Shown: piece after piece, positions 1 through 41,385 of the stretch
Layout of the letters: the number at the start of each line of letters is the position of its first letter
How positions within the stretch are numbered: the stretch's first letter is position 1
Source of the DNA: a virus
Virus record (IMG/VR): IMGVR_UViG_3300031951_000404
Reading direction: 5' to 3' (one strand)
Length of the DNA: 41,385 nucleotides
Program-made: the position numbers and the translations under genes
Notes under the pieces: generated by a model
What the model saw: the letters and a program-made list of their open reading frames with translations, nothing else
Databases searched by the model: none
What the model was told of the DNA's origin: nothing

Positions 1-127
1 CCTGTTCCGGCGTCATGCCGTAGCGGTCACGGTCTGCGGGCTTGCCCAACGGATAGCCGGGGCGTGTGGCAAGGGCTAGGGCGGTCATGCTGCTTCCCTT
101 TCTATTTCTGCGAGGGGGTCAAACCCG
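1..127. repeat. Terminal overlap copy 1, identical to 41259-41385 (circular contig closure or short terminal redundancy)
   Basis: Bases 1-127 (cctgttccggcgtcatgccg...gagggggtcaaacccg) recur base for base as the last 127 bases. When the ends are joined, the stop of ORF 85-510 overlaps the start of ORF 41047-41346 (ATGA). Confidence 0.95.
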
Positions 128-510
128 TAGGTTCCAGCCAGCAGCCTTGCGGCTTCATCAAAGAACGTCTTGAACTGAGCCGCGTCCATCTTGGCTAGCG
201 CAACAGAGTCAGGAATCCACACCACCTCACCATCTAGCCGCTTCATCGGCGTGGTGAATCCAAGGTGAATTTTCACTGCATCGTGGAGGTGTTCGGCTGT
301 GGGGTAAGCCCCTGTTGCCTCCACTACATTTTGCAGCATTCGCCAATACAGCCGAAGCTGGGGCAACGAACGCCGCTTCTTGATGCTGACTTCTACATCA
401 CTATGCAAAGCGTATCCGGCCAGCAGATCGCTTGCCTGACGGGTGCGGGGTTCTAGCCCCCGCTCCGTCCTTCGCAATATCAGCGGTATTCGTTCCCTGT
501 CGGGCTTCAT
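85..510 (-). CDS. NinB/Orf-like recombination mediator (tentative)
   Basis: 141-aa ORF with a 4-nt overlap with the erf gene. RSLPQLRLYWRML resembles the RSLDQNRKLW core of lambda NinB/Orf. It sits next to an annealase, as in lambdoid recombination modules. Confidence 0.45.
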   Translation of the reverse strand: MKPDRERIPLILRRTERGLEPRTRQASDLLAGYALHSDVEVSIKKRRSLPQLRLYWRMLQNVVEATGAYPTAEHLHDAVKIHLGFTTPMKRLDGEVVWIPDSVALAKMDAAQFKTFFDEAARLLAGTYGFDPLAEIEREAA

Positions 511-1190
511 ACGGCCACACCCGCAAGGTTGTCTTTATGAAGAAAGTAGGCGTTTTCAAAATCCCCCATCCACTTTTCGGGGAGTTTGTCTACGTCAGGG
601 CGGCGCAACTTGAGCCATTCCTTTAGCCCGTCAACGGTCTTGGCCTGTTCCATTTCCCGCACAAGCGTTGCAAAAAGTTCCTTTGCTGCGGCGTTGGACG
701 GGGCTCCGGGCGTTCCGGTCAGATCGGCTGTGTCCGGTCCCTGGTATGTGCGGTCTGTTGCAACGGACAGCGGTTTAGCCTTCTGCGGCGGCGCAACGGG
801 CTTGTCGTTTGCGGCATTGCCATCGTCATCAGGTTCAGCCGGGCCGATGCAGCCGATTGCCGCCAACGAATAGCGACGGGCATAGGTGTAGCTGCTCCCC
901 ATAGATTGTGGCTTGTCATAAGAAATTGGGAAAATGCTTTCTATCCACTGACCAGAAGAATGCATCAGGCGAGTGACCACAAGCAGCCCATCGCCCGCCG
1001 TTTCCATGCCCTGCACCACCGAAAGGCCCTGTGCCGCAAGGTATGGAAGGACAGCATCGCGGACCTCGGCAAGGTCGGCATACTTGTTTTTGAAGTGGGG
1101 ATTTACCGAATGCTTGGAGGCATTCTTCATTTCCGCCTGCGCCTTGGCAAGTGCCGCCGCCAGTTCGTTGATCTGCTCACTTGTTCTCAT
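507..1190 (-). CDS. erf: ERF-family single-strand annealing protein
   Basis: The N-terminus INELAAALAKAQAEMKNASKHSVNPHFKNKYADLAEVRDAV is the canonical ERF-superfamily signature. 227 aa. Confidence 0.85.
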   Translation of the reverse strand: MRTSEQINELAAALAKAQAEMKNASKHSVNPHFKNKYADLAEVRDAVLPYLAAQGLSVVQGMETAGDGLLVVTRLMHSSGQWIESIFPISYDKPQSMGSSYTYARRYSLAAIGCIGPAEPDDDGNAANDKPVAPPQKAKPLSVATDRTYQGPDTADLTGTPGAPSNAAAKELFATLVREMEQAKTVDGLKEWLKLRRPDVDKLPEKWMGDFENAYFLHKDNLAGVAV

Positions 1191-1317
1191 CGTCTTCCTC
1201 CATGCCCCACACTAGGGCTTCAATTGCATCGTCCAAATTGCATTCGGGATGTTCGGCCAGGTACGCCGTGACCCGGTCATCAAGGCACGGCCATTCGGCG
1301 GGGGGGTCATCGTCCAT
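1177..1317 (-). CDS. Hypothetical acidic protein, 46 aa (MDDDPPAEW...)
   Basis: Internal ATG of the 92-aa track ORF, with GGAG about 10 nt upstream. The ATG overlaps the stop of the 21-aa micro-ORF (TGATG). Confidence 0.4.
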   Translation of the reverse strand: MDDDPPAEWPCLDDRVTAYLAEHPECNLDDAIEALVWGMEEDDENK

Positions 1318-1382
1318 CACAGTCCGGCTCCTATGCACATGAAGATGAACAGCGCGGTGCAGATCAGGTAATCGCGGATCAT
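1317..1382 (-). CDS. Micro-ORF, 21-aa hydrophobic peptide MIRDYLICTALFIFMCIGAGL
   Basis: Hand translation. Its ATG overlaps the upstream stop (ATGA) and its TGA overlaps the downstream ATG (TGATG). It is below the ORF-track size cutoff. Confidence 0.3.
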   Translation of the reverse strand: MIRDYLICTALFIFMCIGAGL

Positions 1383-1588
1383 TGCGCGGGCTCCTCATGA
1401 GGAGGGACCAGTGACATGACGCGCTCTGCGGCTTCCTTGAGCCCGCTATGAGCAATCATCGCCCGGTTCGGTGTCGGTTGAGAGTCGTATGGATCGTCTT
1501 CAACGTCCTGATAGTTGTCCAGAACGTCGAGGGCGTATGCTGCCTGATCCAGCAGTTCCATGATGGCGGTCCACAGGCGCTTGTCCAT
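1379..1588 (-). CDS. Hypothetical protein, 69 aa from MDKRLW (track ORF extends to 1633)
   Basis: The ATG lies 1 nt after the stop of the upstream 110-aa ORF (TGAcATG), with AGGA upstream. No recognisable motif. Confidence 0.5.
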   Translation of the reverse strand: MDKRLWTAIMELLDQAAYALDVLDNYQDVEDDPYDSQPTPNRAMIAHSGLKEAAERVMSLVPPHEEPAQ

Positions 1589-1589
1589 G

Positions 1590-1922
1590 TCAGCGGTCCT
1601 GTGCCATATCGCGGAGGTAGTCGCCCCGGTCACTGTCCATGTCGGCTAGCCGTTCGCGGATCTGTTCTTCCATCCATTCGCGGGCAACATATTGGTCAAA
1701 GACCTCGGCCAAGTTGTCGGGAACGGTGATGCTGACAGCTTGGAGCGAACTGGTACCGTCCTTGGCCCATACACGCTGTTCGCCTTCAACGCGGTACTCA
1801 TCAACCCACCACTCAAGTTCGCCGTAACGACGGTCAACTTTGTAGTCGATGACGGCGGTCACATCGGTTTCGAACAGACAGACGCCGCCAATGATGCAGC
1901 TAATGGTCGTTTCGATTTTCAT
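1590..1922 (-). CDS. Hypothetical protein, first gene of the leftward early operon
   Basis: 110-aa ORF. GGAG lies 9 nt before the ATG, directly downstream of a candidate leftward promoter. Confidence 0.6.
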   Translation of the reverse strand: MKIETTISCIIGGVCLFETDVTAVIDYKVDRRYGELEWWVDEYRVEGEQRVWAKDGTSSLQAVSITVPDNLAEVFDQYVAREWMEEQIRERLADMDSDRGDYLRDMAQDR

Positions 1923-1937
1923 GGGGCTATCTCCCTT

Positions 1938-2082
1938 GTGATGGGAGTATGTATATCACGTTTCGTGGGTATTGCAAGCACAAAAAACCACGCACCGTGG
2001 TATTAGCGGCTATCCCGCGTCAGGACGCCGCACGCAATACAACCAGCGGGGTATTGACGAATACCACCAAGCGTGATAATCA
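1938..2082. promoter_or_regulatory. Divergent early promoter/operator region
   Basis: Leftward promoter: -35 TTGCAA (1972-1977), 16-nt spacer, -10 TATACA (complement of 1950-1955). Rightward promoter: -35 TTGACG (2054-2059), -10 GATAAT (2075-2080). The GTGGTATT-like 8-mer occurs at 1965-1973, 1998-2005 and 2048-2055, and inverted at 2036-2043 and 2060-2067. GGTATT-GACG-AATACC (2050-2065) is a palindrome over the rightward -35. Confidence 0.5.
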
Positions 2083-2088
2083 GTCGGC

Positions 2089-2301
2089 ATGTCAACAAAA
2101 GAAGCCATGCGCGACCTCATCAAATCCTTCGGCGGGCAAAAGGCTGTTGCCGATCTGGTGGGCGTCAAGCAGAGCGCGGTTTCAATGGCTCTCATCCGTG
2201 GGAACATTCCTCATCGCTGGCGCATGAAGCTCTACAGCGAGGCCACGGCACGCAGCATCAAGTTTGATCCTGCTCTCCTCGGGTTGGAGAGCGCCCAATG
2301 A
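2089..2301 (+). CDS. Cro/YdaS-like helix-turn-helix regulator
   Basis: 70 aa. GGQKAVADLVGVKQSAVSMALIRGNIP is a typical Cro/YdaS-type HTH. It is the first gene of the rightward operon. Confidence 0.7.
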   Translation: MSTKEAMRDLIKSFGGQKAVADLVGVKQSAVSMALIRGNIPHRWRMKLYSEATARSIKFDPALLGLESAQ

Positions 2302-2365
2302 GTTCCCCCGCCCGTTGCTGCCCTGACACAGCAACACGCGCACTCTCCCCGCGTGGCGGTAACTG

Positions 2366-2401
2366 GCCCCCGGCGTCCCTCCTCCCCGCCGGGGGCTTTT
2401 T
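2366..2401 (+). terminator. Intrinsic terminator between the cro-like gene and the delayed-early genes
   Basis: Perfect 10-bp GC stem (gcccccggcg 2366-2375 / cgccgggggc 2387-2396) with an 11-nt loop, followed by TTTTT (2397-2401). Confidence 0.8.
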
Positions 2402-2466
2402 CTATTCACACCAACGCGGCGTTTCACCCGCCGTTCCGTAGTCCAGCAAATAAACATGGGGGTTTC

Positions 2467-2568
2467 ATGTTCTGGCGATTGTGGCTGATCCGCTTTCAGA
2501 TTTGGCTTCTGCGGCAGCGCGTCGAGTGGTCTGCGGCGTGGCGTGAAGTGGTGCGGTGGCGCAGATGA
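2467..2568 (+). CDS. Micro-ORF, 33-aa Trp/Arg-rich peptide MFWRLWLIRFQIWLLRQRVEWSAAWREVVRWRR
   Basis: Its TGA overlaps the rusA ATG (ATGA at 2565-2568). Coding status is uncertain. Confidence 0.25.
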   Translation: MFWRLWLIRFQIWLLRQRVEWSAAWREVVRWRR

Positions 2569-2942
2569 AAACCAAGCTGACCCTCGCAGCCCTTCCTCCG
2601 AGCGTCAACGCGATATGGCGTCACGGCAAAGGCGGCAAGACATACCGAACAGCGGCCTACATGACGTTTATTCGAGGAGAGGAATGGAACGTCCAGCCGC
2701 AGCTTATCAAGCAGCATCGCTTTCGCGGCCCGGTTTATGTGACAATCGCCATGAGGCGTCCGCGATCCAATGCGGACCTGGACAATCGCATCAAAGGCAT
2801 TCTGGACTTTTTGCAGCACGTTGCCGCGATAGACGATGACAAAAACGTATACGGCGTCAACGCATTTTGGACCGTTGACCTTCCTGCGGGCGTGGCTGCG
2901 GAAATATCCATTGTTCAGGCTGACGCGCTGGAGGCCGCATGA
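2565..2942 (+). CDS. rusA: RusA-family Holliday junction resolvase
   Basis: LPPSVNAIWRHG ... ADLDNRIKGILDFL ... IDDDKNV matches RusA motifs. An alternative GTG start exists at 2556. Confidence 0.85.
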   Translation: MKTKLTLAALPPSVNAIWRHGKGGKTYRTAAYMTFIRGEEWNVQPQLIKQHRFRGPVYVTIAMRRPRSNADLDNRIKGILDFLQHVAAIDDDKNVYGVNAFWTVDLPAGVAAEISIVQADALEAA

Positions 2943-3451
2943 ACTGGACCCCCGAAACCATTGACGAACTGATCCGCCTCTGGCGTCAGGGCCTCACGTC
3001 TTACCAGCTAGCCAAACATTTCAACACAACCCGCAATAGCATCATGGGCAAACTCCACCGCGAGAAACTGCGCCGCGCCACTCAGGGCGAACCGATAGAG
3101 CGCCGCACCATCGCCAATACCGGAACCATCACCAAACGACGCTACACACGGAGGGAAGCCATGTTGACTTTGCCTGAACGTGCCGGGTCTGTATTGCGTA
3201 TTGTAGAGCCTGCTCCCGTGGTACCAGATCAGGGGCAGCTTGCTAGCATCGTGGACGTGACCGGGTGTCGCTGGCCCGTGAAGGATGACCCGGAGTTTAT
3301 AGGCGGCTTTGCCTTCTGCAACCACGCCCAGCGGGACGGCTCGGCGTATTGCGAGTATCACGCCCGGATGAACGTCGCCCCGTGGAGCGCAGACGCCAAG
3401 CGGCGCACGGAAGCAACGATCAATTACATATTGAAGCGGGTGGCAGCATGA
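2939..3451 (+). CDS. gcrA: GcrA-like cell-cycle transcription regulator homologue
   Basis: The N-terminus WTPETIDELIRLWRQGLTSYQLAKHFNTTRNSIMGKLHR and the C-terminus CRWPVKDDPEFIGGFAFCNHAQRDGSAYCEYHA both match the GcrA family pattern. Confidence 0.85.
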   Translation: MNWTPETIDELIRLWRQGLTSYQLAKHFNTTRNSIMGKLHREKLRRATQGEPIERRTIANTGTITKRRYTRREAMLTLPERAGSVLRIVEPAPVVPDQGQLASIVDVTGCRWPVKDDPEFIGGFAFCNHAQRDGSAYCEYHARMNVAPWSADAKRRTEATINYILKRVAA

Positions 3452-3675
3452 CGCCAGAACAGCGGATGCGAGAGAAGAAAGTCGAGGGCCGGGGCCGTAT
3501 CAACAATGCCCGCTTTCCCCTGCGGTTTTTCGAGGTTGGCGAGGAAATGTTTTTCGCGGGCGCGCCAACCAACGCCATCACGAAGCGGGCTTCTGATCTG
3601 AGGCCGATGAAGTTCCGCGTTCGTCAGGTCCAGATTCGGGGCATTCCAGGCGCTTATGTGTGGAGGATCAAATGA
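3448..3675 (+). CDS. Hypothetical protein (75 aa)
   Basis: ATGA overlap with the gcrA stop. No motif recognised. Confidence 0.55.
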   Translation: MTPEQRMREKKVEGRGRINNARFPLRFFEVGEEMFFAGAPTNAITKRASDLRPMKFRVRQVQIRGIPGAYVWRIK

Positions 3676-4046
3676 ACGCAGAAGAATATATGAAGTCGAA
3701 GTTGGACGGGTTTTTCTTCGTCATGGGCCAGAGCTATCTCGGCCAGTTGCGTGTCTTCACCCGCAAGGTGGGGCGGGACCAGCTGCCGCATTATCATCTG
3801 CTTCTGGACGAGACGGAGCGGGCGCAAGAAGCGGTCAAGAGGCGTGGCCCCCCGCCGCCGTCCTTCACAGCCGACCATGACGAACAGATCATCGAACTCC
3901 GCAGCGCGGGCCTGTCCTGGGAGAAAATCTCTCAGCGGATGCGCAAGCACAAGCACTCAATCCGCATTCGGTACGAAATGCTGGTGCATGAGCGGGGTTT
4001 GGTCCCGGTGACTCTGCGGCAATTCAAGCAGGGGGTGGGGGCATGA
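3672..4046 (+). CDS. Hypothetical protein with C-terminal HTH-like segment
   Basis: ATGA overlap with the upstream stop. DEQIIELRSAGLSWEKISQRM resembles a GcrA-N/Myb/sigma-r4-type HTH. Confidence 0.5.
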   Translation: MNAEEYMKSKLDGFFFVMGQSYLGQLRVFTRKVGRDQLPHYHLLLDETERAQEAVKRRGPPPPSFTADHDEQIIELRSAGLSWEKISQRMRKHKHSIRIRYEMLVHERGLVPVTLRQFKQGVGA

Positions 4047-4135
4047 GTACGGCAGCCTTTCTTCTCATAGCCGTGATTGCCGAGTGCGCCGTCCTGTGGC
4101 TGGCCTATTCAATGGGGAGGGACATGGCGCAATGA
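4043..4135 (+). CDS. Micro-ORF, 30-aa single-TM peptide MSTAAFLLIAVIAECAVLWLAYSMGRDMAQ
   Basis: Hand translation. There are ATGA overlaps at both ends (4043-4046 and 4132-4135). Confidence 0.35.
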   Translation: MSTAAFLLIAVIAECAVLWLAYSMGRDMAQ

Positions 4136-4902
4136 GCAGATGGTTCCGCATGTACTCAGACGTTCTGGACGATCCAAAGGTTCAGAAGCTCCCCGCCGAT
4201 TTGTTCAAGGCATGGGTCAACCTCCTATGCCTTGCCAGCCGCAATGATGGTGTGCTTCCCGCACTGGAAGACATCGCCTTCGCGCTCCGCATGTCACAAG
4301 ATGTCACTGTGACAGTCACAGCGGAGCTTGTGAAAAGGGGTTTGCTTGATGAGTGTGACGGGCTTTCGCCGCACAATTGGGCCGAACGCCAGTTCAAGAG
4401 CGACACGCCGGAAGATGCTAAAGAGCGGAAAAGAAAGCAACGGCAGCGCGAAAAACAGCAGCAAAACACCGATAATGTCACGGAATGTCACAGTGACAGT
4501 CACAACGAAGTCACGCCCCCAGAACAGAGCAGAACAGATACAGAGCAGAGCAGAGCAGAGCAGACGCCCGCGCGCACTCAAGACCCAAAGCATTGGGAAG
4601 AGGTCCAAGACTTTCTCAAACAGCCTGACAGCCTCACGGATTGGGAGGTCGACTTCCTGCACTCGGTCAAGTGGAAGCCGTCGCTGACCGAATTGCAGCG
4701 CGAAAGCCTCAAGGGCATTCGAGACAAGCTGCGCTCAACCACCAATGGCGGGTGCATCTTGCCGTCAGTGAAGCGCGGAACCCCGGCGTATGATGCCTGG
4801 ATTGCCCACTATCGCAAGACCAAGGGCAAGGCCACGTTTTACGAGAAACTGGACGCCCTCACCGTGCCATCTGAGTTCCCCCCACAGGAGCAAGCGGCGT
4901 GA
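4132..4902 (+). CDS. Replication initiation / replisome-organiser-like protein
   Basis: The N-terminus MSRWFRMYSDVLDDPKVQKLPADLFKAWVNLLCLAS...GVLP is typical of phage replisome-organiser / DUF1376-type winged-helix domains. The gene carries iteron clusters internally, as lambda O does. Confidence 0.55.
   Translation: MSRWFRMYSDVLDDPKVQKLPADLFKAWVNLLCLASRNDGVLPALEDIAFALRMSQDVTVTVTAELVKRGLLDECDGLSPHNWAERQFKSDTPEDAKERKRKQRQREKQQQNTDNVTECHSDSHNEVTPPEQSRTDTEQSRAEQTPARTQDPKHWEEVQDFLKQPDSLTDWEVDFLHSVKWKPSLTELQRESLKGIRDKLRSTTNGGCILPSVKRGTPAYDAWIAHYRKTKGKATFYEKLDALTVPSEFPPQEQAA
4291..4323. repeat. Iteron cluster A (candidate origin element)
   Basis: atGTCACaagatGTCACtGTGACaGTCACagcg. (A)TGTCAC starts 10 bp apart, with an inverted copy forming GTCAC-T-GTGAC. 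Confidence 0.6.
4474..4565. repeat. Iteron cluster B plus a purine-rich (CAGAG)n tract (candidate origin element)
   Basis: aatGTCACggaatGTCACaGTGACaGTCACaacgaaGTCACgcc, with copies spaced 10-13 bp. This is followed by an almost T-free tract ending in CAGAG x4 (4541-4564). Confidence 0.6.
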
Positions 4903-5579
4903 CAATTCACTATCACGGCACGCCCCTGACGCCGCGCGACCAGTTGTGGCTGATGGCGGGCAAGAGCTTTTGCGTGTCCTATGCCAACCCGCAGGATGCA
5001 GATATATGCCTGCGGATCGGGCAGTCCGTCATGTGGGATAACGGAGCGTTCAGCCTGCACACCAAGGGCAGGTCGGTAGATTGGACGGCTTATTATCGCT
5101 GGCTGGAACCACGCCTTGGTCATCCGCACTGGGCGGTCATCCCTGATGTAATTGACGGCGACGTTGAGGCCAACGCACAACTTGTAAAGGAATGGCCGTT
5201 CCGCCGCGAACTGGCCGCGCCAGTTTGGCATCTAGCCGAACCGCTGGATGTGCTGCTGGGGTTCGCCCAAGACTTTGGCCGGGTGTGCTTCGGCTCGTCT
5301 GGTGCCTATTGGCAGGTTGGTTCCGATGCCTGGAGCCGTCGCACAGACGAGGCGTTTAACGAGATGGCCCGCCGTGGGCCGTTGCCGTGGGTCCACATGC
5401 TGCGCGGTATGGCCGTAGCCGGGAAACGCTGGCCGTTTGCCTCGGTTGATAGCGTGAACGTGGCGCGAAATTTTAACTCGTCAAACCAGTGTCCCGAAGC
5501 GATGGCACGAGTAATTGACGCCGTTCAATGCCCAATCAAGTGGAAATATCAACCCCAGCAAATGGACCTTATTGCATGA
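4899..5579 (+). CDS. dpdA: DpdA-like DNA-guanine transglycosylase (TGT superfamily), putative
   Basis: 226 aa. GTG start overlapping the upstream stop (GTGA). The motif order MWDNGAFS ... AVIPDVI ... CFGSSG ... VHMLRG ... ASVDSVN recalls short phage DpdA/TGT-like TIM barrels (DSGGFQ-type catalytic Asp motif). Confidence 0.6.
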   Translation: MTIHYHGTPLTPRDQLWLMAGKSFCVSYANPQDADICLRIGQSVMWDNGAFSLHTKGRSVDWTAYYRWLEPRLGHPHWAVIPDVIDGDVEANAQLVKEWPFRRELAAPVWHLAEPLDVLLGFAQDFGRVCFGSSGAYWQVGSDAWSRRTDEAFNEMARRGPLPWVHMLRGMAVAGKRWPFASVDSVNVARNFNSSNQCPEAMARVIDAVQCPIKWKYQPQQMDLIA

Positions 5580-6097
5580 AATTCTTGGTCTTCCTCGCCT
5601 ATCTCGCCACGATCCCCGCCGCCAATTGGCTCATCGGCAATGTGGGCACCATGTGCATTCCCAACGGCCCCTGCCTGATTCCGGTGGCCCCCGGCCTCAT
5701 GGCCCCTTCTGGCGTCCTGATGATCGGCGCGGCGCTGGTGCTGCGGGACGCGGTGCAGCAGCTGCTTGGCATTCGATGGGCCTTCCTCGCCATCGCCTGT
5801 GGTGTGGTACTGTCCGTTCTGGTGGCCCCGCCTGCCTTGGTCATCGCCAGCGCCACAGCATTTGCAATTGCGGAATTGTTAGACCTTGGAGTCTACACAC
5901 CGCTCCGCAAGCGCAATCTCAGCCTCGCCGTGCTGGCCTCGGGTGTTGTGGGGGCGGCGGCTGACTCTGCGGTGTTCCTGTGGTTGGCGTTCGGTTCGCT
6001 CGACTTCATGGCGGGCCAGCTTGTCGGCAAACTGTGGATGACGATAGTTGCGGCGGGTGTGTTGGCGCTGGTGCACAATCGCACGGTGCGCGCCTGA
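5576..6097 (+). CDS. yhhQ: YhhQ/VUT-family (DUF165) membrane protein, putative preQ0/preQ1 transporter
   Basis: 173 aa and polytopic. LATIPAANWLIGNVG ... APSGVLMIGAALVLRD ... FAIAELLDLGVYTPLR ... DSAVF matches the queuosine-precursor transporter family pattern. ATGA-coupled to dpdA. Confidence 0.7.
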   Translation: MKFLVFLAYLATIPAANWLIGNVGTMCIPNGPCLIPVAPGLMAPSGVLMIGAALVLRDAVQQLLGIRWAFLAIACGVVLSVLVAPPALVIASATAFAIAELLDLGVYTPLRKRNLSLAVLASGVVGAAADSAVFLWLAFGSLDFMAGQLVGKLWMTIVAAGVLALVHNRTVRA

Positions 6098-6555
6098 TGT
6101 GGTTAGTCATCCGCACCGACCACGGCAAGGAAGCCTATGTAGCCCGACAGGTGATGTTCCGGGGCTGGGATGCCTGGGTTCCCGCGCAGATCATCGTCTG
6201 CCGCCCCGCCATCGCGCGCCGGGTGTCGGCCAAGTCGCACCTCCAGAAGACCAAGGAACTCGCCATCCTCCCCCGCCGAGTCTTTGCCGCCGTGCCTATG
6301 TGGGCAGTGCATCAGGCCGAACTAGACGGGCTGCGGCACATGATGGGCTTTGAACAAAATGCGGACCAGACGCTGGTCCAAATCAACGATGCGGAGATTA
6401 GCCGATTCCGGGGCGCAATCGACGCGGAGAACATGGCCGCGCTGGCGCTGGCGACCAAAGCCTCACGAAAGCAAAAACAACGCTGGCGTTCATTGCACGA
6501 TGCATTGCTAGACATGATTGAGGCGGCCAAGGGGCAGATGGAGCAGGCAGCATAA
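6097..6555 (+). CDS. NusG-like NGN-domain protein (no KOW), putative antiterminator
   Basis: MWLVIRTDHGKEAYVARQV ... AILPRRVFAAVP ... MGFEQN...VQINDAEISRF fits the NGN fold pattern. The C-terminus is a Lys/Gln-rich helix. TGATG overlap with the yhhQ stop. Confidence 0.55.
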   Translation: MWLVIRTDHGKEAYVARQVMFRGWDAWVPAQIIVCRPAIARRVSAKSHLQKTKELAILPRRVFAAVPMWAVHQAELDGLRHMMGFEQNADQTLVQINDAEISRFRGAIDAENMAALALATKASRKQKQRWRSLHDALLDMIEAAKGQMEQAA

Positions 6556-7091
6556 TGGGTGAGCGTCCTTCCGAATATGCCCGCGACAGCAATGATTGGT
6601 ACGTTGAGCCGGAATGGGCGGTTGAGGCTTTGAAAGCCCGCGTTCCGCTTATCGGCCAAATCCATGATCCGTGTTGCGGGATGGGTACGATTCCGCGCGT
6701 CATGGGCGGCACGGGTGCTGATCTGGTGGACCGGGGATATGGCTTCCCGCAGCGGGACTTTCTCAAGGACTTCGCAGCTTACGACAACATTGTCACCAAT
6801 CCGCCTTACGGCATTGCACAGCAGATCATTGAACACGCCTTGAGGACTGCCAAGTGGCGGGTTGCGGCGCTTGTCCAGGTGAAGTTTCTGGCCTCACAGC
6901 GCCGTCACGGCCTGTTCACGCGAGATGAAACAGAGAAGGTGCTGATGTTCAGCCGCCGCCCGTCCATGCCGCCCGGTGAAATTCTGGAAGAGAAGGGCGA
7001 AGACGTGCGCGGTGGAGGGTCAATAGACTTCTGTTGGATTGTGTGGTGCCGGGGCAATCTTGCGCCCACGGTTATTGATTGGGTGAAGTGA
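6555..7091 (+). CDS. Small SAM-dependent DNA methyltransferase (NPPY type, N6-A or N4-C)
   Basis: Motif I HDPCCGMGTI and motif IV VTNPPYG. 178 aa. TAATG overlap upstream. Confidence 0.8.
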   Translation: MGERPSEYARDSNDWYVEPEWAVEALKARVPLIGQIHDPCCGMGTIPRVMGGTGADLVDRGYGFPQRDFLKDFAAYDNIVTNPPYGIAQQIIEHALRTAKWRVAALVQVKFLASQRRHGLFTRDETEKVLMFSRRPSMPPGEILEEKGEDVRGGGSIDFCWIVWCRGNLAPTVIDWVK

Positions 7092-7177
7092 TGACCGAAG
7101 CAAACGCCCTCGTCCTGATGGTGCTAACCCCGCTTTTGATCGCGGCTATCGTCTGGTGCCTCGCCACAATTCTGTAA
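7091..7177 (+). CDS. Micro-ORF, 28-aa single-TM peptide MTEANALVLMVLTPLLIAAIVWCLATIL
   Basis: Hand translation. Its ATG overlaps the methyltransferase stop (TGATG). Confidence 0.3.
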   Translation: MTEANALVLMVLTPLLIAAIVWCLATIL

Positions 7178-7186
7178 CAATCTAAG

Positions 7187-7195
7187 TGCTATATT
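7187..7195 (+). promoter_or_regulatory. Candidate extended -10 element (TGcTATATT) of a late promoter
   Basis: It is the only strong sigma70-like element I found in the 211-bp gap before the late genes. The -35 is poor. Confidence 0.3.
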
Positions 7196-7388
7196 GCGCG
7201 CTTACGTTTCGCATACGGCGCTCAAGTGGGTTAGCCCCGTGCCTGCGGTCCTCGTCTCTGGCGAGGCGACGTGAGCAATTACGCCAAATTCCCCCATTCC
7301 CGGCCAGCCCCGGCTAGCTCAACCAGCATTGCGTAACAGAGTCCGTGTGCGCCTGCGCCGGGAACCCCTTCACAGCACCAGGAGCCCA

Positions 7389-7577
7389 ATGACCGATCAC
7401 CTGACCCATTCAGGCGCTCACGCCCTTGCCCAACACATCCGAGACTATTGGGCAAAGCGAGGCAAGACGGTCAAGACAAGGGTTGTGGAGCAGCGTTCGC
7501 CCAAGAACCTCCACGATGTCCCGAACAGCTTCTACGCCGTCCGCTCCGACATGGTGGGCGGGCTGCCCCGATCCTAA
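7389..7577 (+). CDS. Hypothetical protein (62 aa)
   Basis: Internal ATG preceded by caGGAGccca. First ORF after the long intergenic gap. Confidence 0.5.
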   Translation: MTDHLTHSGAHALAQHIRDYWAKRGKTVKTRVVEQRSPKNLHDVPNSFYAVRSDMVGGLPRS

Positions 7578-7600
7578 TCAGCAACTTAAGAGGTTACGTT

Positions 7601-7765
7601 ATGTCACTGTATTCAGCAGGCAAGAAGAGCGGTTCCACCACCGCCGAAATGGGCAAGAAGCCCAACAGCGTCGGCACCAAGGTCATGCACTCATCGGGCA
7701 AGGGTTCCGGCACCGCCCGCGATGGCGATCCCAAAGGCGCTCCCGCTATGGGCAAGGGCAAGTGA
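7601..7765 (+). CDS. Hypothetical Lys/Gly/Ser-rich basic protein (54 aa)
   Basis: ATG preceded by aAGAGGttacgtt. Product MSLYSAGKKSGSTTAEMGKKPNS...GKGK. Confidence 0.45.
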   Translation: MSLYSAGKKSGSTTAEMGKKPNSVGTKVMHSSGKGSGTARDGDPKGAPAMGKGK

Positions 7766-7803
7766 CGCAAGGTCATTCCTGATAATACAGGGAAACAACA
7801 GGA

Positions 7804-8058
7804 ATGCAGTTTGAAAAGGGCAAAAGCGGAAACCCCGCAGGCCGCCCTCCTGGCGCAAAGAACAAGATAGCGGACAAGTTCATCACCGCTCTCACGGCTG
7901 ACTTTGAACAGCACGGGGAAACGGTGATTGAACGGGTGCGCGCCGAGAAGCCGGATACCTATCTCAAAATTGTTGCTGATCTGGTTCCGAAAGACATGAT
8001 TGTCGGGTCTGACGGAAACGGGCGTTTGGTGTTTGGATGGCTGCCGAGCAGCGAATAA
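7804..8058 (+). CDS. terS: Putative terminase small subunit (DUF5681-like)
   Basis: The FEKGKSGNPAGRPPGAKNK N-terminus is characteristic. It lies immediately upstream of, and overlaps, the large terminase gene. Confidence 0.6.
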   Translation: MQFEKGKSGNPAGRPPGAKNKIADKFITALTADFEQHGETVIERVRAEKPDTYLKIVADLVPKDMIVGSDGNGRLVFGWLPSSE

Positions 8059-9344
8059 TAATCCCTTATGCTCCGCGCCGTCATTTCCTCCCCTATCACA
8101 GCAGCGACAAGCGGTGGCGGATCATCGTGGCGCACCGAAGGGCGGGAAAGACAGTCGCATGTGTGAATGGCCTGATCCGGTCTGCGCTAACCTGTCCACG
8201 GCCTGAACCAAGGGTCGCCTATGTCGCGCCGCTCTTCAAGCAGGCAAAAGACGTTGCTTGGAGCTACCTCAAGGAGTTCACCCGTGAAATCCCTGGGCGA
8301 TTGGTTAACGAAAGTGAGCTTCGTGTTGACCTTCCTAATGGTGGTCGTGTTCGCCTTTACGGTGCCGATAATCCTGATGCTTTACGCGGTCTGTATCTTG
8401 ATGACGCCGTTCTCGACGAGTTCGCCGACATGCGGCCTCGCTTCCTTCCAGAAGTTATCCGCCCCGCTCTATCAGACAGGCGCGGAACTTTAACGCTCAT
8501 CGGTACACCAAAAGGCCACAACGAGTTCTATGACCGCTGGCTGGGTGCCGAGAACGACGCGGAGTGGTTTCGCATGATGCTCAAGGCATCTGAAACCGGG
8601 ATTGTAGACGCCGAAGAACTGGCATCCGCTGCCAAGATGATGTCGGAAGCGCAGTATGCTCAAGAGTACGAATGCAGTTTTGAGGCAAGTATTGAGGGCG
8701 CTTATTGGGGCCTACTCCTTGAGAAAGCTGCGCAAGAGGGCCGCATTGCCCCGCTGCCGCACAACCCTGCACTTCCCGTGTTTACAGCATGGGACCTGGG
8801 AGTCGGAGACGATACAAGCATCTGGTTCGCGCAGAGGTCTGGCGGTTGGATTCACGTCATCGACCACTATGCAACCAATGGGCAGGCCGCAAGCCACTAT
8901 CTGGATGTTCTTCGGGCCAAGCCCTATACCTATGCCCGTCACTTTCTGCCGCATGATGCCGAGAACCGCGAATGGACCAACGGCAAATCAAGGCTCGACA
9001 CGCTCAAGGCGCTCGGCCTTCAGAATTGTAAAGTGATCCCCAGGATGGCGGTTGACGATGGCATCAACGCCGTTCGCTTGTTGCTTCCGACATGCCGTTT
9101 CGATGCGCAAAATTGTGCGCAAGGGCTGGAGAGCCTTCGCCAGTACCGCCGCGAATATGACGAGAACAAGCGCGTGTTCAAGCCGTCGCCGCTCCATGAT
9201 TGGACAAGCCACGACGCTGACGCCTTCCGCTATCTCGCCACAGGGCTTGAGCCTGACGCAGCCGTGCCGCCAGACATTCCCCGCTATGCGGGCCGCAGAC
9301 GGCGCGGTGAAGCCTTCGATGACAATTCCGGGTGGGCTGCATAA
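8037..9344 (+). CDS. terL: Terminase large subunit
   Basis: Walker A-like AHRRAGKTVA, Walker B-like LYLDDAVLDEFADM, and a C-terminal nuclease-like region (WDLGVGDDTSIW ... HDA...). 435 aa. Confidence 0.85.
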   Translation: MAAEQRIIIPYAPRRHFLPYHSSDKRWRIIVAHRRAGKTVACVNGLIRSALTCPRPEPRVAYVAPLFKQAKDVAWSYLKEFTREIPGRLVNESELRVDLPNGGRVRLYGADNPDALRGLYLDDAVLDEFADMRPRFLPEVIRPALSDRRGTLTLIGTPKGHNEFYDRWLGAENDAEWFRMMLKASETGIVDAEELASAAKMMSEAQYAQEYECSFEASIEGAYWGLLLEKAAQEGRIAPLPHNPALPVFTAWDLGVGDDTSIWFAQRSGGWIHVIDHYATNGQAASHYLDVLRAKPYTYARHFLPHDAENREWTNGKSRLDTLKALGLQNCKVIPRMAVDDGINAVRLLLPTCRFDAQNCAQGLESLRQYRREYDENKRVFKPSPLHDWTSHDADAFRYLATGLEPDAAVPPDIPRYAGRRRRGEAFDDNSGWAA

Positions 9345-9730
9345 TGGCTGACATGAGCAACATGCCGTTTGGCTTTGCGCCATCCGAACCGATGAAACAG
9401 ACGAAGCAGCCGCCGCTTCGCCCGTTTCGCCCCGGTGAACAAATCACCAATCCTGATGGTTCCTATAGTACCGAAGTCACGACAACGGTTGAGGATGGCA
9501 GGGGCGGGTGGATGGTTATCCCACAGTTGTGGATGAGTCCGAATGGTGTCGTTGATTTGCGCGACAAGCCAGACCTTGCCGCGTCCACGGCCATTCATTT
9601 GCGGGACAATTTCGGGCTTCAGTTCCCATCGTTTAAGACAGTTTCCGAAGCCGATATGTTTGCGCGTCAGCGTTCAGACATGGGGGGCGCGGGGCAAGGC
9701 AGCATTGTGAGACCGCCTTATGGCCGATGA
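9344..9730 (+). CDS. Hypothetical protein between terminase and portal
   Basis: Its ATG overlaps the terL stop (TAATG). 128 aa. Confidence 0.6.
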   Translation: MADMSNMPFGFAPSEPMKQTKQPPLRPFRPGEQITNPDGSYSTEVTTTVEDGRGGWMVIPQLWMSPNGVVDLRDKPDLAASTAIHLRDNFGLQFPSFKTVSEADMFARQRSDMGGAGQGSIVRPPYGR

Positions 9731-11366
9731 AATGATGGACATGGAAGGCGATGACTTGCTTCTGGAAATTCGCCAGAGGTACGAGGCCGCGCGTTCCCAT
9801 GCGTCCAAGTGGCGTGAAGAGGCCCGCGAGGTGTTCGACTTGTACGCTGGTCGCCAATGGTCCGAACAGGACCGCCAGAAGCTGATCGAACAGCAGCGTG
9901 TCCCGGTGACGTTCAACCGCGTGGCCATCCTCATTGATGCCGTGATTGGCTATGAGGTCAACAACCGCCAGGAAACGCGCTACATCCCGCGCACGCCCGG
10001 TGATGCCAAGGTCAACGAACTGCTGACCGAAGCGGCGAACTATTTCCGCGACGCCTGTGATGCCGAGTTTGAGGAGTCCGACGCCTTCCGCGATATGTGC
10101 ATCTGCGGCATGGGCTGGACGAATGACCGCATCACCGACGAACGCAACCCTGACTATGATCTGGTTCGGGACCGCGTTGATCCGCTGCGTATGCTGTGGG
10201 ACCCGTCAAGCCGCAAGCCGAACCTTGAGGACGCGCGTTACATCTTTTACGAGACAACCTATTCCAAGGACGAAGCAAAGGCGCTGGTTCCTGAGTGGGA
10301 TGGCGAATACGTCCACGCCGATTGGCTGGGCGATGACGTGGATGACACCATCGGCAGCGAGAACCCGCGCGATAGCTACAAGGGCCAGGACGATGCCCGC
10401 TCTGCCACCCGCAATGTCCGTGTGCTTGAATACCAGTATGTCGTGGACAAGATCGAACACGTCATAACCAACCCGAAAACGGGCGAAGTTGCGTCCATGA
10501 CGGACGAGGAATGGTTCGCCCTCAAGGAAGACGAACACAAGGCATTCGCCCCCGTCCACGCCACGCGACGCACCCGCGAATGGAAGCGGTGTTTCATGAT
10601 TGGCGGTGAGCATTTCCACGTCGAACACCCGTACCCCAAGGGGCCGACCTATCACTGCATCACTGGCAAGCGTGACCGCAACACGGGCTACTGGTTCGGC
10701 CTTCTGCGTTCGCTTCGTGATCCGCAGATGTGGTCAAACAAGTTCCTCTCGCAGATCATGCACCTCATCAACACGTCGGCCAAACCCGGCTATGACATTG
10801 AGAAGGGTGCCATTGACAACGTGGCCAGCTTCGAGGCCAAGGCCGCAAGGCCGGGTGCCATCAACGTGTTCAGCGACGGCTCACTCCAGCAGGGCCGTGT
10901 TCAGCGCCGCGAGGCCGTGGGCCTGCCGCCCGATCTGGCGAACCTCATGACTTACGCCAACGAGTCGATGCAAAACGTGAGCGGCGTCAACTCTGAACTC
11001 CTGGGCATGGCTGACCGTGAGCAGGCGGGCGTCCTCGAATACCAGCGCAAACAGTCCGCAGTGACGTTGCTTGCACCGCTGTTTGACAGCTTCCGTCGTT
11101 ACCGCAAGATGGCGGGCCGTTGTTGGTTGTATTTCATGCAGAAGTATTTGACCGACGGGCGTCTGATCCGCATCACCACGGACGATGGCGGGCAGATGAA
11201 CGTCCCGTTCCAGAAGGGGCAGATCCCCAACCCGGCCTTTGCTGGCGCTCCGCAGATGCCCCCTGGCATGATGGGCGGTCAGCCGCCGATGCCGCCGCAG
11301 GGCTTGGCCATGCCTGCCGAAACCGCGCCCATGCCCATGCCTCAATTGGGGGTGCCGAATGGATAA
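9720..11366 (+). CDS. Portal protein
   Basis: 548 aa, following terL. LYAGRQWSEQDRQKLIEQQRVPVTFNRV is a typical portal N-terminal motif. The C-terminal tail is Pro/Met-rich. Confidence 0.8.
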   Translation: MADEMMDMEGDDLLLEIRQRYEAARSHASKWREEAREVFDLYAGRQWSEQDRQKLIEQQRVPVTFNRVAILIDAVIGYEVNNRQETRYIPRTPGDAKVNELLTEAANYFRDACDAEFEESDAFRDMCICGMGWTNDRITDERNPDYDLVRDRVDPLRMLWDPSSRKPNLEDARYIFYETTYSKDEAKALVPEWDGEYVHADWLGDDVDDTIGSENPRDSYKGQDDARSATRNVRVLEYQYVVDKIEHVITNPKTGEVASMTDEEWFALKEDEHKAFAPVHATRRTREWKRCFMIGGEHFHVEHPYPKGPTYHCITGKRDRNTGYWFGLLRSLRDPQMWSNKFLSQIMHLINTSAKPGYDIEKGAIDNVASFEAKAARPGAINVFSDGSLQQGRVQRREAVGLPPDLANLMTYANESMQNVSGVNSELLGMADREQAGVLEYQRKQSAVTLLAPLFDSFRRYRKMAGRCWLYFMQKYLTDGRLIRITTDDGGQMNVPFQKGQIPNPAFAGAPQMPPGMMGGQPPMPPQGLAMPAETAPMPMPQLGVPNG

Positions 11367-12255
11367 AGGCGCTATCTCACAGCAGCCCTATCTGACGTTC
11401 TTTCAGGACGATACGGCTGAATATGACGTGATTGTAGATCAATCCTCGTCAGCGCCGAACCTGAAAGAAGCGACTTGGGGCGCAATCCAGCCGTTGCTGC
11501 CGATTGTCGGGCCGACGATGGGACCGGAAGAAATGGCGCTGGTGCTTGAATATTCGCCCATGCCCGAATCGTTCCTTGAGAAGTTCAAGGCGCTTCAGGA
11601 GCAGAAGGCACAGCAGCCGCCCCCGCCCGACCCGGAAATGATGAAGGTTGAGGCGATGAAGCAGGCCAAGGCCGCCGAATTGCAGATGCGCCAGCAAGAG
11701 GCTCAGGTTGAGATGCAAGTTGAGGCGCAAAAGAACGCGCAACAGATGCAGCTCGAACAGCAGAAAGCCGCCGCACAGATTGAGCTTGAACGCATGAAAG
11801 CAGCCGCAAACATCCAGCTTGAGCGGGAAAAGGCTCAGGTCGAGTTGATGATGGACCGTGAGCGCATGGCCTTCGATTCCGAACGGATGAAGGGCGAAAT
11901 GGCGCTCAAGGCGTCTTCTGCCAAGGCTGACATGGGCATCAAGGCGTCAATGGCCCGCCTGGACATGCAGGGCAAGGCCGCCATGGCCAAGCCTGAGAGC
12001 GAAGGCGAGGAATCCGAAGACGAAGGCCATGAAATGCCGGAAGCGGAAGACATGGACCTGTTCGGCAACAAGGCGCTTGCCGATTCCATGACGCAGATGG
12101 CGCAGGCGCTCACCGAAATGGCAAGGGCCAACGCCGAGAGCCAGCGCATGATGGCTGAAGGGATTGCCGCACTCGGCAGCGAACTCAGTCAGGCAATGAC
12201 CAAACCCAAGCAGATTGTTCGGGGGCCTGATGGCCGCGCAATAGGAGTCCAGTAA
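11359..12255 (+). CDS. Coiled-coil Gln/Glu/Lys/Met-rich protein (scaffold-like; the N-terminus may belong to the portal)
   Basis: 298 aa, with an 8-nt overlap with the portal ORF. Long low-complexity helical repeats (AQVEMQVEAQKNAQQMQLEQQKAAAQIELERMK) and an acidic stretch EGEESEDEGHEMPEAED. Confidence 0.55.
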   Translation: MDKGAISQQPYLTFFQDDTAEYDVIVDQSSSAPNLKEATWGAIQPLLPIVGPTMGPEEMALVLEYSPMPESFLEKFKALQEQKAQQPPPPDPEMMKVEAMKQAKAAELQMRQQEAQVEMQVEAQKNAQQMQLEQQKAAAQIELERMKAAANIQLEREKAQVELMMDRERMAFDSERMKGEMALKASSAKADMGIKASMARLDMQGKAAMAKPESEGEESEDEGHEMPEAEDMDLFGNKALADSMTQMAQALTEMARANAESQRMMAEGIAALGSELSQAMTKPKQIVRGPDGRAIGVQ

Positions 12256-12256
12256 G

Positions 12257-12673
12257 ATGGCAACATTCGTCAAGTATGAGCCTTTCATTCAGTTTCTTAT
12301 CAACGAGGAAGTGGACGCATTCGGCACCGAAGACACGTTCCGCGCCGTCATCCATTCCGATGCGCCAGTTGTGGCCACGGATGACGAGTTGGCCGACCTG
12401 ACGCAAGTCACTGGAACAGGCTATACGGCGGGCGGCGAGGATATTCAGAACAACTCAACCCGCTCCGGTGGAACCGTGACCATGACCGCTGTCGATGTGG
12501 TGTGGACGGCAACCGCTGCCGATTGGGCCGCTGGCCGCTACGTTAGCATTCACGATGACACGTCCACCACGGACAAGCTGATGAATTCTTACGACTATGC
12601 CGCATCCTTCACGCTCGGCAACGGAGAGACGTTTACCCTCGATTTTGCGGCCTCTCTCGCCACCTTCGCATGA
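12257..12673 (+). CDS. Hypothetical virion-module protein (138 aa)
   Basis: ORF in the structural string. No motif recognised. Confidence 0.6.
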   Translation: MATFVKYEPFIQFLINEEVDAFGTEDTFRAVIHSDAPVVATDDELADLTQVTGTGYTAGGEDIQNNSTRSGGTVTMTAVDVVWTATAADWAAGRYVSIHDDTSTTDKLMNSYDYAASFTLGNGETFTLDFAASLATFA

Positions 12674-13035
12674 TGCAGGACGCCATTCCGTGGGGCAACC
12701 AGCCCCGAACCCTTGCCTGGGAACCGCTGGACAGTCAGCACATTCTGGCCTGCCCGCGCATTCCGCTTGAGCGTGCCTTGCGTCTCTGCCCGTCTGTGCA
12801 GAGGTTCCATGACAAGGTTGTCAACAACGCGCCGAATGAGTGCTGCCATCAGGTGGCGAACATCGAAATAGAGGCTTGGTATTCCTGCCCCACGGATCAG
12901 GCCAAGGGGATACCGGACATATACAAGCTGCATTGCTCTTGCGGGCGCTGCCATGTGAGCTTCTGTGTCGGGGGAAGCCGCAACCCGGTGACGGGTGAAG
13001 TCACGCATCCGCGCCCCTTTTGGGAGGTTCGGTAA
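12670..13035 (+). CDS. Hypothetical Cys-rich protein (9 Cys, HCSCGRCH knuckle)
   Basis: ATGA overlap upstream. 121 aa. Confidence 0.5.
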   Translation: MMQDAIPWGNQPRTLAWEPLDSQHILACPRIPLERALRLCPSVQRFHDKVVNNAPNECCHQVANIEIEAWYSCPTDQAKGIPDIYKLHCSCGRCHVSFCVGGSRNPVTGEVTHPRPFWEVR

Positions 13036-13791
13036 ATGGTTGTCAGTCTTACCCATACAACCGTTGCAGTCGGAACGGACGCCGGGAACGGCGAAATCCG
13101 AAAGAACCAGTGGAACGAGGAGCACACGCTCACACAAGCCACTGCGCGTCTGCTTGGGCGCACGACGGCGGGAACGGGTGCGACGGAGGAGATCAGCGCA
13201 GGCACAGGTTTGACGCTTAGTGGTGGTTCGCTTTCCGTTACTGGCGGCGCTTACGCAGCCGCAGGGGACATCGTCGGCCAGCAGACCATATGGGTTCCAG
13301 CGGGGGCGATGATCTCGCGTACCACGAGCGGGGCCGCGACAGGCACGGTTGAGACAGCAACCAATCGCGTCATGCTTGCGACGTTGGATTTTGACACGGC
13401 CACGCAGGAATTCGCCCAGTTCGCCGTCCAGATGCCGAAAGGTTGGAACGAGGGCACGCTGATCTGCCAGTTCGTGTGGTCGCACCCTTCGACTACCACC
13501 AACTTCGGTGTGGTGTGGGCCATTGAAGCAGTCGCTTTTGCGAATGATGACGCCGCTGATACAGCCTTTGGTACTGCCGTGCAGGTGGCCGATACGGGCG
13601 GCACGACAAACGACATATACATTAGCGACGAGACGGGGGCGTTGACTGTGGCGGGTTCGCCGGGGGCAGAAGAGTGGGTTGTATTCCAGGTCAAGCGCGT
13701 GCCCGCTGACGGCTCTGACACGATGGCCGTGGACGCCCGCCTGCATGGCGTGAAAATACACTACACCACCGATGCCGCGAAGGACGACTGA
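13036..13791 (+). CDS. Fibre/spike-like structural protein
   Basis: NQWNEEH...ARLLGRTTAGTGATEEISAGTGLTLSGGSLS is an N-terminal pattern common in alphaproteobacterial phage fibre proteins. Confidence 0.55.
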   Translation: MVVSLTHTTVAVGTDAGNGEIRKNQWNEEHTLTQATARLLGRTTAGTGATEEISAGTGLTLSGGSLSVTGGAYAAAGDIVGQQTIWVPAGAMISRTTSGAATGTVETATNRVMLATLDFDTATQEFAQFAVQMPKGWNEGTLICQFVWSHPSTTTNFGVVWAIEAVAFANDDAADTAFGTAVQVADTGGTTNDIYISDETGALTVAGSPGAEEWVVFQVKRVPADGSDTMAVDARLHGVKIHYTTDAAKDD

Positions 13792-13794
13792 CCT

Positions 13795-14448
13795 GTGTTG
13801 ATGGTCAACCAGCTGAACGGCTTTGGTGTGGGCCGCCGCCCGTTTCTTACATACATCGGAAGCACCTATTCTCCCGACGACGCAACCACAATTACCTTTA
13901 CCGGGGCGGGCATTGGGAGCGTTGCTTCGGACAGGTATGTCGCCGTTTCGGCTGTAGGCTTTAATCTGAGCAGCACATGTCAACCGACAACGCTGACTGT
14001 CGGGGGGCAGGCAACGACAAGGCTTGTCGTCTCATCGGCCATCCCCGGCGCTGGCGCTGGCATATTCGTCACCGATGCCCCAGTCCAAAGCGGCACCACG
14101 GCAAACATCGCCGTCACATTTTCCTCAGTCTCTGATGAAGCATACATAGATGTCTACACGATAACGCGCGCACGCCCCTTCCTGGCCGATACGCTGGCCT
14201 TGCGCGGCACGTCGCTATCGGGCGGCCTCGACGTTTACGGCGGCAGTTGTGCGATTGGTATCGCGGGGTTTGACAATACGGGCAGCTATTCCTGGACCGG
14301 ACTGACGGAAGATTTTGAATACACCGACTACGTCGTGTCGGCATCGCAAAACTTTTCGGCAAGCGAAATCAACAGAACCGTTTCCGCTTCGATCACAGGG
14401 GGATCGACCGGAGCGGGTGACTTTCTTCTCGCGGCGTCTTTTTACTAG
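13795..14448 (+). CDS. Structural-module protein, paralogue of 33108-33755
   Basis: 217 aa. Shares length and a motif series with the 215-aa protein (LNGFG/LSGIAG, SDR-V-V-V, TVGG/TIGG, CAIGI, W-G-EDF, A-FY/ATF). Confidence 0.6.
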   Translation: MLMVNQLNGFGVGRRPFLTYIGSTYSPDDATTITFTGAGIGSVASDRYVAVSAVGFNLSSTCQPTTLTVGGQATTRLVVSSAIPGAGAGIFVTDAPVQSGTTANIAVTFSSVSDEAYIDVYTITRARPFLADTLALRGTSLSGGLDVYGGSCAIGIAGFDNTGSYSWTGLTEDFEYTDYVVSASQNFSASEINRTVSASITGGSTGAGDFLLAASFY

Positions 14449-14460
14449 CGGAGAACAGCA

Positions 14461-14886
14461 TTGACCGAGTACGCCCTTCTCATCGGCGGAGAGTTTCAGG
14501 AAACCCGCCGCTTCGCGGAGAAGCCCGAGGACATCCCGCACAAGCTCGCCACTTGGCACGATGTCTCGCGCGCGACCAAGCCTGCATCGACACTAACGCA
14601 GGACCCGGCAGAGCAATGGTCACTGATCGACGGCGTGTGGACTCAAGCATGGACGATGGTCGATGTGAGCCCGGAGGAAGCCGCAATTCGTCAGCAGCGA
14701 GCAGCGGACGCGGCGGATCGCGAAGCCGTCAAGGGTGACACCTTTGTCCAGAACTTCATCGCCATGACCCCGGATCAGGTCAGCACCTACATCAACGCCA
14801 ACACAAACAACCTTGCTGAGGTCCGCGCGCTGCTGAACAAGATGGCGCTTATGATGCTGGTTCTGGCGCGCAAGCAGTACAGGTAA
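14461..14886 (+). CDS. Hypothetical protein (TTG start), possible fibre-assembly factor
   Basis: 141-aa ORF between two fibre-like genes. The function is a guess from position. Confidence 0.5.
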   Translation: MTEYALLIGGEFQETRRFAEKPEDIPHKLATWHDVSRATKPASTLTQDPAEQWSLIDGVWTQAWTMVDVSPEEAAIRQQRAADAADREAVKGDTFVQNFIAMTPDQVSTYINANTNNLAEVRALLNKMALMMLVLARKQYR

Positions 14887-14896
14887 GGGCTAGCCG

Positions 14897-16801
14897 GTGG
14901 CTCAAGGTGATCTAAGAGGTAACCTTACAGCCTCAGTTGCCAGCGTAACCAACCCGACCAACCTCACCGGATCGGTGGCCGTCTCTGTTGGCGACCTGAT
15001 CTATGTTGCCTTCTCGCAACAGACCGCCCTCACCGCAACGTCTGCGTCTGACAACCTCGGCAACACTTACTCAGCGGTAAACGCTGGCACGGACGGAGGA
15101 ACGCCGACACACCGCGCGTTCTATGCCCGCGTTACGACTGCCGGAACGCTCACGACGATTTCAGTTGCGGCGACTGCATCAACGAACGATGCAAGCGCGG
15201 TTGCCGCCGTCATTGAGGGGCCATTTATGGTTGGCCCTCTCGACGCCAATCCGGCTAATACGACAGACGGCACAACGCCGTTTACATGCCCAGCAACGGG
15301 AACACTGGCGCAGGCCGAAGAAGTCATCATGGCTTCCATCGGCATCAACTCCAACCAGACGGTTGCCGCGTCATCACCGTTTACCCTTTCAGGGACCGTT
15401 GCCCGCGCGAACATTTCAACTGGCGTCAGTCGGCAGAAGGTCAGCGCCACCACGACGCAGACACCGGAATTTACCGGAACCACGGCGGCTGCAGTTCAGA
15501 CGACGGCGAGCTTCAAGCTCGCACGGCTGGTAACCGCCGACCCCGGAAGCTTTACCGTTTCGGGAACAGCGGCAAATTTGGAACATGGCCGCGAGATAGC
15601 GGCAGACGGCGGCAGCTATAGCATCACGGGCACAGATGCCACGCTTGTGGGGCGGCCCCCCGGCATTTTCGACACCGGGATTTTTGACACCGGGATTTTC
15701 GATCACCCGAGTGTCGCCAAGACATTATCCGCAGGGGCGGGTGCGTTTGCGTTCACTGGAACGGACGCAAGTTTAGAGCGTGGGTTTGAGGTTGCCGCAG
15801 GGGCGGGTGCGTTTGCGTTCACTGGAACGGACGCCAGCCTTGAATATGGGCGTGAGGTTGCGGGCGGCGCGGGCAGTTACGCGGTCACAGGCACCGACGC
15901 CAACCTTGAATACGGGCGTGAGGTTCTGGCGGGGGCTGGCTCCTACGCAGTCACCGGAACCGATGCGAACCTTGAGTTTGGCAGGGAAGTCCTGGCGGAT
16001 GCCGGGGCATTCGCTTTTACAGGAACAGACGCAAGCCTAGAGTACGGCTTTGAAGTCCTGGCGGGTGCCGGGTCGTATGCCTTCACTGGCGTTGACGCGG
16101 CGCTTGAATATGGCCGGGAATTGGCAGCGGGTGCTGGTTCCTATGCCTTCACGGGTACGGATGCCACGCTGCTTTATTCTGGCGGGGCAAAGGTTCTTGG
16201 GGCCGATGCTGGTTCCTATGCTTTCACTGGAACGGACGCGAACCTTGAATATGGCCGCGAGATAGCGGCAGACGCCGGGGCTTATGCCTACACGGGACAG
16301 GACGCGAACCTTGAATATGGCCGCGAGATTGCGGCAGACGCCGGGGCTTATGCCTACACGGGACAGGACGCAACCCTTACCTATGCCGCATCGGCCAAGG
16401 CAATCGTTGCCGAACCCGGCGCGTTCACCTTCACGGGCACGGACGCAACCCTAGAATACGCCGCCGCCAACCAGAACGTACCGCCCCCGCGGCGTTATGG
16501 CAGTGGGCAGTACGGCGAACCCGCGAAACTCATCCTGTCATGGATGCCGCAAAAGAAGCGGAAAAAGGACGAAAAGGCCAAGGTTGAGATTGTCGAGGAT
16601 GCAATTGAGCAGGCGCTTGAGGCCGCTCCGGTTGCCCTGCCAATCAACCCCGAACAGGTCGAACTCGCCGCAAGGCTACTTCTTGCCGAGTATGGCTTGG
16701 CAGAGCTTCGCCGGATCAAATACGCCGAAACGCTGTTGCTTCGCATTGAGCAAGTGATGGCTGAAATGGATGACGAGGAAGTGCTGCTTCTTGCAGCCTA
16801 A
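14897..16801 (+). CDS. Repeat-containing fibre-like protein (13 x 22-aa repeats)
   Basis: 634 aa, GTG start. The N-terminal domain resembles the two 216-aa paralogues. The centre has the consensus AGAGSYAFTGTDANLEYGREV. The C-terminus is a charged helix. Confidence 0.8.
   Translation: MAQGDLRGNLTASVASVTNPTNLTGSVAVSVGDLIYVAFSQQTALTATSASDNLGNTYSAVNAGTDGGTPTHRAFYARVTTAGTLTTISVAATASTNDASAVAAVIEGPFMVGPLDANPANTTDGTTPFTCPATGTLAQAEEVIMASIGINSNQTVAASSPFTLSGTVARANISTGVSRQKVSATTTQTPEFTGTTAAAVQTTASFKLARLVTADPGSFTVSGTAANLEHGREIAADGGSYSITGTDATLVGRPPGIFDTGIFDTGIFDHPSVAKTLSAGAGAFAFTGTDASLERGFEVAAGAGAFAFTGTDASLEYGREVAGGAGSYAVTGTDANLEYGREVLAGAGSYAVTGTDANLEFGREVLADAGAFAFTGTDASLEYGFEVLAGAGSYAFTGVDAALEYGRELAAGAGSYAFTGTDATLLYSGGAKVLGADAGSYAFTGTDANLEYGREIAADAGAYAYTGQDANLEYGREIAADAGAYAYTGQDATLTYAASAKAIVAEPGAFTFTGTDATLEYAAANQNVPPPRRYGSGQYGEPAKLILSWMPQKKRKKDEKAKVEIVEDAIEQALEAAPVALPINPEQVELAARLLLAEYGLAELRRIKYAETLLLRIEQVMAEMDDEEVLLLAA
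15536..16459 (+). repeat. Tandem 66-bp (22-codon) repeat array, about 13 units, with an embedded 15-bp x3 repeat (15662-15706, GIFDT x3)
   Basis: The period was measured on the sequence: aaccttgaat at 16241 and 16307, and at 15902 and 15968. Some neighbouring units are nearly identical at DNA level. Confidence 0.9.
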
Positions 16802-16813
16802 ACAGGAGTACCA

Positions 16814-17707
16814 ATGTCCGAGTTCTTGAACTCACTCAACGCGCCCGAATCCGCCCCGGCTCAGTCATGGGCCGCAGAGGTTGCCGCCGCAGAATCCACA
16901 GCGCCCGCGCCTGAGCCCGTTGCGGAAGAGGCCGCACCGGAACCAGCCCCGGCAGCGGAAGCCGCTCCAGCGCCCGCAGAGGCCGTTCCTGAGCCCGTCG
17001 AGGATGACCGCCGCGTGCCGCTCAAGGCATTGCAGGAAGAGCGGGCCAAGCGGGCCGAGTACGAGCGCAAGCTGGCCGACTATGAGCGCCGCATGGCGGA
17101 ACTGGAACAGCGCACCAAGGCCCCGGAGCCGGAAGCGCCGAACGACCCCGACCCGGAGACGGACCCTATCGGGGCGCTCAAGTCCGCTAAGGAACAGCTT
17201 CGGCGCATGGCCGAGGAAACCCAGCGCCAGCAGTACGAAACTCACCTGAACACCGTGGCTTATAACGCCGCCGTCCAGTTCTCACAGACCGCGCCCGACT
17301 ATCGGGACGCTTATCAATACGCACTTCAGTCTCGCGCACAGGAATTGCGTGTCCTGGGGGCGGATGACACGACCATCCCACAGATTTTGAAGCGCGAGGA
17401 AATGGGCCTTATTGCAGCCGCCGTGAACAGCGGGCGCGACCCGGCGGCGGCAATCTATGAGTTTGCCAAGGCAAGGGGCTACGCTAGAAGCGCACCCGCC
17501 CCTGTGGCTCCCGCCGCCCATGCCCCGCCCGATCCGGCGCTACAGCAGGCCAAGAAGGCGGTCGCTGCATCCGCGGCAGCAGGCGGCGCACCCGCTGCCA
17601 AAGGCGAAATATCAGACGCCGAAGCCGTCAACCTCAAGGGCGCGGCCTTCGATGCGTACTGGAACAAGAAATTTGGCGGGAATCGAAGCTCGATGTTCCG
17701 CGAATAG
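16814..17707 (+). CDS. Putative scaffolding protein
   Basis: 297 aa, immediately upstream of the capsid gene. Ala/Pro/Glu-rich N-terminus followed by a coiled coil (ERAKRAEYERKLADYERRMAELEQR). Confidence 0.6.
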   Translation: MSEFLNSLNAPESAPAQSWAAEVAAAESTAPAPEPVAEEAAPEPAPAAEAAPAPAEAVPEPVEDDRRVPLKALQEERAKRAEYERKLADYERRMAELEQRTKAPEPEAPNDPDPETDPIGALKSAKEQLRRMAEETQRQQYETHLNTVAYNAAVQFSQTAPDYRDAYQYALQSRAQELRVLGADDTTIPQILKREEMGLIAAAVNSGRDPAAAIYEFAKARGYARSAPAPVAPAAHAPPDPALQQAKKAVAASAAAGGAPAAKGEISDAEAVNLKGAAFDAYWNKKFGGNRSSMFRE

Positions 17708-17720
17708 CAACCCCTAACCC

Positions 17721-17820
17721 GGTGCCGCCGACCTACTCACGGGCGCGTTTCGCTAGTCCAGCGTCAAGGGACACAAGGTGCCGCCAACCTGAATGGGCGC
17801 TTCGCCGCTGACCAGCGTCA
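17721..17820 (+). repeat. Imperfect tandem direct repeat (about 45 bp x2) in the capsid-gene leader
   Basis: R1 is 17721-17766 and R2 is 17777-17820. They share the blocks GGTGCCGCC(G/A)ACCT ... GGGCGC ... CCAGCGTCA. Confidence 0.85.
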
Positions 17821-17862
17821 TTGGTCGGAAAATCATCAACACCACTTTTGGGAATTAGTGAA

Positions 17863-18939
17863 ATGGCTACAACCGATTATCCGGTTGGTCATCCGCTTGC
17901 CGTAAAGCTGTGGTCGAAGAAGATTGCGCGTGAAGCGTTGAAGGAAACGATGGCCATGAAGTTCATGGGCACGTCCTCCAACAATCTCATTCAGGTTTTC
18001 GATGACACCAGCAAGGGCGCGGGCGACCGTATCCGAGTCCCACTCCGCATGCAGCTTTCGGGCCGTGGCGTAGGCGAAACCGAGGCTCTTGAGGGCAACG
18101 AAGAGGCTCTCTCGACCTACTACGATGACACGCTCATCAACGATCTGGCCCACGCAGTTCGCGTGAAGACGACCATTGATGCCCAGCGCGTCCCGTTCTC
18201 CGTCCGTGAGGAAGCCCGTCTTGGTATCCAGGATTGGTATTCCGACCGTATCGACCAGATGATTGCGAACCAGCTTGCGGGCAACACCGCACAGTCTGAC
18301 ACGCTTTACACTGGCAACAACGCCGCTATTGCGCCGTCTTCCGGCACGGGTGCGGATCGTCGTTGGCTCATTCGTGAGCAGGACACGGAAACCGACCACA
18401 CTTCCGAAGCCTCGCTTTCCACGTCCGATACCTTCAGCCTCAAGCTGCTGGATCGTGCCGTTGCGATTGCGAAGACCTCCTCGCCGCTTATCCGCCCGAT
18501 CAAGGTGGGTTCGCAGTCCTACTATGTCGCATTCCTGCACCCCTATCAGGTGAAGGACATGCGGACCTCGACCAACACGGGCGACTGGCTTGATATCCAG
18601 AAGGCCGCGATGGGCGGGGGCGATGTGAACGACAATCCCATCTTCACGGGTGCGCTTGGCGTTTACAACGGTGTCGTGCTGCATGAGTGGACCCGCCTGC
18701 CGAATGGCATCGGGGCAAACTCTGCCAACACCCGCCGGGCCGTGTTCTGCGGAGCGCAGTCTGTATCTCTTGCTTGGGGCCAGGGTTATTCCGAAGCGCC
18801 CAAGTACATTGAAGACCTGTTTGACTATGACCGCCAGTTCGGCGTGTCGGTTCAGACGATCATCGGTGCCAAGAAGATGCAGTTCAACTCCAAGGACTTC
18901 GGCACCATCGTAATGTCAACCTATGCCGCAGCGCCGTAA
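17863..18939 (+). CDS. Major capsid protein, N4-gp56-like family
   Basis: MATTDYPVGHPLAVKLWSKKIAREALKET..KFMG ... GDRIRVPLRMQLSGRGVGETEALEGNEEAL matches the N4-type capsid signature. The ATG is preceded by ggaattagtgaa. Confidence 0.85.
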   Translation: MATTDYPVGHPLAVKLWSKKIAREALKETMAMKFMGTSSNNLIQVFDDTSKGAGDRIRVPLRMQLSGRGVGETEALEGNEEALSTYYDDTLINDLAHAVRVKTTIDAQRVPFSVREEARLGIQDWYSDRIDQMIANQLAGNTAQSDTLYTGNNAAIAPSSGTGADRRWLIREQDTETDHTSEASLSTSDTFSLKLLDRAVAIAKTSSPLIRPIKVGSQSYYVAFLHPYQVKDMRTSTNTGDWLDIQKAAMGGGDVNDNPIFTGALGVYNGVVLHEWTRLPNGIGANSANTRRAVFCGAQSVSLAWGQGYSEAPKYIEDLFDYDRQFGVSVQTIIGAKKMQFNSKDFGTIVMSTYAAAP

Positions 18940-18954
18940 GGGAGGGAAAACCAC

Positions 18955-19398
18955 ATGGCTTCCGTAACCTTCACGACTCAGTCGGCAATGCAGCCCACCT
19001 ATAGGGGTGCAACCGTCCAGACCAAGGTGCAGACGCTCGTTTCGACTGCGACCTTCTCCAACGGTGACGTGTACATCCTCAACAATATCAAGATTCCGCA
19101 TCGCGCTGTCATCACGGCAGTCAGCTATCGCGGGTCCGTTGTTGACGGACAATACATCATCGAAATGGGCCTTGCGGGCTCCAACGGTGTGCTTGACGTC
19201 TTCGGTTCGAAGACGTTCTCCGCTACCGCTGTTATCGCCCTCACGGCTGTTTCGCCCAACGTCCTCCCCATGACGGTTTCCGTCTCGGATGATGCCGTTG
19301 AGCGTTACCAGACCCTCGCCGTTCGCGTTGACGGCGCGGCCACCTCTGGAACGACCTCCGTGTCGCTCCAGTTCATGGTGTCTTACTACTGCCCGTAA
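18955..19398 (+). CDS. Hypothetical protein after the capsid gene (possible decoration protein)
   Basis: 147 aa, with GGAGGG upstream. The function is inferred from position only. Confidence 0.55.
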   Translation: MASVTFTTQSAMQPTYRGATVQTKVQTLVSTATFSNGDVYILNNIKIPHRAVITAVSYRGSVVDGQYIIEMGLAGSNGVLDVFGSKTFSATAVIALTAVSPNVLPMTVSVSDDAVERYQTLAVRVDGAATSGTTSVSLQFMVSYYCP

Positions 19399-19406
19399 CG
19401 GGCGCG

Positions 19407-19433
19407 GGGCGGGGGAGCAATCTCCCGCCCTTT
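19407..19433 (+). terminator. Weak hairpin/terminator after the capsid pair
   Basis: gggcgggggag-caat-ctcccgccc (9 bp with a 2-nt bulge) followed by only TTT. Confidence 0.4.
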
Positions 19434-19458
19434 CATCACAGCACAACCAGGAGAGCAG

Positions 19459-20925
19459 ATGCAGTTCGCTGACGTGATCGCTTCATTGCAAGAACGACAC
19501 ATGACCCTCACCAAGTCGGCCTCAACCGAGCACAATGAGTGGGAAAGTCTTGAAGCGGAATATCTGCACTGGCTCAACAAGTTTCCCGACAGGCCGGAAC
19601 TGCTGTTCCAGCTTGGCACCTACTACATGCAGCGCGACAAGCGCGGCCTCGCCATTGCCCTCATCGAACGGTCAGTGAATTGCGGCGCACTCGGCGCAGG
19701 GCCTTACCTCAACATCGCGGCGGCCTACAAGCAGGACCACAACGACGAAAAGGCGATGGAGTACTACAAGAAGGCGCTTGAGGAATCTGAAAAGAACCCG
19801 CCGCCGGGTTCGGTGAACAAGGACAAGGCATTCGCCCTTCACGGTATCGGAAGCATCTACGTCAATGCGGGCCAGCCCGCACTGTGCAAGCTGTGGAGCG
19901 AAAGGGCGCTTGCGGTTGATCCAGATGACCGCCACGCGATGTGGAACAAGGGCCTTGCTCACCTTGAACTCGGAGAGTGGGAAGAAGGCTTCCGCATCTA
20001 TGACACGGCTGGCTTCGACCCCGGCGGCATCATGCCAACGGAACGCAAGCTGAAGACCTACGGCGGCCTGCCCAAGTGGGACGGCACACCCGGACAGACG
20101 GTTGTAACCTACGGCGAACAGGGCGTTGGCGACGAAATCATGTTCGCGTCCATGATCCCCGACTTGATGAAGGACTGCAAGGTTATCATTGATTGCGACC
20201 ATCGCATTGAAAAGATGCTGAATCGGTCATTCCCCGAACTGGAAGCGGTCTATCCGACGAGCGATGTGAACGCGCCGTTCCCGTGGAAGGCAGACCACAA
20301 GATTGATGCTTATGTGCCGATGGGCAGCCTGGGCCGCCACTATCGCAAGAAGGCGGGGGACTTCCCGAAGGTGGCCTATCTCAAGGCGGACCCGGAGAAG
20401 ATTGAGATTTGGGGCCAGCATGTGGCCTCGCTGCCAAAGGGGCTCAACGTCGGTCTTTCGTGGGCTGGGGGCCTGAAGAAAACCCGCTTCGACAAGCGGA
20501 CCATCGTTCTGGACCATTTGCAGCCATTGCTTGAAACCAAGGGCGTCAATTTCATCAGCCTTCAGTATCACAAGTGGGCGGCTGACGAGGTTGCCCGCGT
20601 GGGAAGCCGGATCGGCGTTCCCATCTACCATTGGGGCGATGCGATTGCCGACTACGAGGACACGGCGGGGCTGCTGATGAACCTCGACCTTGTGATTACG
20701 GTCAACACCTCGCTGCATCATCTGGCCGGGTCGCTCGGCGTGAAACAGTGGTGCATGACCCCCGTCATGTGCGCGTGGCGGTATGGCGTGTCCGGGCCTT
20801 CGCCTTGGTACGGCAATTGCGAAATGTACCGCCAGAAGAAAGACGGCGAATGGAAGGGCGTTATCAAGCGCGCCGCTGACGATCTGGCGAAGATGGTGCA
20901 GGCATCAGAGAGGGTCGCGGCATGA
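19459..20925 (+). CDS. TPR-repeat + GT-B (GT9-like) glycosyltransferase, putative protein glycosyltransferase
   Basis: The N-terminal half has TPR-like repeats (AAAYKQDHNDEKAMEYYKKALE; WNKGLAHLELGEWEEGFRIYD). The C-terminal half has GEQGVGDEIMFASMIPDL, GLSWAGG and DLVITVNTSLHHLAGSLG. Confidence 0.7.
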   Translation: MQFADVIASLQERHMTLTKSASTEHNEWESLEAEYLHWLNKFPDRPELLFQLGTYYMQRDKRGLAIALIERSVNCGALGAGPYLNIAAAYKQDHNDEKAMEYYKKALEESEKNPPPGSVNKDKAFALHGIGSIYVNAGQPALCKLWSERALAVDPDDRHAMWNKGLAHLELGEWEEGFRIYDTAGFDPGGIMPTERKLKTYGGLPKWDGTPGQTVVTYGEQGVGDEIMFASMIPDLMKDCKVIIDCDHRIEKMLNRSFPELEAVYPTSDVNAPFPWKADHKIDAYVPMGSLGRHYRKKAGDFPKVAYLKADPEKIEIWGQHVASLPKGLNVGLSWAGGLKKTRFDKRTIVLDHLQPLLETKGVNFISLQYHKWAADEVARVGSRIGVPIYHWGDAIADYEDTAGLLMNLDLVITVNTSLHHLAGSLGVKQWCMTPVMCAWRYGVSGPSPWYGNCEMYRQKKDGEWKGVIKRAADDLAKMVQASERVAA

Positions 20926-21140
20926 ACGGCAACGTCTTCACGTTCCCCAACAAGGGAAAGATGACGGCAAATTCGGTCCTTGATGATGCGCGTGACAAGC
21001 TGGAGGACTGCATTGTCCTTGGCGTCACGAAGGAAGGGGATGCCTATTACAGTGTGTTCGCGCAAGACGCGGGGCAAGTCATCTTTCTACTCCGCGCACT
21101 TGAACACGTTGTACTCACACAGGAGTTGAGCGGCGAATGA
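20922..21140 (+). CDS. Hypothetical protein (72 aa) inside the glyco island
   Basis: ATGA overlaps at both ends. Confidence 0.55.
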   Translation: MNGNVFTFPNKGKMTANSVLDDARDKLEDCIVLGVTKEGDAYYSVFAQDAGQVIFLLRALEHVVLTQELSGE

Positions 21141-21652
21141 TGCTGATCACGCCAGAATATCGTGAACTGAACCGCAAGTTACATGCAACCAATCCCGTTT
21201 ATGGCGTCAGCGGGTTCCGTTATGTCGATGCTGCCAGGAGACTGTCTCAATGGGGCAGGCTTGACATTCTGGACTACGGATGCGGCAAGGCCGTCCTCGC
21301 AGAGAAGTTAGGCCCCGCATACCGCGTCACCAATTACGACCCTTGCATTGAAGGGCTTGACACGCCGCCCGAACCGCATGACGTGGTGATGTGCACCGAT
21401 GTCATGGAGCATGTTGAACCCGAGTTCATCATGCCCGTTCTGAAGGACATTCGGCGTCTGACGCGCGAATTTGCGTTCTTTGTCGTATCGACGGAGCCCG
21501 CGCAAAAGGTCCTAGAGGATGGCCGGAACGCCCACATTTCGCTTCATCCGCCGAAGTGGTGGCTGGAACGGATGGAAGAAGCAGGGTTTGAGGTGCTTGA
21601 GACGATTGACGATGACGGCAAGCACCTGACGTTCGGAGCCGTTTTGCGGTGA
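21137..21652 (+). CDS. Class I SAM-dependent methyltransferase
   Basis: Motif I LDILDYGCGKAVLA, and post-I/II VVMCTDVMEHVEPE. Confidence 0.75.
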   Translation: MMLITPEYRELNRKLHATNPVYGVSGFRYVDAARRLSQWGRLDILDYGCGKAVLAEKLGPAYRVTNYDPCIEGLDTPPEPHDVVMCTDVMEHVEPEFIMPVLKDIRRLTREFAFFVVSTEPAQKVLEDGRNAHISLHPPKWWLERMEEAGFEVLETIDDDGKHLTFGAVLR

Positions 21653-22323
21653 TGGACGGCGACCTGAAAGCGGCATGGAAGCTGCTTGTTAAAAACGGAT
21701 ACCAGTTCTATCGCAACAAGATATGGAAGGAAGACCCGCAGTTCGTGGCCGTTCGCCAGAAGGTCAAGGACATAGGGATTAGCGGGATACCGGATGACCG
21801 TTGTTTTTTCCTTCTTGAGGCGGCGCGGAAACTGACGGTTCCCGGCGATGTGGTGGAATGCGGCGTGAGGTTCGGACGCTCAACCTACTACATCGCCAGC
21901 GGCACGGATCGCGGGATTGAGGTATTTGACTCATTTGAGGGGCTTTCGGCACCATCTGAGGAAGATGGCGACAGTTGGAAGGCGGGCGATTGCCTCGCAT
22001 CCCTTGACGAGTTTGAAGCAAACCTTGACGAGTTCGCGCACCGCATATCGGTTCACAAGGGTTGGATACCCGACACGCTGAAGGAATGCAGGGCAACGCA
22101 GATTGCGCTGCTTCACCTGGACCTTGACTTGTATGGGCCGACACTGGCGGCGCTGACCTATTTCTGGCCCCGCGTGGCAAGGGGCGGGTTTGTGATCTGC
22201 GACGATTACGGCTCGACGCTCTGCCCCGGAGCGAAGGCCGCATTTGACGAGTTCTTTGCCGGCAAAACGGAAAAACCGCTGGGGTTGCCTAGCGCACAAT
22301 GCATCGTGACGAAACTCAACTGA
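21649..22323 (+). CDS. TylF/MycF-family (macrocin-type) sugar O-methyltransferase
   Basis: VECGVRFGRST, FDSFEGL, LLHLDLDLYGPTLAAL and GGFVICDDYG are TylF-family hallmarks. Confidence 0.8.
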   Translation: MMDGDLKAAWKLLVKNGYQFYRNKIWKEDPQFVAVRQKVKDIGISGIPDDRCFFLLEAARKLTVPGDVVECGVRFGRSTYYIASGTDRGIEVFDSFEGLSAPSEEDGDSWKAGDCLASLDEFEANLDEFAHRISVHKGWIPDTLKECRATQIALLHLDLDLYGPTLAALTYFWPRVARGGFVICDDYGSTLCPGAKAAFDEFFAGKTEKPLGLPSAQCIVTKLN

Positions 22324-22334
22324 AAGGACACCAC

Positions 22335-23108
22335 TTGTACAAGGCGCTGACGAGAGCGGACATTCTCAACGTATGGATTGGCTATGACAGCCGTGAGCCC
22401 GAAGCCTTTGAGGTTCTGAAGGCATCCATCCTGAAGCACGCCACGATGGCAGTGAATATCCAGAAGCTTGATGAACGCGCCTTGCGCCATGCGGGCCTCT
22501 ACCGCCGCACATGGCAGGCTGACGGGTGCCAGAAGGTGGACAAGATCGACGGCAAGCCCTTCAGCACGGAGTTTTCGTTCACGCGGTTCCTGGTGCCTGC
22601 GCTTCAGCAGTGGGAAGGCTGGGGGCTCTTCGTAGATTGCGACCAATTGTTCCTGACGGACATTGCCGAAATGCTGCACGAAATGGACCCGGCGAAAGCG
22701 GTTCAGGTGTGCCAACAGAACTATCAGCCGACCGAAGGGCTGAAGATGGATGGCCAGAAACAGGAGCGTTACTACCGCAAGAACTGGTCAAGCGTGATGC
22801 TGTTCAACTGCGCGCATCCGTCAAATCGCTGGCTGACGCCGGATGTGGTGAACGCGGAACCCGGCTCATGGCTGCATGGTTTTGGGTGGCTGCCGGATGG
22901 CGATATTGGCGAGTTAGATCATGGGTGGAATTGGATTGCGGATTGCACAAAGGTAAAGCCGAAGAACGTACATTTTACCTTGGGCGCATGTTGGTTTCCT
23001 CATCTTCGCCACGCTGATCAGCCATACTTTGAAGAATGGCGGCAAGCAGCCAAAGAGATTGGCGTGTGGCGTCATATGTGTGAAAAACAGGACAAGCAAA
23101 CTGCATGA
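22335..23108 (+). CDS. GT-A fold (GT8-like) glycosyltransferase
   Basis: FSFTRFLVP, the DxD motif LFVDCDQLF, and KNWSSVMLFNC ... LHGFGWL ... WNW. A TTG start at 22335 is preferred (AAGGA 7 nt upstream). The track ORF starts at 22299 inside the previous gene. Confidence 0.65.
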   Translation: MYKALTRADILNVWIGYDSREPEAFEVLKASILKHATMAVNIQKLDERALRHAGLYRRTWQADGCQKVDKIDGKPFSTEFSFTRFLVPALQQWEGWGLFVDCDQLFLTDIAEMLHEMDPAKAVQVCQQNYQPTEGLKMDGQKQERYYRKNWSSVMLFNCAHPSNRWLTPDVVNAEPGSWLHGFGWLPDGDIGELDHGWNWIADCTKVKPKNVHFTLGACWFPHLRHADQPYFEEWRQAAKEIGVWRHMCEKQDKQTA

Positions 23109-23590
23109 GTTTCAAAAAGGGCTGGGACTCAAGAACCCCAGGAACTTTAGAACAGCATTGGTCACGATATGTAAGTGACCGCCCCGCCAATGCCTGCTGG
23201 GAATGGCAGGGAACAAAAGACAAAGACGGGTATGGAAAGTTTTGCCACGACGGGAAGCACCTTCGTGGACATCGAGCTTCCTACATGATCAACTACGGTG
23301 AAATACCAGATGGCCTTTTGGTGTGCCACACTTGTGACAATCCATCTTGCGTGAACCCGGCGCATCTTTTCTTGGGTAATACGCGGATCAACACGATTGA
23401 CATGATTCAAAAGGACCGTGGTCCAAGGCAGAAACTAACAACGCAAGACGTTCTTAAAATCCGCGAGTTACTAGCGGAAGGCTACGGAACGGAGGACCTT
23501 TCCATAAAATTCAGGGTTCATAGGTATACTATTTGCCGCATTCGAAGCGGAAGGCGCTGGGGCCATATGCTGAGTGGGGCCGCTGCATGA
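23105..23590 (+). CDS. HNH homing endonuclease (HNH_3 type with C-terminal HTH)
   Basis: CWEWQGTKDKDGYGKF...GHRASYMINYGEIPDGLLVCHTCDNPSCVNPAHLFLGN. A 60-nt sample counted by hand is about 45% GC, against about 60% in a neighbouring 60-nt sample. Confidence 0.85.
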   Translation: MSFKKGWDSRTPGTLEQHWSRYVSDRPANACWEWQGTKDKDGYGKFCHDGKHLRGHRASYMINYGEIPDGLLVCHTCDNPSCVNPAHLFLGNTRINTIDMIQKDRGPRQKLTTQDVLKIRELLAEGYGTEDLSIKFRVHRYTICRIRSGRRWGHMLSGAAA

Positions 23591-23763
23591 ACTTTCCGAA
23601 GCGTGGTGAGATTGCACAGCGCGTGCTTGACCTGACCCGGCCTCAATATGCGCGGGAACCTGTTTCGAAACCATTGATTGCCGTTCCAAAGGACGAATGC
23701 CCGAAGTGCGGGAAGCGCGTGGGGCGGGGGCGGTATATGCACATCAAGAACTGCAAGGGGTAA
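23587..23763 (+). CDS. Hypothetical small zinc-ribbon-like protein (58 aa)
   Basis: ATGA overlap with the HNH stop. Contains CPKCGKRVGRGRYMHIKNC. Confidence 0.45.
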   Translation: MNFPKRGEIAQRVLDLTRPQYAREPVSKPLIAVPKDECPKCGKRVGRGRYMHIKNCKG

Positions 23764-23766
23764 GGA

Positions 23767-24402
23767 ATGACCTCCACCCGGTCCGACATAGAAGCACAGA
23801 TTGCCGACGATCTGGCTCGTTCCGACCTCACCAGCCAGATCACGGCGGCGGTGAACACGGCCATCCGGTCCTATCGCTTTGAGCGATTGGGCTTCAACGA
23901 GGCGTACAAGGTCACGGCCACGCTATCCACGTCAGCCGACACGATGACGCTTGCCAGCCTTTCCGTCCGCTTCCGCAAGCTGGACCGGGTTCGCATTGTC
24001 CGCGCGGCGGGGGATTATCTCGACCTCTACCACCGTGATTATGATTGGATCATGTCTCGCCAGGATGTGCGCGTTCTGTGCCAGCCCGTGGAGTATGCCG
24101 TATATAACGCCGCTATCCATTTCGACAGCATGGCGGACCAGAACTACACGCTGCTGATGGACGGGCTGAAGGAACTCGGCAACCCGTCTGCGTCCTATTC
24201 CGCCAACGACACGGCGGCATGGTTCAATGATGCCCGCGAACTGATCCGGCACCGTGCCAAGCGTGAGGTTTACGCCAACGTGCTGAAGGACATGGAACTC
24301 GCAGCGGCGGCGGGTGCATCCGAGAAAGACGCCCTTCGCATTCTCAAGGCCGAAATGGGCGAACAGATCAGCACGGGCTTCATTCGCCCGACAGAGTTCT
24401 AA
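23767..24402 (+). CDS. Virion protein, putative head-tail adaptor
   Basis: 211 aa, first gene of the tail string. The function is inferred from position. Confidence 0.5.
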   Translation: MTSTRSDIEAQIADDLARSDLTSQITAAVNTAIRSYRFERLGFNEAYKVTATLSTSADTMTLASLSVRFRKLDRVRIVRAAGDYLDLYHRDYDWIMSRQDVRVLCQPVEYAVYNAAIHFDSMADQNYTLLMDGLKELGNPSASYSANDTAAWFNDARELIRHRAKREVYANVLKDMELAAAAGASEKDALRILKAEMGEQISTGFIRPTEF

Positions 24403-24404
24403 CC

Positions 24405-25865
24405 ATGCGAGTCCTGTTCGGACGGCTACAATCTGACCAGCCCGACCTCCTCAACGGCGACCTTGAGGAAGCGGAAAACTGCGTCCCGTATATCACGTCA
24501 TACGGGCCATTTCCCGAACCTGTGGCCTATTCCGCAGCCGCTCCGACCACTGTTCGCGGTGCGTACTCGACCAAAGACCTATCTGGCACCGTGTTTACCG
24601 TGCTGGCTACGGAAGGCAAGCTGTACAAGGAAAGCAGCACGGCGCTCAACGACATATCCCGCACGGCGTCTTACACAACCGCCAACGATGGCCCGAATTG
24701 GGAATTTGAAACCTTCGGAAACACGGTCATTGCCGCGAATGGCGCTGACCCCATGCAGATTTACACCATCGGCACGTCATCGGCCTTTGTTAATCAGTCT
24801 GCTTCCGCATCCGCCCCCGTTGCGCGTCATATATCCGTGGTGCGCGACTTCCTGTTCACTGGCCATCAGCCGAACCTCGAAAACCGCGTCCAGTGGTCCC
24901 GCATCAACAACCCGCTCCGCTTCGGCGTCTCGCAGCGGTTTCAGTCCGACTTTCAGGACTTGCCTGGAACTGACCAGATCATCAAGAAAGTCACGGGCGG
25001 CGACTTCGCGGCCATCCTGACCAATACATCCGTCTGGCGTGCTACCTATGTCGGCGCACCCATCATTTTCCGCTTTGACGAGGTGGCGCGAAACGTCGGT
25101 TGTCTTGCATCCGGTTCCGCCGCCCGGTTCCAGAACCTGACCTTCTTCCTTGCCGACTCTGGCATGTATGCCTTCGACGGGCAGACGGCCAACCCCATCG
25201 GCATTGAACAGGTCGATGAAAAGATATTGGACGAAATAAACAAGGCGTACCTTTACCGCGTCACGTCCACCATCGACCCGGTAAACCGCCTCTATCTCAT
25301 GGCCTATCCGTCTACGGCGTCCACGGACGGCACCTGTGACCGTATCGCGATCTATTCATGGGCCAAGCAGCGGTGGGCGTTTGCCTCGGAAGCCATCGAA
25401 GTCCTATTCAATCACATGACGAGCGGCTACACGCTTGAGGGCCTGGACGCGCTTGGCACGCTTGAAACGCTGGCCTTCTCGCTGGACAGCAGCGCATGGC
25501 AGGGCGGGCTTTCGGCGCTTTCTTGCGTCGGAATCGACCACAAGATTGCACGCTTTACCGGAAGCGCGAAAACGGCACGGTTCACCACGGGCGAAGCAGA
25601 ACTTGTTACAGACGCTCGGGCTTTTGTGCGGTCGCTTCGGCCCTTGGTGCAGGGCAACTCCTCGACGGGTGTCAATATTGAGGTTGGCGGGCGCGACAGG
25701 CTGGTTGACAGTGTATCGTGGACGCCCGCTTCCATCATGAACGCCACGGGCACATGCCCGGTTCGGTCCAATGCTCGGTATCATCGGCTCCGCATGGAAG
25801 TTTCCGGCGGGTTTGACCGCGTCATCGGGTCGGAGGTCGAGTTTACCAAGGAAGGCGTTCGGTGA
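24405..25865 (+). CDS. Putative tail tubular/nozzle-type structural protein
   Basis: 486 aa with a beta-rich composition, following the adaptor-like gene. No diagnostic motif. Confidence 0.55.
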   Translation: MRVLFGRLQSDQPDLLNGDLEEAENCVPYITSYGPFPEPVAYSAAAPTTVRGAYSTKDLSGTVFTVLATEGKLYKESSTALNDISRTASYTTANDGPNWEFETFGNTVIAANGADPMQIYTIGTSSAFVNQSASASAPVARHISVVRDFLFTGHQPNLENRVQWSRINNPLRFGVSQRFQSDFQDLPGTDQIIKKVTGGDFAAILTNTSVWRATYVGAPIIFRFDEVARNVGCLASGSAARFQNLTFFLADSGMYAFDGQTANPIGIEQVDEKILDEINKAYLYRVTSTIDPVNRLYLMAYPSTASTDGTCDRIAIYSWAKQRWAFASEAIEVLFNHMTSGYTLEGLDALGTLETLAFSLDSSAWQGGLSALSCVGIDHKIARFTGSAKTARFTTGEAELVTDARAFVRSLRPLVQGNSSTGVNIEVGGRDRLVDSVSWTPASIMNATGTCPVRSNARYHRLRMEVSGGFDRVIGSEVEFTKEGVR

Positions 25866-26227
25866 GCAGGGTCTTTGAACTCAATGACCCCGGCAATGCC
25901 TTTCGCCGCACGGATGCCGCACCCGTCAAGGTGGGCGGCCTTTACAAGACGGACGGCGACGATAACCAAAACACGTTTACGGACGGCCAGGGCGGCAAGT
26001 ACTGGTTTGCCGACACGACCAGCGGCAACGTGACGATAACCCTGCCGGATGCCACAACAGTCACGGCTGACACGGTATTCACGGTCAAGCGCATCAGTGC
26101 GGGGGCCAATACGCTCACAGTCACGACGGGCGGCGGAAACATCGACGGCGCGGCAACTCATCTTATCCCGACACAATATGCCAGCTACTCCTATGTGAGT
26201 GACGGCGAGAACTATTGGATCATCTGA
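25862..26227 (+). CDS. Hypothetical structural-module protein (121 aa)
   Basis: GTGA overlap upstream (GTG start). Confidence 0.6.
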   Translation: MSRVFELNDPGNAFRRTDAAPVKVGGLYKTDGDDNQNTFTDGQGGKYWFADTTSGNVTITLPDATTVTADTVFTVKRISAGANTLTVTTGGGNIDGAATHLIPTQYASYSYVSDGENYWII

Positions 26228-26874
26228 TGAGTTACGAAAAGGACAAGCTAGACAGTTACCTGACCAGTGCATCGCTATCGACGGCGCTTGCGCCCTATAT
26301 CACGTCGGCCAGCGTCTCGGCGGCCATTGCTGGGCTTAACCTCGCGCCGTACATGACGAGCAACAGCATTTCTGCCGCCGTGGTGACGGACGCACTGACA
26401 GTTCGCGGGGATGCTGCGGTGTCGGCAACCCTATCCGCTGGTGCTGTCACTATTGCTGGCCGTCCAGTTGGGATGGTGCTTCTTCAATATCAGGTAATCG
26501 GGGACGCAACCAGCATTGGATTTTCAGGGTCATGGTCTGATTTTGGCGTCCTTGAACTAGAGGCTCTATACAGGGTCAGCGGGGCAAATACTTCTGCCAT
26601 TACCCTTTTCACGGATGGCGGAACGACTCCGATGCTTCAGTTTCAACCCGCATCAGCGATTGCCACGGGAACGATTGCTCTCAATTGCCGCGTGCTTGGC
26701 AGCGATGGACTCGCGGTTAAGCATGTTACTGCAACATGGCGTCCAGCCGGGGATGGCGGAACGGGCGGGCATACTGCAACGGTTAATTCCGGGGTAATCA
26801 ATTGCATTCGGTTCAGCCATTCCAAGACCATGTCTGGCGGGATGGCCGTTTTAATGGGGCTGCGTAAAACGTGA
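26227..26874 (+). CDS. Fibre-like protein (Ser/Ala/Thr-rich N-terminal repeats)
   Basis: TGATG overlap. SYLTSASLSTALAPYITSASVSAAIAGLNLAPYMTSNSISAAV is an internal repeat. Confidence 0.6.
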   Translation: MSYEKDKLDSYLTSASLSTALAPYITSASVSAAIAGLNLAPYMTSNSISAAVVTDALTVRGDAAVSATLSAGAVTIAGRPVGMVLLQYQVIGDATSIGFSGSWSDFGVLELEALYRVSGANTSAITLFTDGGTTPMLQFQPASAIATGTIALNCRVLGSDGLAVKHVTATWRPAGDGGTGGHTATVNSGVINCIRFSHSKTMSGGMAVLMGLRKT

Positions 26875-27329
26875 GCCGCTACACTTCCTTCGGCGTTCCG
26901 GCTGCTGATCTTCACGGCGTATGGGAAGACGCATGGCCCTATCTGCAAAGGGCCGTGGATCGGTTTCCGAACGTGCCGCTTCCATTCACCGAAGGCGAAG
27001 TTCTCAAGAACCTGTTCGCCAAGGATATGCAATTGTGGATAGGCTGGGACATTGATGCGGCGCGAGTTGCGGGCGCGTTGGTAACGGAGATAACGCGGGA
27101 CTTTCGACACCCGGACAAGGTGTTTTTGTCCATCCCGCTTGTGGGTGCTGACAACTGGAACTCCTGGGGTGATGACCTTTGGAACATGCTGAAGGCTTGG
27201 GGCGTCGAACACGGATGCACACATGCTCTCGGATACGGGCGGCGCGGGTGGACGCGGCTTTATGGATTTGTAGACTGCGGCACGACGGACGGGGGGCTTC
27301 CCATGTTCGTGCGTTCTCTGAAGAGGTGA
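26871..27329 (+). CDS. Hypothetical protein (possibly GNAT-like fold)
   Basis: 152 aa, GTGA overlap. ...LWIGWD...GALVTEI...LGYGRRGW is a weak resemblance only. Confidence 0.5.
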   Translation: MSRYTSFGVPAADLHGVWEDAWPYLQRAVDRFPNVPLPFTEGEVLKNLFAKDMQLWIGWDIDAARVAGALVTEITRDFRHPDKVFLSIPLVGADNWNSWGDDLWNMLKAWGVEHGCTHALGYGRRGWTRLYGFVDCGTTDGGLPMFVRSLKR

Positions 27330-27333
27330 CAGA

Positions 27334-28185
27334 ATGGGCAAGGGCCAGAATAACCAACAGACACAGGTGACGAAGGCAGAGCCTTGGGCACCGATTCAGC
27401 CGTATCTAAAGGGCGCGTTTGGGGATGCACAGAGCATCTACAAGCAAGGCGCTCCGGGGTTCTTTCCCGGCCAGACGGTGGCGGGACAGTCCGGGTACAC
27501 CACGCAGGCTTATCAGAACATGGCCAACCGCGCCATGCAGGGAAACCCGCTCATGGGGCAAGCGGGCGGCGAAGTCAGCAAGATGCTTTCCGGGGCCTAT
27601 CTGGACCCCAACAATAACCCTGGCTTCCAAGGCGCGCTATCTGCCGCAGTAAGGCCCATCACGGATGCCTTCCGCGATGAAGTCATGCCGGGGATCGACA
27701 GTTCGTTTTCCTCGGCGGGCCGCTATGGTTCCGGTTTGCAGCGCGAGGCGTACAGCGATGCCAACCAGGACTTGGCGCGCGGCATTGGTGACGTGTCTTC
27801 AAACATGGCGTTCAACAACTACGGCATGGAACGCGGCAACATGATGAACGCGCTCGGCATGGCACCGGGCTTCGCTGCCAACGACTACAAGGATATTTCA
27901 ATGCTCGGCCTCGCGGGGCAGGGCATGGACGAATACCAGCAGCGCATCATTGATGCCGAACGTGAGCGGTACGATTACAACGCCAACAAGGACATGAGTT
28001 GGTTGTCGAACTATGTGGGCCTGCTTGGCGGTGCGCCGCCCCCGTCCACAACCGGAACCGTAACCACGCCAGCGCCCAATCCGTGGGCAACCGCGCTTGG
28101 CCTTGGCTTGCAAGGGGCCAGCATGTTAGGCGGCTTCGGCGGCATGGGCGGCGGTGGATTCTTCCAAAGCCCGCGCATTTACTAG
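27334..28185 (+). CDS. Putative internal virion/ejection protein 1
   Basis: 283 aa, Gly/Met/Asn-rich, C-terminus GGFGGMGGGGFF. Positioned before two larger internal-type proteins. Confidence 0.55.
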   Translation: MGKGQNNQQTQVTKAEPWAPIQPYLKGAFGDAQSIYKQGAPGFFPGQTVAGQSGYTTQAYQNMANRAMQGNPLMGQAGGEVSKMLSGAYLDPNNNPGFQGALSAAVRPITDAFRDEVMPGIDSSFSSAGRYGSGLQREAYSDANQDLARGIGDVSSNMAFNNYGMERGNMMNALGMAPGFAANDYKDISMLGLAGQGMDEYQQRIIDAERERYDYNANKDMSWLSNYVGLLGGAPPPSTTGTVTTPAPNPWATALGLGLQGASMLGGFGGMGGGGFFQSPRIY

Positions 28186-28197
28186 AGGACCGATCAC

Positions 28198-29364
28198 ATG
28201 AACCTCATCAAGAAATTCGTGACGGGCCTCGGCAACCAGACCGCGCCCTTTGGCTTCTCACCTGATGACCCGGAAGCGGGTTACAAGGCGGGCCTCGGCT
28301 ACATCGGTGACATTGGCGCGAACCTCTTGGCGAACAACCAGGGGGGCGTTGATCCGTTCGCCAACCTCGGCGCATCGATTCAGCAGGCAAAGGCATCCGG
28401 CACGCAGCGGAACAAGGAACAGTATACGGCGCAACGGCTGATGGAAGAAGCCGCGTTGAAGCGTCAGGAGCGGGAGAAGTCCGAGAAGCTTAACAGCGAG
28501 TGGCAAAAGTGGGTCGGGGCAAATTCTGACAAGTTCGGGGAATATGCTTCCATTGCGCCATACCTTGACCCGGATCAGGGTATGCAAATTCTGGCCGGAA
28601 TGAAACCGGATTGGCGACCCGCAACGCCAGAGGAAAAGACTTCTCTTGGCGTTGGCAACGATACGCCGCTTGTCATCACGGCAGACGGGCCGAAAGTTTT
28701 GGGTGGCGGCAATAGCACCACGAACAATTATGTGAATGTTGGCGGCGAAATTCCTGACAGCAAGTTAAGAGAGGAGCTTGATAAGTCAGAGGGCAAAACG
28801 TGGGATGAGTACAAGAAAGCCGGGACCATTTCGGGCCAGAATGCCCAAGATTTTGCCGTGCTTGATGAGTTGCTAAAGGTGGCTCCACAAGGGCCCATTA
28901 CTGGTAGGCTTGCCGCAGCGGTTCCTGGTGTTTCGTCGGCTGGTGATGCAGTCCAATCAATCATCAAGAGAATTGCTCCAACGCTTCGTGCTCCTGGATC
29001 GGGTTCAACTTCTGACATTGAATATCAGGGCATGTTGCAATCTTTGCCTGCTTTGGCAAACCAGCCAAAAGCGAACGCAATGATTATCTCAATCATGAAG
29101 GCAAAGGCTGATTTAAACGTGCAAAGGTCTGAAATTGTCACGCGATATCAAGCTGGTGAAATTGACGTATCCACCGCACGCAAGGAAATTGCAAAACTTG
29201 ACCGCTTGTCCATCATGACGCCAGAAATGAAAAAGGCTTTGCTTGGAATCTCCGGGGCCGAAAGTGAGCGGAGCGATTTGCAGATTCCGCCCCCGGATGG
29301 GTGGGACGAGGAAGACTGGAAATATTTGACGCCTGAAGAAAAGCAAAGGGCGCTAGGACAATGA
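28198..29364 (+). CDS. Putative internal virion/ejection protein 2
   Basis: 388 aa. The 3' half appears lower in GC by eye. Confidence 0.55.
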   Translation: MNLIKKFVTGLGNQTAPFGFSPDDPEAGYKAGLGYIGDIGANLLANNQGGVDPFANLGASIQQAKASGTQRNKEQYTAQRLMEEAALKRQEREKSEKLNSEWQKWVGANSDKFGEYASIAPYLDPDQGMQILAGMKPDWRPATPEEKTSLGVGNDTPLVITADGPKVLGGGNSTTNNYVNVGGEIPDSKLREELDKSEGKTWDEYKKAGTISGQNAQDFAVLDELLKVAPQGPITGRLAAAVPGVSSAGDAVQSIIKRIAPTLRAPGSGSTSDIEYQGMLQSLPALANQPKANAMIISIMKAKADLNVQRSEIVTRYQAGEIDVSTARKEIAKLDRLSIMTPEMKKALLGISGAESERSDLQIPPPDGWDEEDWKYLTPEEKQRALGQ

Positions 29365-31379
29365 CAGAAGCGGAAAAGCTGAAACTTAAGGCTAAGGCAC
29401 GCCGCCGCCGCAAGGAAGCGGAAGGTGGAATGTCGTCTCCTGCGCTCGGCAGCACTGCGGCTGACGTTGGTTTGTCGGCGCTATCGTCCATCCCCAAGGG
29501 CATTTCGTCTGCCATTGGCATGGCCCGCGATGTTGGCGAGGATTTGCTGGGCGGCGGCTTGACCTATGGCATTGACAGGCTTCTGGGCTATTCGCCTGAA
29601 GAAGCCAAGGCGCGGCTTGACGAAGTCAAGGCCGTCAAAAGCCGCTATGACACGCCCATTTCTGCGCCCCGCAGCAAAGACGTGCGGGCGGGCATTGAAA
29701 GTGTCACGGGGCCGCTGTACGAGCCGAAAACCATTCCCGGTCAGTTTGCCGACACCACGGGCCAGATGATTACGGGGTCGGCTTTGTTCGGTTCGGGCGG
29801 GCCACTCGCCCGGTTTTTCCAGGGGTTTATCCCCGGTATGGCGACTGAAACCGCCGGGCAGACTGCAAGAAAGATTGCGCCCGAATACGAGGGGCCAATC
29901 AGAGTGGGAACGTCACTGGCAACGGGGTTCTTGGCTAACCGCGTCACCGCGCCGTCTTCTCCCAATCGCGTTATCTCTGACGCCATGCAGGGTGTGACAA
30001 AACCGCAGATGAACGCCGCCATGAGGTTGATGGAAGAAAGCCGCAAGCAGAACGGCGTTCCGTTGACATGGGCGGAAGCAATTCAGCACGTCACGGGCGG
30101 AAGAACCACGCTTGATGATGTTGCGCGGTTTGTCGAAAACTCGCGCGTTGGTGGTCCTGTCATGCGAGAGTTTTACGCCGATAGGCCGCAACGCGTGGGA
30201 TCAGCCGTCGCTGCTCAAGCAGACGCAATTGACCCCTTTCCTGGAAGACCAGAAGTAATTGGGCCAAATGTGCAACGCGCGGCGCAAGGCGCATTGGATG
30301 AGGTTACGGCTGACATAAACAATACGACCCGACCACTTTACAACGCCGCCCATCCGGTTCGGCTTTCGCCGCCGCAGATGCAGGCCATCCGCGCCAATCC
30401 CGCATATGATGCAATTGTCGGTGAGTTGCGGAAAGACAAATATCTAGGCGCACACTATCGGAATGTCGCCGACGATAGCGTTGAAATGGTTGACGCTGTG
30501 CAAAAGGTCATGCGCGGTGACGCTGAGGGCTTGAAAATGTCAACGCAGGGCGTTGATAGGTTTGCCGCGTCTGAGGCTGGCACAGTTCGCCGCCGCATGA
30601 TGGATGAGGCCAAGACCGCTTCGCCAGAATATGATGCTGCACTTGCCGAACAGGCGCGGTTGCGGGGGCAGTATCTTGAACCGCTTGAGTCAGGGCCTAC
30701 CGGACGCATGGCCGCGACTGCTGACGTTAAACAGCAGGTTGAAGCCATATTCCCCATGAACCCTCCCGCCAATTCCGAGAAAGGTGTTGCTCAAGCAATC
30801 ATGGCCCTTTCACAGAAAGACCCCGCGTTGGCTGCGAATGTCGTGGGGCAGCATATTGACAGAGTGTTCGCAGAGGCCGGGCAAAAACTAGCATCAGGGT
30901 CTAATCAGGCTGGCGGTGCGAAATTTGCTGCCGTCATTTCCGGCAATTCACAGCAAGCCAAAAACCTTGAAGCGGCCATTCGGGCGCTTCCCGGTGGCGA
31001 CAGCAAATGGCTTGGGTTCAAGAAGCTACTTGAAAACCTAGAGGCCACTGGCAGAAGGAAAGCCGTGGGTTCACCAACTGACTTGAATCAAGGAATTCGT
31101 GGCGACCTTAAATCAGGCGGGCTTGTCGGGGAAACCTTTTCCACGGCTGGTTCTCCCGGCAAATGGATGACCAAGATCAGCGACACCTATCAGGCGTGGC
31201 GTCTTGGAAAGAACACGGAAACCCTCGCCAGAATCTTCACCGACCCCACGGCTGGGCAACTGCTGTCCCGTCTCGCCATGCTTCGCCCCGGAAGCGCCGA
31301 ATATAAAGACGCTGTTGCGCGTATTGTTCTGATTACGCAGACGCCGCAGAACTCGGTCCCGACACCAAATCGGGAGTGA
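29361..31379 (+). CDS. Putative internal virion/ejection protein 3 (largest ORF, 672 aa)
   Basis: ATGA overlap. Large alpha-rich protein in the position of podovirus core proteins. No lysozyme motif seen. Confidence 0.55.
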   Translation: MTEAEKLKLKAKARRRRKEAEGGMSSPALGSTAADVGLSALSSIPKGISSAIGMARDVGEDLLGGGLTYGIDRLLGYSPEEAKARLDEVKAVKSRYDTPISAPRSKDVRAGIESVTGPLYEPKTIPGQFADTTGQMITGSALFGSGGPLARFFQGFIPGMATETAGQTARKIAPEYEGPIRVGTSLATGFLANRVTAPSSPNRVISDAMQGVTKPQMNAAMRLMEESRKQNGVPLTWAEAIQHVTGGRTTLDDVARFVENSRVGGPVMREFYADRPQRVGSAVAAQADAIDPFPGRPEVIGPNVQRAAQGALDEVTADINNTTRPLYNAAHPVRLSPPQMQAIRANPAYDAIVGELRKDKYLGAHYRNVADDSVEMVDAVQKVMRGDAEGLKMSTQGVDRFAASEAGTVRRRMMDEAKTASPEYDAALAEQARLRGQYLEPLESGPTGRMAATADVKQQVEAIFPMNPPANSEKGVAQAIMALSQKDPALAANVVGQHIDRVFAEAGQKLASGSNQAGGAKFAAVISGNSQQAKNLEAAIRALPGGDSKWLGFKKLLENLEATGRRKAVGSPTDLNQGIRGDLKSGGLVGETFSTAGSPGKWMTKISDTYQAWRLGKNTETLARIFTDPTAGQLLSRLAMLRPGSAEYKDAVARIVLITQTPQNSVPTPNRE

Positions 31380-31556
31380 CGTTCCCCACCATGCAAAAAG
31401 AAACCCGGTAAAGGCGACCCCCAGGTTGTTATCCGTGAGTTGCAATGACTGATTGACGGCGAACACGCCGCCGAAAATGGCGAGCTGCCAAAGTCTCCAA
31501 AGCATCCCCCCATATACCACAGGAGCCAATAGATGGCCAATCTTAGAAAGGGTGGT

Positions 31557-32198
31557 TTACATGCGGCGCTTGTGGTGGAAATGCAACGGGAGGGTTAGCG
31601 CATCTTCCGCCGTCCAGCCAAGCTGCCGATAGCGAGATGTTATGGTTTTTTCGTCAAGTCCAACAATTCTAGACCATTGCCCTGCCGTCAGTGACTTGCC
31701 GTCAAACTCAATCCTTACGTTATTCTTTAGGTTCAGTTGTTGTTGTTGCGGTGTCGCCCAGCGGCAGTTCCCTGGTTCATAGCCTTTCGTTCCGTCGATA
31801 CGGTCAAGTGTGTGCCTCGGCGATGGTCTTTTGCCCATGTCTGCAAGGAATGTCTCAAATATCCGCCATCTTTCACAGACAACAATTCCACGCGCCCCAT
31901 ACTTGTAATAGGCAGCACTGCTGGGGCTGTAACACCTTGCCTTCATGCCAAGCCAAATCTTGTATTCTGGAGTTTGCGACAGACCGTGTGACCCGAACCG
32001 CTTTGTAGAAAGTTCGCGGTTGTAGCACCCGCAAGAAGCGATTCCGCGCCCCCTGATTGTCTTGGCCCCGCGTACCAATTCAGTTCCGCAATCACAAACA
32101 CAATCCCACATCACGGGGCCATGTGGCTTTTCGTGGTTGCGCCCTTTGATCGTTAATCGGCCAATTCGGTGTCCCGTTAAGTCAACAAGTCTTGGCAT
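31557..32198 (-). CDS. Reverse-oriented moron: Cys-cluster DNA-binding / homing-endonuclease-like protein
   Basis: 213 aa. WDCVCDCGTE...ASCGCYN, then YKIWLGMKARCYSPSSAAYYKYGARGIVVCERW...LDRIDGTKGYEPGNCRWATPQQQ. It is the only minus-strand gene inside the late block. A 60-nt sample counted by hand is about 45% GC. Confidence 0.65.
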   Translation of the reverse strand: MPRLVDLTGHRIGRLTIKGRNHEKPHGPVMWDCVCDCGTELVRGAKTIRGRGIASCGCYNRELSTKRFGSHGLSQTPEYKIWLGMKARCYSPSSAAYYKYGARGIVVCERWRIFETFLADMGKRPSPRHTLDRIDGTKGYEPGNCRWATPQQQQLNLKNNVRIEFDGKSLTAGQWSRIVGLDEKTITSRYRQLGWTAEDALTLPLHFHHKRRM

Positions 32199-32231
32199 CC
32201 CGAGAACTTACTAATCTAAGGAGGCGTTATT

Positions 32232-33104
32232 ATGGCTAACCTTCGTCGCTGGAGTTCCAGCGCCTCGGGCAATTCTTCCGTTGCGGGAGGTGCCAACACG
32301 ATCAACTTTGCGGAAGGCCAAGCCCCCGGCTCGGTCAACAATTCCGCCCGCGAGGTGATGGCCCAAATCCGCTCCATCTATGTCCCTGAGGAATGGGGAT
32401 GGGTAGAGCATAGCGCCACGGCCTCTGTAGCCTCACAGACGACGTTCAAGCTGGCCGGCAACCAGACTAGCAATTGGACTGCCAACCGCCGCTGGCGGCT
32501 CAAGAGCGGGTCCACGACCCGGTATGGCACGGTTGTCTCGTCTTCCTTCACCGCTGAAACCACCATTACCGTGACGGTTGATTCAGGCTCCCTTTCGGCC
32601 TCGCATTCCCTGGCGGCACTTTCCGCCGTTTCAGGCGACCATGTGCCAGACAACTATATCGTCCCGGCTGACCTCACTGCCTATGTGACATCAAACAGCC
32701 TGTCTGCGGGCAAGGCTACGGCTGCGGAGTTCCGCAACAACACGGCAGACAAGTTGCTGGTGACGGACAAGGTTTGGAGCGCGGCGGGGTCCGTAGCCCT
32801 GTCCTATTCGGCAGGCGGCACGACCACGGCGGACCTTTCGGCGGGCATCAATTTTACCGTCACGACGGGCGCGGCCAATTCAACCCTAAGCATCATCAAC
32901 GCGAAGACGGGCCAAAGCGGCGTCATACAGATCACGCAGGGCGCAACGCCAAGGTCTTTGACCTTCTCGGCTGAATTGGTGTTTGCGGGCGGCACCGACC
33001 CCACGCTCACGGCCTCTGCCTCGGCTAAAGACCTGTTGTTCTATCACGTACTCGACAGTACGGGGCCGATTGTCTTCGGCAACCTCATCAAGAACGTGAG
33101 TTAG
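32232..33104 (+). CDS. Tail fibre/spike protein
   Basis: The N-terminus NFAEGQAPGSVNNSAREVMAQIRS is a recurrent phage tail-fibre anchor motif. AAGGAGG lies upstream. Confidence 0.65.
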   Translation: MANLRRWSSSASGNSSVAGGANTINFAEGQAPGSVNNSAREVMAQIRSIYVPEEWGWVEHSATASVASQTTFKLAGNQTSNWTANRRWRLKSGSTTRYGTVVSSSFTAETTITVTVDSGSLSASHSLAALSAVSGDHVPDNYIVPADLTAYVTSNSLSAGKATAAEFRNNTADKLLVTDKVWSAAGSVALSYSAGGTTTADLSAGINFTVTTGAANSTLSIINAKTGQSGVIQITQGATPRSLTFSAELVFAGGTDPTLTASASAKDLLFYHVLDSTGPIVFGNLIKNVS

Positions 33105-33107
33105 CCA

Positions 33108-33755
33108 ATGCTGCCCGGTTTGAGTGGCATTGCTGGCGTGGGTGGGAGAAAGGTTGCTGCTGTCACCTATCAGACGCAAACCTTTACACAATCCGTAGGA
33201 ACACAGTTCACGTTTTCCTCGCAAGCATTCGGGACTGCCTCGTCTGACCGCGTGGTTATTGTCTCAGTTGTCGTGGCTGATGGGACGGCCGGAACCGTGT
33301 CCGCTGTTACAATTGGCGGCGTTAGCGCGACCATTATTCGACAGGCCAGCGATAGCACTTTAACGGGTGCCATCGTGGCCGCAGCCGTTCCAACCGGGAC
33401 CACCGGAAGCGTTGTCGTAGACCTGTCTACTTCTCGCGGGGCGTGCGCCATCGGCATATGGAGCGCAACTGGCCAAGTGTCTGCCGCTGGCGTTGCCAGT
33501 AATTCCAACACTGACCTTGCCGAGTTGACGCTTGTTGCGGAAGACGGCGGGTTTGTCATTGGCCTGTGCTGCAACCTTGGAGCAACGCCGCGCACCACAA
33601 CATGGTCTGGCGCTTCCGAAGACTTTGACGATGTGGCTGAAGAAAACACATACCACTCTGGCGCAAGTGCGGCAACATCGGGAACGGCTGTCAGTTTGCA
33701 GCCTACTCTGAGCGGCGCAGCATCTCCGACCGTGTTTGTAGCCGCAACCTTCTAA
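33108..33755 (+). CDS. Structural-module protein, paralogue of 13795-14448
   Basis: 215 aa. See the shared motifs listed for 13795-14448. Confidence 0.6.
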   Translation: MLPGLSGIAGVGGRKVAAVTYQTQTFTQSVGTQFTFSSQAFGTASSDRVVIVSVVVADGTAGTVSAVTIGGVSATIIRQASDSTLTGAIVAAAVPTGTTGSVVVDLSTSRGACAIGIWSATGQVSAAGVASNSNTDLAELTLVAEDGGFVIGLCCNLGATPRTTTWSGASEDFDDVAEENTYHSGASAATSGTAVSLQPTLSGAASPTVFVAATF

Positions 33756-33836
33756 AAGCGGCACTGCACACAATAACGTTCAGCCCACGATAATCCTGAA
33801 TTACATCATCAAGACCTAATTGCGACAGTATGGGGG

Positions 33837-34100
33837 TTGTTCATGGCACCATCGGAAGTTGATACGGCCTCGCGCATTGTCAGGCTGGAAACCAAGTTGG
33901 ACTTTATCATTGAGCGCATAGACCGTCTTCCGCCGTCTCCCGTTTGCGTGGCCAAGCATAAGGAGATTGAAGACAGGCTTTTCCTTTTTGAAAACGGCTC
34001 AATCGCATGGCGCAACCGCCTTGTTGGCGGGCTGTTGATAATCAACATTGCGCTTGTGGTTGCGATGGACAAGATCAGGGCGTTTTTCTTCGGCCAATGA
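33837..34100 (+). CDS. Tail-anchored membrane protein (coiled coil + C-terminal TM)
   Basis: The C-terminus is LVGGLLIINIALVVAMDKI. Confidence 0.5.
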   Translation: MFMAPSEVDTASRIVRLETKLDFIIERIDRLPPSPVCVAKHKEIEDRLFLFENGSIAWRNRLVGGLLIINIALVVAMDKIRAFFFGQ

Positions 34101-34339
34101 GGAAGATACGGATTGCCCGCAAACGCAATCCAAGGGTTTGGGGCCTCGCCTTCCCTGACGAGTGGCGGATAGAACTCGACCCCGAATTGCACGACAAGAC
34201 CCTCATCGACATCGCCACGCATGAAGTGGCGCATGTTGTTATTCCTGATCTGGACGAAAGTGCAGTGGACCGCCTCGGCAAGCATGTGGCCGACGTTCTT
34301 TGGCGACTTGGCTTCCGACGCGAAGACGATGGAGAATGA
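34097..34339 (+). CDS. Small HExxH protein (80 aa), putative minimal zinc metallopeptidase
   Basis: ATGA overlap. IATHEVAHVVIPDLDE contains the HExxH motif. Confidence 0.45.
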   Translation: MRKIRIARKRNPRVWGLAFPDEWRIELDPELHDKTLIDIATHEVAHVVIPDLDESAVDRLGKHVADVLWRLGFRREDDGE

Positions 34340-35356
34340 ATGCCTAAGCGATATTCTGATGAGGAATTTATCAGCGCATGGAAGCGGCTCGGTTCACCGA
34401 AAAGCGTTGCAGATGCGTTACAGCTTGATCTGCGCAGCGTCTACCTACGGCGGAACAGCATCGAAGCACGGCACGGCATCGTTCTTGAAACACTGACGGA
34501 AGGCTGCGGCGGAAGGCCAAAGGTCACGGTTCCCAAGCAAGGCTTTCGCGCCATATCCGACAATATCAAGGGAACGGTCATCATCGGGTCAGACGGCCAT
34601 TTCTGGCCAGGAGAGCGCAGTGTAGCCTTTGCCGCGATGGTGGAGTTAATCCGCGAACTTTCCCCGAAAATGGTCATTATGAACGGCGACAGCTTCGACG
34701 GAGCCCGCATTTCCCGGCACCTTCCCGGCGGGTGGGCCAACATGCCAGACGTTGCCGACGAACTGGACGCGGTGCGGGAACGCCACGGCGAGATTGAGGC
34801 GGTTGCCCCTGCCGGGTGTCCACTGATCTGGCCCGCCGGGAACCACGATAGCCGTTTCGGTGCGAGGCTTGCCCAAGGGGCTCCTGAATATATCCGCGTC
34901 AAGGGCTTCGACATTGCCGACCATTTCCCGGCGTGGCAATTCTGCTGGTCGATCTGGCTGAACAATCACACGGTTGTGAAGCACCGATACCACCAAGGGC
35001 TACACGCCGGATACCAGAACACGCTCAAGAGCGGAAAGAACATCGTCACCGGGCACACTCATTCGATGGGCTCGACCATGTGGGCGGATTACAATGGCGT
35101 CCGCTGGGGCGTGCAGACCGGGACGCTCTCCGAGATGGGGCCGGAAACGGACAAGTTCGCCTATGCGGAGGATAATCCGGCAAACCACTCGCAGGGCTGT
35201 GCAATTTTGACCTTTGCAGACAACGGAATGTTGCTGGAGCCTGAGTTCTGTCGCGTCATCAACGGGACGGCATATTTCCGTGGGCAAGCCATCTGTTCCG
35301 TGGGCGGAAAAAACAAAATATTGCCGCAAAAGGCTGCTAGGGAAAAGGCGGCATGA
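34340..35356 (+). CDS. Calcineurin-like metallophosphoesterase with N-terminal HTH-like segment
   Basis: All five motifs are in order: SDGH, NGDSFDG, AGNHDS, KHRYH, TGHTHS. Confidence 0.8.
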   Translation: MPKRYSDEEFISAWKRLGSPKSVADALQLDLRSVYLRRNSIEARHGIVLETLTEGCGGRPKVTVPKQGFRAISDNIKGTVIIGSDGHFWPGERSVAFAAMVELIRELSPKMVIMNGDSFDGARISRHLPGGWANMPDVADELDAVRERHGEIEAVAPAGCPLIWPAGNHDSRFGARLAQGAPEYIRVKGFDIADHFPAWQFCWSIWLNNHTVVKHRYHQGLHAGYQNTLKSGKNIVTGHTHSMGSTMWADYNGVRWGVQTGTLSEMGPETDKFAYAEDNPANHSQGCAILTFADNGMLLEPEFCRVINGTAYFRGQAICSVGGKNKILPQKAAREKAA

Positions 35357-35787
35357 GCATCATTCCCGCGCCTCCGCTAGTGATTGTTGAATCACCATTC
35401 CGCGCGACGGAATACTATTCTCAAGAGCAACATCGCCTATACCTCCTGCACGCCCTTGCCGACTGTTACCAGCGCGGAGAGGCACCATTCGCAAGCCACC
35501 ATCTCGCAACCGAAGTGCTGGACGATGACACGCCATACGAACGTGCGCTCGGCATCCGCTGCGGGCTTGCATGGGGCGTCCACGCCTCGCTAGTGGCTAT
35601 CTACAGTGACCTCGGCGTAGGACCAGGAATGAAGGAAGCAATCGACCATTATAAAAAGCTCGACAAACCGATTGAGTGGCGTTCGTTGCCGGATCGGATA
35701 GTCAGGGCTGTTCGCGCATTCGGGGAGTTCACACTAGAGGAAGCCACGGATGAAGATATGGATTATCCTAGCGGCGCTGCTGTTTAG
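35353..35787 (+). CDS. DUF4406 / nucleoside 2-deoxyribosyltransferase-like protein (tentative)
   Basis: VIVESPFRA...APFASHHL...DDD...SLVAIYSDLGVGPGMKEAI resembles the Rossmann-like DUF4406 pattern. ATGA overlap. Confidence 0.4.
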   Translation: MSIIPAPPLVIVESPFRATEYYSQEQHRLYLLHALADCYQRGEAPFASHHLATEVLDDDTPYERALGIRCGLAWGVHASLVAIYSDLGVGPGMKEAIDHYKKLDKPIEWRSLPDRIVRAVRAFGEFTLEEATDEDMDYPSGAAV

Positions 35788-36115
35788 CGCGACTGCGGCA
35801 AGCGCGCATGAATGGTATGGGAAAAGACGCGACCCCATATTCAACATGACCACTTGCTGCGGCGGAACGGACTGCGCTCCTCTCCCGGCTCATGCCATTT
35901 CCATCACGCCAGACGGCCAACTCCGCGTCACGCTGAGTGTCGAGGAAGCCCGCGCCATCAACCCAATTCGGCGCTATGGCTTCGACCGCATCATTGAATA
36001 CGACCGCATCCAGATCAGCGAAGACGGCCAGCCCCACATCTGCCTTATGGCGCATGATTTAGAGGGCGACCCACGCGAGGGGTACTACTGCGTATTTTTG
36101 CCGCCAACGGGCTGA
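35750..36115 (+). CDS. Secreted hypothetical protein (signal peptide MKIWIILAALLFSATAASA/HE)
   Basis: Classic n-h-c signal with an AxA site. 121 aa with 5 Cys in the mature part. Confidence 0.6.
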   Translation: MKIWIILAALLFSATAASAHEWYGKRRDPIFNMTTCCGGTDCAPLPAHAISITPDGQLRVTLSVEEARAINPIRRYGFDRIIEYDRIQISEDGQPHICLMAHDLEGDPREGYYCVFLPPTG

Positions 36116-36119
36116 CCCT

Positions 36120-37388
36120 ATGCAGATACATCGCGGCGATTGCCTAGACGTTCTCCGCACCATGCCAGCGGATAGCATTGACGCCATTGTGACCGATCCG
36201 CCCTATGGCCTCGCGTTCATGGGCAAGAGATGGGATTATGACGTTCCGTCCGTGGAGATATGGGCGGAATGTCTGCGAGTTCTGAAGCCGGGTGGGCATC
36301 TACTGGCCTTTGCTGGCACGCGGACGCAACACCGGATGGCGGTCCGCATTGAAGACGCGGGCTTTGAAATTCGCGACATGATCGCGTGGGTTTATGGCAG
36401 CGGGTTTCCGAAGTCGCACGACGCGGCGCAATCCGTCGAGAAGCTTCTCACTACCGGAACGGCGCGGCGGCCCGATAGAGACCTCGGCGGGCTTCCGCGT
36501 GACAGATGGTCCGGTTCCGTTGAGGGCGGTCTTATTGCAGACACGGGCGGAAAAATTGGACTCACAACCGACGCCGCCCGCCAATGGCAAGGCTGGGGCA
36601 CAGCCCTAAAACCCGCACTAGAGCCGATCACCGTTGCCCGAAAACCGCTCATCGGCACCGTGGCCGAGAACGTGCTGGCGCATGGCACGGGTGCGCTGAA
36701 TATCGACGGGTGCAGGGTGGAGGGCGCGCCGCCAAGTGTTCCGCAGCCGGTTTTCAACAGCCCGACAGGTCGCACATACGGCATGAAAACGGGCGAAGGT
36801 CGAAATGGCGAAGTGTCCGCAGCATCTGGCCGCTGGCCTGCCAACCTGATCCACGACGGCAGCGAGGAAGTGCTGGCGGGGTTTCCTGCGGCACGGAGTG
36901 CGGGGAACTATCCTAGCGACAGCGCGGCGCGCGACGGCATTACGACTTTCGGTGGCAAGCAGGGCCAGCTTTATGCTGACTCCGGCAGCGCGGCCCGTTT
37001 CTTCTACTGCGCCAAGGCAAGCAAGCGGGACCGTGACGAGGGGCTGGAGCACATGCAGGCCGTGCACCGTGTCAACGGCAACAAGTGGACAGATCAAGAC
37101 TACCGCGTAACCAATGGCGAGCGCCCGGCATCCGCTGAATCCGGCCCGCGCAAGAACATCCATCCCACGGTAAAACCCACCGACCTGATGCGCTACCTGT
37201 GCCGCCTTGTCACCCCGCCCGGCGGCGTGGTGCTTGACCCGTTCATGGGTTCCGGATCGACAGGCAAGGCGGCGGTGCTTGAAGACTTCCGGTTTATCGG
37301 CATTGAGCGGGAAAAACAATATTTGGCAATCGCCAAGGCGCGAATTGCGCACAGTCAGGCCACTCCAAAGCAAGAGGCGCTATTGTGA
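36120..37388 (+). CDS. DNA methyltransferase, N4/N6 beta-class (DPPY)
   Basis: IVTDPPYGL near the N-terminus. HPTVKPTDLMRYLCRLVTPPGGVVLDPFMGSGSTGKAA near the C-terminus. 422 aa with a large central insert. Confidence 0.9.
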   Translation: MQIHRGDCLDVLRTMPADSIDAIVTDPPYGLAFMGKRWDYDVPSVEIWAECLRVLKPGGHLLAFAGTRTQHRMAVRIEDAGFEIRDMIAWVYGSGFPKSHDAAQSVEKLLTTGTARRPDRDLGGLPRDRWSGSVEGGLIADTGGKIGLTTDAARQWQGWGTALKPALEPITVARKPLIGTVAENVLAHGTGALNIDGCRVEGAPPSVPQPVFNSPTGRTYGMKTGEGRNGEVSAASGRWPANLIHDGSEEVLAGFPAARSAGNYPSDSAARDGITTFGGKQGQLYADSGSAARFFYCAKASKRDRDEGLEHMQAVHRVNGNKWTDQDYRVTNGERPASAESGPRKNIHPTVKPTDLMRYLCRLVTPPGGVVLDPFMGSGSTGKAAVLEDFRFIGIEREKQYLAIAKARIAHSQATPKQEALL

Positions 37389-37651
37389 AACTCATCCTCG
37401 CCGCCCTTCTCCTCGTTCAGCAATCCCCCTGCGGCCCTACGGGACAGGTTGAGGCCCGTATCGTGGCGCAGTACGGGGAAAGCATCGTGGGCGCTGGCGT
37501 GGTGCCTGGGGGCATCCTGTTCATTACCAGCAACCCGGACTCGGGAAGCTTCACAATAATGCTCCGCAAGCCAGACGGCACAACTTGTGTTCTGCTCGGC
37601 GGCAAGGGATACGCGACACAAGACGCAGTGAAAAAGGGGTTGCCGATTTGA
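37385..37651 (+). CDS. Small secreted protein (GTG start)
   Basis: N-terminus MKLILAALLLVQQSPCG. GTGA overlap upstream and TTGA overlap downstream. Confidence 0.5.
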   Translation: MKLILAALLLVQQSPCGPTGQVEARIVAQYGESIVGAGVVPGGILFITSNPDSGSFTIMLRKPDGTTCVLLGGKGYATQDAVKKGLPI

Positions 37652-38085
37652 ACCGCAAAAAGACTAACTGGCTCGTCATCCATTGCAGCGCAACCCGCGC
37701 CATTCAGGACGTGGGCGCGAAGGACATTCGCCGCTGGCATGTGGAGGGCAACGGCTGGTCGGATATTGGCTATCATTTCGTGATCCGCAGATCCGGCAAG
37801 GTCGAGACGGGCCGCCCGCTTGAGAGCATCGGAACGCATGTGCAGGGCCACAATACCGACTCGATAGGCATCTGCCTTGTGGGCGGCCTGAACAACGCGA
37901 CATTCAAGCCTGAGAACAATTACACGGTCCAGCAGCGGGACGCGCTCAAGAAGCTGCTTGCCTCGTTGCTCAAGAAATACCCACGCGCCAAAGTTCTAGG
38001 GCATCGGGATTTTTCCGGCGTCCAGAAAGCCTGCCCCTGTTTCAATGCAAAACCCTGGGCCAAGAAAAACGGCCTTCCAACATAG
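37648..38085 (+). CDS. Endolysin: N-acetylmuramoyl-L-alanine amidase (T7 lysozyme / PGRP type)
   Basis: TNWLVIHCSAT, GWSDIGYHFVI, NTDSIGICLVGG and VLGHRDF...KACPCF. The TTG start at 37648 overlaps the upstream TGA and aligns with the T7 lysozyme N-terminus. Confidence 0.9.
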   Translation: MNRKKTNWLVIHCSATRAIQDVGAKDIRRWHVEGNGWSDIGYHFVIRRSGKVETGRPLESIGTHVQGHNTDSIGICLVGGLNNATFKPENNYTVQQRDALKKLLASLLKKYPRAKVLGHRDFSGVQKACPCFNAKPWAKKNGLPT

Positions 38086-38096
38086 GAGTTAGTCGA

Positions 38097-38270
38097 ATGA
38101 ATTGGGACACTATCCAGCAGTTGCTCCGCATCCTGATGCAAGTCGGCGCGGGTATGCTCGTTTCCAAGGGCCTCATCACCGCAGAGATGGGCGTTACTCT
38201 CGTCGGCGCGGTTGTCAGCCTTGGCGGCATCGCGTGGTGGGTTCTTTGGGACCGTAAGCGGGTCGTGTAA
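38097..38270 (+). CDS. Putative holin (57 aa, not in the ORF track)
   Basis: Hand translation gives MNWDTIQQLLRILMQVGAGMLVSKGLITAEMGVTLVGAVVSLGGIAWWVLWDRKRVV. Two hydrophobic segments and a basic C-terminus. TAGGAG lies 9 nt upstream. Directly follows the endolysin. Confidence 0.6.
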   Translation: MNWDTIQQLLRILMQVGAGMLVSKGLITAEMGVTLVGAVVSLGGIAWWVLWDRKRVV

Positions 38271-38518
38271 TGTCAGAGGGGCTTATCGTCTCTGCCCTGG
38301 TTGTGGCGGTGCTGCTCGGAGTGGGCAGCGCCGCCTTTCTCGTTATGCGTTCCCCCGCGTTTTGGGGGGATGTGGGCAAGGAGCTATTCAGCAAGGCTTG
38401 GCCTCAGATATGGGCGGTTCTGTCCAAGCGCATGGACCCCGAGGCGGAAGCCCGGTGGCGCGAGTGTGAGCGCCGGGGCGGAAGGTGGGACCATCGGCGC
38501 AAGCGGTGTGACCGCTAG
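38270..38518 (+). CDS. N-terminal-TM protein (spanin/antiholin-like), last gene of the + strand block
   Basis: TAATG overlap with the holin. LIVSALVVAVLLGVGSAAFLV TM segment followed by an Arg-rich tail. Confidence 0.5.
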   Translation: MSEGLIVSALVVAVLLGVGSAAFLVMRSPAFWGDVGKELFSKAWPQIWAVLSKRMDPEAEARWRECERRGGRWDHRRKRCDR

Positions 38519-38797
38519 TCAGTCATCGTTGCTCTCCGTGAGGGGGAGGATGATGGCGGGGGTTCCGCTGCGCCCTGTTTCAAAGAATTGTTCAGACCAT
38601 TTCATCTGCATCCCCGGCCACGCCTCCAGCATGGCAAGGCAAGCGGCTTCGATCACCGGAGCGACCTGTTCCCACTGCGCGATAGTCTTGCGGTGCAGCG
38701 TCTGTCGCAGTTTCTTGTCGGGGTCGCCACCATTGAACAGGACGGCGCTCCTCGCAGCCGCCTCCAGCGCCTTGGGCGGGATGGTGATGTTAGTCAT
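38519..38797 (-). CDS. Hypothetical protein (92 aa)
   Basis: Last gene of a leftward accessory operon. Its stop abuts the stop of the convergent + strand gene. Confidence 0.55.
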   Translation of the reverse strand: MTNITIPPKALEAAARSAVLFNGGDPDKKLRQTLHRKTIAQWEQVAPVIEAACLAMLEAWPGMQMKWSEQFFETGRSGTPAIILPLTESNDD

Positions 38798-38895
38798 ACT
38801 GTGCCTCCCACGTCATCGCCAAAGATTGCCATGAATAATCCGAATGCTGCGCTCCCAGCCACAATAACCAAAATGCCTATAATCACGTCAATCAT
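38794..38895 (-). CDS. Micro-ORF, 33-aa single-TM peptide MIDVIIGILVIVAGSAAFGLFMAIFGDDVGGTV
   Basis: Translated codon by codon by hand. TGATG overlap upstream and ATGA overlap downstream. Confidence 0.35.
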   Translation of the reverse strand: MIDVIIGILVIVAGSAAFGLFMAIFGDDVGGTV

Positions 38896-39152
38896 CACTC
38901 CCCTCCCTTGGGCTGTGTGAGGGCGGCGCGGGCTTTTGTCAGTGGGAGGCTCTCGCCGCAGAAGTCTGCATGGTGTAAGTCTTCCGTCAGTTCCTTTTCG
39001 CAGTTGTGTGTGTGGTCTATTAGTTCACGCAGCGCCCCCTCCAGTTCCTTCACGCGGGCGGTGAGGCGGGTGATCTCGTCTGCCGCCCTGTCGCATAGGT
39101 CTTCCATGTCGACGTAAGGACCGTGACGCAGTTCGTTAACGAGGTCACTCAT
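38895..39152 (-). CDS. Hypothetical coiled-coil protein with His/Cys cluster (85 aa)
   Basis: GAGAGGA lies 7 nt upstream of the ATG. Contains HTHNCEKELTEDLHHADFC. Confidence 0.55.
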   Translation of the reverse strand: MSDLVNELRHGPYVDMEDLCDRAADEITRLTARVKELEGALRELIDHTHNCEKELTEDLHHADFCGESLPLTKARAALTQPKGGE

Positions 39153-39166
39153 CTGCTGTCCTCTCT

Positions 39167-39352
39167 GGTGCGGGAGCCTCTAAAGATACCGCAAGCAATT
39201 CAATAGGCCGCTTACGATAGGTGCGGGGGCTCAAGTCATTGACTCGCATCAAATATTTCAGTCCTGCCGGGGTCGCCATCTCTATTTTACATCTCTTGTT
39301 TTCAGTGGGTTAGCATCAGGTGCGGGAGCCGTGGGTATAGGGTGCGGGAGAG
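39167..39352. promoter_or_regulatory. Four direct copies of GGTGCGGG(A/G)G in one intergenic region
   Basis: Copies at 39167-39178, 39220-39230, 39319-39330 and 39341-39352, all in the same orientation. They lie in the 209-bp gap between the HTH gene and the 85-aa gene. Confidence 0.5.
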
Positions 39353-39361
39353 CTCCGTTCC

Positions 39362-39544
39362 TCATTTGATCGGCGGCAGCCCGTGAGCGATGGCCGCGCA
39401 GGCAAGGGCAATGGACGGCGGAATGCTTGCGGAACCGTCTAGGTATCTGTCCAGCGTAGAGCGGGCGATGCCAAGAGCGGAAGCCGCCTGCGTCTTGTTC
39501 AGATGCAAGCGGGCCATCCATGCGGTGAGGGCGGTGGGGGTCAT
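39362..39544 (-). CDS. Small XRE/Cro-type HTH protein (60 aa)
   Basis: LNKTQAASALGIARSTLDRYLDG is an HTH. Its ATG overlaps the upstream stop (ATGA). Confidence 0.65.
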   Translation of the reverse strand: MTPTALTAWMARLHLNKTQAASALGIARSTLDRYLDGSASIPPSIALACAAIAHGLPPIK

Positions 39545-39795
39545 TGGGGGTAGTGCCACTTGTCGCGGCTGGGGTCGCGGCGCTCGGCATCGCGGGCATT
39601 AGCGGCCGCACCTTCGGCTGAATTGTCGAAGCAGTCCGCGTGATAGCCCGTGCTGCTCCTGGGCCACTTTTCCAAAACAATATTAGAGTGGTCCTGAATG
39701 ATGCAGCGGCAAGTGCCACAACGAAAACGATGAGCGCGCTTAGACGGATTGAAAACCCAATCAGAAATGCGGATGATGCTAGAGCGACGTTTCAT
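39541..39795 (-). CDS. Hypothetical small protein with a CxxC...HxxC motif (84 aa)
   Basis: AAGGGAG lies 8 nt upstream. Contains RFRCGTCRC...GYHADC. Confidence 0.5.
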   Translation of the reverse strand: MKRRSSIIRISDWVFNPSKRAHRFRCGTCRCIIQDHSNIVLEKWPRSSTGYHADCFDNSAEGAAANARDAERRDPSRDKWHYPQ

Positions 39796-39822
39796 CTGCG
39801 TATCTCCCTTGTTGATACACAA

Positions 39823-39851
39823 TACATAGCACGCCCCTGTAGCGATTGCAA
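39823..39851 (-). promoter_or_regulatory. Candidate leftward promoter of the small-gene/HTH cassette
   Basis: On the minus strand: TTGCAA, 17 nt, TATGTA. This has the same -35 hexamer as the early leftward promoter. The inverted repeat GTATC-N9-GATAC (39800-39818) lies between the -10 and the ATG. Confidence 0.4.
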
Positions 39852-39859
39852 CTCTTATC

Positions 39860-40105
39860 TTAGCCAGACGTTCGATTTAATACAATCAACCCCGCAGCAA
39901 CCGCCGCATTGCGCCGCCTGTCGGCCTCGCGGGTGTACAGTTCCGCCTCGGTTAACCGCTTCCATCCGTACATGCTCATAAGCTGGTGCGCCGTGGCCCC
40001 GCCTTCCGCGGCGATGGTCGCCCCGGCCTTGCGGAGCCCGTGCAGACGGCCAGGAACCCCAGCCGCCACACAGGCCGCCCGGAACCAGTTTCCAAGGCTG
40101 GCGGC
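39860..40105 (-). pseudogene. int: Tyrosine recombinase (integrase) C-terminal remnant
   Basis: 81 codons: AASLGNWFRAACVAAGVPGRLHGLRKAGATIAAEGGATAHQLMSMYGWKRLTEAELYTREADRRR. The HxxR box and catalytic Tyr are present. About 250 N-terminal residues, including the first catalytic Arg, are absent from the whole genome. Confidence 0.8.
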
Positions 40106-40474
40106 TCATCTTTCCACTACACTCCCGTCCATCTTGCGTTTCCATTTTGAGGCTTTGGAACCGGGAAGCGGGTTCCGCGTTTCCCGAACCCCCGCATGTT
40201 TGTCCCGCTGCCGTACCGTCTTGGCAGCCAGGGGCGTGTCATGCTTCGCGCTCTTGTGCTTATGGCAGCGCGGGCAAACAGCAAGGCAATTATCAAGAGA
40301 ACTGTCCCGGCTATTGGCCCATAGAATGTGATGATCAAACTCGACTCCGTAACCAAGATCAGCTTGACAGCGTGTGGCATCTGGTAGCCCATAGAGTTGA
40401 CCTGTGGCCTCGCACTTCCGCCCAGATCGCTCCAGGGCCTCGCGCTTGACCTGTGTGGAAAAGTTGCGGCTCAA
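40106..40474 (-). CDS. HNH endonuclease (122 aa, TTG start)
   Basis: SRNFSTQVKREALERSGRKCE...VEFDHHILWANSRDSSLDNCLAVCPRCHKHKS. The TTG overlaps the TGA of the upstream Gly-Tyr ORF (TTGA). The track's 250-aa version adds an Arg-Leu repeat, which I reject. Confidence 0.75.
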   Translation of the reverse strand: MSRNFSTQVKREALERSGRKCEATGQLYGLPDATRCQADLGYGVEFDHHILWANSRDSSLDNCLAVCPRCHKHKSAKHDTPLAAKTVRQRDKHAGVRETRNPLPGSKASKWKRKMDGSVVER

Positions 40475-40749
40475 CGCATACGGCTCCGCAACGATGTGTT
40501 GACCGTGCCGTTGCCGTAGCCGTAGCCGTAGCCGTAGCCGTAGCCGTAGCCGTCGCCGTAGCCGTAGCCGTCGCCGTAGCCGTAGCCGTAGCCGTAGCCG
40601 GAGCCGGAGCCGTTGCCGGAGCCGGAACCGGAGCCGGAGCCGGCGCCGTAGCCGTAGCCGGAGCCGGAGCCGTAGCCGTAGCCGTCGCCGGCGCCGTAGC
40701 CGGAGCCGTCGCCGGAGCCGTAGCCAATTGGCCTCATGGCGGGGGCCAT
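40471..40749 (-). CDS. Gly-Tyr-rich low-complexity protein, (Gly-X)36
   Basis: MAPAMRPIGYGSGDGSGYGAGDGYGYGSGSGYGYGAGSGSGSGSGNGSGSGYGYGYGYGDGYGYGDGYGYGYGYGYGYGNGTVNTSLRSRMR. Every repeat codon ends in C (GGC/TAC/TCC/GAC). TGATG coupling upstream and TTGA coupling downstream. Confidence 0.55.
   Translation of the reverse strand: MAPAMRPIGYGSGDGSGYGAGDGYGYGSGSGYGYGAGSGSGSGSGNGSGSGYGYGYGYGDGYGYGDGYGYGYGYGYGYGNGTVNTSLRSRMR
40507..40722. repeat. Hexanucleotide tandem repeat (GCCGNN)36
   Basis: Counted: 36 consecutive units (216 bp) of GCCGTA/GCCGGA/GCCGTC/GCCGGC/GCCGTT without a phase break. Confidence 0.95.
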
Positions 40750-41045
40750 CAAAGCCCCCACTCAGCAGATACAGGCACGCAAAAAACTTCCGCGCCTTCG
40801 GGAATGTCCACATCAGCAACCGGGCGCAGATCAGCCTTTGCCTTTTTCGGGTTGTCAATCATTCCGGCGAACCCGATGGATTCCCACTTGAACACATGCA
40901 GCGCGCGGGAAAGCCGGATGCGTCCGTTCTCACGGGTAACATCGCCTGCAAAAATCCAGCCACGGTCCACCACGACAACAGCGCGATTACCGCCCGCTTT
41001 GTTGATTGGAGCATATTCCACGCCGTCAATAATCACGTTTGCCAT
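40749..41045 (-). CDS. Hypothetical protein (98 aa)
   Basis: ORF in the leftward operon. No motif recognised. Confidence 0.6.
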   Translation of the reverse strand: MANVIIDGVEYAPINKAGGNRAVVVVDRGWIFAGDVTRENGRIRLSRALHVFKWESIGFAGMIDNPKKAKADLRPVADVDIPEGAEVFCVPVSAEWGL

Positions 41046-41046
41046 T

Positions 41047-41346
41047 TTACTTTCCTTTGTTCGGGTTGAATTTCATAATCGGCTCAACAAACTTGTATCC
41101 GGCATCGTCCCGCGCCAGCCATCCGCGCTCAACCAGCGCCGTGACGCGGGCGTGAATGTTGCCCTTGCCCGTCAGCATCAATTTCGCCAACTGGTGAAAG
41201 CTGACGGCAAAGGGCCGATCATGTGGGCGATGCTGAACTAGCCAATTGTAGACGTGCGCCTGTTCCGGCGTCATGCCGTAGCGGTCACGGTCTGCGGGCT
41301 TGCCCAACGGATAGCCGGGGCGTGTGGCAAGGGCTAGGGCGGTCAT
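41047..41346 (-). CDS. Winged-helix DNA-binding-like protein (99 aa)
   Basis: TPEQAHVYNWLV...SFHQLAKLM..GKGNIHARVTALVERGWL resembles a MarR/LexA-type wHTH. Its start lies in the terminal overlap and is ATGA-coupled to ORF 85-510 across the junction. Confidence 0.5.
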   Translation of the reverse strand: MTALALATRPGYPLGKPADRDRYGMTPEQAHVYNWLVQHRPHDRPFAVSFHQLAKLMLTGKGNIHARVTALVERGWLARDDAGYKFVEPIMKFNPNKGK

Positions 41347-41385
41347 GCTGCTTCCCTTTCTATTTCTGCGAGGGGGTCAAACCCG
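41259..41385. repeat. Terminal overlap copy 2, identical to 1-127
   Basis: Same 127-bp string as the window start. Confidence 0.95.

What the first reader, a model, noticed from the sequence alone, without database searches (positions are those of the whole stretch)
4899..6097. Minimal 'import and insert' 7-deazaguanine module: DpdA-like transglycosylase coupled to a YhhQ-type preQ0 transporter, with no biosynthesis genes
The ORF at 4899-5579 has a GTG start overlapping the replication-gene stop. It encodes 226 aa. Its motif order (MWDNGAFS, AVIPDVI, CFGSSG, VHMLRG, ASVDSVN) fits the short, zinc-less DpdA branch of the tRNA-guanine transglycosylase superfamily. That enzyme exchanges guanine in DNA for preQ0-type 7-deazaguanines.

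The ATGA-coupled next gene (5576-6097) is a polytopic YhhQ/VUT (DUF165) protein. This is the family of the queuosine-precursor salvage transporter.

The whole genome is in view and lacks folE, queD, queE and queC. The phage would therefore rely on host-made or imported base. A virus installing its own precursor importer in the host membrane is unusual.

Together with the two DNA methyltransferases (6555-7091, 36120-37388), this is a heavy investment in DNA-modification anti-restriction.
Basis: partly seen in the sequence, partly recalled or inferred. Interest (0 to 1): 0.65.

Follow-up and report, generated by a model that had tools for sequence, protein, structure and literature searches.

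The report
Phage DpdA–YhhQ deazaguanine salvage gene pair
This complete phage genome carries a small DNA base-swapping enzyme (DpdA family) fused in an operon to a small membrane importer (YhhQ/VUT family) and has no genes to make the modified base itself; the components and the idea are already known from other phages, so it is a sound but fairly ordinary find.

Summary
ORFs 4899-5579 (226 aa, GTG) and 5576-6097 (173 aa, ATG) exist, overlap by GTGA/ATGA, and contain the quoted motifs.

The first is a DpdA-family enzyme. It falls in phrog_887 with experimentally validated CAjan DpdA, and a family profile matches CAjan DpdA at 98.5% (E 2.5e-15). It models as an eight-stranded barrel with invariant D83, H111, G132, H166, D184 (D47 nearly so) at strand ends. 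Its nearest structural neighbours are phage DpdAs.

The second is a short VUT/YhhQ protein. It passes Pfam Vut_1 gathering and shares phrog_4899 with CAjan's yhhQ product.

The window is a complete genome (127-bp terminal repeat). It has no FolE, QueD, QueE, QueC or QueF.

The novelty claim is overstated. DpdA-only phages, phage YhhQ homologs and host-derived or salvaged preQ0 were described in 2017-2021, and deleting yhhQ in CAjan had no effect.

One point may be new. In this subfamily the pair is nearly obligate: 79 of 80 viral loci, both gene orders, never with biosynthesis genes. Some relatives lacking VUT carry QueD instead.

DNA modification and transport remain inferred. Verdict: new member of a known kind, with modest interest.

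The parts
4084..4902 (+). Replication initiator / DnaD-like helicase-loader gene. It is the first gene of the translationally coupled run, and its TGA stop overlaps the GTG start of the next gene.
   Evidence: phrog_3926 at 1e-15 and phrog_10469 at 2e-12; junction sequence.
4899..5579 (+). DpdA-family (TGT-superfamily) transglycosylase, 226 aa, short form without a Zn subdomain. It is predicted to exchange guanine in DNA for a 7-deazaguanine base.
   Evidence: phrog_887 at 2e-41, the same PHROG as validated CAjan DpdA and as MED16 DpdA. hhalign of family profile A3 against CAjan DpdA: 98.5%, E 2.5e-15. AF2 pLDDT 83, eight beta/alpha units. Best structural neighbours in BFVD are phage DpdAs.
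5037..5051 (+). D47-N-G-A-F51 motif at the end of strand beta3. Predicted general acid/base Asp plus base-stacking Phe, equivalent to Asp95/Phe99 of S. Montevideo DpdA.
   Evidence: D47, G49 and A50 are at least 90% conserved across 69 diverse homologs. The motif aligns with CAjan LDSGAFS. Residue roles come from PMC10164549.
5145..5147 (+). D83 (IPDVI), just after strand beta4. Candidate base-recognition Asp, equivalent to Asp130 of S. Montevideo DpdA.
   Evidence: Invariant in A3. The spacing D47 to D83 (36 residues) matches Asp95 to Asp130 (35 residues). However, hhalign places CAjan's Asp 3 residues later, so the equivalence is inferred.
5229..5231 (+). H111 (VWH) at the end of strand beta5. 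Candidate equivalent of His181 of S. Montevideo DpdA.
   Evidence: Invariant in A3; aligned with CAjan CFHF.
5448..5453 (+). D184-S185 (VDS) in strand beta8. Predicted covalent nucleophile Asp, equivalent to Asp256 of S. Montevideo DpdA.
   Evidence: D184 is invariant and S185 at least 90% conserved. It aligns with CAjan CDSS. The PADLOC bacterial DpdA model matches CAjan residues 147-209, a stretch that includes the IGGM (residues 152-155) and CDSS (residues 205-208) motifs seen in the CAjan sequence.
5576..6097 (+). Short VUT/YhhQ-family (DUF165, COG1738) polytopic membrane protein, 173 aa. Predicted importer of preQ0-type 7-deazaguanine bases. Its ATG overlaps the dpdA stop (ATGA).
   Evidence: Pfam Vut_1 at 40.2 bits, above the gathering score of 27.2. 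phrog_4899 at 5e-38, the same PHROG as CAjan's yhhQ product. hhalign: 97% to CAjan gp41, and 89% to E. coli YhhQ over the C-terminal half. AF2 pLDDT 83 with six helices.
6097..6555 (+). NusG-like putative antiterminator gene, coupled to the VUT gene by a TGATG overlap (context).
   Evidence: phrog_6386 at 3e-7; Pfam NusG at 19 bits, below its cutoff; junction.
6555..7091 (+). DNA methyltransferase with an NPPY motif, the last gene of the coupled run. The same dpdA-VUT...MTase arrangement is seen in Rhizobium phage RHph_N3_2.
   Evidence: phrog_799 at 1e-46; RHph_N3_2 neighbourhood.
36120..37388 (+). Second DNA methyltransferase, N6/N4 class with a DPPY motif (context only).
   Evidence: Pfam N6_N4_Mtase at 1.9e-33.

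Best explanation
The two genes form a self-contained salvage-to-DNA module of the phage 7-deazaguanine modification system.

The 226-aa protein is a minimal DpdA-family transglycosylase. It is a TIM barrel whose D47 (acid/base), D83 and H111 (base recognition) and D184 (nucleophile) would excise guanine from double-stranded phage DNA after replication. It would then install a 7-deazaguanine base through a covalent enzyme-DNA intermediate, as shown for bacterial DpdA.

The phage makes no preQ0. The base must therefore come from the host's queuosine pathway, from outside the cell, or from both.

The co-translated 173-aa VUT/YhhQ-type permease is inserted in the host inner membrane and raises the intracellular pool of preQ0-type base by import.

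The expected product is dPreQ0 and/or dADG on a small fraction of G residues. It would add to the adenine/cytosine methylation supplied by the two phage methyltransferases.

Shown here: gene structure, family membership, fold, residue conservation, absence of biosynthesis genes, and near-obligate linkage of the two genes.

Inferred: the DNA substrate, the identity of the base, the direction and substrate of transport, and any protective effect.
For: Identity of the enzyme:
- phrog_887 at 2e-41. CAjan DpdA, whose deletion abolishes dPreQ0 (PMC7544227), and MED16 DpdA, from a phage with dADG in its DNA (PMC8306585), fall in the same PHROG.
- Profile A3 against CAjan DpdA: 98.5%, E 2.5e-15, 159 columns. 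It pairs D47, H111, G132, H166 and D184 with CAjan's motifs.
- AF2 pLDDT 83, pTM 0.81, eight beta/alpha units, with the conserved residues at the C-terminal ends of the strands.
- The top BFVD neighbours are phage 'queuine tRNA-ribosyltransferases' at E 1e-8 to 1e-5 and TM 0.54-0.69.

Identity of the permease:
- Pfam Vut_1 above gathering.
- phrog_4899, shared with CAjan's yhhQ product.
- hhalign 97% and 89%.
- Six-helix model.
- N17, D58 and D130 are shared with E. coli YhhQ.

No biosynthesis genes: in a complete genome.

Functional linkage:
- VUT is adjacent on the same strand in 79 of 80 IMG/VR loci. The one exception is truncated by a contig end. Both gene orders occur, 56 downstream and 23 upstream.
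- VUT is adjacent in 10 of 14 bacterial-genome loci.
- The pair also occurs in unrelated isolates: Drexlerviridae Opt-719, Casjensviridae RHph_X2_30, Tbat1_6, Pam5 and RHph_N3_2.
- There are no FolE/QueD/QueC/QueE homologs in 902 kb of flanks.
- In three relatives that lack VUT, the neighbour is QueD/PTPS instead. This is a second, independent association with the 7-deazaguanine pathway.

Host:
- The host signal (GcrA) and prophage relatives in Rhizobiales point to hosts of a group in which S. meliloti is known to synthesise queuosine (PMC3568095).

Operon:
- The genes lie in a translationally coupled replication/DNA-modification operon, with no internal signals above background.
Against: - No Pfam TGT or NCBIfam hit for the enzyme. 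None of 69 family members hits Pfam TGT. CAjan DpdA does not hit it either.
- HMMER profiles find no TGT or DpdA among PDB sequences.
- hhalign against E. coli TGT is negative.
- Foldseek against the PDB returns only generic TIM barrels (E about 1e-3, TM about 0.5), with no TGT or DpdA in the top 50.
- The PADLOC bacterial DpdA model does not hit the protein.
- The D83 equivalence is ambiguous in the CAjan alignment.
- The permease scores below the NCBIfam equivalog cutoffs: 35.9 against 50.95 for TIGR00697. Only its C-terminal half aligns with E. coli YhhQ.
- No short phage VUT has been shown to transport anything. Deleting CAjan yhhQ left modification unchanged (PMC7544227).
- DpdA-only phages vary. 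MED16 has only about 0.13% of its G residues modified, with little effect on restriction (PMC8306585). Mycobacterium phage Orion has no modification (PMC6884629).
Confidence: 0.6

Rival explanations
1. Same proteins, different base. The pair salvages and inserts a 7-deazaguanine other than preQ0, for example preQ1, queuine, CDG or 7-deazaguanine itself. Alternatively the inserted preQ0 ends up as dADG through an unknown step. The chemistry of the modification would then differ from the reader's 'preQ0' proposal.
For: - DpdA-only phages 7-11 and MED16 contain dADG rather than dPreQ0, by an unexplained route (PMC8306585).
- DpdA subfamilies differ in substrate (PMC10516641).
- The permease falls below the 'queuosine precursor transporter' equivalog cutoffs.
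- It is a distinct short clade, phrog_4899, annotated as 'unknown function'.
- From my own knowledge, not checked here: VUT-family members transport preQ0, preQ1 or queuine depending on the organism.
Against: The only validated member of phrog_887 (CAjan) inserts preQ0 (PMC7544227). 9g DpdA expressed alone yields dPreQ0 in plasmid DNA (PMC6884629). Nothing in the sequence discriminates between substrates.
Confidence: 0.2
2. The transglycosylase works on host-made preQ0 alone, and the VUT protein is dispensable for DNA modification. Under this view it is a conditional accessory that matters only when the host pool is limiting, or it has another membrane role.
For: Deleting yhhQ in CAjan gave wild-type modification (PMC7544227). 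The likely hosts (Rhizobiales) belong to a group in which S. meliloti synthesises queuosine de novo (PMC3568095). DpdA-only relatives without VUT exist: MED16, SfI, L017 and L021.
Against: CAjan makes its own preQ0, so its yhhQ result does not transfer to a phage without biosynthesis genes. Adjacency in 79 of 79 evaluable loci of this subfamily, preserved through a gene-order swap, argues for strong selection on the pair. Replacement of VUT by QueD in relatives suggests that a supply gene is needed.
Confidence: 0.15
3. The enzyme acts on RNA (tRNA) rather than DNA, as the database name 'queuine tRNA-ribosyltransferase' implies. The pair would then manipulate queuosine status and translation during infection.
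For: The database annotation of phrog_887. The TGT superfamily ancestrally acts on tRNA. Hutinet 2019 proposed that phages with the preQ0 pathway but no DpdA may boost host queuosine.
Against: The characterised members of the family act on DNA, namely CAjan and 9g. The protein lacks the Zn subdomain and C-terminal extension, which I recall (not checked here) contribute to tRNA binding in TGTs. The phage has no tRNA genes. The gene sits between a replication initiator and a DNA methyltransferase. The host presumably has its own TGT.
Confidence: 0.05

Closest known systems
Escherichia phage CAjan 7-deazaguanine cluster (Queuovirinae): folE-queD-yhhQ-queC-queE plus dpdA
   Same: Both window proteins fall in the same PHROGs as CAjan's DpdA (phrog_887) and its yhhQ product (phrog_4899). 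The enzyme's family profile matches CAjan DpdA at 98.5%, and the catalytic motifs align. The permease is 32% identical to CAjan gp41 over its full length, and both are short forms of 159-173 aa.
   Different: CAjan has all four preQ0 synthesis genes, and the window has none. CAjan DpdA is 306 aa with a C-terminal extension, against 226 aa here. In CAjan the two genes are not adjacent, whereas here they overlap by ATGA.
DpdA-only phages (group 3 of Hutinet et al. 2019, 76 phages), e.g. Salmonella phage 7-11 and Pantoea phage MED16
   Same: They have DpdA with no preQ0/G+ synthesis genes and are proposed to depend on host preQ0 or on uptake (PMC6884629). MED16 DpdA is 38% identical to the window protein and is in phrog_887.
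   Different: MED16 has no VUT gene next to dpdA. The 2019 survey reported no correlation between YhhQ and any phage group. In the window's subfamily the linkage is nearly absolute.
Deposited isolates with the same two-gene pair: Rhizobium phages RHph_N3_2 and RHph_X2_30, Pseudanabaena phage Pam5, Escherichia phages vB_EcoD_Opt-719/Phleasolo/Sadiya, Flyfo siphovirus Tbat1_6
   Same: They have a DpdA-like gene (37-53% identical) next to a VUT/DUF165 gene. RHph_N3_2 shares the dpdA-VUT-...-MTase order.
   Different: Gene order is reversed in Opt-719, Tbat1_6 and X2_30. The virion types and hosts differ. The pair is annotated as 'hypothetical' plus 'VUT/DUF165' and is not discussed in the Pam5 paper.
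Bacterial Dpd system DpdA (S. Montevideo; crystal structure and mechanism in PMC10164549)
   Same: TIM-barrel transglycosylase with a D-x-x-x-F motif, a second Asp about 35 residues later, a His, a Gly-rich strand and a nucleophile Asp. The spacing of D47/F51/D83 and of G132 to D184 mirrors Asp95/Phe99/Asp130 and Gly206 to Asp256.
   Different: Bacterial DpdA is much larger (PADLOC model of 417 positions) and has a Zn site and the large Ins8 insertion. Its exchange assays were run with the DpdB ATPase, and it is part of a restriction-modification island. The PADLOC DpdA model does not hit the window protein, and no DpdB or DpdC is present.
E. coli YhhQ (COG1738; preQ0/preQ1 importer)
   Same: Pfam Vut_1 family. 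It shares N17, P36, D58, G65, A91-S92, D130 and F134, and it is a polytopic membrane protein.
   Different: YhhQ is 221 aa against 173 aa here. The phage form lacks the N-terminal approximately 11 residues, an internal loop of about 20 residues and the C-terminal tail. Only residues 88-139 are pairwise similar, at 36%. It scores below the NCBIfam equivalog cutoffs.

Membership tests
DpdA (DNA 7-deazaguanine transglycosylase, TGT superfamily) | Detectable homology to an experimentally validated DpdA | tested here: met
   Same PHROG (887) as CAjan DpdA: 2e-41 against 8e-96. hhalign of A3 against CAjan DpdA: 98.5%, E 2.5e-15, 159 columns. tblastn of CAjan DpdA against the window: E 5e-4 at the DxGAF motif.
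DpdA (DNA 7-deazaguanine transglycosylase, TGT superfamily) | (beta/alpha)8 TIM-barrel catalytic domain | tested here: met
   AF2 pLDDT 83.1, pTM 0.81, with eight strands alternating with helices. Foldseek hits are TIM barrels and phage DpdA models.
DpdA (DNA 7-deazaguanine transglycosylase, TGT superfamily) | Acid/base Asp with a stacking aromatic four residues later, and a nucleophile Asp on beta8 (Asp95/Phe99/Asp256 of S. Montevideo DpdA) | tested here: met
   D47-N-G-A-F51 is at least 90% conserved and D184 is invariant in 69 diverse homologs. Both align to CAjan LDSGAFS and CDSS. The mapping to the crystal structure rests on motif, spacing and a transitive PADLOC match, not on 3D superposition.
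DpdA (DNA 7-deazaguanine transglycosylase, TGT superfamily) | Base-recognition Asp and His (Asp130/His181) | tested here: inconclusive
   D83 and H111 are invariant, and H111 aligns with CAjan's His. D83 aligns with a Ser in CAjan, whose Asp lies 3 residues later.
DpdA (DNA 7-deazaguanine transglycosylase, TGT superfamily) | Closest solved structures are TGT or DpdA | tested here: not met
DpdA (DNA 7-deazaguanine transglycosylase, TGT superfamily) | Structural Zn site (Cys cluster plus His) after beta8 | tested here: not met
   No CxCxxC motif, and the protein ends 42 residues after D184. CAjan DpdA also shows no such Cys cluster in its sequence, so this feature defines TGT and bacterial DpdA rather than that phage DpdA.
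DpdA (DNA 7-deazaguanine transglycosylase, TGT superfamily) | Match to Pfam TGT (PF01702) | tested here: not met
   No hit for the protein or for any of 69 homologs. The control shows this is uninformative: validated CAjan DpdA does not hit it either, while E. coli TGT hits at 2.8e-168.
DpdA (DNA 7-deazaguanine transglycosylase, TGT superfamily) | Guanine to 7-deazaguanine exchange in DNA | not testable with these tools
   Needs LC-MS/MS of virion or plasmid DNA.
YhhQ / VUT (COG1738, Pfam PF02592) queuosine-precursor transporter | Pfam Vut_1 above the gathering score | tested here: met
   40.2 bits against a cutoff of 27.2. Only residues 81-162 align to profile positions 61-148. Almost all of the 120 listed close homologs carry a precomputed PF02592 annotation.
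YhhQ / VUT (COG1738, Pfam PF02592) queuosine-precursor transporter | NCBIfam equivalog cutoffs (TIGR00697, PRK11212) | tested here: not met
   35.9 against 50.95, and 23.5 against 252.
YhhQ / VUT (COG1738, Pfam PF02592) queuosine-precursor transporter | Polytopic alpha-helical membrane protein | tested here: met
   AF2 pLDDT 82.6 with six helices and one hairpin. Five hydrophobic regions by hydropathy.
YhhQ / VUT (COG1738, Pfam PF02592) queuosine-precursor transporter | Transport of preQ0/preQ1 | not testable with these tools
   No short phage VUT has been assayed. Deleting CAjan yhhQ gave no phenotype (PMC7544227).
Complete phage preQ0/G+ modification cluster (Queuovirinae type) | folE, queD, queE and queC (with or without gat-queC, queF, arcS) encoded with dpdA | tested here: not met
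   None in the complete genome, and none in 902 kb around 80 related loci.
Bacterial Dpd restriction-modification island | DpdA together with DpdB, DpdC and DpdD-K | tested here: not met
   PADLOC gave no hits for the protein or its four neighbours. The element is a phage genome (portal, capsid and amidase).

The most novel reading that the evidence does not exclude
In this abundant alphaproteobacterial-phage subfamily, the minimal DpdA and a dedicated short permease form an obligate, mobile two-gene 'salvage-to-DNA' cassette. The linkage holds in 79 of 79 evaluable loci, occurs in both gene orders, and never includes biosynthesis genes. In some relatives the cassette is replaced by DpdA plus QueD.

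If the permease is truly required, this would be a phage DNA hypermodification whose level is set by the availability of environmental or host 7-deazaguanine. The short VUT clade (phrog_4899, annotated 'unknown function') would be the first virus-encoded nucleobase importer with a demonstrated role. The 2019 statement that YhhQ shows no correlation with any phage group would also need revising.
Probability: 0.25. Interest if true: 0.5.

Novelty: new member of a known kind. Interest (0 to 1): 0.3.

Why it matters
Phage 7-deazaguanine DNA modifications blunt restriction enzymes and Cas9, and they are themselves targeted by newly found host glycosylases. Knowing which phages carry them matters for phage therapy, host-range prediction and sequencing artefacts.

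This window adds one more complete genome to the known 'DpdA without biosynthesis' class. The useful increment is the survey around it:

- It identifies a large environmental subfamily: 827 clusters at 50% identity and at least 415 IMG/VR contigs.
- In that subfamily DpdA is almost always fused in an operon to a short VUT permease.
- It gives a compact two-gene construct that makes a long-assumed but untested idea directly testable, namely that phages import preQ0 to modify DNA.

Without wet-lab data the finding does not change current understanding.

Tried and rejected
- HMMER profiles of the enzyme family against PDB sequences found only chance hits: narrow profile A1 and broad profile A3. 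phmmer with CAjan DpdA against the PDB found nothing.
- Pfam and NCBIfam on the enzyme gave no family. Pfam on 69 homologs gave none.
- hhalign against a single E. coli TGT sequence was negative with both profiles.
- Foldseek against the PDB returned only generic TIM barrels. I rejected the reading that this refutes TGT-superfamily membership, for three reasons. CAjan DpdA fails the sequence-based versions of these tests (Pfam TGT; PDB phmmer). Predicted phage DpdA structures are the best matches. TGT and bacterial DpdA carry large insertions.
- PADLOC DpdA models gave no hit.
- The search for related loci with the broad alignment A3 failed because no stretch was conserved enough. I repeated it with A1.
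- The VUT profile against PDB sequences found nothing.
- Considered and rejected: a spurious ORF in high-GC sequence. The protein has thousands of conserved homologs with conserved start positions.
- Considered and rejected: a holin-like or other lysis role for the membrane protein. The amidase (endolysin-like) gene lies about 31 kb away at 37585-38085, and the Vut_1 match exceeds the gathering score.
- The search for an integrase in the window by Pfam was negative, so the lifestyle was left open.


Full report
**1. Observation**

The window is a terminally redundant, complete phage genome. Its first 127 bases recur exactly at its end, giving a unit of 41,258 bp at 58% G+C.

The two ORFs are as described. 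One runs 4899-5579 (+, GTG, 226 aa) and the other 5576-6097 (+, ATG, 173 aa). They belong to a run of five translationally coupled genes:
- a replication initiator (4084-4902),
- the 226-aa ORF,
- the 173-aa ORF,
- a NusG-like gene (6097-6555),
- a DNA methyltransferase (6555-7091).

The junctions read GTGA, ATGA, TGATG and TAATG. A consensus scan finds no internal promoter-like or terminator-like sites above the shuffled background.

All five quoted motifs are present. Both start codons are supported by conserved N-termini in homologs.

**2. The 226-aa protein**

Pfam and NCBIfam give no hit. PHROGs places it in phrog_887, 'queuine tRNA-ribosyltransferase', at 2e-41.

The same PHROG contains two informative proteins. 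One is CAjan DpdA, whose deletion abolishes dPreQ0 in phage DNA (PMC7544227). The other is MED16 DpdA, from a DpdA-only phage whose DNA contains dADG (PMC8306585).

tblastn against deposited phages finds 107 records. The best are Pseudanabaena phage Pam5 at 53% identity, Rhizobium phages at 47-52%, and MED16 at 38%.

The family is large. There are 3,829 clusters at 90% identity and 827 clusters at 50% identity.

A diverse alignment of 69 members, down to 30% identity to the query, leaves D83, H111, G132, H166 and D184 invariant. D47, G49, A50, P82, I85, R169 and S185 are at least 90% conserved.

That profile matches CAjan DpdA with 98.5% probability (E 2.5e-15, 159 columns). It pairs MWDNGAFS with LDSGAFS, VWH with CFH, FGSS with IGGM, VHMLRG with LHAFG, and VDS with CDS.

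The AlphaFold model is confident (pLDDT 83, pTM 0.81). It shows eight beta-strands alternating with helices, and every conserved residue sits at or just after a strand's C-terminal end, which is the catalytic face of a TIM barrel.

Against predicted viral structures, the best matches after one close homolog include phage 'queuine tRNA-ribosyltransferases' (Mufasa8, Megan, Tinciduntsolum, Sulfolobales Beppu rod-shaped virus 1, Dinoroseobacter phage R5C). They score E 1e-8 to 1e-5 with TM 0.54-0.69.

The crystallographic study of S. Montevideo DpdA assigns Asp95 as acid/base, Phe99 as the stacking residue, Asp130 and His181 to base recognition, and Asp256 as the nucleophile (PMC10164549). The spacings D47-F51-D83 and G132-D184 in the window protein mirror Asp95-Phe99-Asp130 and Gly206-Asp256. 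The PADLOC bacterial DpdA model weakly matches CAjan residues 147-209, a stretch that includes its GGM and CDSS motifs, which gives a transitive chain.

I therefore assign D47, D83, H111 and D184 as the active site. The assignment rests on alignment and spacing, not on superposition.

**3. Negative results for the enzyme**

These should be stated plainly.
- HMMER profiles do not reach any TGT or DpdA in the PDB.
- hhalign against E. coli TGT is negative.
- No family member hits Pfam TGT.
- The PADLOC DpdA model does not hit the protein.
- Foldseek against the PDB lists only generic TIM barrels.

A control shows the Pfam test is uninformative. Validated CAjan DpdA also fails Pfam TGT, while E. 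coli TGT scores 2.8e-168.

The protein has no CxCxxC zinc motif and ends 42 residues after D184. CAjan DpdA also shows no such cluster in its sequence.

The protein is thus a minimal member of the phage DpdA family. It is clearly homologous to validated phage DpdAs and only remotely related to tRNA TGTs.

**4. The 173-aa protein**

- It exceeds the Pfam Vut_1 gathering score (40.2 against 27.2), though only over its C-terminal half.
- It falls below the NCBIfam equivalog cutoffs for the queuosine-precursor transporter.
- It belongs to phrog_4899, annotated 'unknown function'. CAjan's yhhQ product and the VUT of coliphage Opt-719 are in the same PHROG.
- Profile comparison gives 97% (E 5e-11) to CAjan gp41, and 89% (E 2e-6) to E. 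coli YhhQ.
- The model (pLDDT 83) has six helices and one hairpin.

Phage VUTs of 158-175 aa align with one another over their full length. Relative to E. coli YhhQ they lack a short N-terminal stretch, an internal loop and the C-terminal tail. They share N17, P36, D58, G65, A91-S92, D130 and F134 with it.

This is a short phage clade of the VUT family. Transport has not been demonstrated for any member of it.

**5. No biosynthesis genes**

Pfam scans of the ORFs found ERF, RusA, GcrA, a P22-type portal, a capsid protein, methyltransferases, an HNH nuclease, an amidase and others. They found no GTP cyclohydrolase I, PTPS, QueC, QueE or QueF.

A six-frame tblastn with CAjan FolE/QueD/QueC/QueE and DMCA QueD gave nothing better than E = 0.1.

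**6. Linkage**

The same protein recurs on several metagenomic contigs in the identical arrangement.

In bacterial genomes the gene occurs in prophages, mostly of Rhizobiales: Agrobacterium, Ensifer, Devosia, Rhizobium, Shinella and Bradyrhizobium. VUT is adjacent in 10 of these 14 loci. One relative lies beside an integrase on an 88-kb contig.

Among the 80 best of 415 IMG/VR loci (58-85% identity), VUT is adjacent on the same strand in 79. The exception is cut off by a contig end. VUT lies downstream in 56 loci and upstream in 23.

No FolE, QueD, QueC or QueE homolog occurs in the 902 kb of flanking sequence.

More distant pairs occur in unrelated isolates, some with reversed gene order: Opt-719 (Drexlerviridae), RHph_X2_30 (Casjensviridae) and Tbat1_6.

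In three relatives that lack VUT, the neighbouring gene is QueD/PTPS: Caulobacter phage DMCA, a Bradyrhizobium prophage and a Polaromonas contig.

Two different 7-deazaguanine-pathway genes therefore associate with this enzyme family. That is independent support for its assignment.

**7. Mechanism**

This part is inferred. The enzyme would exchange G in phage DNA for a 7-deazaguanine base drawn from the host's queuosine pathway, from import through the co-expressed permease, or from both.

The GcrA homolog and the Rhizobiales prophages point to an alphaproteobacterial host. S. meliloti, a member of that group, is known to synthesise queuosine (PMC3568095).

By analogy with MED16 and 7-11, the product may be low-level dADG and/or dPreQ0.

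**8. Comparison with the literature**

- Hutinet 2019 defined 76 DpdA-only phages. [quoted passage not shown]
- Hutinet 2017 had already suggested that salvaged preQ0 could enter DNA, because yhhQ sits in some dpd clusters (PMC5699537).
- CAjan encodes yhhQ, and its deletion did not alter modification.
- Haloviruses carry YhhQ or DpdA alone.

The anti-restriction value is also unproven, since MED16's dADG had minimal effect.

The one point I did not find in the searched literature is the near-obligate coupling within this subfamily, together with the QueD alternative. The Pam5 paper does not mention either gene.

**9. Verdict**

The finding is a correct identification of a known kind of system. 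It adds a modest comparative-genomic observation and a clean experimental handle.

Noticed in passing
L003:5708-6004 (Caulobacter phage DMCA); L020:4633-5058 (Bradyrhizobium sp. Ai1a-2 prophage); L023:1424-1855 (Polaromonas MAG contig): In relatives of the DpdA-like gene that lack an adjacent VUT gene, the neighbouring gene is a QueD/PTPS homolog (Pfam PF01242 at 1e-4, 1.4e-30 and 5.6e-19). The enzyme therefore seems to travel with one single 'supply' gene, either VUT or QueD. What a lone QueD would achieve is unclear.
   Followed up: partly
window 40503-40725: A tandem array of 37 copies of the hexamer CCGTAG (87% matches). It lies in a poorly coding stretch of about 2 kb near the circular junction. 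Its function is unknown; it could be an origin, a packaging site or a regulatory region.
   Followed up: no
window 2939-3451 and 36120-37388: The phage encodes a GcrA cell-cycle-regulator homolog (Pfam 1.3e-20) and a 422-aa N6/N4 DNA methyltransferase. This combination is reminiscent of the alphaproteobacterial GcrA/CcrM circuit and gives a strong hint about the host.
   Followed up: partly
window 19459-23108: A cluster sits between the capsid gene and later structural genes. It comprises a TPR-repeat protein (488 aa), a Methyltransf_23 protein, a TylF-like O-methyltransferase and a 269-aa protein with no Pfam hit. It looks like a small-molecule or glycan-modifying cassette, which is unexpected inside a structural module.
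   Followed up: no
window 14897-16801: A 634-aa protein built from about 22-residue repeats (AGAGSYAFTGTDANLEYGRE), encoded by 66-bp tandem DNA repeats at 15729-16375. It has no Pfam hit and is probably a fibre or decoration protein.
   Followed up: no
window, whole: Pfam detected no integrase and ARAGORN found no tRNA gene, although close relatives of the module sit in prophages (an integrase in L004, and an attR annotated in RHph_N3_2). The lifestyle of this phage is unresolved.
   Followed up: partly
window 1-127 and 41259-41385: An exact 127-bp direct terminal repeat. It is probably the assembly overlap of a circular or circularly permuted genome, so the window is a complete genome of 41,258 bp.
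   Followed up: yes
L011 (MAG 'Gammaproteobacteria bacterium Cca_21', 39.6-kb contig) and L012 (MAG 'Candidatus Saccharibacteria', 1.3-kb contig): The two closest 'genome' hits to the module (72-73% identity) lie on phage-sized or tiny contigs binned into taxonomically unrelated MAGs. These are probably binning artefacts rather than evidence of host range.
   Followed up: no
window 35353-35787: A DUF7768 protein (Pfam 7.6e-19) lies just upstream of the second DNA methyltransferase. Its function is unknown.
   Followed up: no

What the first reader, a model, noticed from the sequence alone, without database searches (positions are those of the whole stretch)
19459..23108. Glycan-building island (TPR-GT9-like, two methyltransferases, GT8-like) directly behind the capsid genes: candidate virion-protein glycosylation system
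Five co-directional ORFs with overlapping starts and stops interrupt an otherwise purely structural gene string (19459-20925, 20922-21140, 21137-21652, 21649-22323, 22335-23108). They begin 60 nt after the capsid/147-aa gene pair.

The enzymes:
- The first protein fuses an N-terminal TPR array, a protein-recognition module, to a GT-B/GT9-like domain (GEQGVGDEIMFASMIPDL ... DLVITVNTSLHHLAGSLG). TPR plus glycosyltransferase is the architecture of protein O-glycosyltransferases such as eukaryotic OGT and the Caulobacter flagellin glycosyltransferase FlmG.
- It is followed by a small class I SAM methyltransferase.
- Next is a TylF/MycF-type sugar O-methyltransferase.
- Last is a DxD (FVDCDQLF) GT-A/GT8-like transferase.

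The genome has no NDP-sugar synthesis genes, so host sugar nucleotides would be used. Together this predicts a short O-methylated glycan built on a protein target. The position points to the capsid, the 147-aa protein, or the Ser/Thr/Ala-rich fibres.

Virion glycosylation has been shown for some actinobacteriophages. I know of no description for an alphaproteobacterial podovirus or for a TPR-GT9 enzyme. The alternative is modification of host LPS or flagellin, for example for superinfection exclusion.
Basis: partly seen in the sequence, partly recalled or inferred. Interest (0 to 1): 0.8.

Follow-up and report, generated by a model that had tools for sequence, protein, structure and literature searches.

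The report
Candidate phage capsid glycosylation gene cassette
A podovirus carries, right behind its capsid genes, a conserved set of sugar-adding and methyl-adding enzymes that most likely decorate its own capsid surface with a short sugar chain, which has not been shown for phages of Gram-negative bacteria; this rests on comparative genomics only.

Summary
Five co-directional, translationally coupled ORFs (19459-23108) lie between the capsid gene pair and the tail-adaptor gene.

They encode:
- a TPR + GT-B glycosyltransferase (distantly GT9-like)
- a 72-aa protein of unknown function
- a class I SAM methyltransferase
- a TylF-type methyltransferase
- a GT-A/GT8-like DxD transferase

All five are predicted soluble.

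The core (TPR-GT, 171-aa methyltransferase, GT8-like) sits at the same position in many uncultured phages and in prophages of Reyranella, Vineibacter and other bacteria, down to 35-40% identity. Accessory genes vary: one relative carries an NDP-sugar dehydratase/epimerase.

Among 66 capsid-related loci, the island co-occurs with one subtype of the small capsid-surface protein encoded after the capsid gene. It also co-occurs with a Ser/Thr-enriched loop in the capsid protein's A-domain. Island-positive and island-negative phages interleave on the capsid tree.

Best reading: late-expressed O-glycosylation of capsid surface proteins (about 0.5). Rivals are host LPS or host-protein modification, and unrelated cargo at an insertion hot spot.

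The capsid is GP4/Bcep22-like, not N4-type. I found no published description. This is a new variant of a known kind. Mass spectrometry on virions is needed.

The parts
17863..18939 (+). Major capsid protein (HK97 fold, PF13252). Candidate acceptor: the loop around residues 178-192 (EASLSTSD, Ser184/186/188).
   Evidence: Pfam E 1.2e-74. Best solved relative is the GP4 capsid protein 8h89, E 1.3e-58. Ser186 is found in 23/33 island-positive and 0/39 island-negative relatives. At clade level, loop S+T enrichment gives p=0.0015. The ORF as listed starts at a TTG at 17821; the ATG at 17863 matches homologues.
18955..19398 (+). 147-aa small capsid-associated protein (probable cement/decoration protein). 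Candidate acceptor with a conserved S-x-S-D-D motif (Ser109/Ser111).
   Evidence: The family profile hits the 143-aa 'Structural protein' chain 26de_W (E 2.4e-4), from a PDB entry that also holds a capsid-protein homologue. The gene at this position in Paracoccus phage KLEP18-1 is annotated as a structural protein. This subtype co-occurs with the island.
19406..19431 (+). GC-rich hairpin (11-bp stem) between the capsid gene pair and the island. Probable leaky terminator or attenuator.
   Evidence: Minimum free energy of the 67-nt stretch is -25.1 kcal/mol, z -2.69. Equivalent hairpins lie at the same place in L001, L003, L004, L006 and L007; three of them have canonical U-tracts. Island-negative relatives have one too.
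19459..20925 (+). TPR + GT-B glycosyltransferase: TPR array about residues 1-190, GT-B domain about 196-488. Proposed priming protein O-glycosyltransferase.
   Evidence: Pfam TPR_2 E 4e-10. AF2 model pLDDT 92.7. Foldseek PDB hits are SPY/OGT, E 1e-11. BFVD hits include phage 'GT family 9' proteins with target-normalised TM 0.71-0.73. Pfam GT9 weakly hits 6/13 homologues. GEQGxGDE and the H421/L422/G424 part of the HHLxG motif are invariant.
20922..21140 (+). 72-aa protein of unknown function (phrog_11040). Not part of the conserved core.
   Evidence: PHROG E 2e-9, no Pfam hit. Detected only in the close relatives L007 and L010.
21137..21652 (+). 171-aa class I SAM-dependent methyltransferase. 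Core member of the cassette.
   Evidence: Methyltransf_23, 38.3 bits against cut-off 27. phrog_24759 E 4e-24. Present in 24 of the 27 island-positive loci that also have the adaptor gene.
21649..22323 (+). TylF/MycF-type O-methyltransferase. Accessory tailoring enzyme.
   Evidence: PF05711, 86.3 bits against cut-off 23. Not found in any of the 86 related phage loci.
22335..23108 (+). GT-A, GT8/GT24-like DxD glycosyltransferase. Core member and proposed chain extender.
   Evidence: AF2 pLDDT 92.6. Foldseek hits to UGGT, WbbM, GlyE, LgtC, XXYLT1, LARGE1 and glycogenin, E 5e-8 to 1e-4. D101/D103 and H213 are invariant. The profile aligns the DxD region to WbbM.
23105..23590 (+). HNH homing endonuclease. 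A mobile insertion at the island boundary, not part of the system.
   Evidence: PF13392 E 6e-8; phrog_1872 E 3e-30. HNH genes sit at different positions in relatives.
23767..24402 (+). SU10-type tail adaptor. Marks where the structural gene string resumes.
   Evidence: PF24175, 27.1 bits. The adaptor follows the small capsid protein directly in island-negative relatives.

Best explanation
The island is a phage-borne protein O-glycosylation cassette that acts on the phage's own capsid surface.

Proposed mechanism (inferred):
1. Late in infection, transcripts reading through the hairpin behind the capsid gene pair express the enzymes at a lower level than the capsid proteins.
2. The TPR array of the 488-aa protein binds a newly made capsid surface protein. 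The candidates are the 147-aa cement-like protein (conserved S-x-S-D-D) and/or the Ser/Thr-rich A-domain loop of the major capsid protein.
3. The GT-B domain of the same protein puts a first sugar on Ser/Thr from a host nucleotide sugar.
4. The GT8-like retaining transferase adds a further hexose.
5. The 171-aa methyltransferase, and in this phage also the TylF-type enzyme, O-methylate the glycan.

Shown: gene order, folds, motifs, distribution and co-occurrence.
Inferred: the acceptor, the donors, the order of steps, the timing and the benefit to the phage.
For: - Enzyme identities and folds are established.
- All five proteins lack a hydrophobic segment: the maximum 19-residue Kyte-Doolittle mean is 1.14 or less, so they are predicted cytoplasmic.
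- TPR + GT-B is the architecture of protein O-glycosyltransferases. OGT and SPY are the top solved matches. In FlmG the TPR part binds the protein substrate (PMC7591256).
- Top structural hits of the GT8-like protein include enzymes that extend protein-linked glycans: GlyE, UGGT, XXYLT1, LARGE1 and glycogenin.
- The order capsid protein, ~145-aa protein, TPR-GT, methyltransferase, GT8-like, adaptor recurs in metagenomic contigs, in GenBank MW202512 and in prophages, down to 35-40% TPR-GT identity.
- Island-positive prophage-like loci occur in contigs assigned to Alphaproteobacteria, Gammaproteobacteria and Bacteroidota. A conserved protein target is therefore more likely carried by the phage than by the host.
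- Co-occurrence with the p147 subtype of the small capsid protein: both present 25, both absent 37, discordant 4. Island-positive and island-negative phages interleave on the capsid-protein tree as 8 versus 7 homogeneous clades.
- The small protein is a virion component in relatives.
- The capsid-protein loop at residues 178-192 has more Ser/Thr in island-positive clades (clade-level one-sided p=0.0015). It is the top Ser-enriched window along the whole protein.
- Only 27 nt separate the hairpin from the start codon and no promoter-like site is present. Expression therefore most likely depends on read-through from the capsid genes.
- Island content varies like a glycan-diversifying locus: an NDP-sugar dehydratase/epimerase in L073, and other methyltransferases in L074 and L039.
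Against: - No glycan has been observed; everything is comparative.
- The site just after the post-capsid hairpin also hosts HNH genes and other inserts in relatives. Position may reflect a permissive insertion site.
- The small capsid gene is physically adjacent to the island, so transfer of both as one block could produce the co-occurrence without a functional link.
- The capsid-loop association was found post hoc. For Ser186 alone it is marginal at clade level (p=0.077).
- GT9 and GT8 are the classical LPS-core families.
- TPR-GT, GT8-like and methyltransferase genes also cluster in non-phage regions of bacterial genomes, where the target cannot be a capsid.
- Two loci have the p147 subtype without the island, and two have the island without a detectable p147 subtype.
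Confidence: 0.5

Rival explanations
1. Host envelope glycan modification. The GT9-like and GT8-like enzymes, with the methyltransferases, alter the LPS core, O-antigen or capsule of the infected or lysogenised cell. This would block superinfection or stop progeny adsorbing to debris.
For: - GT9 (WaaC/WaaF) and GT8 (WaaJ/WaaO, LgtC) are the standard LPS-core families. The GT domain aligns with the WaaC nucleotide-sugar motif, and LgtC and WbbM are among the GT8-like fold hits.
- Relatives exist as prophages inside large bacterial scaffolds, so lysogenic conversion is possible.
- The trio also occurs in chromosomal, non-phage contexts, once next to glmS/glmU-like genes identified only by N-terminal sequence resemblance, not by a family search.
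Against: - A TPR fusion is not a feature of LPS-core transferases.
- No GtrA/GtrB-type or other membrane protein is present.
- There is no promoter-like site, no compositional break, and the genes are translationally coupled inside the late structural operon.
- The island co-varies with capsid-protein features.
- The same cassette occurs in phages assigned to hosts of different phyla, whose envelopes differ.
Confidence: 0.2
2. Glycosylation of a host protein such as flagellin or pilin, in the manner of FlmG. The phage enzyme would change motility or mask a receptor used by competing phages.
For: - It has the same two-domain layout as FlmG, whose TPR domain binds flagellin (PMC7591256).
- The host is probably alphaproteobacterial (GcrA homologue), the group in which FlmG was described.
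Against: - No flagellin gene was seen next to cellular homologues.
- The cassette is conserved in phages assigned to very different hosts.
- Homology of the GT domain to FlmG could not be tested.
- This reading does not explain the link to the capsid-protein subtype.
Confidence: 0.12
3. Unrelated cargo at an insertion hot spot. The cassette acts on a small molecule or another cellular substrate, for example as a counter-defence or metabolic function. It sits behind the capsid genes only because that site tolerates insertions.
For: - The post-capsid hairpin site also carries HNH genes and other unrelated ORFs in relatives.
- TylF-type enzymes are best known from small-molecule (macrolide sugar) tailoring (Pfam PF05711).
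- The GT domain family is very large and functionally uncharacterised: 39,737 clusters.
Against: - The core trio keeps the same position and order across deep divergence, whereas other inserts vary.
- TPR arrays argue for a protein partner.
- The island co-varies with capsid features.
Confidence: 0.1
4. Glycosyl hypermodification of phage DNA bases.
For: Phage glycosyltransferase plus methyltransferase sets are known to hypermodify DNA (bioRxiv 10.1101/2023.12.21.572611, found).
Against: - No hydroxymethylase, TET/5mYOX-type or other base-modifying gene was found among the ORFs scanned.
- The TPR fusion and the position in the structural operon do not fit.
- The only DNA methylase (36120-37388) is an N6/N4 type far from the island.
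Confidence: 0.02

Closest known systems
Mycobacteriophage virion glycosylation (Freeman et al. 2023, Cell Host Microbe; known to me only through the summary in PMC12619734)
   Same: Phage-encoded glycosyltransferases put glycans on the phage's own capsid (and tail tube) subunits.
   Different: - The hosts are actinobacteria.
- As summarised there, the glycans sit on C-terminal ends of the subunits. Here the candidates are an internal capsid loop and a cement-like protein.
- To my knowledge no TPR-fused transferase is involved there; I could not check, because the paper is not held.
- Here nothing has been shown experimentally.
FlmG flagellin O-glycosyltransferase of Caulobacter (PMC7591256)
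   Same: An N-terminal TPR domain that binds the protein acceptor and a C-terminal GT-B domain that sets donor specificity. Soluble, cytoplasmic and alphaproteobacterial.
   Different: FlmG is 596 aa, transfers pseudaminic or legionaminic acid, and acts on flagellin.
GT41 enzymes OGT and SPINDLY
   Same: They are the best full-length matches among solved structures (E 1e-11 to 1e-7). Both combine a TPR superhelix with a GT-B catalytic domain that glycosylates Ser/Thr of proteins.
   Different: TM-scores are only 0.3-0.4. There is no Pfam GT41 hit. The sequence motifs (GEQGxGDE; D-x-x-x-T-V-N-T-S-x-H-H-L) resemble GT9 rather than GT41.
GT9 heptosyltransferases (WaaC/WaaF) and the protein-modifying GT9-like TibC/AAH family
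   Same: - Weak Pfam GT9 hits occur in 6/13 homologues.
- BFVD fold matches include phage proteins annotated GT family 9, RfaF and Aah/TibC.
- The nucleotide-sugar motif aligns to WaaC residues 243-278.
- TibC/AAH show that a GT9-like fold can O-glycosylate proteins (cited in PMC7591256, reference 52).
   Different: The window protein does not reach any Pfam GT9 score. No solved GT9 structure is found by sequence profile. GT9 enzymes lack TPR arrays. The donor is unknown.
Serine-rich-repeat adhesin glycosylation in streptococci (a GT-B primer enzyme, then GT8 extenders such as GlyE)
   Same: The same two-step logic. GlyE (5gvv) is among the top structural matches of the GT8-like protein.
   Different: A different primer enzyme family, a different acceptor, and a Gram-positive cellular system. 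The pathway logic is from my own knowledge, not tested here.
Chlorovirus PBCV-1 capsid glycosylation (reviewed in PMC9614988, found)
   Same: Virus-encoded glycosyltransferase and methyltransferase activities build a methylated glycan on the major capsid protein in the cytoplasm.
   Different: A eukaryotic giant virus, an N-linked atypical glycan, and unrelated enzymes. The comparison is from my own knowledge of that system.

Membership tests
Tetratricopeptide repeat proteins | Pfam TPR model above the curated cut-off, and helical repeat structure | tested here: met
   TPR_2 39.4 bits (cut-off 27), TPR_8 37.6 (25.7), TPR_1 29.0 (27.8). The AF2 model has ten helices over residues 3-185.
GT-B fold glycosyltransferases | Two Rossmann-like beta/alpha/beta domains, and matches to known GT-B enzymes | tested here: met
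   The AF2 model has alternating strands and helices over residues 214-458, pLDDT 92.7. Foldseek matches SPY, OGT and XcOGT and phage GT9 proteins.
CAZy GT9 / Pfam PF01075 | Significant match to the family model | tested here: inconclusive
   The window domain gives no PF01075 hit at E<=10. 6 of 13 homologous domains hit weakly, best E 0.0011. One homologue has a precomputed PF01075 hit (P0100). The profile search against PDB sequences found no GT9 structure. hhalign to WaaC aligned only 36 residues, E 0.0015.
CAZy GT41 / Pfam PF13844 (OGT, SPY) | Significant match to the GT41 catalytic-domain model | tested here: not met
   No PF13844 hit for the protein or its C-terminal domain. The resemblance is at whole-architecture level only, TM 0.3-0.4.
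CAZy GT8 / Pfam PF01501 | Sequence match to the family model | tested here: not met
   No PF01501 hit at E<=0.1. The homologue in L004 carries a precomputed hit flagged weak (best hit E<=0.001).
CAZy GT8 / GT-A retaining transferases | GT-A fold with a DxD metal site and a downstream His | tested here: met
   Foldseek hits to LgtC, glycogenin, XXYLT1, GlyE, WbbM and UGGT, query-normalised TM 0.44-0.57. D101-x-D103 and H213 are invariant in 32 sequences. The DxD region aligns to WbbM.
TylF/MycF O-methyltransferases (PF05711) | Match above the curated cut-off | tested here: met
   86.3 bits against cut-off 23, E 2.7e-24.
Class I SAM methyltransferases (Methyltransf_23) | Match above the curated cut-off | tested here: met
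   38.3 bits against cut-off 27. phrog_24759 'methyltransferase', E 3.7e-24.
Phage virion glycosylation systems | A glycan covalently attached to a virion protein and dependent on the phage enzymes | not testable with these tools
   Only indirect support: synteny, co-occurrence with the capsid-protein subtype, and the Ser/Thr-rich capsid loop.
FlmG-class flagellin glycosyltransferases | Homology of the GT-B domain to FlmG, and a flagellin acceptor | not tested
   The architecture is the same. No flagellin genes were seen near cellular homologues.
Gtr-type lysogenic-conversion (O-antigen glucosylation) modules | Integral-membrane GtrA flippase, GtrB bactoprenol transferase and a serotype-specific membrane transferase | tested here: not met
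   No hydrophobic segment in any of the five proteins (maximum KD19 1.14). No matching Pfam families.
Phage DNA glycosyl-hypermodification systems | Enzymes that create a hydroxymethyl or other reactive base for the transferase | tested here: not met
   None found among the 35 ORFs outside the island that were scanned. Small ORFs were not all scanned.

The most novel reading that the evidence does not exclude
The 488-aa protein represents a very large, uncharacterised family of TPR-linked, GT9-like protein O-glycosyltransferases. The family has at least 17,740 clusters at E<=1e-30, many of them giant proteins with 2-6 copies of the domain. In this phage group the enzyme, together with a GT8-like extender and methyltransferases, glycosylates the capsid surface at a short Ser-containing motif (S-[LIV]-S / S-x-S-D). 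That would be the first virion glycosylation system in phages of Gram-negative bacteria, and it would offer a tractable substrate for working out what the whole family does.
Probability: 0.35. Interest if true: 0.8.

Novelty: new variant of a known kind. Interest (0 to 1): 0.62.

Why it matters
Virion glycosylation by phage-encoded enzymes has so far been shown only for actinobacteriophages, where it changes how particles are recognised.

A conserved, portable cassette in podophages of Gram-negative hosts would make capsid glycosylation a broader phage trait. That bears on particle stability, on adsorption to debris or mucus, on antibody recognition in phage therapy, and on engineering of glyco-decorated capsids.

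It would also assign a first function and a defined acceptor to a GT-B domain family with tens of thousands of members that current domain libraries barely detect.

Two cultured bacteria, Reyranella sp. CPCC 100927 and Vineibacter terrae CC-CFT640, carry island-positive prophage-like regions, so the idea can be tested directly.

Tried and rejected
- Sequence searches of the GT domain against solved structures found nothing. With the full-length protein only the TPR part matched; the C-terminal-domain profile gave zero hits.
- Pfam gave no family for the window's own GT domain (part A) or for the GT8-like protein. NCBIfam gave only TPR noise.
- tblastn of the 147-aa protein against 50,697 phage records found nothing. 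PHROGs and Pfam have no family for it.
- No cultured phage carries the TPR-GT in this context. The only record is the metagenomic MW202512.
- The promoter and terminator consensus scan of 16500-24600 found no more sites than in shuffled sequence. The hairpin at 19406-19431 was found by reading and folding the gap instead.
- The Freeman et al. paper is not held.
- FlmG homology could not be tested.
- DNA hypermodification was considered and rejected, because no base-modifying enzymes were found.
- The 634-aa repeat protein as the conserved target was rejected, because it is absent from island-positive L003 and L004.
- Ser186 alone as a marker is only marginal at clade level (p=0.077). I report it as a lead, not a result.
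- Neighbourhoods of cellular homologues showed arrays of TPR-GT paralogues but no obvious acceptor.

Full report
**1. The observation**

The ORF list shows the five co-directional ORFs at the stated coordinates:
- 19459-20925 (488 aa)
- 20922-21140 (72 aa)
- 21137-21652 (171 aa)
- 21649-22323 (224 aa, GTG start)
- 22335-23108 (257 aa from a TTG; an in-frame ATG lies at 22299)

Homologues of the last protein are about 257 aa, which favours 22335. The first three junctions overlap by 4 nt. The gap after the 147-aa gene is 60 nt. GC content (0.56-0.59) does not differ from the rest of the window.

The neighbours are structural:
- Upstream: a P22-like portal, a scaffold-like protein, a major capsid protein (PF13252, E 1e-74) and a 147-aa protein.
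- Downstream: an HNH endonuclease, an SU10-type adaptor and a 486-aa virion protein that a cultured relative annotates as the nozzle.

**2. What the proteins are**

*First protein (488 aa).*
- It has TPR repeats above Pfam cut-offs.
- Its AlphaFold model (34-sequence alignment, pLDDT 92.7) shows ten TPR-type helices followed by a two-lobed Rossmann-type domain.
- The best full-length matches among solved structures are the TPR-plus-GT-B protein O-glycosyltransferases SPINDLY and OGT (E 1e-11 to 1e-7). TM-scores are low (0.3-0.4), because the relative domain positions differ.
- In the viral model library the matches include phage proteins annotated GT family 9 (target-normalised TM 0.71-0.73), RfaF and Aah/TibC.
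- By sequence the GT9 link is weak. The window domain gives no Pfam hit. 6 of 13 homologous domains hit PF01075 with a best E of 0.0011. Only the nucleotide-sugar motif aligns to E. coli WaaC. A profile of the domain finds no solved structure.
- I therefore call it GT-B, distantly GT9-like, with GT9 membership inconclusive and GT41 membership not met.

*The other four proteins.*
- The 171-aa protein is a class I SAM methyltransferase, and the 224-aa protein is TylF-type; both score above their cut-offs.
- The 257-aa protein has no Pfam family. Its model (pLDDT 92.6) is a GT-A fold matching UGGT, WbbM, GlyE, LgtC, XXYLT1, LARGE1 and glycogenin. D101-x-D103 and His213 are invariant.
- The 72-aa protein is unknown (phrog_11040).
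- None of the five has a membrane-like segment.

**3. The phage**

- The capsid protein's closest solved relative is Ralstonia podophage GP4 (8h89, E 1e-58). GP4 has a T=9 capsid with a trimeric cement protein (PMC9698820).
- The closest cultured relatives by capsid protein are Rhizobium phage RHph_Y1_10, Microcystis phage Mae-JY35 and Paracoccus phage KLEP18-1, at 47-50% identity. The TPR-GT search found no match in any of the three. In the two whose gene tables I inspected, RHph_Y1_10 and KLEP18-1, no glycosyltransferase or methyltransferase lies between the capsid genes and the adaptor.
- This is not an N4-type phage.
- A GcrA homologue (2939-3451, E 9e-22), together with prophage relatives in Reyranella and Vineibacter, makes an alphaproteobacterial host plausible.
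- No sugar-nucleotide synthesis gene and no base-modifying enzyme was found among the 35 ORFs outside the island that were scanned.

**4. Distribution of the island**

- The TPR-GT has more than 1,700 relatives in the protein collection, many on 40-48 kb contigs.
- Contigs L001, L003 and L004/L005, and GenBank MW202512, all show the same order: capsid protein, ~145-aa protein, TPR-GT, ~170-aa methyltransferase, GT8-like, adaptor. The TPR-GT is 82, 50, 41 and 35% identical to the window protein in these four.
- I fetched 80 IMG/VR loci by capsid similarity and scored them with profiles. Among loci holding both capsid and adaptor genes, 27 carry the island and 39 do not.
- The conserved core is TPR-GT plus the 171-aa-type methyltransferase plus GT8-like.
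- Variable parts: the TylF gene is unique to this window, and the 72-aa gene is limited to close relatives. HNH genes sit at different places. L073 adds an NDP-sugar 4,6-dehydratase/epimerase (E 1e-49). L074 and L039 carry a Methyltransf_24 enzyme instead. This variability is what one expects of a glycan-tailoring locus.

**5. Link to the capsid**

- *A hairpin marks the insertion point.* A strong hairpin follows the small capsid gene in the window (minimum free energy of the 67-nt stretch -25.1 kcal/mol) and in five relatives; three of those have canonical U-tracts. Island-negative relatives have one too. The island therefore sits just downstream of a general post-capsid attenuator. With only 27 nt between hairpin and start codon, and no promoter-like site, expression most likely depends on read-through of late transcripts. 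That is an inference.
- *The small protein is a virion component.* Its family profile hits a 143-aa 'Structural protein' chain (26de_W, E 2.4e-4) from a PDB entry that also holds a capsid homologue. The equivalent KLEP18-1 gene is annotated as a structural protein.
- *The small protein comes in two subtypes.* Island-negative phages encode a homologous but strongly diverged ~135-aa version (hhalign probability 96.7%). The p147 subtype, with a conserved S-x-S-D-D motif, tracks the island: 25 loci have both, 37 have neither, and 2+2 are discordant.
- *The pattern is not a single clade.* On a neighbour-joining capsid tree, island-positive and island-negative phages interleave, giving 8 and 7 homogeneous clades.
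- *The capsid protein differs in one loop.* Residues 178-192 (EASLSTSD) lie in the A-domain by GP4 numbering.
  - Ser186 occurs in 23/33 island-positive sequences and 0/39 island-negative ones.
  - At clade level, Ser186 alone gives p=0.077.
  - The loop's Ser+Thr count gives p=0.0015.
  - Scanning the whole protein, the windows with the greatest Ser enrichment all fall in this loop.

Caveats:
- The loop signal was found post hoc.
- The NJ tree is crude.
- The small gene is adjacent to the island, so transfer of both as one block could explain part of the co-occurrence.

**6. Cellular relatives**

A scan of one genome per species found the GT domain in two kinds of context:
- Prophage-like contexts, with capsid, small protein, methyltransferase, GT8-like and, where the contig extends far enough, adaptor genes. 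These occur in contigs assigned to Reyranella, Vineibacter, Thiotrichaceae, Steroidobacteraceae and Sediminibacterium.
- Many non-phage contexts in Planctomycetota, Acidobacteriota and Proteobacteria. These often form arrays of TPR-GT paralogues, sometimes next to GT8-like and methyltransferase genes, and once fused with a GT41 domain.

No flagellin or other obvious acceptor was seen. An exhaustive profile search gives 39,737 cluster representatives (17,740 at E<=1e-30), many of 1,000-3,100 aa with 2-6 copies of the domain. The domain family is therefore very large and essentially undescribed.

**7. Explanation and rivals**

The best-supported reading is a late-expressed cytoplasmic O-glycosylation cassette for capsid surface proteins:
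1. The TPR array selects the acceptor.
2. The GT-B domain primes Ser/Thr.
3. The GT8-like enzyme extends the chain.
4. The methyltransferases cap it.

I put this at about 0.5.

Rivals:
- Host LPS or capsule modification (0.2). GT9 and GT8 are LPS-core families, and some relatives are prophages.
- Host protein glycosylation in the manner of FlmG (0.12).
- Unrelated cargo at an insertion hot spot (0.1).
- DNA modification (0.02).

Against the host-directed rivals stand the TPR fusion, the lack of membrane components, the lack of an own promoter, the co-variation with capsid features, and the presence of the cassette in phages assigned to hosts of different phyla. Against the favoured reading stand the total absence of chemical evidence, the hot-spot nature of the site, and the existence of the same enzyme trio in non-phage loci.

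**8. Comparison and novelty**

The closest known systems are:
- mycobacteriophage virion glycosylation (known to me only through the summary in PMC12619734)
- FlmG (PMC7591256)
- OGT/SPY
- the GT9-like protein heptosyltransferases TibC/AAH
- GT8 extenders of serine-rich adhesins
- chlorovirus capsid glycosylation

Five literature searches found no description of a TPR-GT/GT8/methyltransferase cassette behind capsid genes, and none of virion glycosylation in phages of Gram-negative bacteria. I rate it a new variant of a known kind. It is interesting mainly because it is directly testable and would give a first function to a very large enzyme family.

Noticed in passing
window 9720-11366 and 11359-12255: The portal gene is split into two ORFs that overlap by 8 nt. 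The first matches P22_portal positions 1-466. The second aligns to residues 497-651 of the single 683-aa portal of L003 (54% identity). The close relative L001 shows a similar split as two called genes (541 + 280 aa; there separated by a gap rather than overlapping, and the second ORF's portal homology was not checked). This could be a real or programmed frameshift, or a shared assembly error.
   Followed up: partly
window 14897-16801: A 634-aa Ser/Thr/Ala/Gly-rich protein with about 22-aa (66-nt) tandem repeats (AGAGAFAFTGTDASLEYGREV). It has no Pfam family. It lies in a block of genes between portal and scaffold that is absent from island-positive relatives L003 and L004.
   Followed up: partly
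window 2939-3451 and 36120-37388: The phage encodes a homologue of the GcrA cell-cycle regulator (E 9e-22) and an N6/N4 DNA methylase (E 2e-34). The pairing recalls the GcrA/CcrM module of Alphaproteobacteria.
   Followed up: no
window 19406-19431; L001, L003, L004, L006, L007, L015, L030, L040, L167 at the equivalent position: A strong GC-rich hairpin follows the small capsid-protein gene in both island-positive and island-negative phages, with unrelated sequences and, in some, canonical U-tracts. It is probably a conserved attenuator after the high-copy capsid genes, and it marks an insertion hot spot.
   Followed up: partly
window 23105-23590; L006 7472-7948; L014 10672-11109; L167 3298-3873 and 5588-6070; L013 2286-2885: HNH homing-endonuclease genes are scattered at different sites around the capsid genes and the island. 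In L013 an ORF with no family match sits between two pieces of the capsid gene, and in L010 and L014 the capsid match is also split or partial. This suggests introns or inteins in the capsid gene.
   Followed up: partly
proteins P0241-P0387; L098, L137, L160: The GT domain of the 488-aa protein belongs to a family of 39,737 cluster representatives. Many are giant proteins of 1,000-3,100 aa carrying 2-6 copies of the domain. In the Azospirillum locus L160 a 1,381-aa TPR protein with a GT41 domain lies directly next to the 756-aa ORF that holds this domain.
   Followed up: partly
L059 and L060, 8860-10143: Two loci have the p147 subtype of the small capsid protein but no island. In its place they carry several other ORFs, including a 428-aa protein with a signal-peptide-like N-terminus and a glycine-rich domain (PF21722).
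   Followed up: no
window 5528-6097: A 189-aa ORF matches the Vut_1 / putative vitamin (queuosine-precursor) uptake transporter family (E 7e-10), which is unusual cargo for a 41-kb podovirus.
   Followed up: no
L087 8870-13512 (Reyranella) and L094 8741-12790 (Vineibacter): The prophage versions of the island are enlarged by repeated ~410-aa ORFs and, in L094, a 653-aa ORF; neither the one ~417-aa ORF scanned (L087) nor the 653-aa ORF has a Pfam family. In Reyranella the start of the methyltransferase gene is duplicated.
   Followed up: no

What the first reader, a model, noticed from the sequence alone, without database searches (positions are those of the whole stretch)
40471..40749. 36 uninterrupted GCCGNN hexamers encode a (Gly-X)36, half-tyrosine low-complexity protein coupled to an HNH nuclease
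Positions 40507-40722 are 36 back-to-back GCCGNN hexamers. All frames stay open, which is why the ORF track lists RLRL, ATAP, VAVA and GYGY products.

Three observations favour the minus-strand Gly-Tyr frame:
1. Every repeat codon ends in C (GGC, TAC, TCC, GAC, AAC, GCC), as expected in a high-GC genome, whereas the Arg/Leu frame needs CTA and CGA.
2. Its ATG overlaps the stop of the upstream 98-aa gene (TGATG). Overlapping start/stop junctions are used at many other gene boundaries in this genome.
3. Its TGA overlaps a TTG (TTGA) that opens the HNH domain exactly at its expected N-terminus (SRNFSTQVKREALERSGRKCE). The endolysin uses the same TTGA device at 37648.

The product is MAPAMRPI-(Gly-X)n-VNTSLRSRMR. 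X is Tyr in about half the positions (18 by my count), otherwise Ser, Asp, Ala or Asn. There is no signal peptide and no hydrophobic core.

Dense [G/S]Y[G/S] sequence is the feature that drives phase separation and hydrogel formation in FUS-type proteins. I know of no characterised phage counterpart. Because it is early-expressed and coupled to a nuclease, three roles are worth considering: a condensate scaffold, a nuclease partner or inhibitor, or a decoy for a host defence.

At DNA level the array is a slippage-prone microsatellite that can expand or contract while staying in frame.
Basis: partly seen in the sequence, partly recalled or inferred. Interest (0 to 1): 0.75.

Follow-up and report, generated by a model that had tools for sequence, protein, structure and literature searches.

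The report
Phage glycine-tyrosine repeat protein cassette
The hexamer repeat encodes a real, disordered glycine-tyrosine protein that follows a small Sm-like barrel protein in every related phage genome I could check; the pair is uncharacterised, and my guess (untested) is that it forms a sticky scaffold early in infection.

Summary
The repeat is real. Positions 40504-40725 (minus strand) encode (Gly-X)37 with 18 Tyr, inside a 92-aa ORF (40471-40749).

The Gly-Tyr frame is correct. In all 93 related loci with enough downstream DNA, the homologue of the upstream 98-aa gene is followed at once by a same-strand (Gly-X)n ORF. These ORFs share an N-terminal motif (M-x3-[FM]-[RK]-P-[VI]) and a basic tail (G-T-[VI]-x-x-S...R-R).

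The conserved partner is the 98-aa gene, not the HNH gene. It models confidently as a small Sm/LSm-like beta-barrel (pLDDT 92.9) and is a distant relative of Pfam DUF6948. All eight DUF6948-type genes checked in deposited phage records also carry a Gly-X gene just downstream; most are mis-annotated or unannotated.

The HNH adjacency is confined to the window's own near-identical lineage. None of 214 related loci repeats it; phiPLPE separately has an unrelated HNH gene there.

Genomes with an identical 98-aa protein differ in the repeat by -6 and -138 nt, always in frame.

Function is unknown. My best guess is an Sm-like oligomer plus a Tyr/Arg "sticker" chain forming a nucleic-acid-associated scaffold in the early recombination module. 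This is inferred, not shown. I found no literature on it.

The parts
40749..41045 (-). Partner gene: a 98-aa small beta-barrel protein (Sm/LSm-like fold, distant DUF6948 relative). It is the first gene of the conserved cassette.
   Evidence: 2774 homologues, none with an informative name, and 202 representative clusters. AlphaFold2 pLDDT 92.9. Best PDB matches are Sm/LSm proteins (E about 1e-3, TMq about 0.5; 3by7 rmsd 2.1 A). BFVD matches are DUF6948 proteins, E 5e-5 to 8e-4. hhalign against DUF6948-type ORFs gives 78% probability, E 1.8e-5. No direct Pfam or PHROG hit.
40471..40749 (-). Gly-X repeat gene (92 aa), the second gene of the cassette. Its ATG shares one base with the partner's TGA (TGATG, 40747-40751).
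   Evidence: A same-strand (G-X)n ORF follows the partner gene in every assessable related locus.
40726..40749 (-). N-terminal motif MAPAMRPI. The family consensus is M-x3-[FM]-[RK]-P-[VI].
40504..40725 (-). (Gly-X)37 core, equivalent to a GGC-NNC hexamer microsatellite. X is Y18, S10, D4, A2, N2, T1.
   Evidence: Copy number differs by -6 and -138 nt in genomes with an identical partner protein.
40474..40503 (-). Basic C-terminal tail VNTSLRSRMR. Together with the last G-T of the core it fits the family consensus G-T-[VI]-x-x-[ST]-x-x-x-R-R; the median net charge of the tail across the family is +3.
40106..40474 (-). HNH endonuclease gene with a TTG start overlapping the Gly-X stop (TTGA, 40471-40474). 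It is a neighbour only in this lineage and is not part of the conserved cassette.
   Evidence: Pfam HNH 27.7 bits against a cut-off of 21.4. phrog_333 E 1.6e-16. The start is confirmed by the homologue in L081. Not adjacent to the Gly-X gene in any of 214 related loci.
41047..41346 (-). Upstream 99-aa winged-helix (MarR_2-like) gene of the same leftward early operon. Context only.
   Evidence: (25 bits, just under the Pfam cut-off). Erf (507-1190, minus) and NinB (85-510, minus) lie further upstream across the window junction.

Best explanation
What it is (shown). The repeat is the coding core of a real phage gene. The product is about 90 aa, disordered as a monomer, and built as a short N-terminal motif, then a strictly alternating (Gly-X)n core, then an Arg-rich tail. 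In the core, X is about 50% aromatic (mostly Tyr), 20% Asp and 15% Asn.

It is the second gene of a two-gene cassette. The first gene (the 98-aa ORF) encodes a small Sm/LSm-like beta-barrel distantly related to DUF6948. The two ORFs overlap by one base (TGATG), which suggests translational coupling. The cassette lies in the early leftward recombination and replication module of a lambdoid temperate phage. Repeat number changes quickly by 6-nt slippage or recombination and always stays in frame.

How it works (inferred):
1. Translational coupling makes the two proteins together.
2. The barrel protein oligomerises as Sm-like proteins do, and binds RNA, ssDNA or the Gly-X chain.
3. The chain supplies about 18 closely spaced Tyr stickers plus an Arg-rich tail. 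This is the Tyr/Arg grammar of FUS-type domains.
4. The pair therefore self-associates multivalently into a condensate, gel or cross-beta scaffold that concentrates or sequesters nucleic acid and proteins early in infection.

The HNH gene is a mobile neighbour, not a partner.
For: Cassette conservation:
- The upstream protein matched 330 viral contigs.
- In the 80 viral and 14 genome loci kept, every locus with downstream DNA has a (G-X)n ORF starting at the partner's stop.
- The N-motif and basic tail are conserved.
- Across 72 distinct proteins, medians are 35 dipeptides (range 8-72), 0.51 aromatic fraction of X, and tail charge +3.

Amino-acid-level selection:
- GAC (533) and AAC (406) are common.
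- CAC (His, one transition from TAC) is absent from the 40 commonest codons, all of which have at least 25 counts. Only 18 His occur among about 2500 X positions.

Other lines:
- Alternative sense frames carry stops in 31 and 40 of 73 loci.
- An independent scan for (GGCTAC)4 found at least 120 viral contigs. 48 have the 98-aa family in the same locus, in most directly upstream of the repeat. In 21 others the upstream ORF carries the DUF6948 sequence motif; the three representatives scanned hit Pfam DUF6948 at E 1e-22 to 1e-30.
- The 98-aa family links to DUF6948 by profile comparison and by structure.
- It has an Sm-like fold.
- Eight of eight deposited phage records checked carry a Gly-X gene just downstream: seven found with a DUF6948 query and one with the 98-aa protein. 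Five are isolated phages (PMBT5, NK-7, phiPLPE, Koroua, IKEMa6-1); three are uncultured or metagenomic records (CV-1-33, MW202898, MT835900).
- Fusion proteins holding both modules exist: P0186, P0296 and phrog_18306.
- Neighbouring genes are RecT, Erf, YqaJ, SSB, NinB and VRR-NUC, with no third conserved partner.
- AlphaFold2 gives the Gly-X monomer pLDDT 36.7.
- GYGYGYG heptapeptides self-assemble into amyloid-like fibrils (PMC8163036 and PMC10510724, abstracts shown).
Against: - There is no experimental data on either protein.
- The Sm-like assignment rests on borderline Foldseek E-values (about 1e-3, TM about 0.5). Oligomerisation and nucleic-acid binding are untested.
- The AlphaFold2 run on the Gly-X protein used a single sequence, so low confidence was expected.
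- In DUF6948-type cassettes the N-motif and the basic tail are absent. The Tyr/Arg argument therefore applies only to the 98-aa subgroup.
- Strict Gly-X alternation may owe as much to the 6-nt slippage mechanism as to selection.
- Genomic context is only guilt by association.
Confidence: 0.45

Rival explanations
1. Anti-defence or host-takeover factor. The Gly-X chain is a decoy, mimic or inhibitor that binds a host protein such as a defence sensor, nuclease or protease. The barrel protein acts as its chaperone or co-factor. No higher-order assembly is needed.
For: The cassette sits in accessory-gene positions of early operons, and in Pectobacterium phage Koroua it lies on its own strand between oppositely oriented genes. 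Repeat sequence and length diverge very fast while the partner stays 94-100% identical, as in arms-race genes. The same repeat is fused to various other domains (DUF7666 and a 'WHH..TGSC' domain).
Against: There are no hits to PADLOC models. PADLOC holds defence rather than anti-defence proteins, so this is a weak test. No known anti-defence protein has this composition (own knowledge). The cassette is conserved across phages assigned to very different host phyla, which argues against one host-specific target.
Confidence: 0.2
2. RNA or ssDNA chaperone with a tail supplied in trans. The barrel forms an Sm/Hfq-like ring that binds nucleic acid. The Gly-X protein regulates the ring as a separate disordered 'tail', like the Gly-dipeptide (RG) tails of SmD1/D3 or the C-terminal domain of Hfq. 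No condensates or fibrils form.
For: Sm-like fold. Natural fusions of the two modules exist. The cassette sits in the recombination and replication module beside SSB, NinB, Erf and RecT.
Against: Sm1/Sm2 motifs and a nucleic-acid-binding surface were not shown. 35-72 dipeptides with 50% Tyr is far more valence than a regulatory tail needs.
Confidence: 0.15
3. Virion or adsorption-related structural protein, as deposited annotations suggest ('adsorption protein', 'fibroin heavy chain-like protein').
For: Annotations in Eggerthella phage PMBT5 gp38 and Ralstonia phage NK-7. Gly/Tyr-rich proteins are structural elsewhere, for example sulphur globule proteins; one Gly-X relative has a weak Pfam SGP hit.
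Against: In the window the gene lies in the leftward early operon, on the opposite strand from the terminase, portal and head genes. The annotations look like low-complexity artefacts. There is no signal peptide.
Confidence: 0.05
4. One reading: a partner or inhibitor of the adjacent HNH nuclease. A variant is that the true product is an Arg/Leu-HNH fusion.
For: The TTGA overlap in this genome. Iodobacter phage phiPLPE also has an HNH gene after its Gly-X ORF.
Against: None of 214 related loci has an HNH relative directly downstream. The homologous HNH protein starts at the TTG position with no N-terminal extension. The Arg/Leu frame would overlap the conserved 98-aa gene by 110 nt, and one or other alternative sense frame carries stops in many relatives (31 and 40 of 73 loci). 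A lineage variant (L272) has the Gly-X gene without the HNH gene.
Confidence: 0.03
5. Either a chance ORF over a neutral microsatellite, or an element acting at DNA or RNA level such as a phase-variation tract or a structured RNA.
For: Extreme codon uniformity and copy-number instability.
Against: The frame, terminal motifs and gene position are conserved across hundreds of divergent phages. A 6-nt unit cannot switch the frame on and off. The RNA fold is no more stable than shuffled sequence (z -0.75).
Confidence: 0.02

Closest known systems
FUS-type prion-like low-complexity domains ([G/S]Y[G/S] motifs)
   Same: All 18 Tyr lie in G-Y-G context. The composition is polar, Gly-rich and free of aliphatic residues. 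The monomer is predicted to be disordered. In the 98-aa subgroup, Tyr stickers are combined with an Arg-rich segment.
   Different: The alternation has a strict two-residue period, there is no Gln, and Asp/Asn serve as spacers. Aromatic density is about 20% of all residues in the window protein, against about 13% in FUS LC (the FUS figure is own knowledge). It is a stand-alone 90-aa phage protein with an obligate Sm-like partner gene. Phase separation is untested.
Sm/LSm proteins with Gly-dipeptide (RG) tails, and Hfq with disordered C-terminal domains (Gly-rich in Acinetobacter) - own knowledge
   Same: A small Sm-like beta-barrel is associated with a long Gly-X dipeptide repeat. Occasional natural fusions of the two exist.
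   Different: Here the repeat is normally a separate polypeptide that overlaps the barrel gene. X is Tyr, Asp or Asn rather than Arg. Sm sequence motifs, ring formation and RNA binding are not shown.
Bacterial SSB: OB-fold plus Gly-rich disordered linker, reported to drive condensates (own knowledge)
   Same: A small nucleic-acid-type barrel plus a Gly-rich disordered segment, encoded in the same replication and recombination gene neighbourhood.
   Different: The fold differs (Sm-like, not OB). The linker is in trans and Tyr-rich. The tail is basic rather than acidic. ssDNA binding is not shown.
Pfam DUF6948 (PF22253) phage proteins
   Same: The 98-aa protein resembles them by profile-profile comparison and by structure. 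DUF6948 genes have the same Gly-X gene downstream.
   Different: The window protein does not reach the Pfam model, even at E 0.1. DUF6948 itself has no known function, and I found no paper naming it.
Sulphur globule proteins (Pfam SGP, PF17228) and silk fibroin (GAGAGS/GAGAGY)
   Same: Gly/Tyr-rich or strictly Gly-X alternating structural repeats. A Gly-X relative gives a weak SGP hit.
   Different: The window protein has no SGP hit and no signal peptide. X is mostly Tyr, Asp or Asn rather than Ala or Ser. It is 92 aa, cytoplasmic by inference, and phage-encoded.
Synthetic prion-inspired (X-Tyr)n heptapeptides such as GYGYGYG
   Same: Identical local sequence. These peptides self-assemble into amyloid-like fibrils (PMC8163036 and PMC10510724, abstracts).
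   Different: They are 7-residue designed peptides studied in vitro. The natural protein is 5-20 times longer, interrupted by Asp, Asn or Ser, and paired with a folded partner.

Membership tests
Conserved phage cassette 'Sm-like/DUF6948-type gene + (Gly-X)n gene' (defined here) | A (Gly-X)n ORF lies immediately downstream of, and on the same strand as, the barrel gene. | tested here: met
   The window has the TGATG overlap. Every assessable related locus shows the arrangement, as do 8 of 8 deposited phage records checked.
Conserved phage cassette 'Sm-like/DUF6948-type gene + (Gly-X)n gene' (defined here) | The subgroup motifs are present: N-terminal M-x3-[FM]-[RK]-P-[VI] and tail G-T-[VI]-x-x-[ST]...R-R. 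| tested here: met
   The window has MAPAMRPI and GTVNTSLRSRMR.
FUS-type prion-like low-complexity domain | Dense [G/S]Y[G/S] motifs in a polar, low-complexity, disordered sequence. | tested here: met
   18 G-Y-G motifs in 92 aa. pLDDT 36.7 with no secondary structure.
FUS-type prion-like low-complexity domain | Phase separation or hydrogel formation that depends on Tyr. | not testable with these tools
   This needs purified protein or imaging.
Pfam DUF6948 (partner protein) | Match to PF22253 at the gathering score (27 bits). | tested here: not met
   No hit even at E 0.1. There is only remote similarity: hhalign 78% probability, E 1.8e-5, and Foldseek E 5e-5 to 8e-4.
Sm/LSm superfamily (partner protein) | A small, strongly bent five-stranded beta-barrel fold. 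| tested here: inconclusive
   The top 50 PDB matches are Sm/LSm or Sm-like chains, apart from two designed TIP60 cage entries (reportedly built on an LSm module; own knowledge). However, E is about 1e-3 and TMq 0.44-0.54. The model has extra N-terminal strands and an inserted helix.
Sm/LSm superfamily (partner protein) | Ring oligomer that binds RNA through Sm1/Sm2 motifs. | not tested
   Only a monomer could be modelled.
HNH endonuclease (neighbour gene) | Match to PF01844 above the cut-off. | tested here: met
   27.7 bits against 21.4. phrog_333 E 1.6e-16.
Sulphur globule protein (PF17228) | Pfam match and a signal peptide. | tested here: not met
   The window protein has no SGP hit. The N-terminus MAPAMRPIGYG has no hydrophobic segment (read directly from the sequence).
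Phase-variable contingency microsatellite | A repeat unit that is not a multiple of 3, so slippage switches the frame. | tested here: not met
   The unit is 6 nt. The observed variants differ by -6 and -138 nt and stay in frame.
RiPP precursor peptide | A leader peptide plus conserved neighbouring modification enzymes. | tested here: not met
   No neighbour family recurs in more than 16 of 184 loci, and those that recur are replication or recombination genes. The part before the repeat is only 8 residues.

The most novel reading that the evidence does not exclude
A widespread, unrecognised two-gene phage module in which an Sm-like oligomer nucleates or regulates a Tyr/Gly 'sticker' polypeptide. 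The result would be a membrane-less compartment or gel inside the infected bacterium, a viral prokaryotic counterpart of FUS/Sm-type condensates. The material properties would be tuned by rapid in-frame repeat expansion and contraction.
Probability: 0.2. Interest if true: 0.85.

Novelty: new variant of a known kind. Interest (0 to 1): 0.7.

Why it matters
Tyr/Gly low-complexity proteins are central to eukaryotic condensate biology, yet I know of none characterised in phages.

This cassette is not a one-off. The partner family has about 2800 sequence clusters. It occurs in phages or prophages assigned to Proteobacteria, Actinomycetota, Chlorobiota and other phyla, including several isolated phages. 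It is routinely mis-annotated: called in the wrong frame, left unannotated, or named 'adsorption' or 'fibroin-like' protein.

Recognising the pair has three uses:
1. It gives a tractable bacterial system for sticker-spacer physics, with natural length and composition variants.
2. It assigns a first context to DUF6948.
3. It corrects gene calls over such repeats.

If the function proves to be anti-defence or organisation of replication, that would be a new mechanism class for small temperate phages.

Tried and rejected
- DNA search of the 2.4-kb region against deposited phage genomes: no match.
- Pfam, PHROGs, NCBIfam and PADLOC on the Gly-X protein and its partner: nothing informative. There were only low-complexity hits to TrAA12 and phrog_18306/10432.
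- PDB sequence searches with the partner profile and with two C-terminal domains of longer Gly-X proteins: no hits.
- Literature searches for DUF6948, DUF7666, 'fibroin heavy chain-like' plus phage, Gly-Tyr repeat motifs, and phage low-complexity or condensate terms: nothing on this family.
- Homology search with the Gly-X protein itself: only weak low-complexity matches, although these revealed fusions to DUF7666 and DUF6948.
- Exact look-ups of the window's 92-aa product, the HNH product and the RL-HNH fusion: none is in the protein collection. Only the 46-aa variant is.
- Special RNA structure in the repeat: z-score -0.75, rejected.
- Own promoter or terminator for the cassette: none convincing.
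- A conserved third gene: none found.
- Other DUF6948, DUF7666 or Gly-X genes elsewhere in the window: none.
- Idea considered and dropped: that X = Tyr/Asp/Asn reflects codons read by queuosine-modified tRNAs. His is rare, and Ser dominates in other subgroups.
Full report
**1. The observation**

Window 40507-40722 is 36 consecutive hexamers. Eighteen are GCCGTA and 35 of 36 fit GCCGNN; one is ACCGGA. Tandem Repeats Finder gives period 6, 37.3 copies, 40503-40725, score 292. No other array in the window has more than nine copies.

On the minus strand the ORF 40471-40749 reads MAPAMRPI-(G-X)37-VNTSLRSRMR, with X = Y18, S10, D4, A2, N2, T1.
- TGATG with the stop of the 98-aa gene (40747-40751).
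- TTGA with a TTG in the HNH frame (40471-40474).

Two details are wrong. Not all six frames are open: one plus-strand frame has 18 TAG stops and another has one. And "codons end in C as expected for a high-GC genome" does not hold. The window is 58% G+C. Its other long ORFs use GGC for only 48.5% of Gly and TAC for 46.8% of Tyr, against 97% and 100% in the repeat. The uniformity is a signature of repeat homogenisation.

**2. Which frame is real**

I used the upstream 98-aa protein as a handle. It matched 330 viral contigs, 14 contigs of bacterial genomes or MAGs, and 2774 protein clusters, none with an informative name.

In the 94 loci kept, a same-strand (Gly-X)n ORF begins at the partner's stop in every locus that has downstream DNA. 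The apparent exceptions are contigs that end inside the repeat, or more irregular repeats. One locus has only 8 bases left after the partner gene.

These ORFs share features in the Gly-X frame only:
- an N-terminal M-x3-[FM]-[RK]-P-[VI] motif
- a basic tail G-T-[VI]-x-x-[ST]-x-x-x-R-R

Across 72 distinct proteins:

| Feature | Median | Range |
|---|---|---|
| Length (aa) | 93 | 33-158 |
| Gly-X dipeptides | 35 | 8-72 |
| Aromatic fraction of X | 0.51 | 0.22-0.71 |
| Acidic fraction of X | 0.20 | 0-0.41 |
| Net charge of tail | +3 | -2 to +6 |

Substitutions at X are selected at the amino-acid level. GAC (Asp, 533) and AAC (Asn, 406) are common. CAC (His, one transition from TAC) is too rare to appear among the 40 commonest codons, and only 18 His occur among about 2500 X positions. 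The two alternative sense frames contain stops in 31 and 40 of 73 loci. The Gly-Tyr frame is therefore the translated one.

**3. The real partner**

The 98-aa protein has no Pfam, PHROG, NCBIfam or PADLOC hit. With an alignment of 78 diverse relatives, AlphaFold2 gives a confident, mostly beta model (pLDDT 92.9).

Its best PDB matches are almost all Sm/LSm or Sm-like proteins, including the LSm-like metagenomic protein 3by7 at 2.1 A rmsd. The scores are borderline, however (E about 1e-3, TMq about 0.5). Among predicted viral structures it matches DUF6948 proteins (E 5e-5 to 8e-4) and an Eggerthella phage PMBT5 protein.

Independently, I scanned viral contigs for (GGCTAC)4 and found at least 120 contigs, which split as follows:
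- 48 have the 98-aa family in the same locus, in most cases directly upstream of the repeat.
- 30 are cut at the contig edge.
- 42 have no detectable 98-aa family member. In 21 of these the upstream ORF of about 100 aa carries the DUF6948 sequence motif. The three representatives I scanned hit Pfam DUF6948 at E 1e-22 to 1e-30.

A profile-profile comparison links the two upstream families (78% probability, E 1.8e-5, 67 columns).

The strongest check used DUF6948 hits in deposited phage genomes, which were chosen without regard to repeats. All seven records I opened have a Gly-X gene immediately downstream, and so does Eggerthella phage PMBT5, which was found with the 98-aa protein:

| Phage or record | Status | Annotation of the Gly-X gene |
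|---|---|---|
| Ralstonia NK-7 | isolated | 'fibroin heavy chain-like protein' |
| Iodobacter phiPLPE | isolated | unannotated |
| Pectobacterium Koroua | isolated | 'hypothetical protein' |
| Vibrio IKEMa6-1 | isolated | record has no annotation |
| Chlorobiaceae CV-1-33 | uncultured (host assigned) | wrong MAMAMA frame |
| MW202898 | metagenomic | called in another frame (not the G-D/G-H frame) |
| MT835900 | metagenomic | record has no annotation |
| Eggerthella PMBT5 gp37/gp38 | isolated | 'adsorption protein' |

Proteins carrying both modules in one chain exist: P0186, P0296 and phrog_18306. Some phages have tandem Gly-X genes or a duplicated pair.

In other cassettes the repeat is fused to further domains, still downstream of DUF6948:
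- DUF7666
- an unnamed domain of about 150 aa

**4. The HNH gene**

It is a genuine HNH endonuclease. The TTG start is right: a 77%-identical homologue starts with ATG at the same residue.

The adjacency is not conserved, however. None of 214 related loci has an HNH relative directly after the Gly-X gene. In the closest relative holding both genes the order is HNH, full-length integrase, 98-aa gene, Gly-X gene. One lineage variant has the Gly-X gene with no HNH gene and no tail (L272).

In the window, the HNH gene abuts a remnant holding only residues 255-330 of that integrase. HNH is therefore a mobile neighbour. phiPLPE also has an HNH gene after its Gly-X ORF; I read that as coincidence or as a preferred insertion site.

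**5. Repeat dynamics**

Contigs from other samples that encode a 100% identical 98-aa protein carry Gly-X genes of different lengths:

| Source | Length (aa) | Difference from window |
|---|---|---|
| Window | 92 | - |
| L271 | 90 | -6 nt |
| L270 | 46 | -138 nt |

Flanks are identical and the frame is intact. These are short-read assemblies, so the alleles need confirmation. Still, the deletion joins two copies of a short GGCTACGGC repeat inside an imperfect array, which argues against a simple assembly collapse (inference).

Between phages whose partner proteins are 94% identical, the repeat composition already differs: Ser-rich in one and Asn/Asp-rich in the other.

**6. Context and mechanism**

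The window is a complete lambdoid-type phage genome. It has terminase, portal, major head, replication initiator and methylase genes on the plus strand. The leftward early operon is Erf, NinB, a winged-helix gene, the 98-aa gene, the Gly-X gene and HNH.

Across 184 cassette loci the neighbours are RecT, Erf, YqaJ exonuclease, SSB, NinB, VRR-NUC, methylases and polymerases. No third gene recurs in more than 16 loci.

Alone, the Gly-X protein is predicted to be disordered (pLDDT 36.7; single sequence, so a weak test). The mRNA has no unusual structure, and the cassette has no promoter or terminator of its own.

Steps shown:
- a real gene
- an obligate gene pair with overlapping or abutting ORFs
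- a small Sm-like barrel partner
- an early, recombination-module location
- fast in-frame length change

Steps inferred:
- the barrel oligomerises and binds nucleic acid or the chain
- the chain's dense, closely spaced Tyr residues and Arg-rich tail drive multivalent self-association, as in FUS-type domains and in GYGYGYG peptides that form fibrils (PMC8163036, PMC10510724)
- the result is a scaffold or condensate acting on nucleic-acid transactions early in infection

I put this at roughly 45%. The main rivals are an anti-defence decoy (20%) and a non-assembling RNA-chaperone tail supplied in trans (15%).

**7. Novelty**

I found no paper that mentions DUF6948, DUF7666 or such phage repeats, and no curated family covers the Gly-X protein.

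The ingredients are known kinds: a Tyr/Gly low-complexity domain, and an Sm-like barrel with a Gly-dipeptide tail. The combination appears undescribed: supplied in trans, phage-encoded, widespread, and with a rapidly evolving repeat.

Noticed in passing
window 39884-40111 (-): Only residues 255-330 of a relative's 356-aa tyrosine integrase are present (89% identity). The break coincides with the 3' end of the HNH gene (40106). This lineage seems to have lost most of its integrase next to the HNH gene.
   Followed up: partly
window 4520-4564 (+), inside ORF 4084-4902: Short direct repeats (CAGAG x8.8; a 21-bp unit x1.9) lie inside the replication-initiator-like gene. They resemble origin iterons embedded in an initiator gene, as in lambda O.
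   Followed up: no
window 15729-15975 and 16234-16375 (+), inside ORF 14897-16801: 66-bp tandem repeats (2.2-3 copies, 80-97% matches), equivalent to 22-aa protein repeats, lie in a 634-aa ORF of the structural region with no functional PHROG hit.
   Followed up: no
L265 2782-3108; L266 1772-2185; L267 about 1190-1460; L269 1783-2028: Deposited phage annotations of the Gly-X gene are wrong or missing: 'adsorption protein' (PMBT5 gp38), 'fibroin heavy chain-like protein' (NK-7), unannotated (phiPLPE, between gp84 and gp83), and called in the wrong MAMAMA frame (CV-1-33 gene 25).
   Followed up: yes
L158, L167, L182, L217, L280; L183, L219, L230; P0287, P0297, P0326, P0334: The same Gly-X repeat is fused to other uncharacterised domains: an unnamed domain of about 150 aa ('WHH.LTGSC..GR..FAR') and DUF7666 (PF24703), at either end. 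In the loci listed (L-numbers) the gene still lies downstream of a DUF6948 gene; the context of the P-numbered proteins was not examined.
   Followed up: partly
L077/L080 4276-4960; L055; L072 4267-4566: Some phages carry two or three tandem Gly-X genes, or a duplicated barrel-plus-Gly-X pair.
   Followed up: no
L002, L009, L020, L025-L027, L043, L046, L059, L066, L079 and others: Many metagenomic viral contigs end inside the Gly-X repeat. Assemblers break there, so the gene is systematically truncated or lost in viral catalogues.
   Followed up: no
L272 3297-3647: A variant with an identical 98-aa protein has the Gly-X ORF ending directly in ...GYGYGY*, without the basic tail or the HNH gene, followed by unrelated sequence. 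This is either an HNH-free arrangement or an assembly chimera at the repeat.
   Followed up: partly
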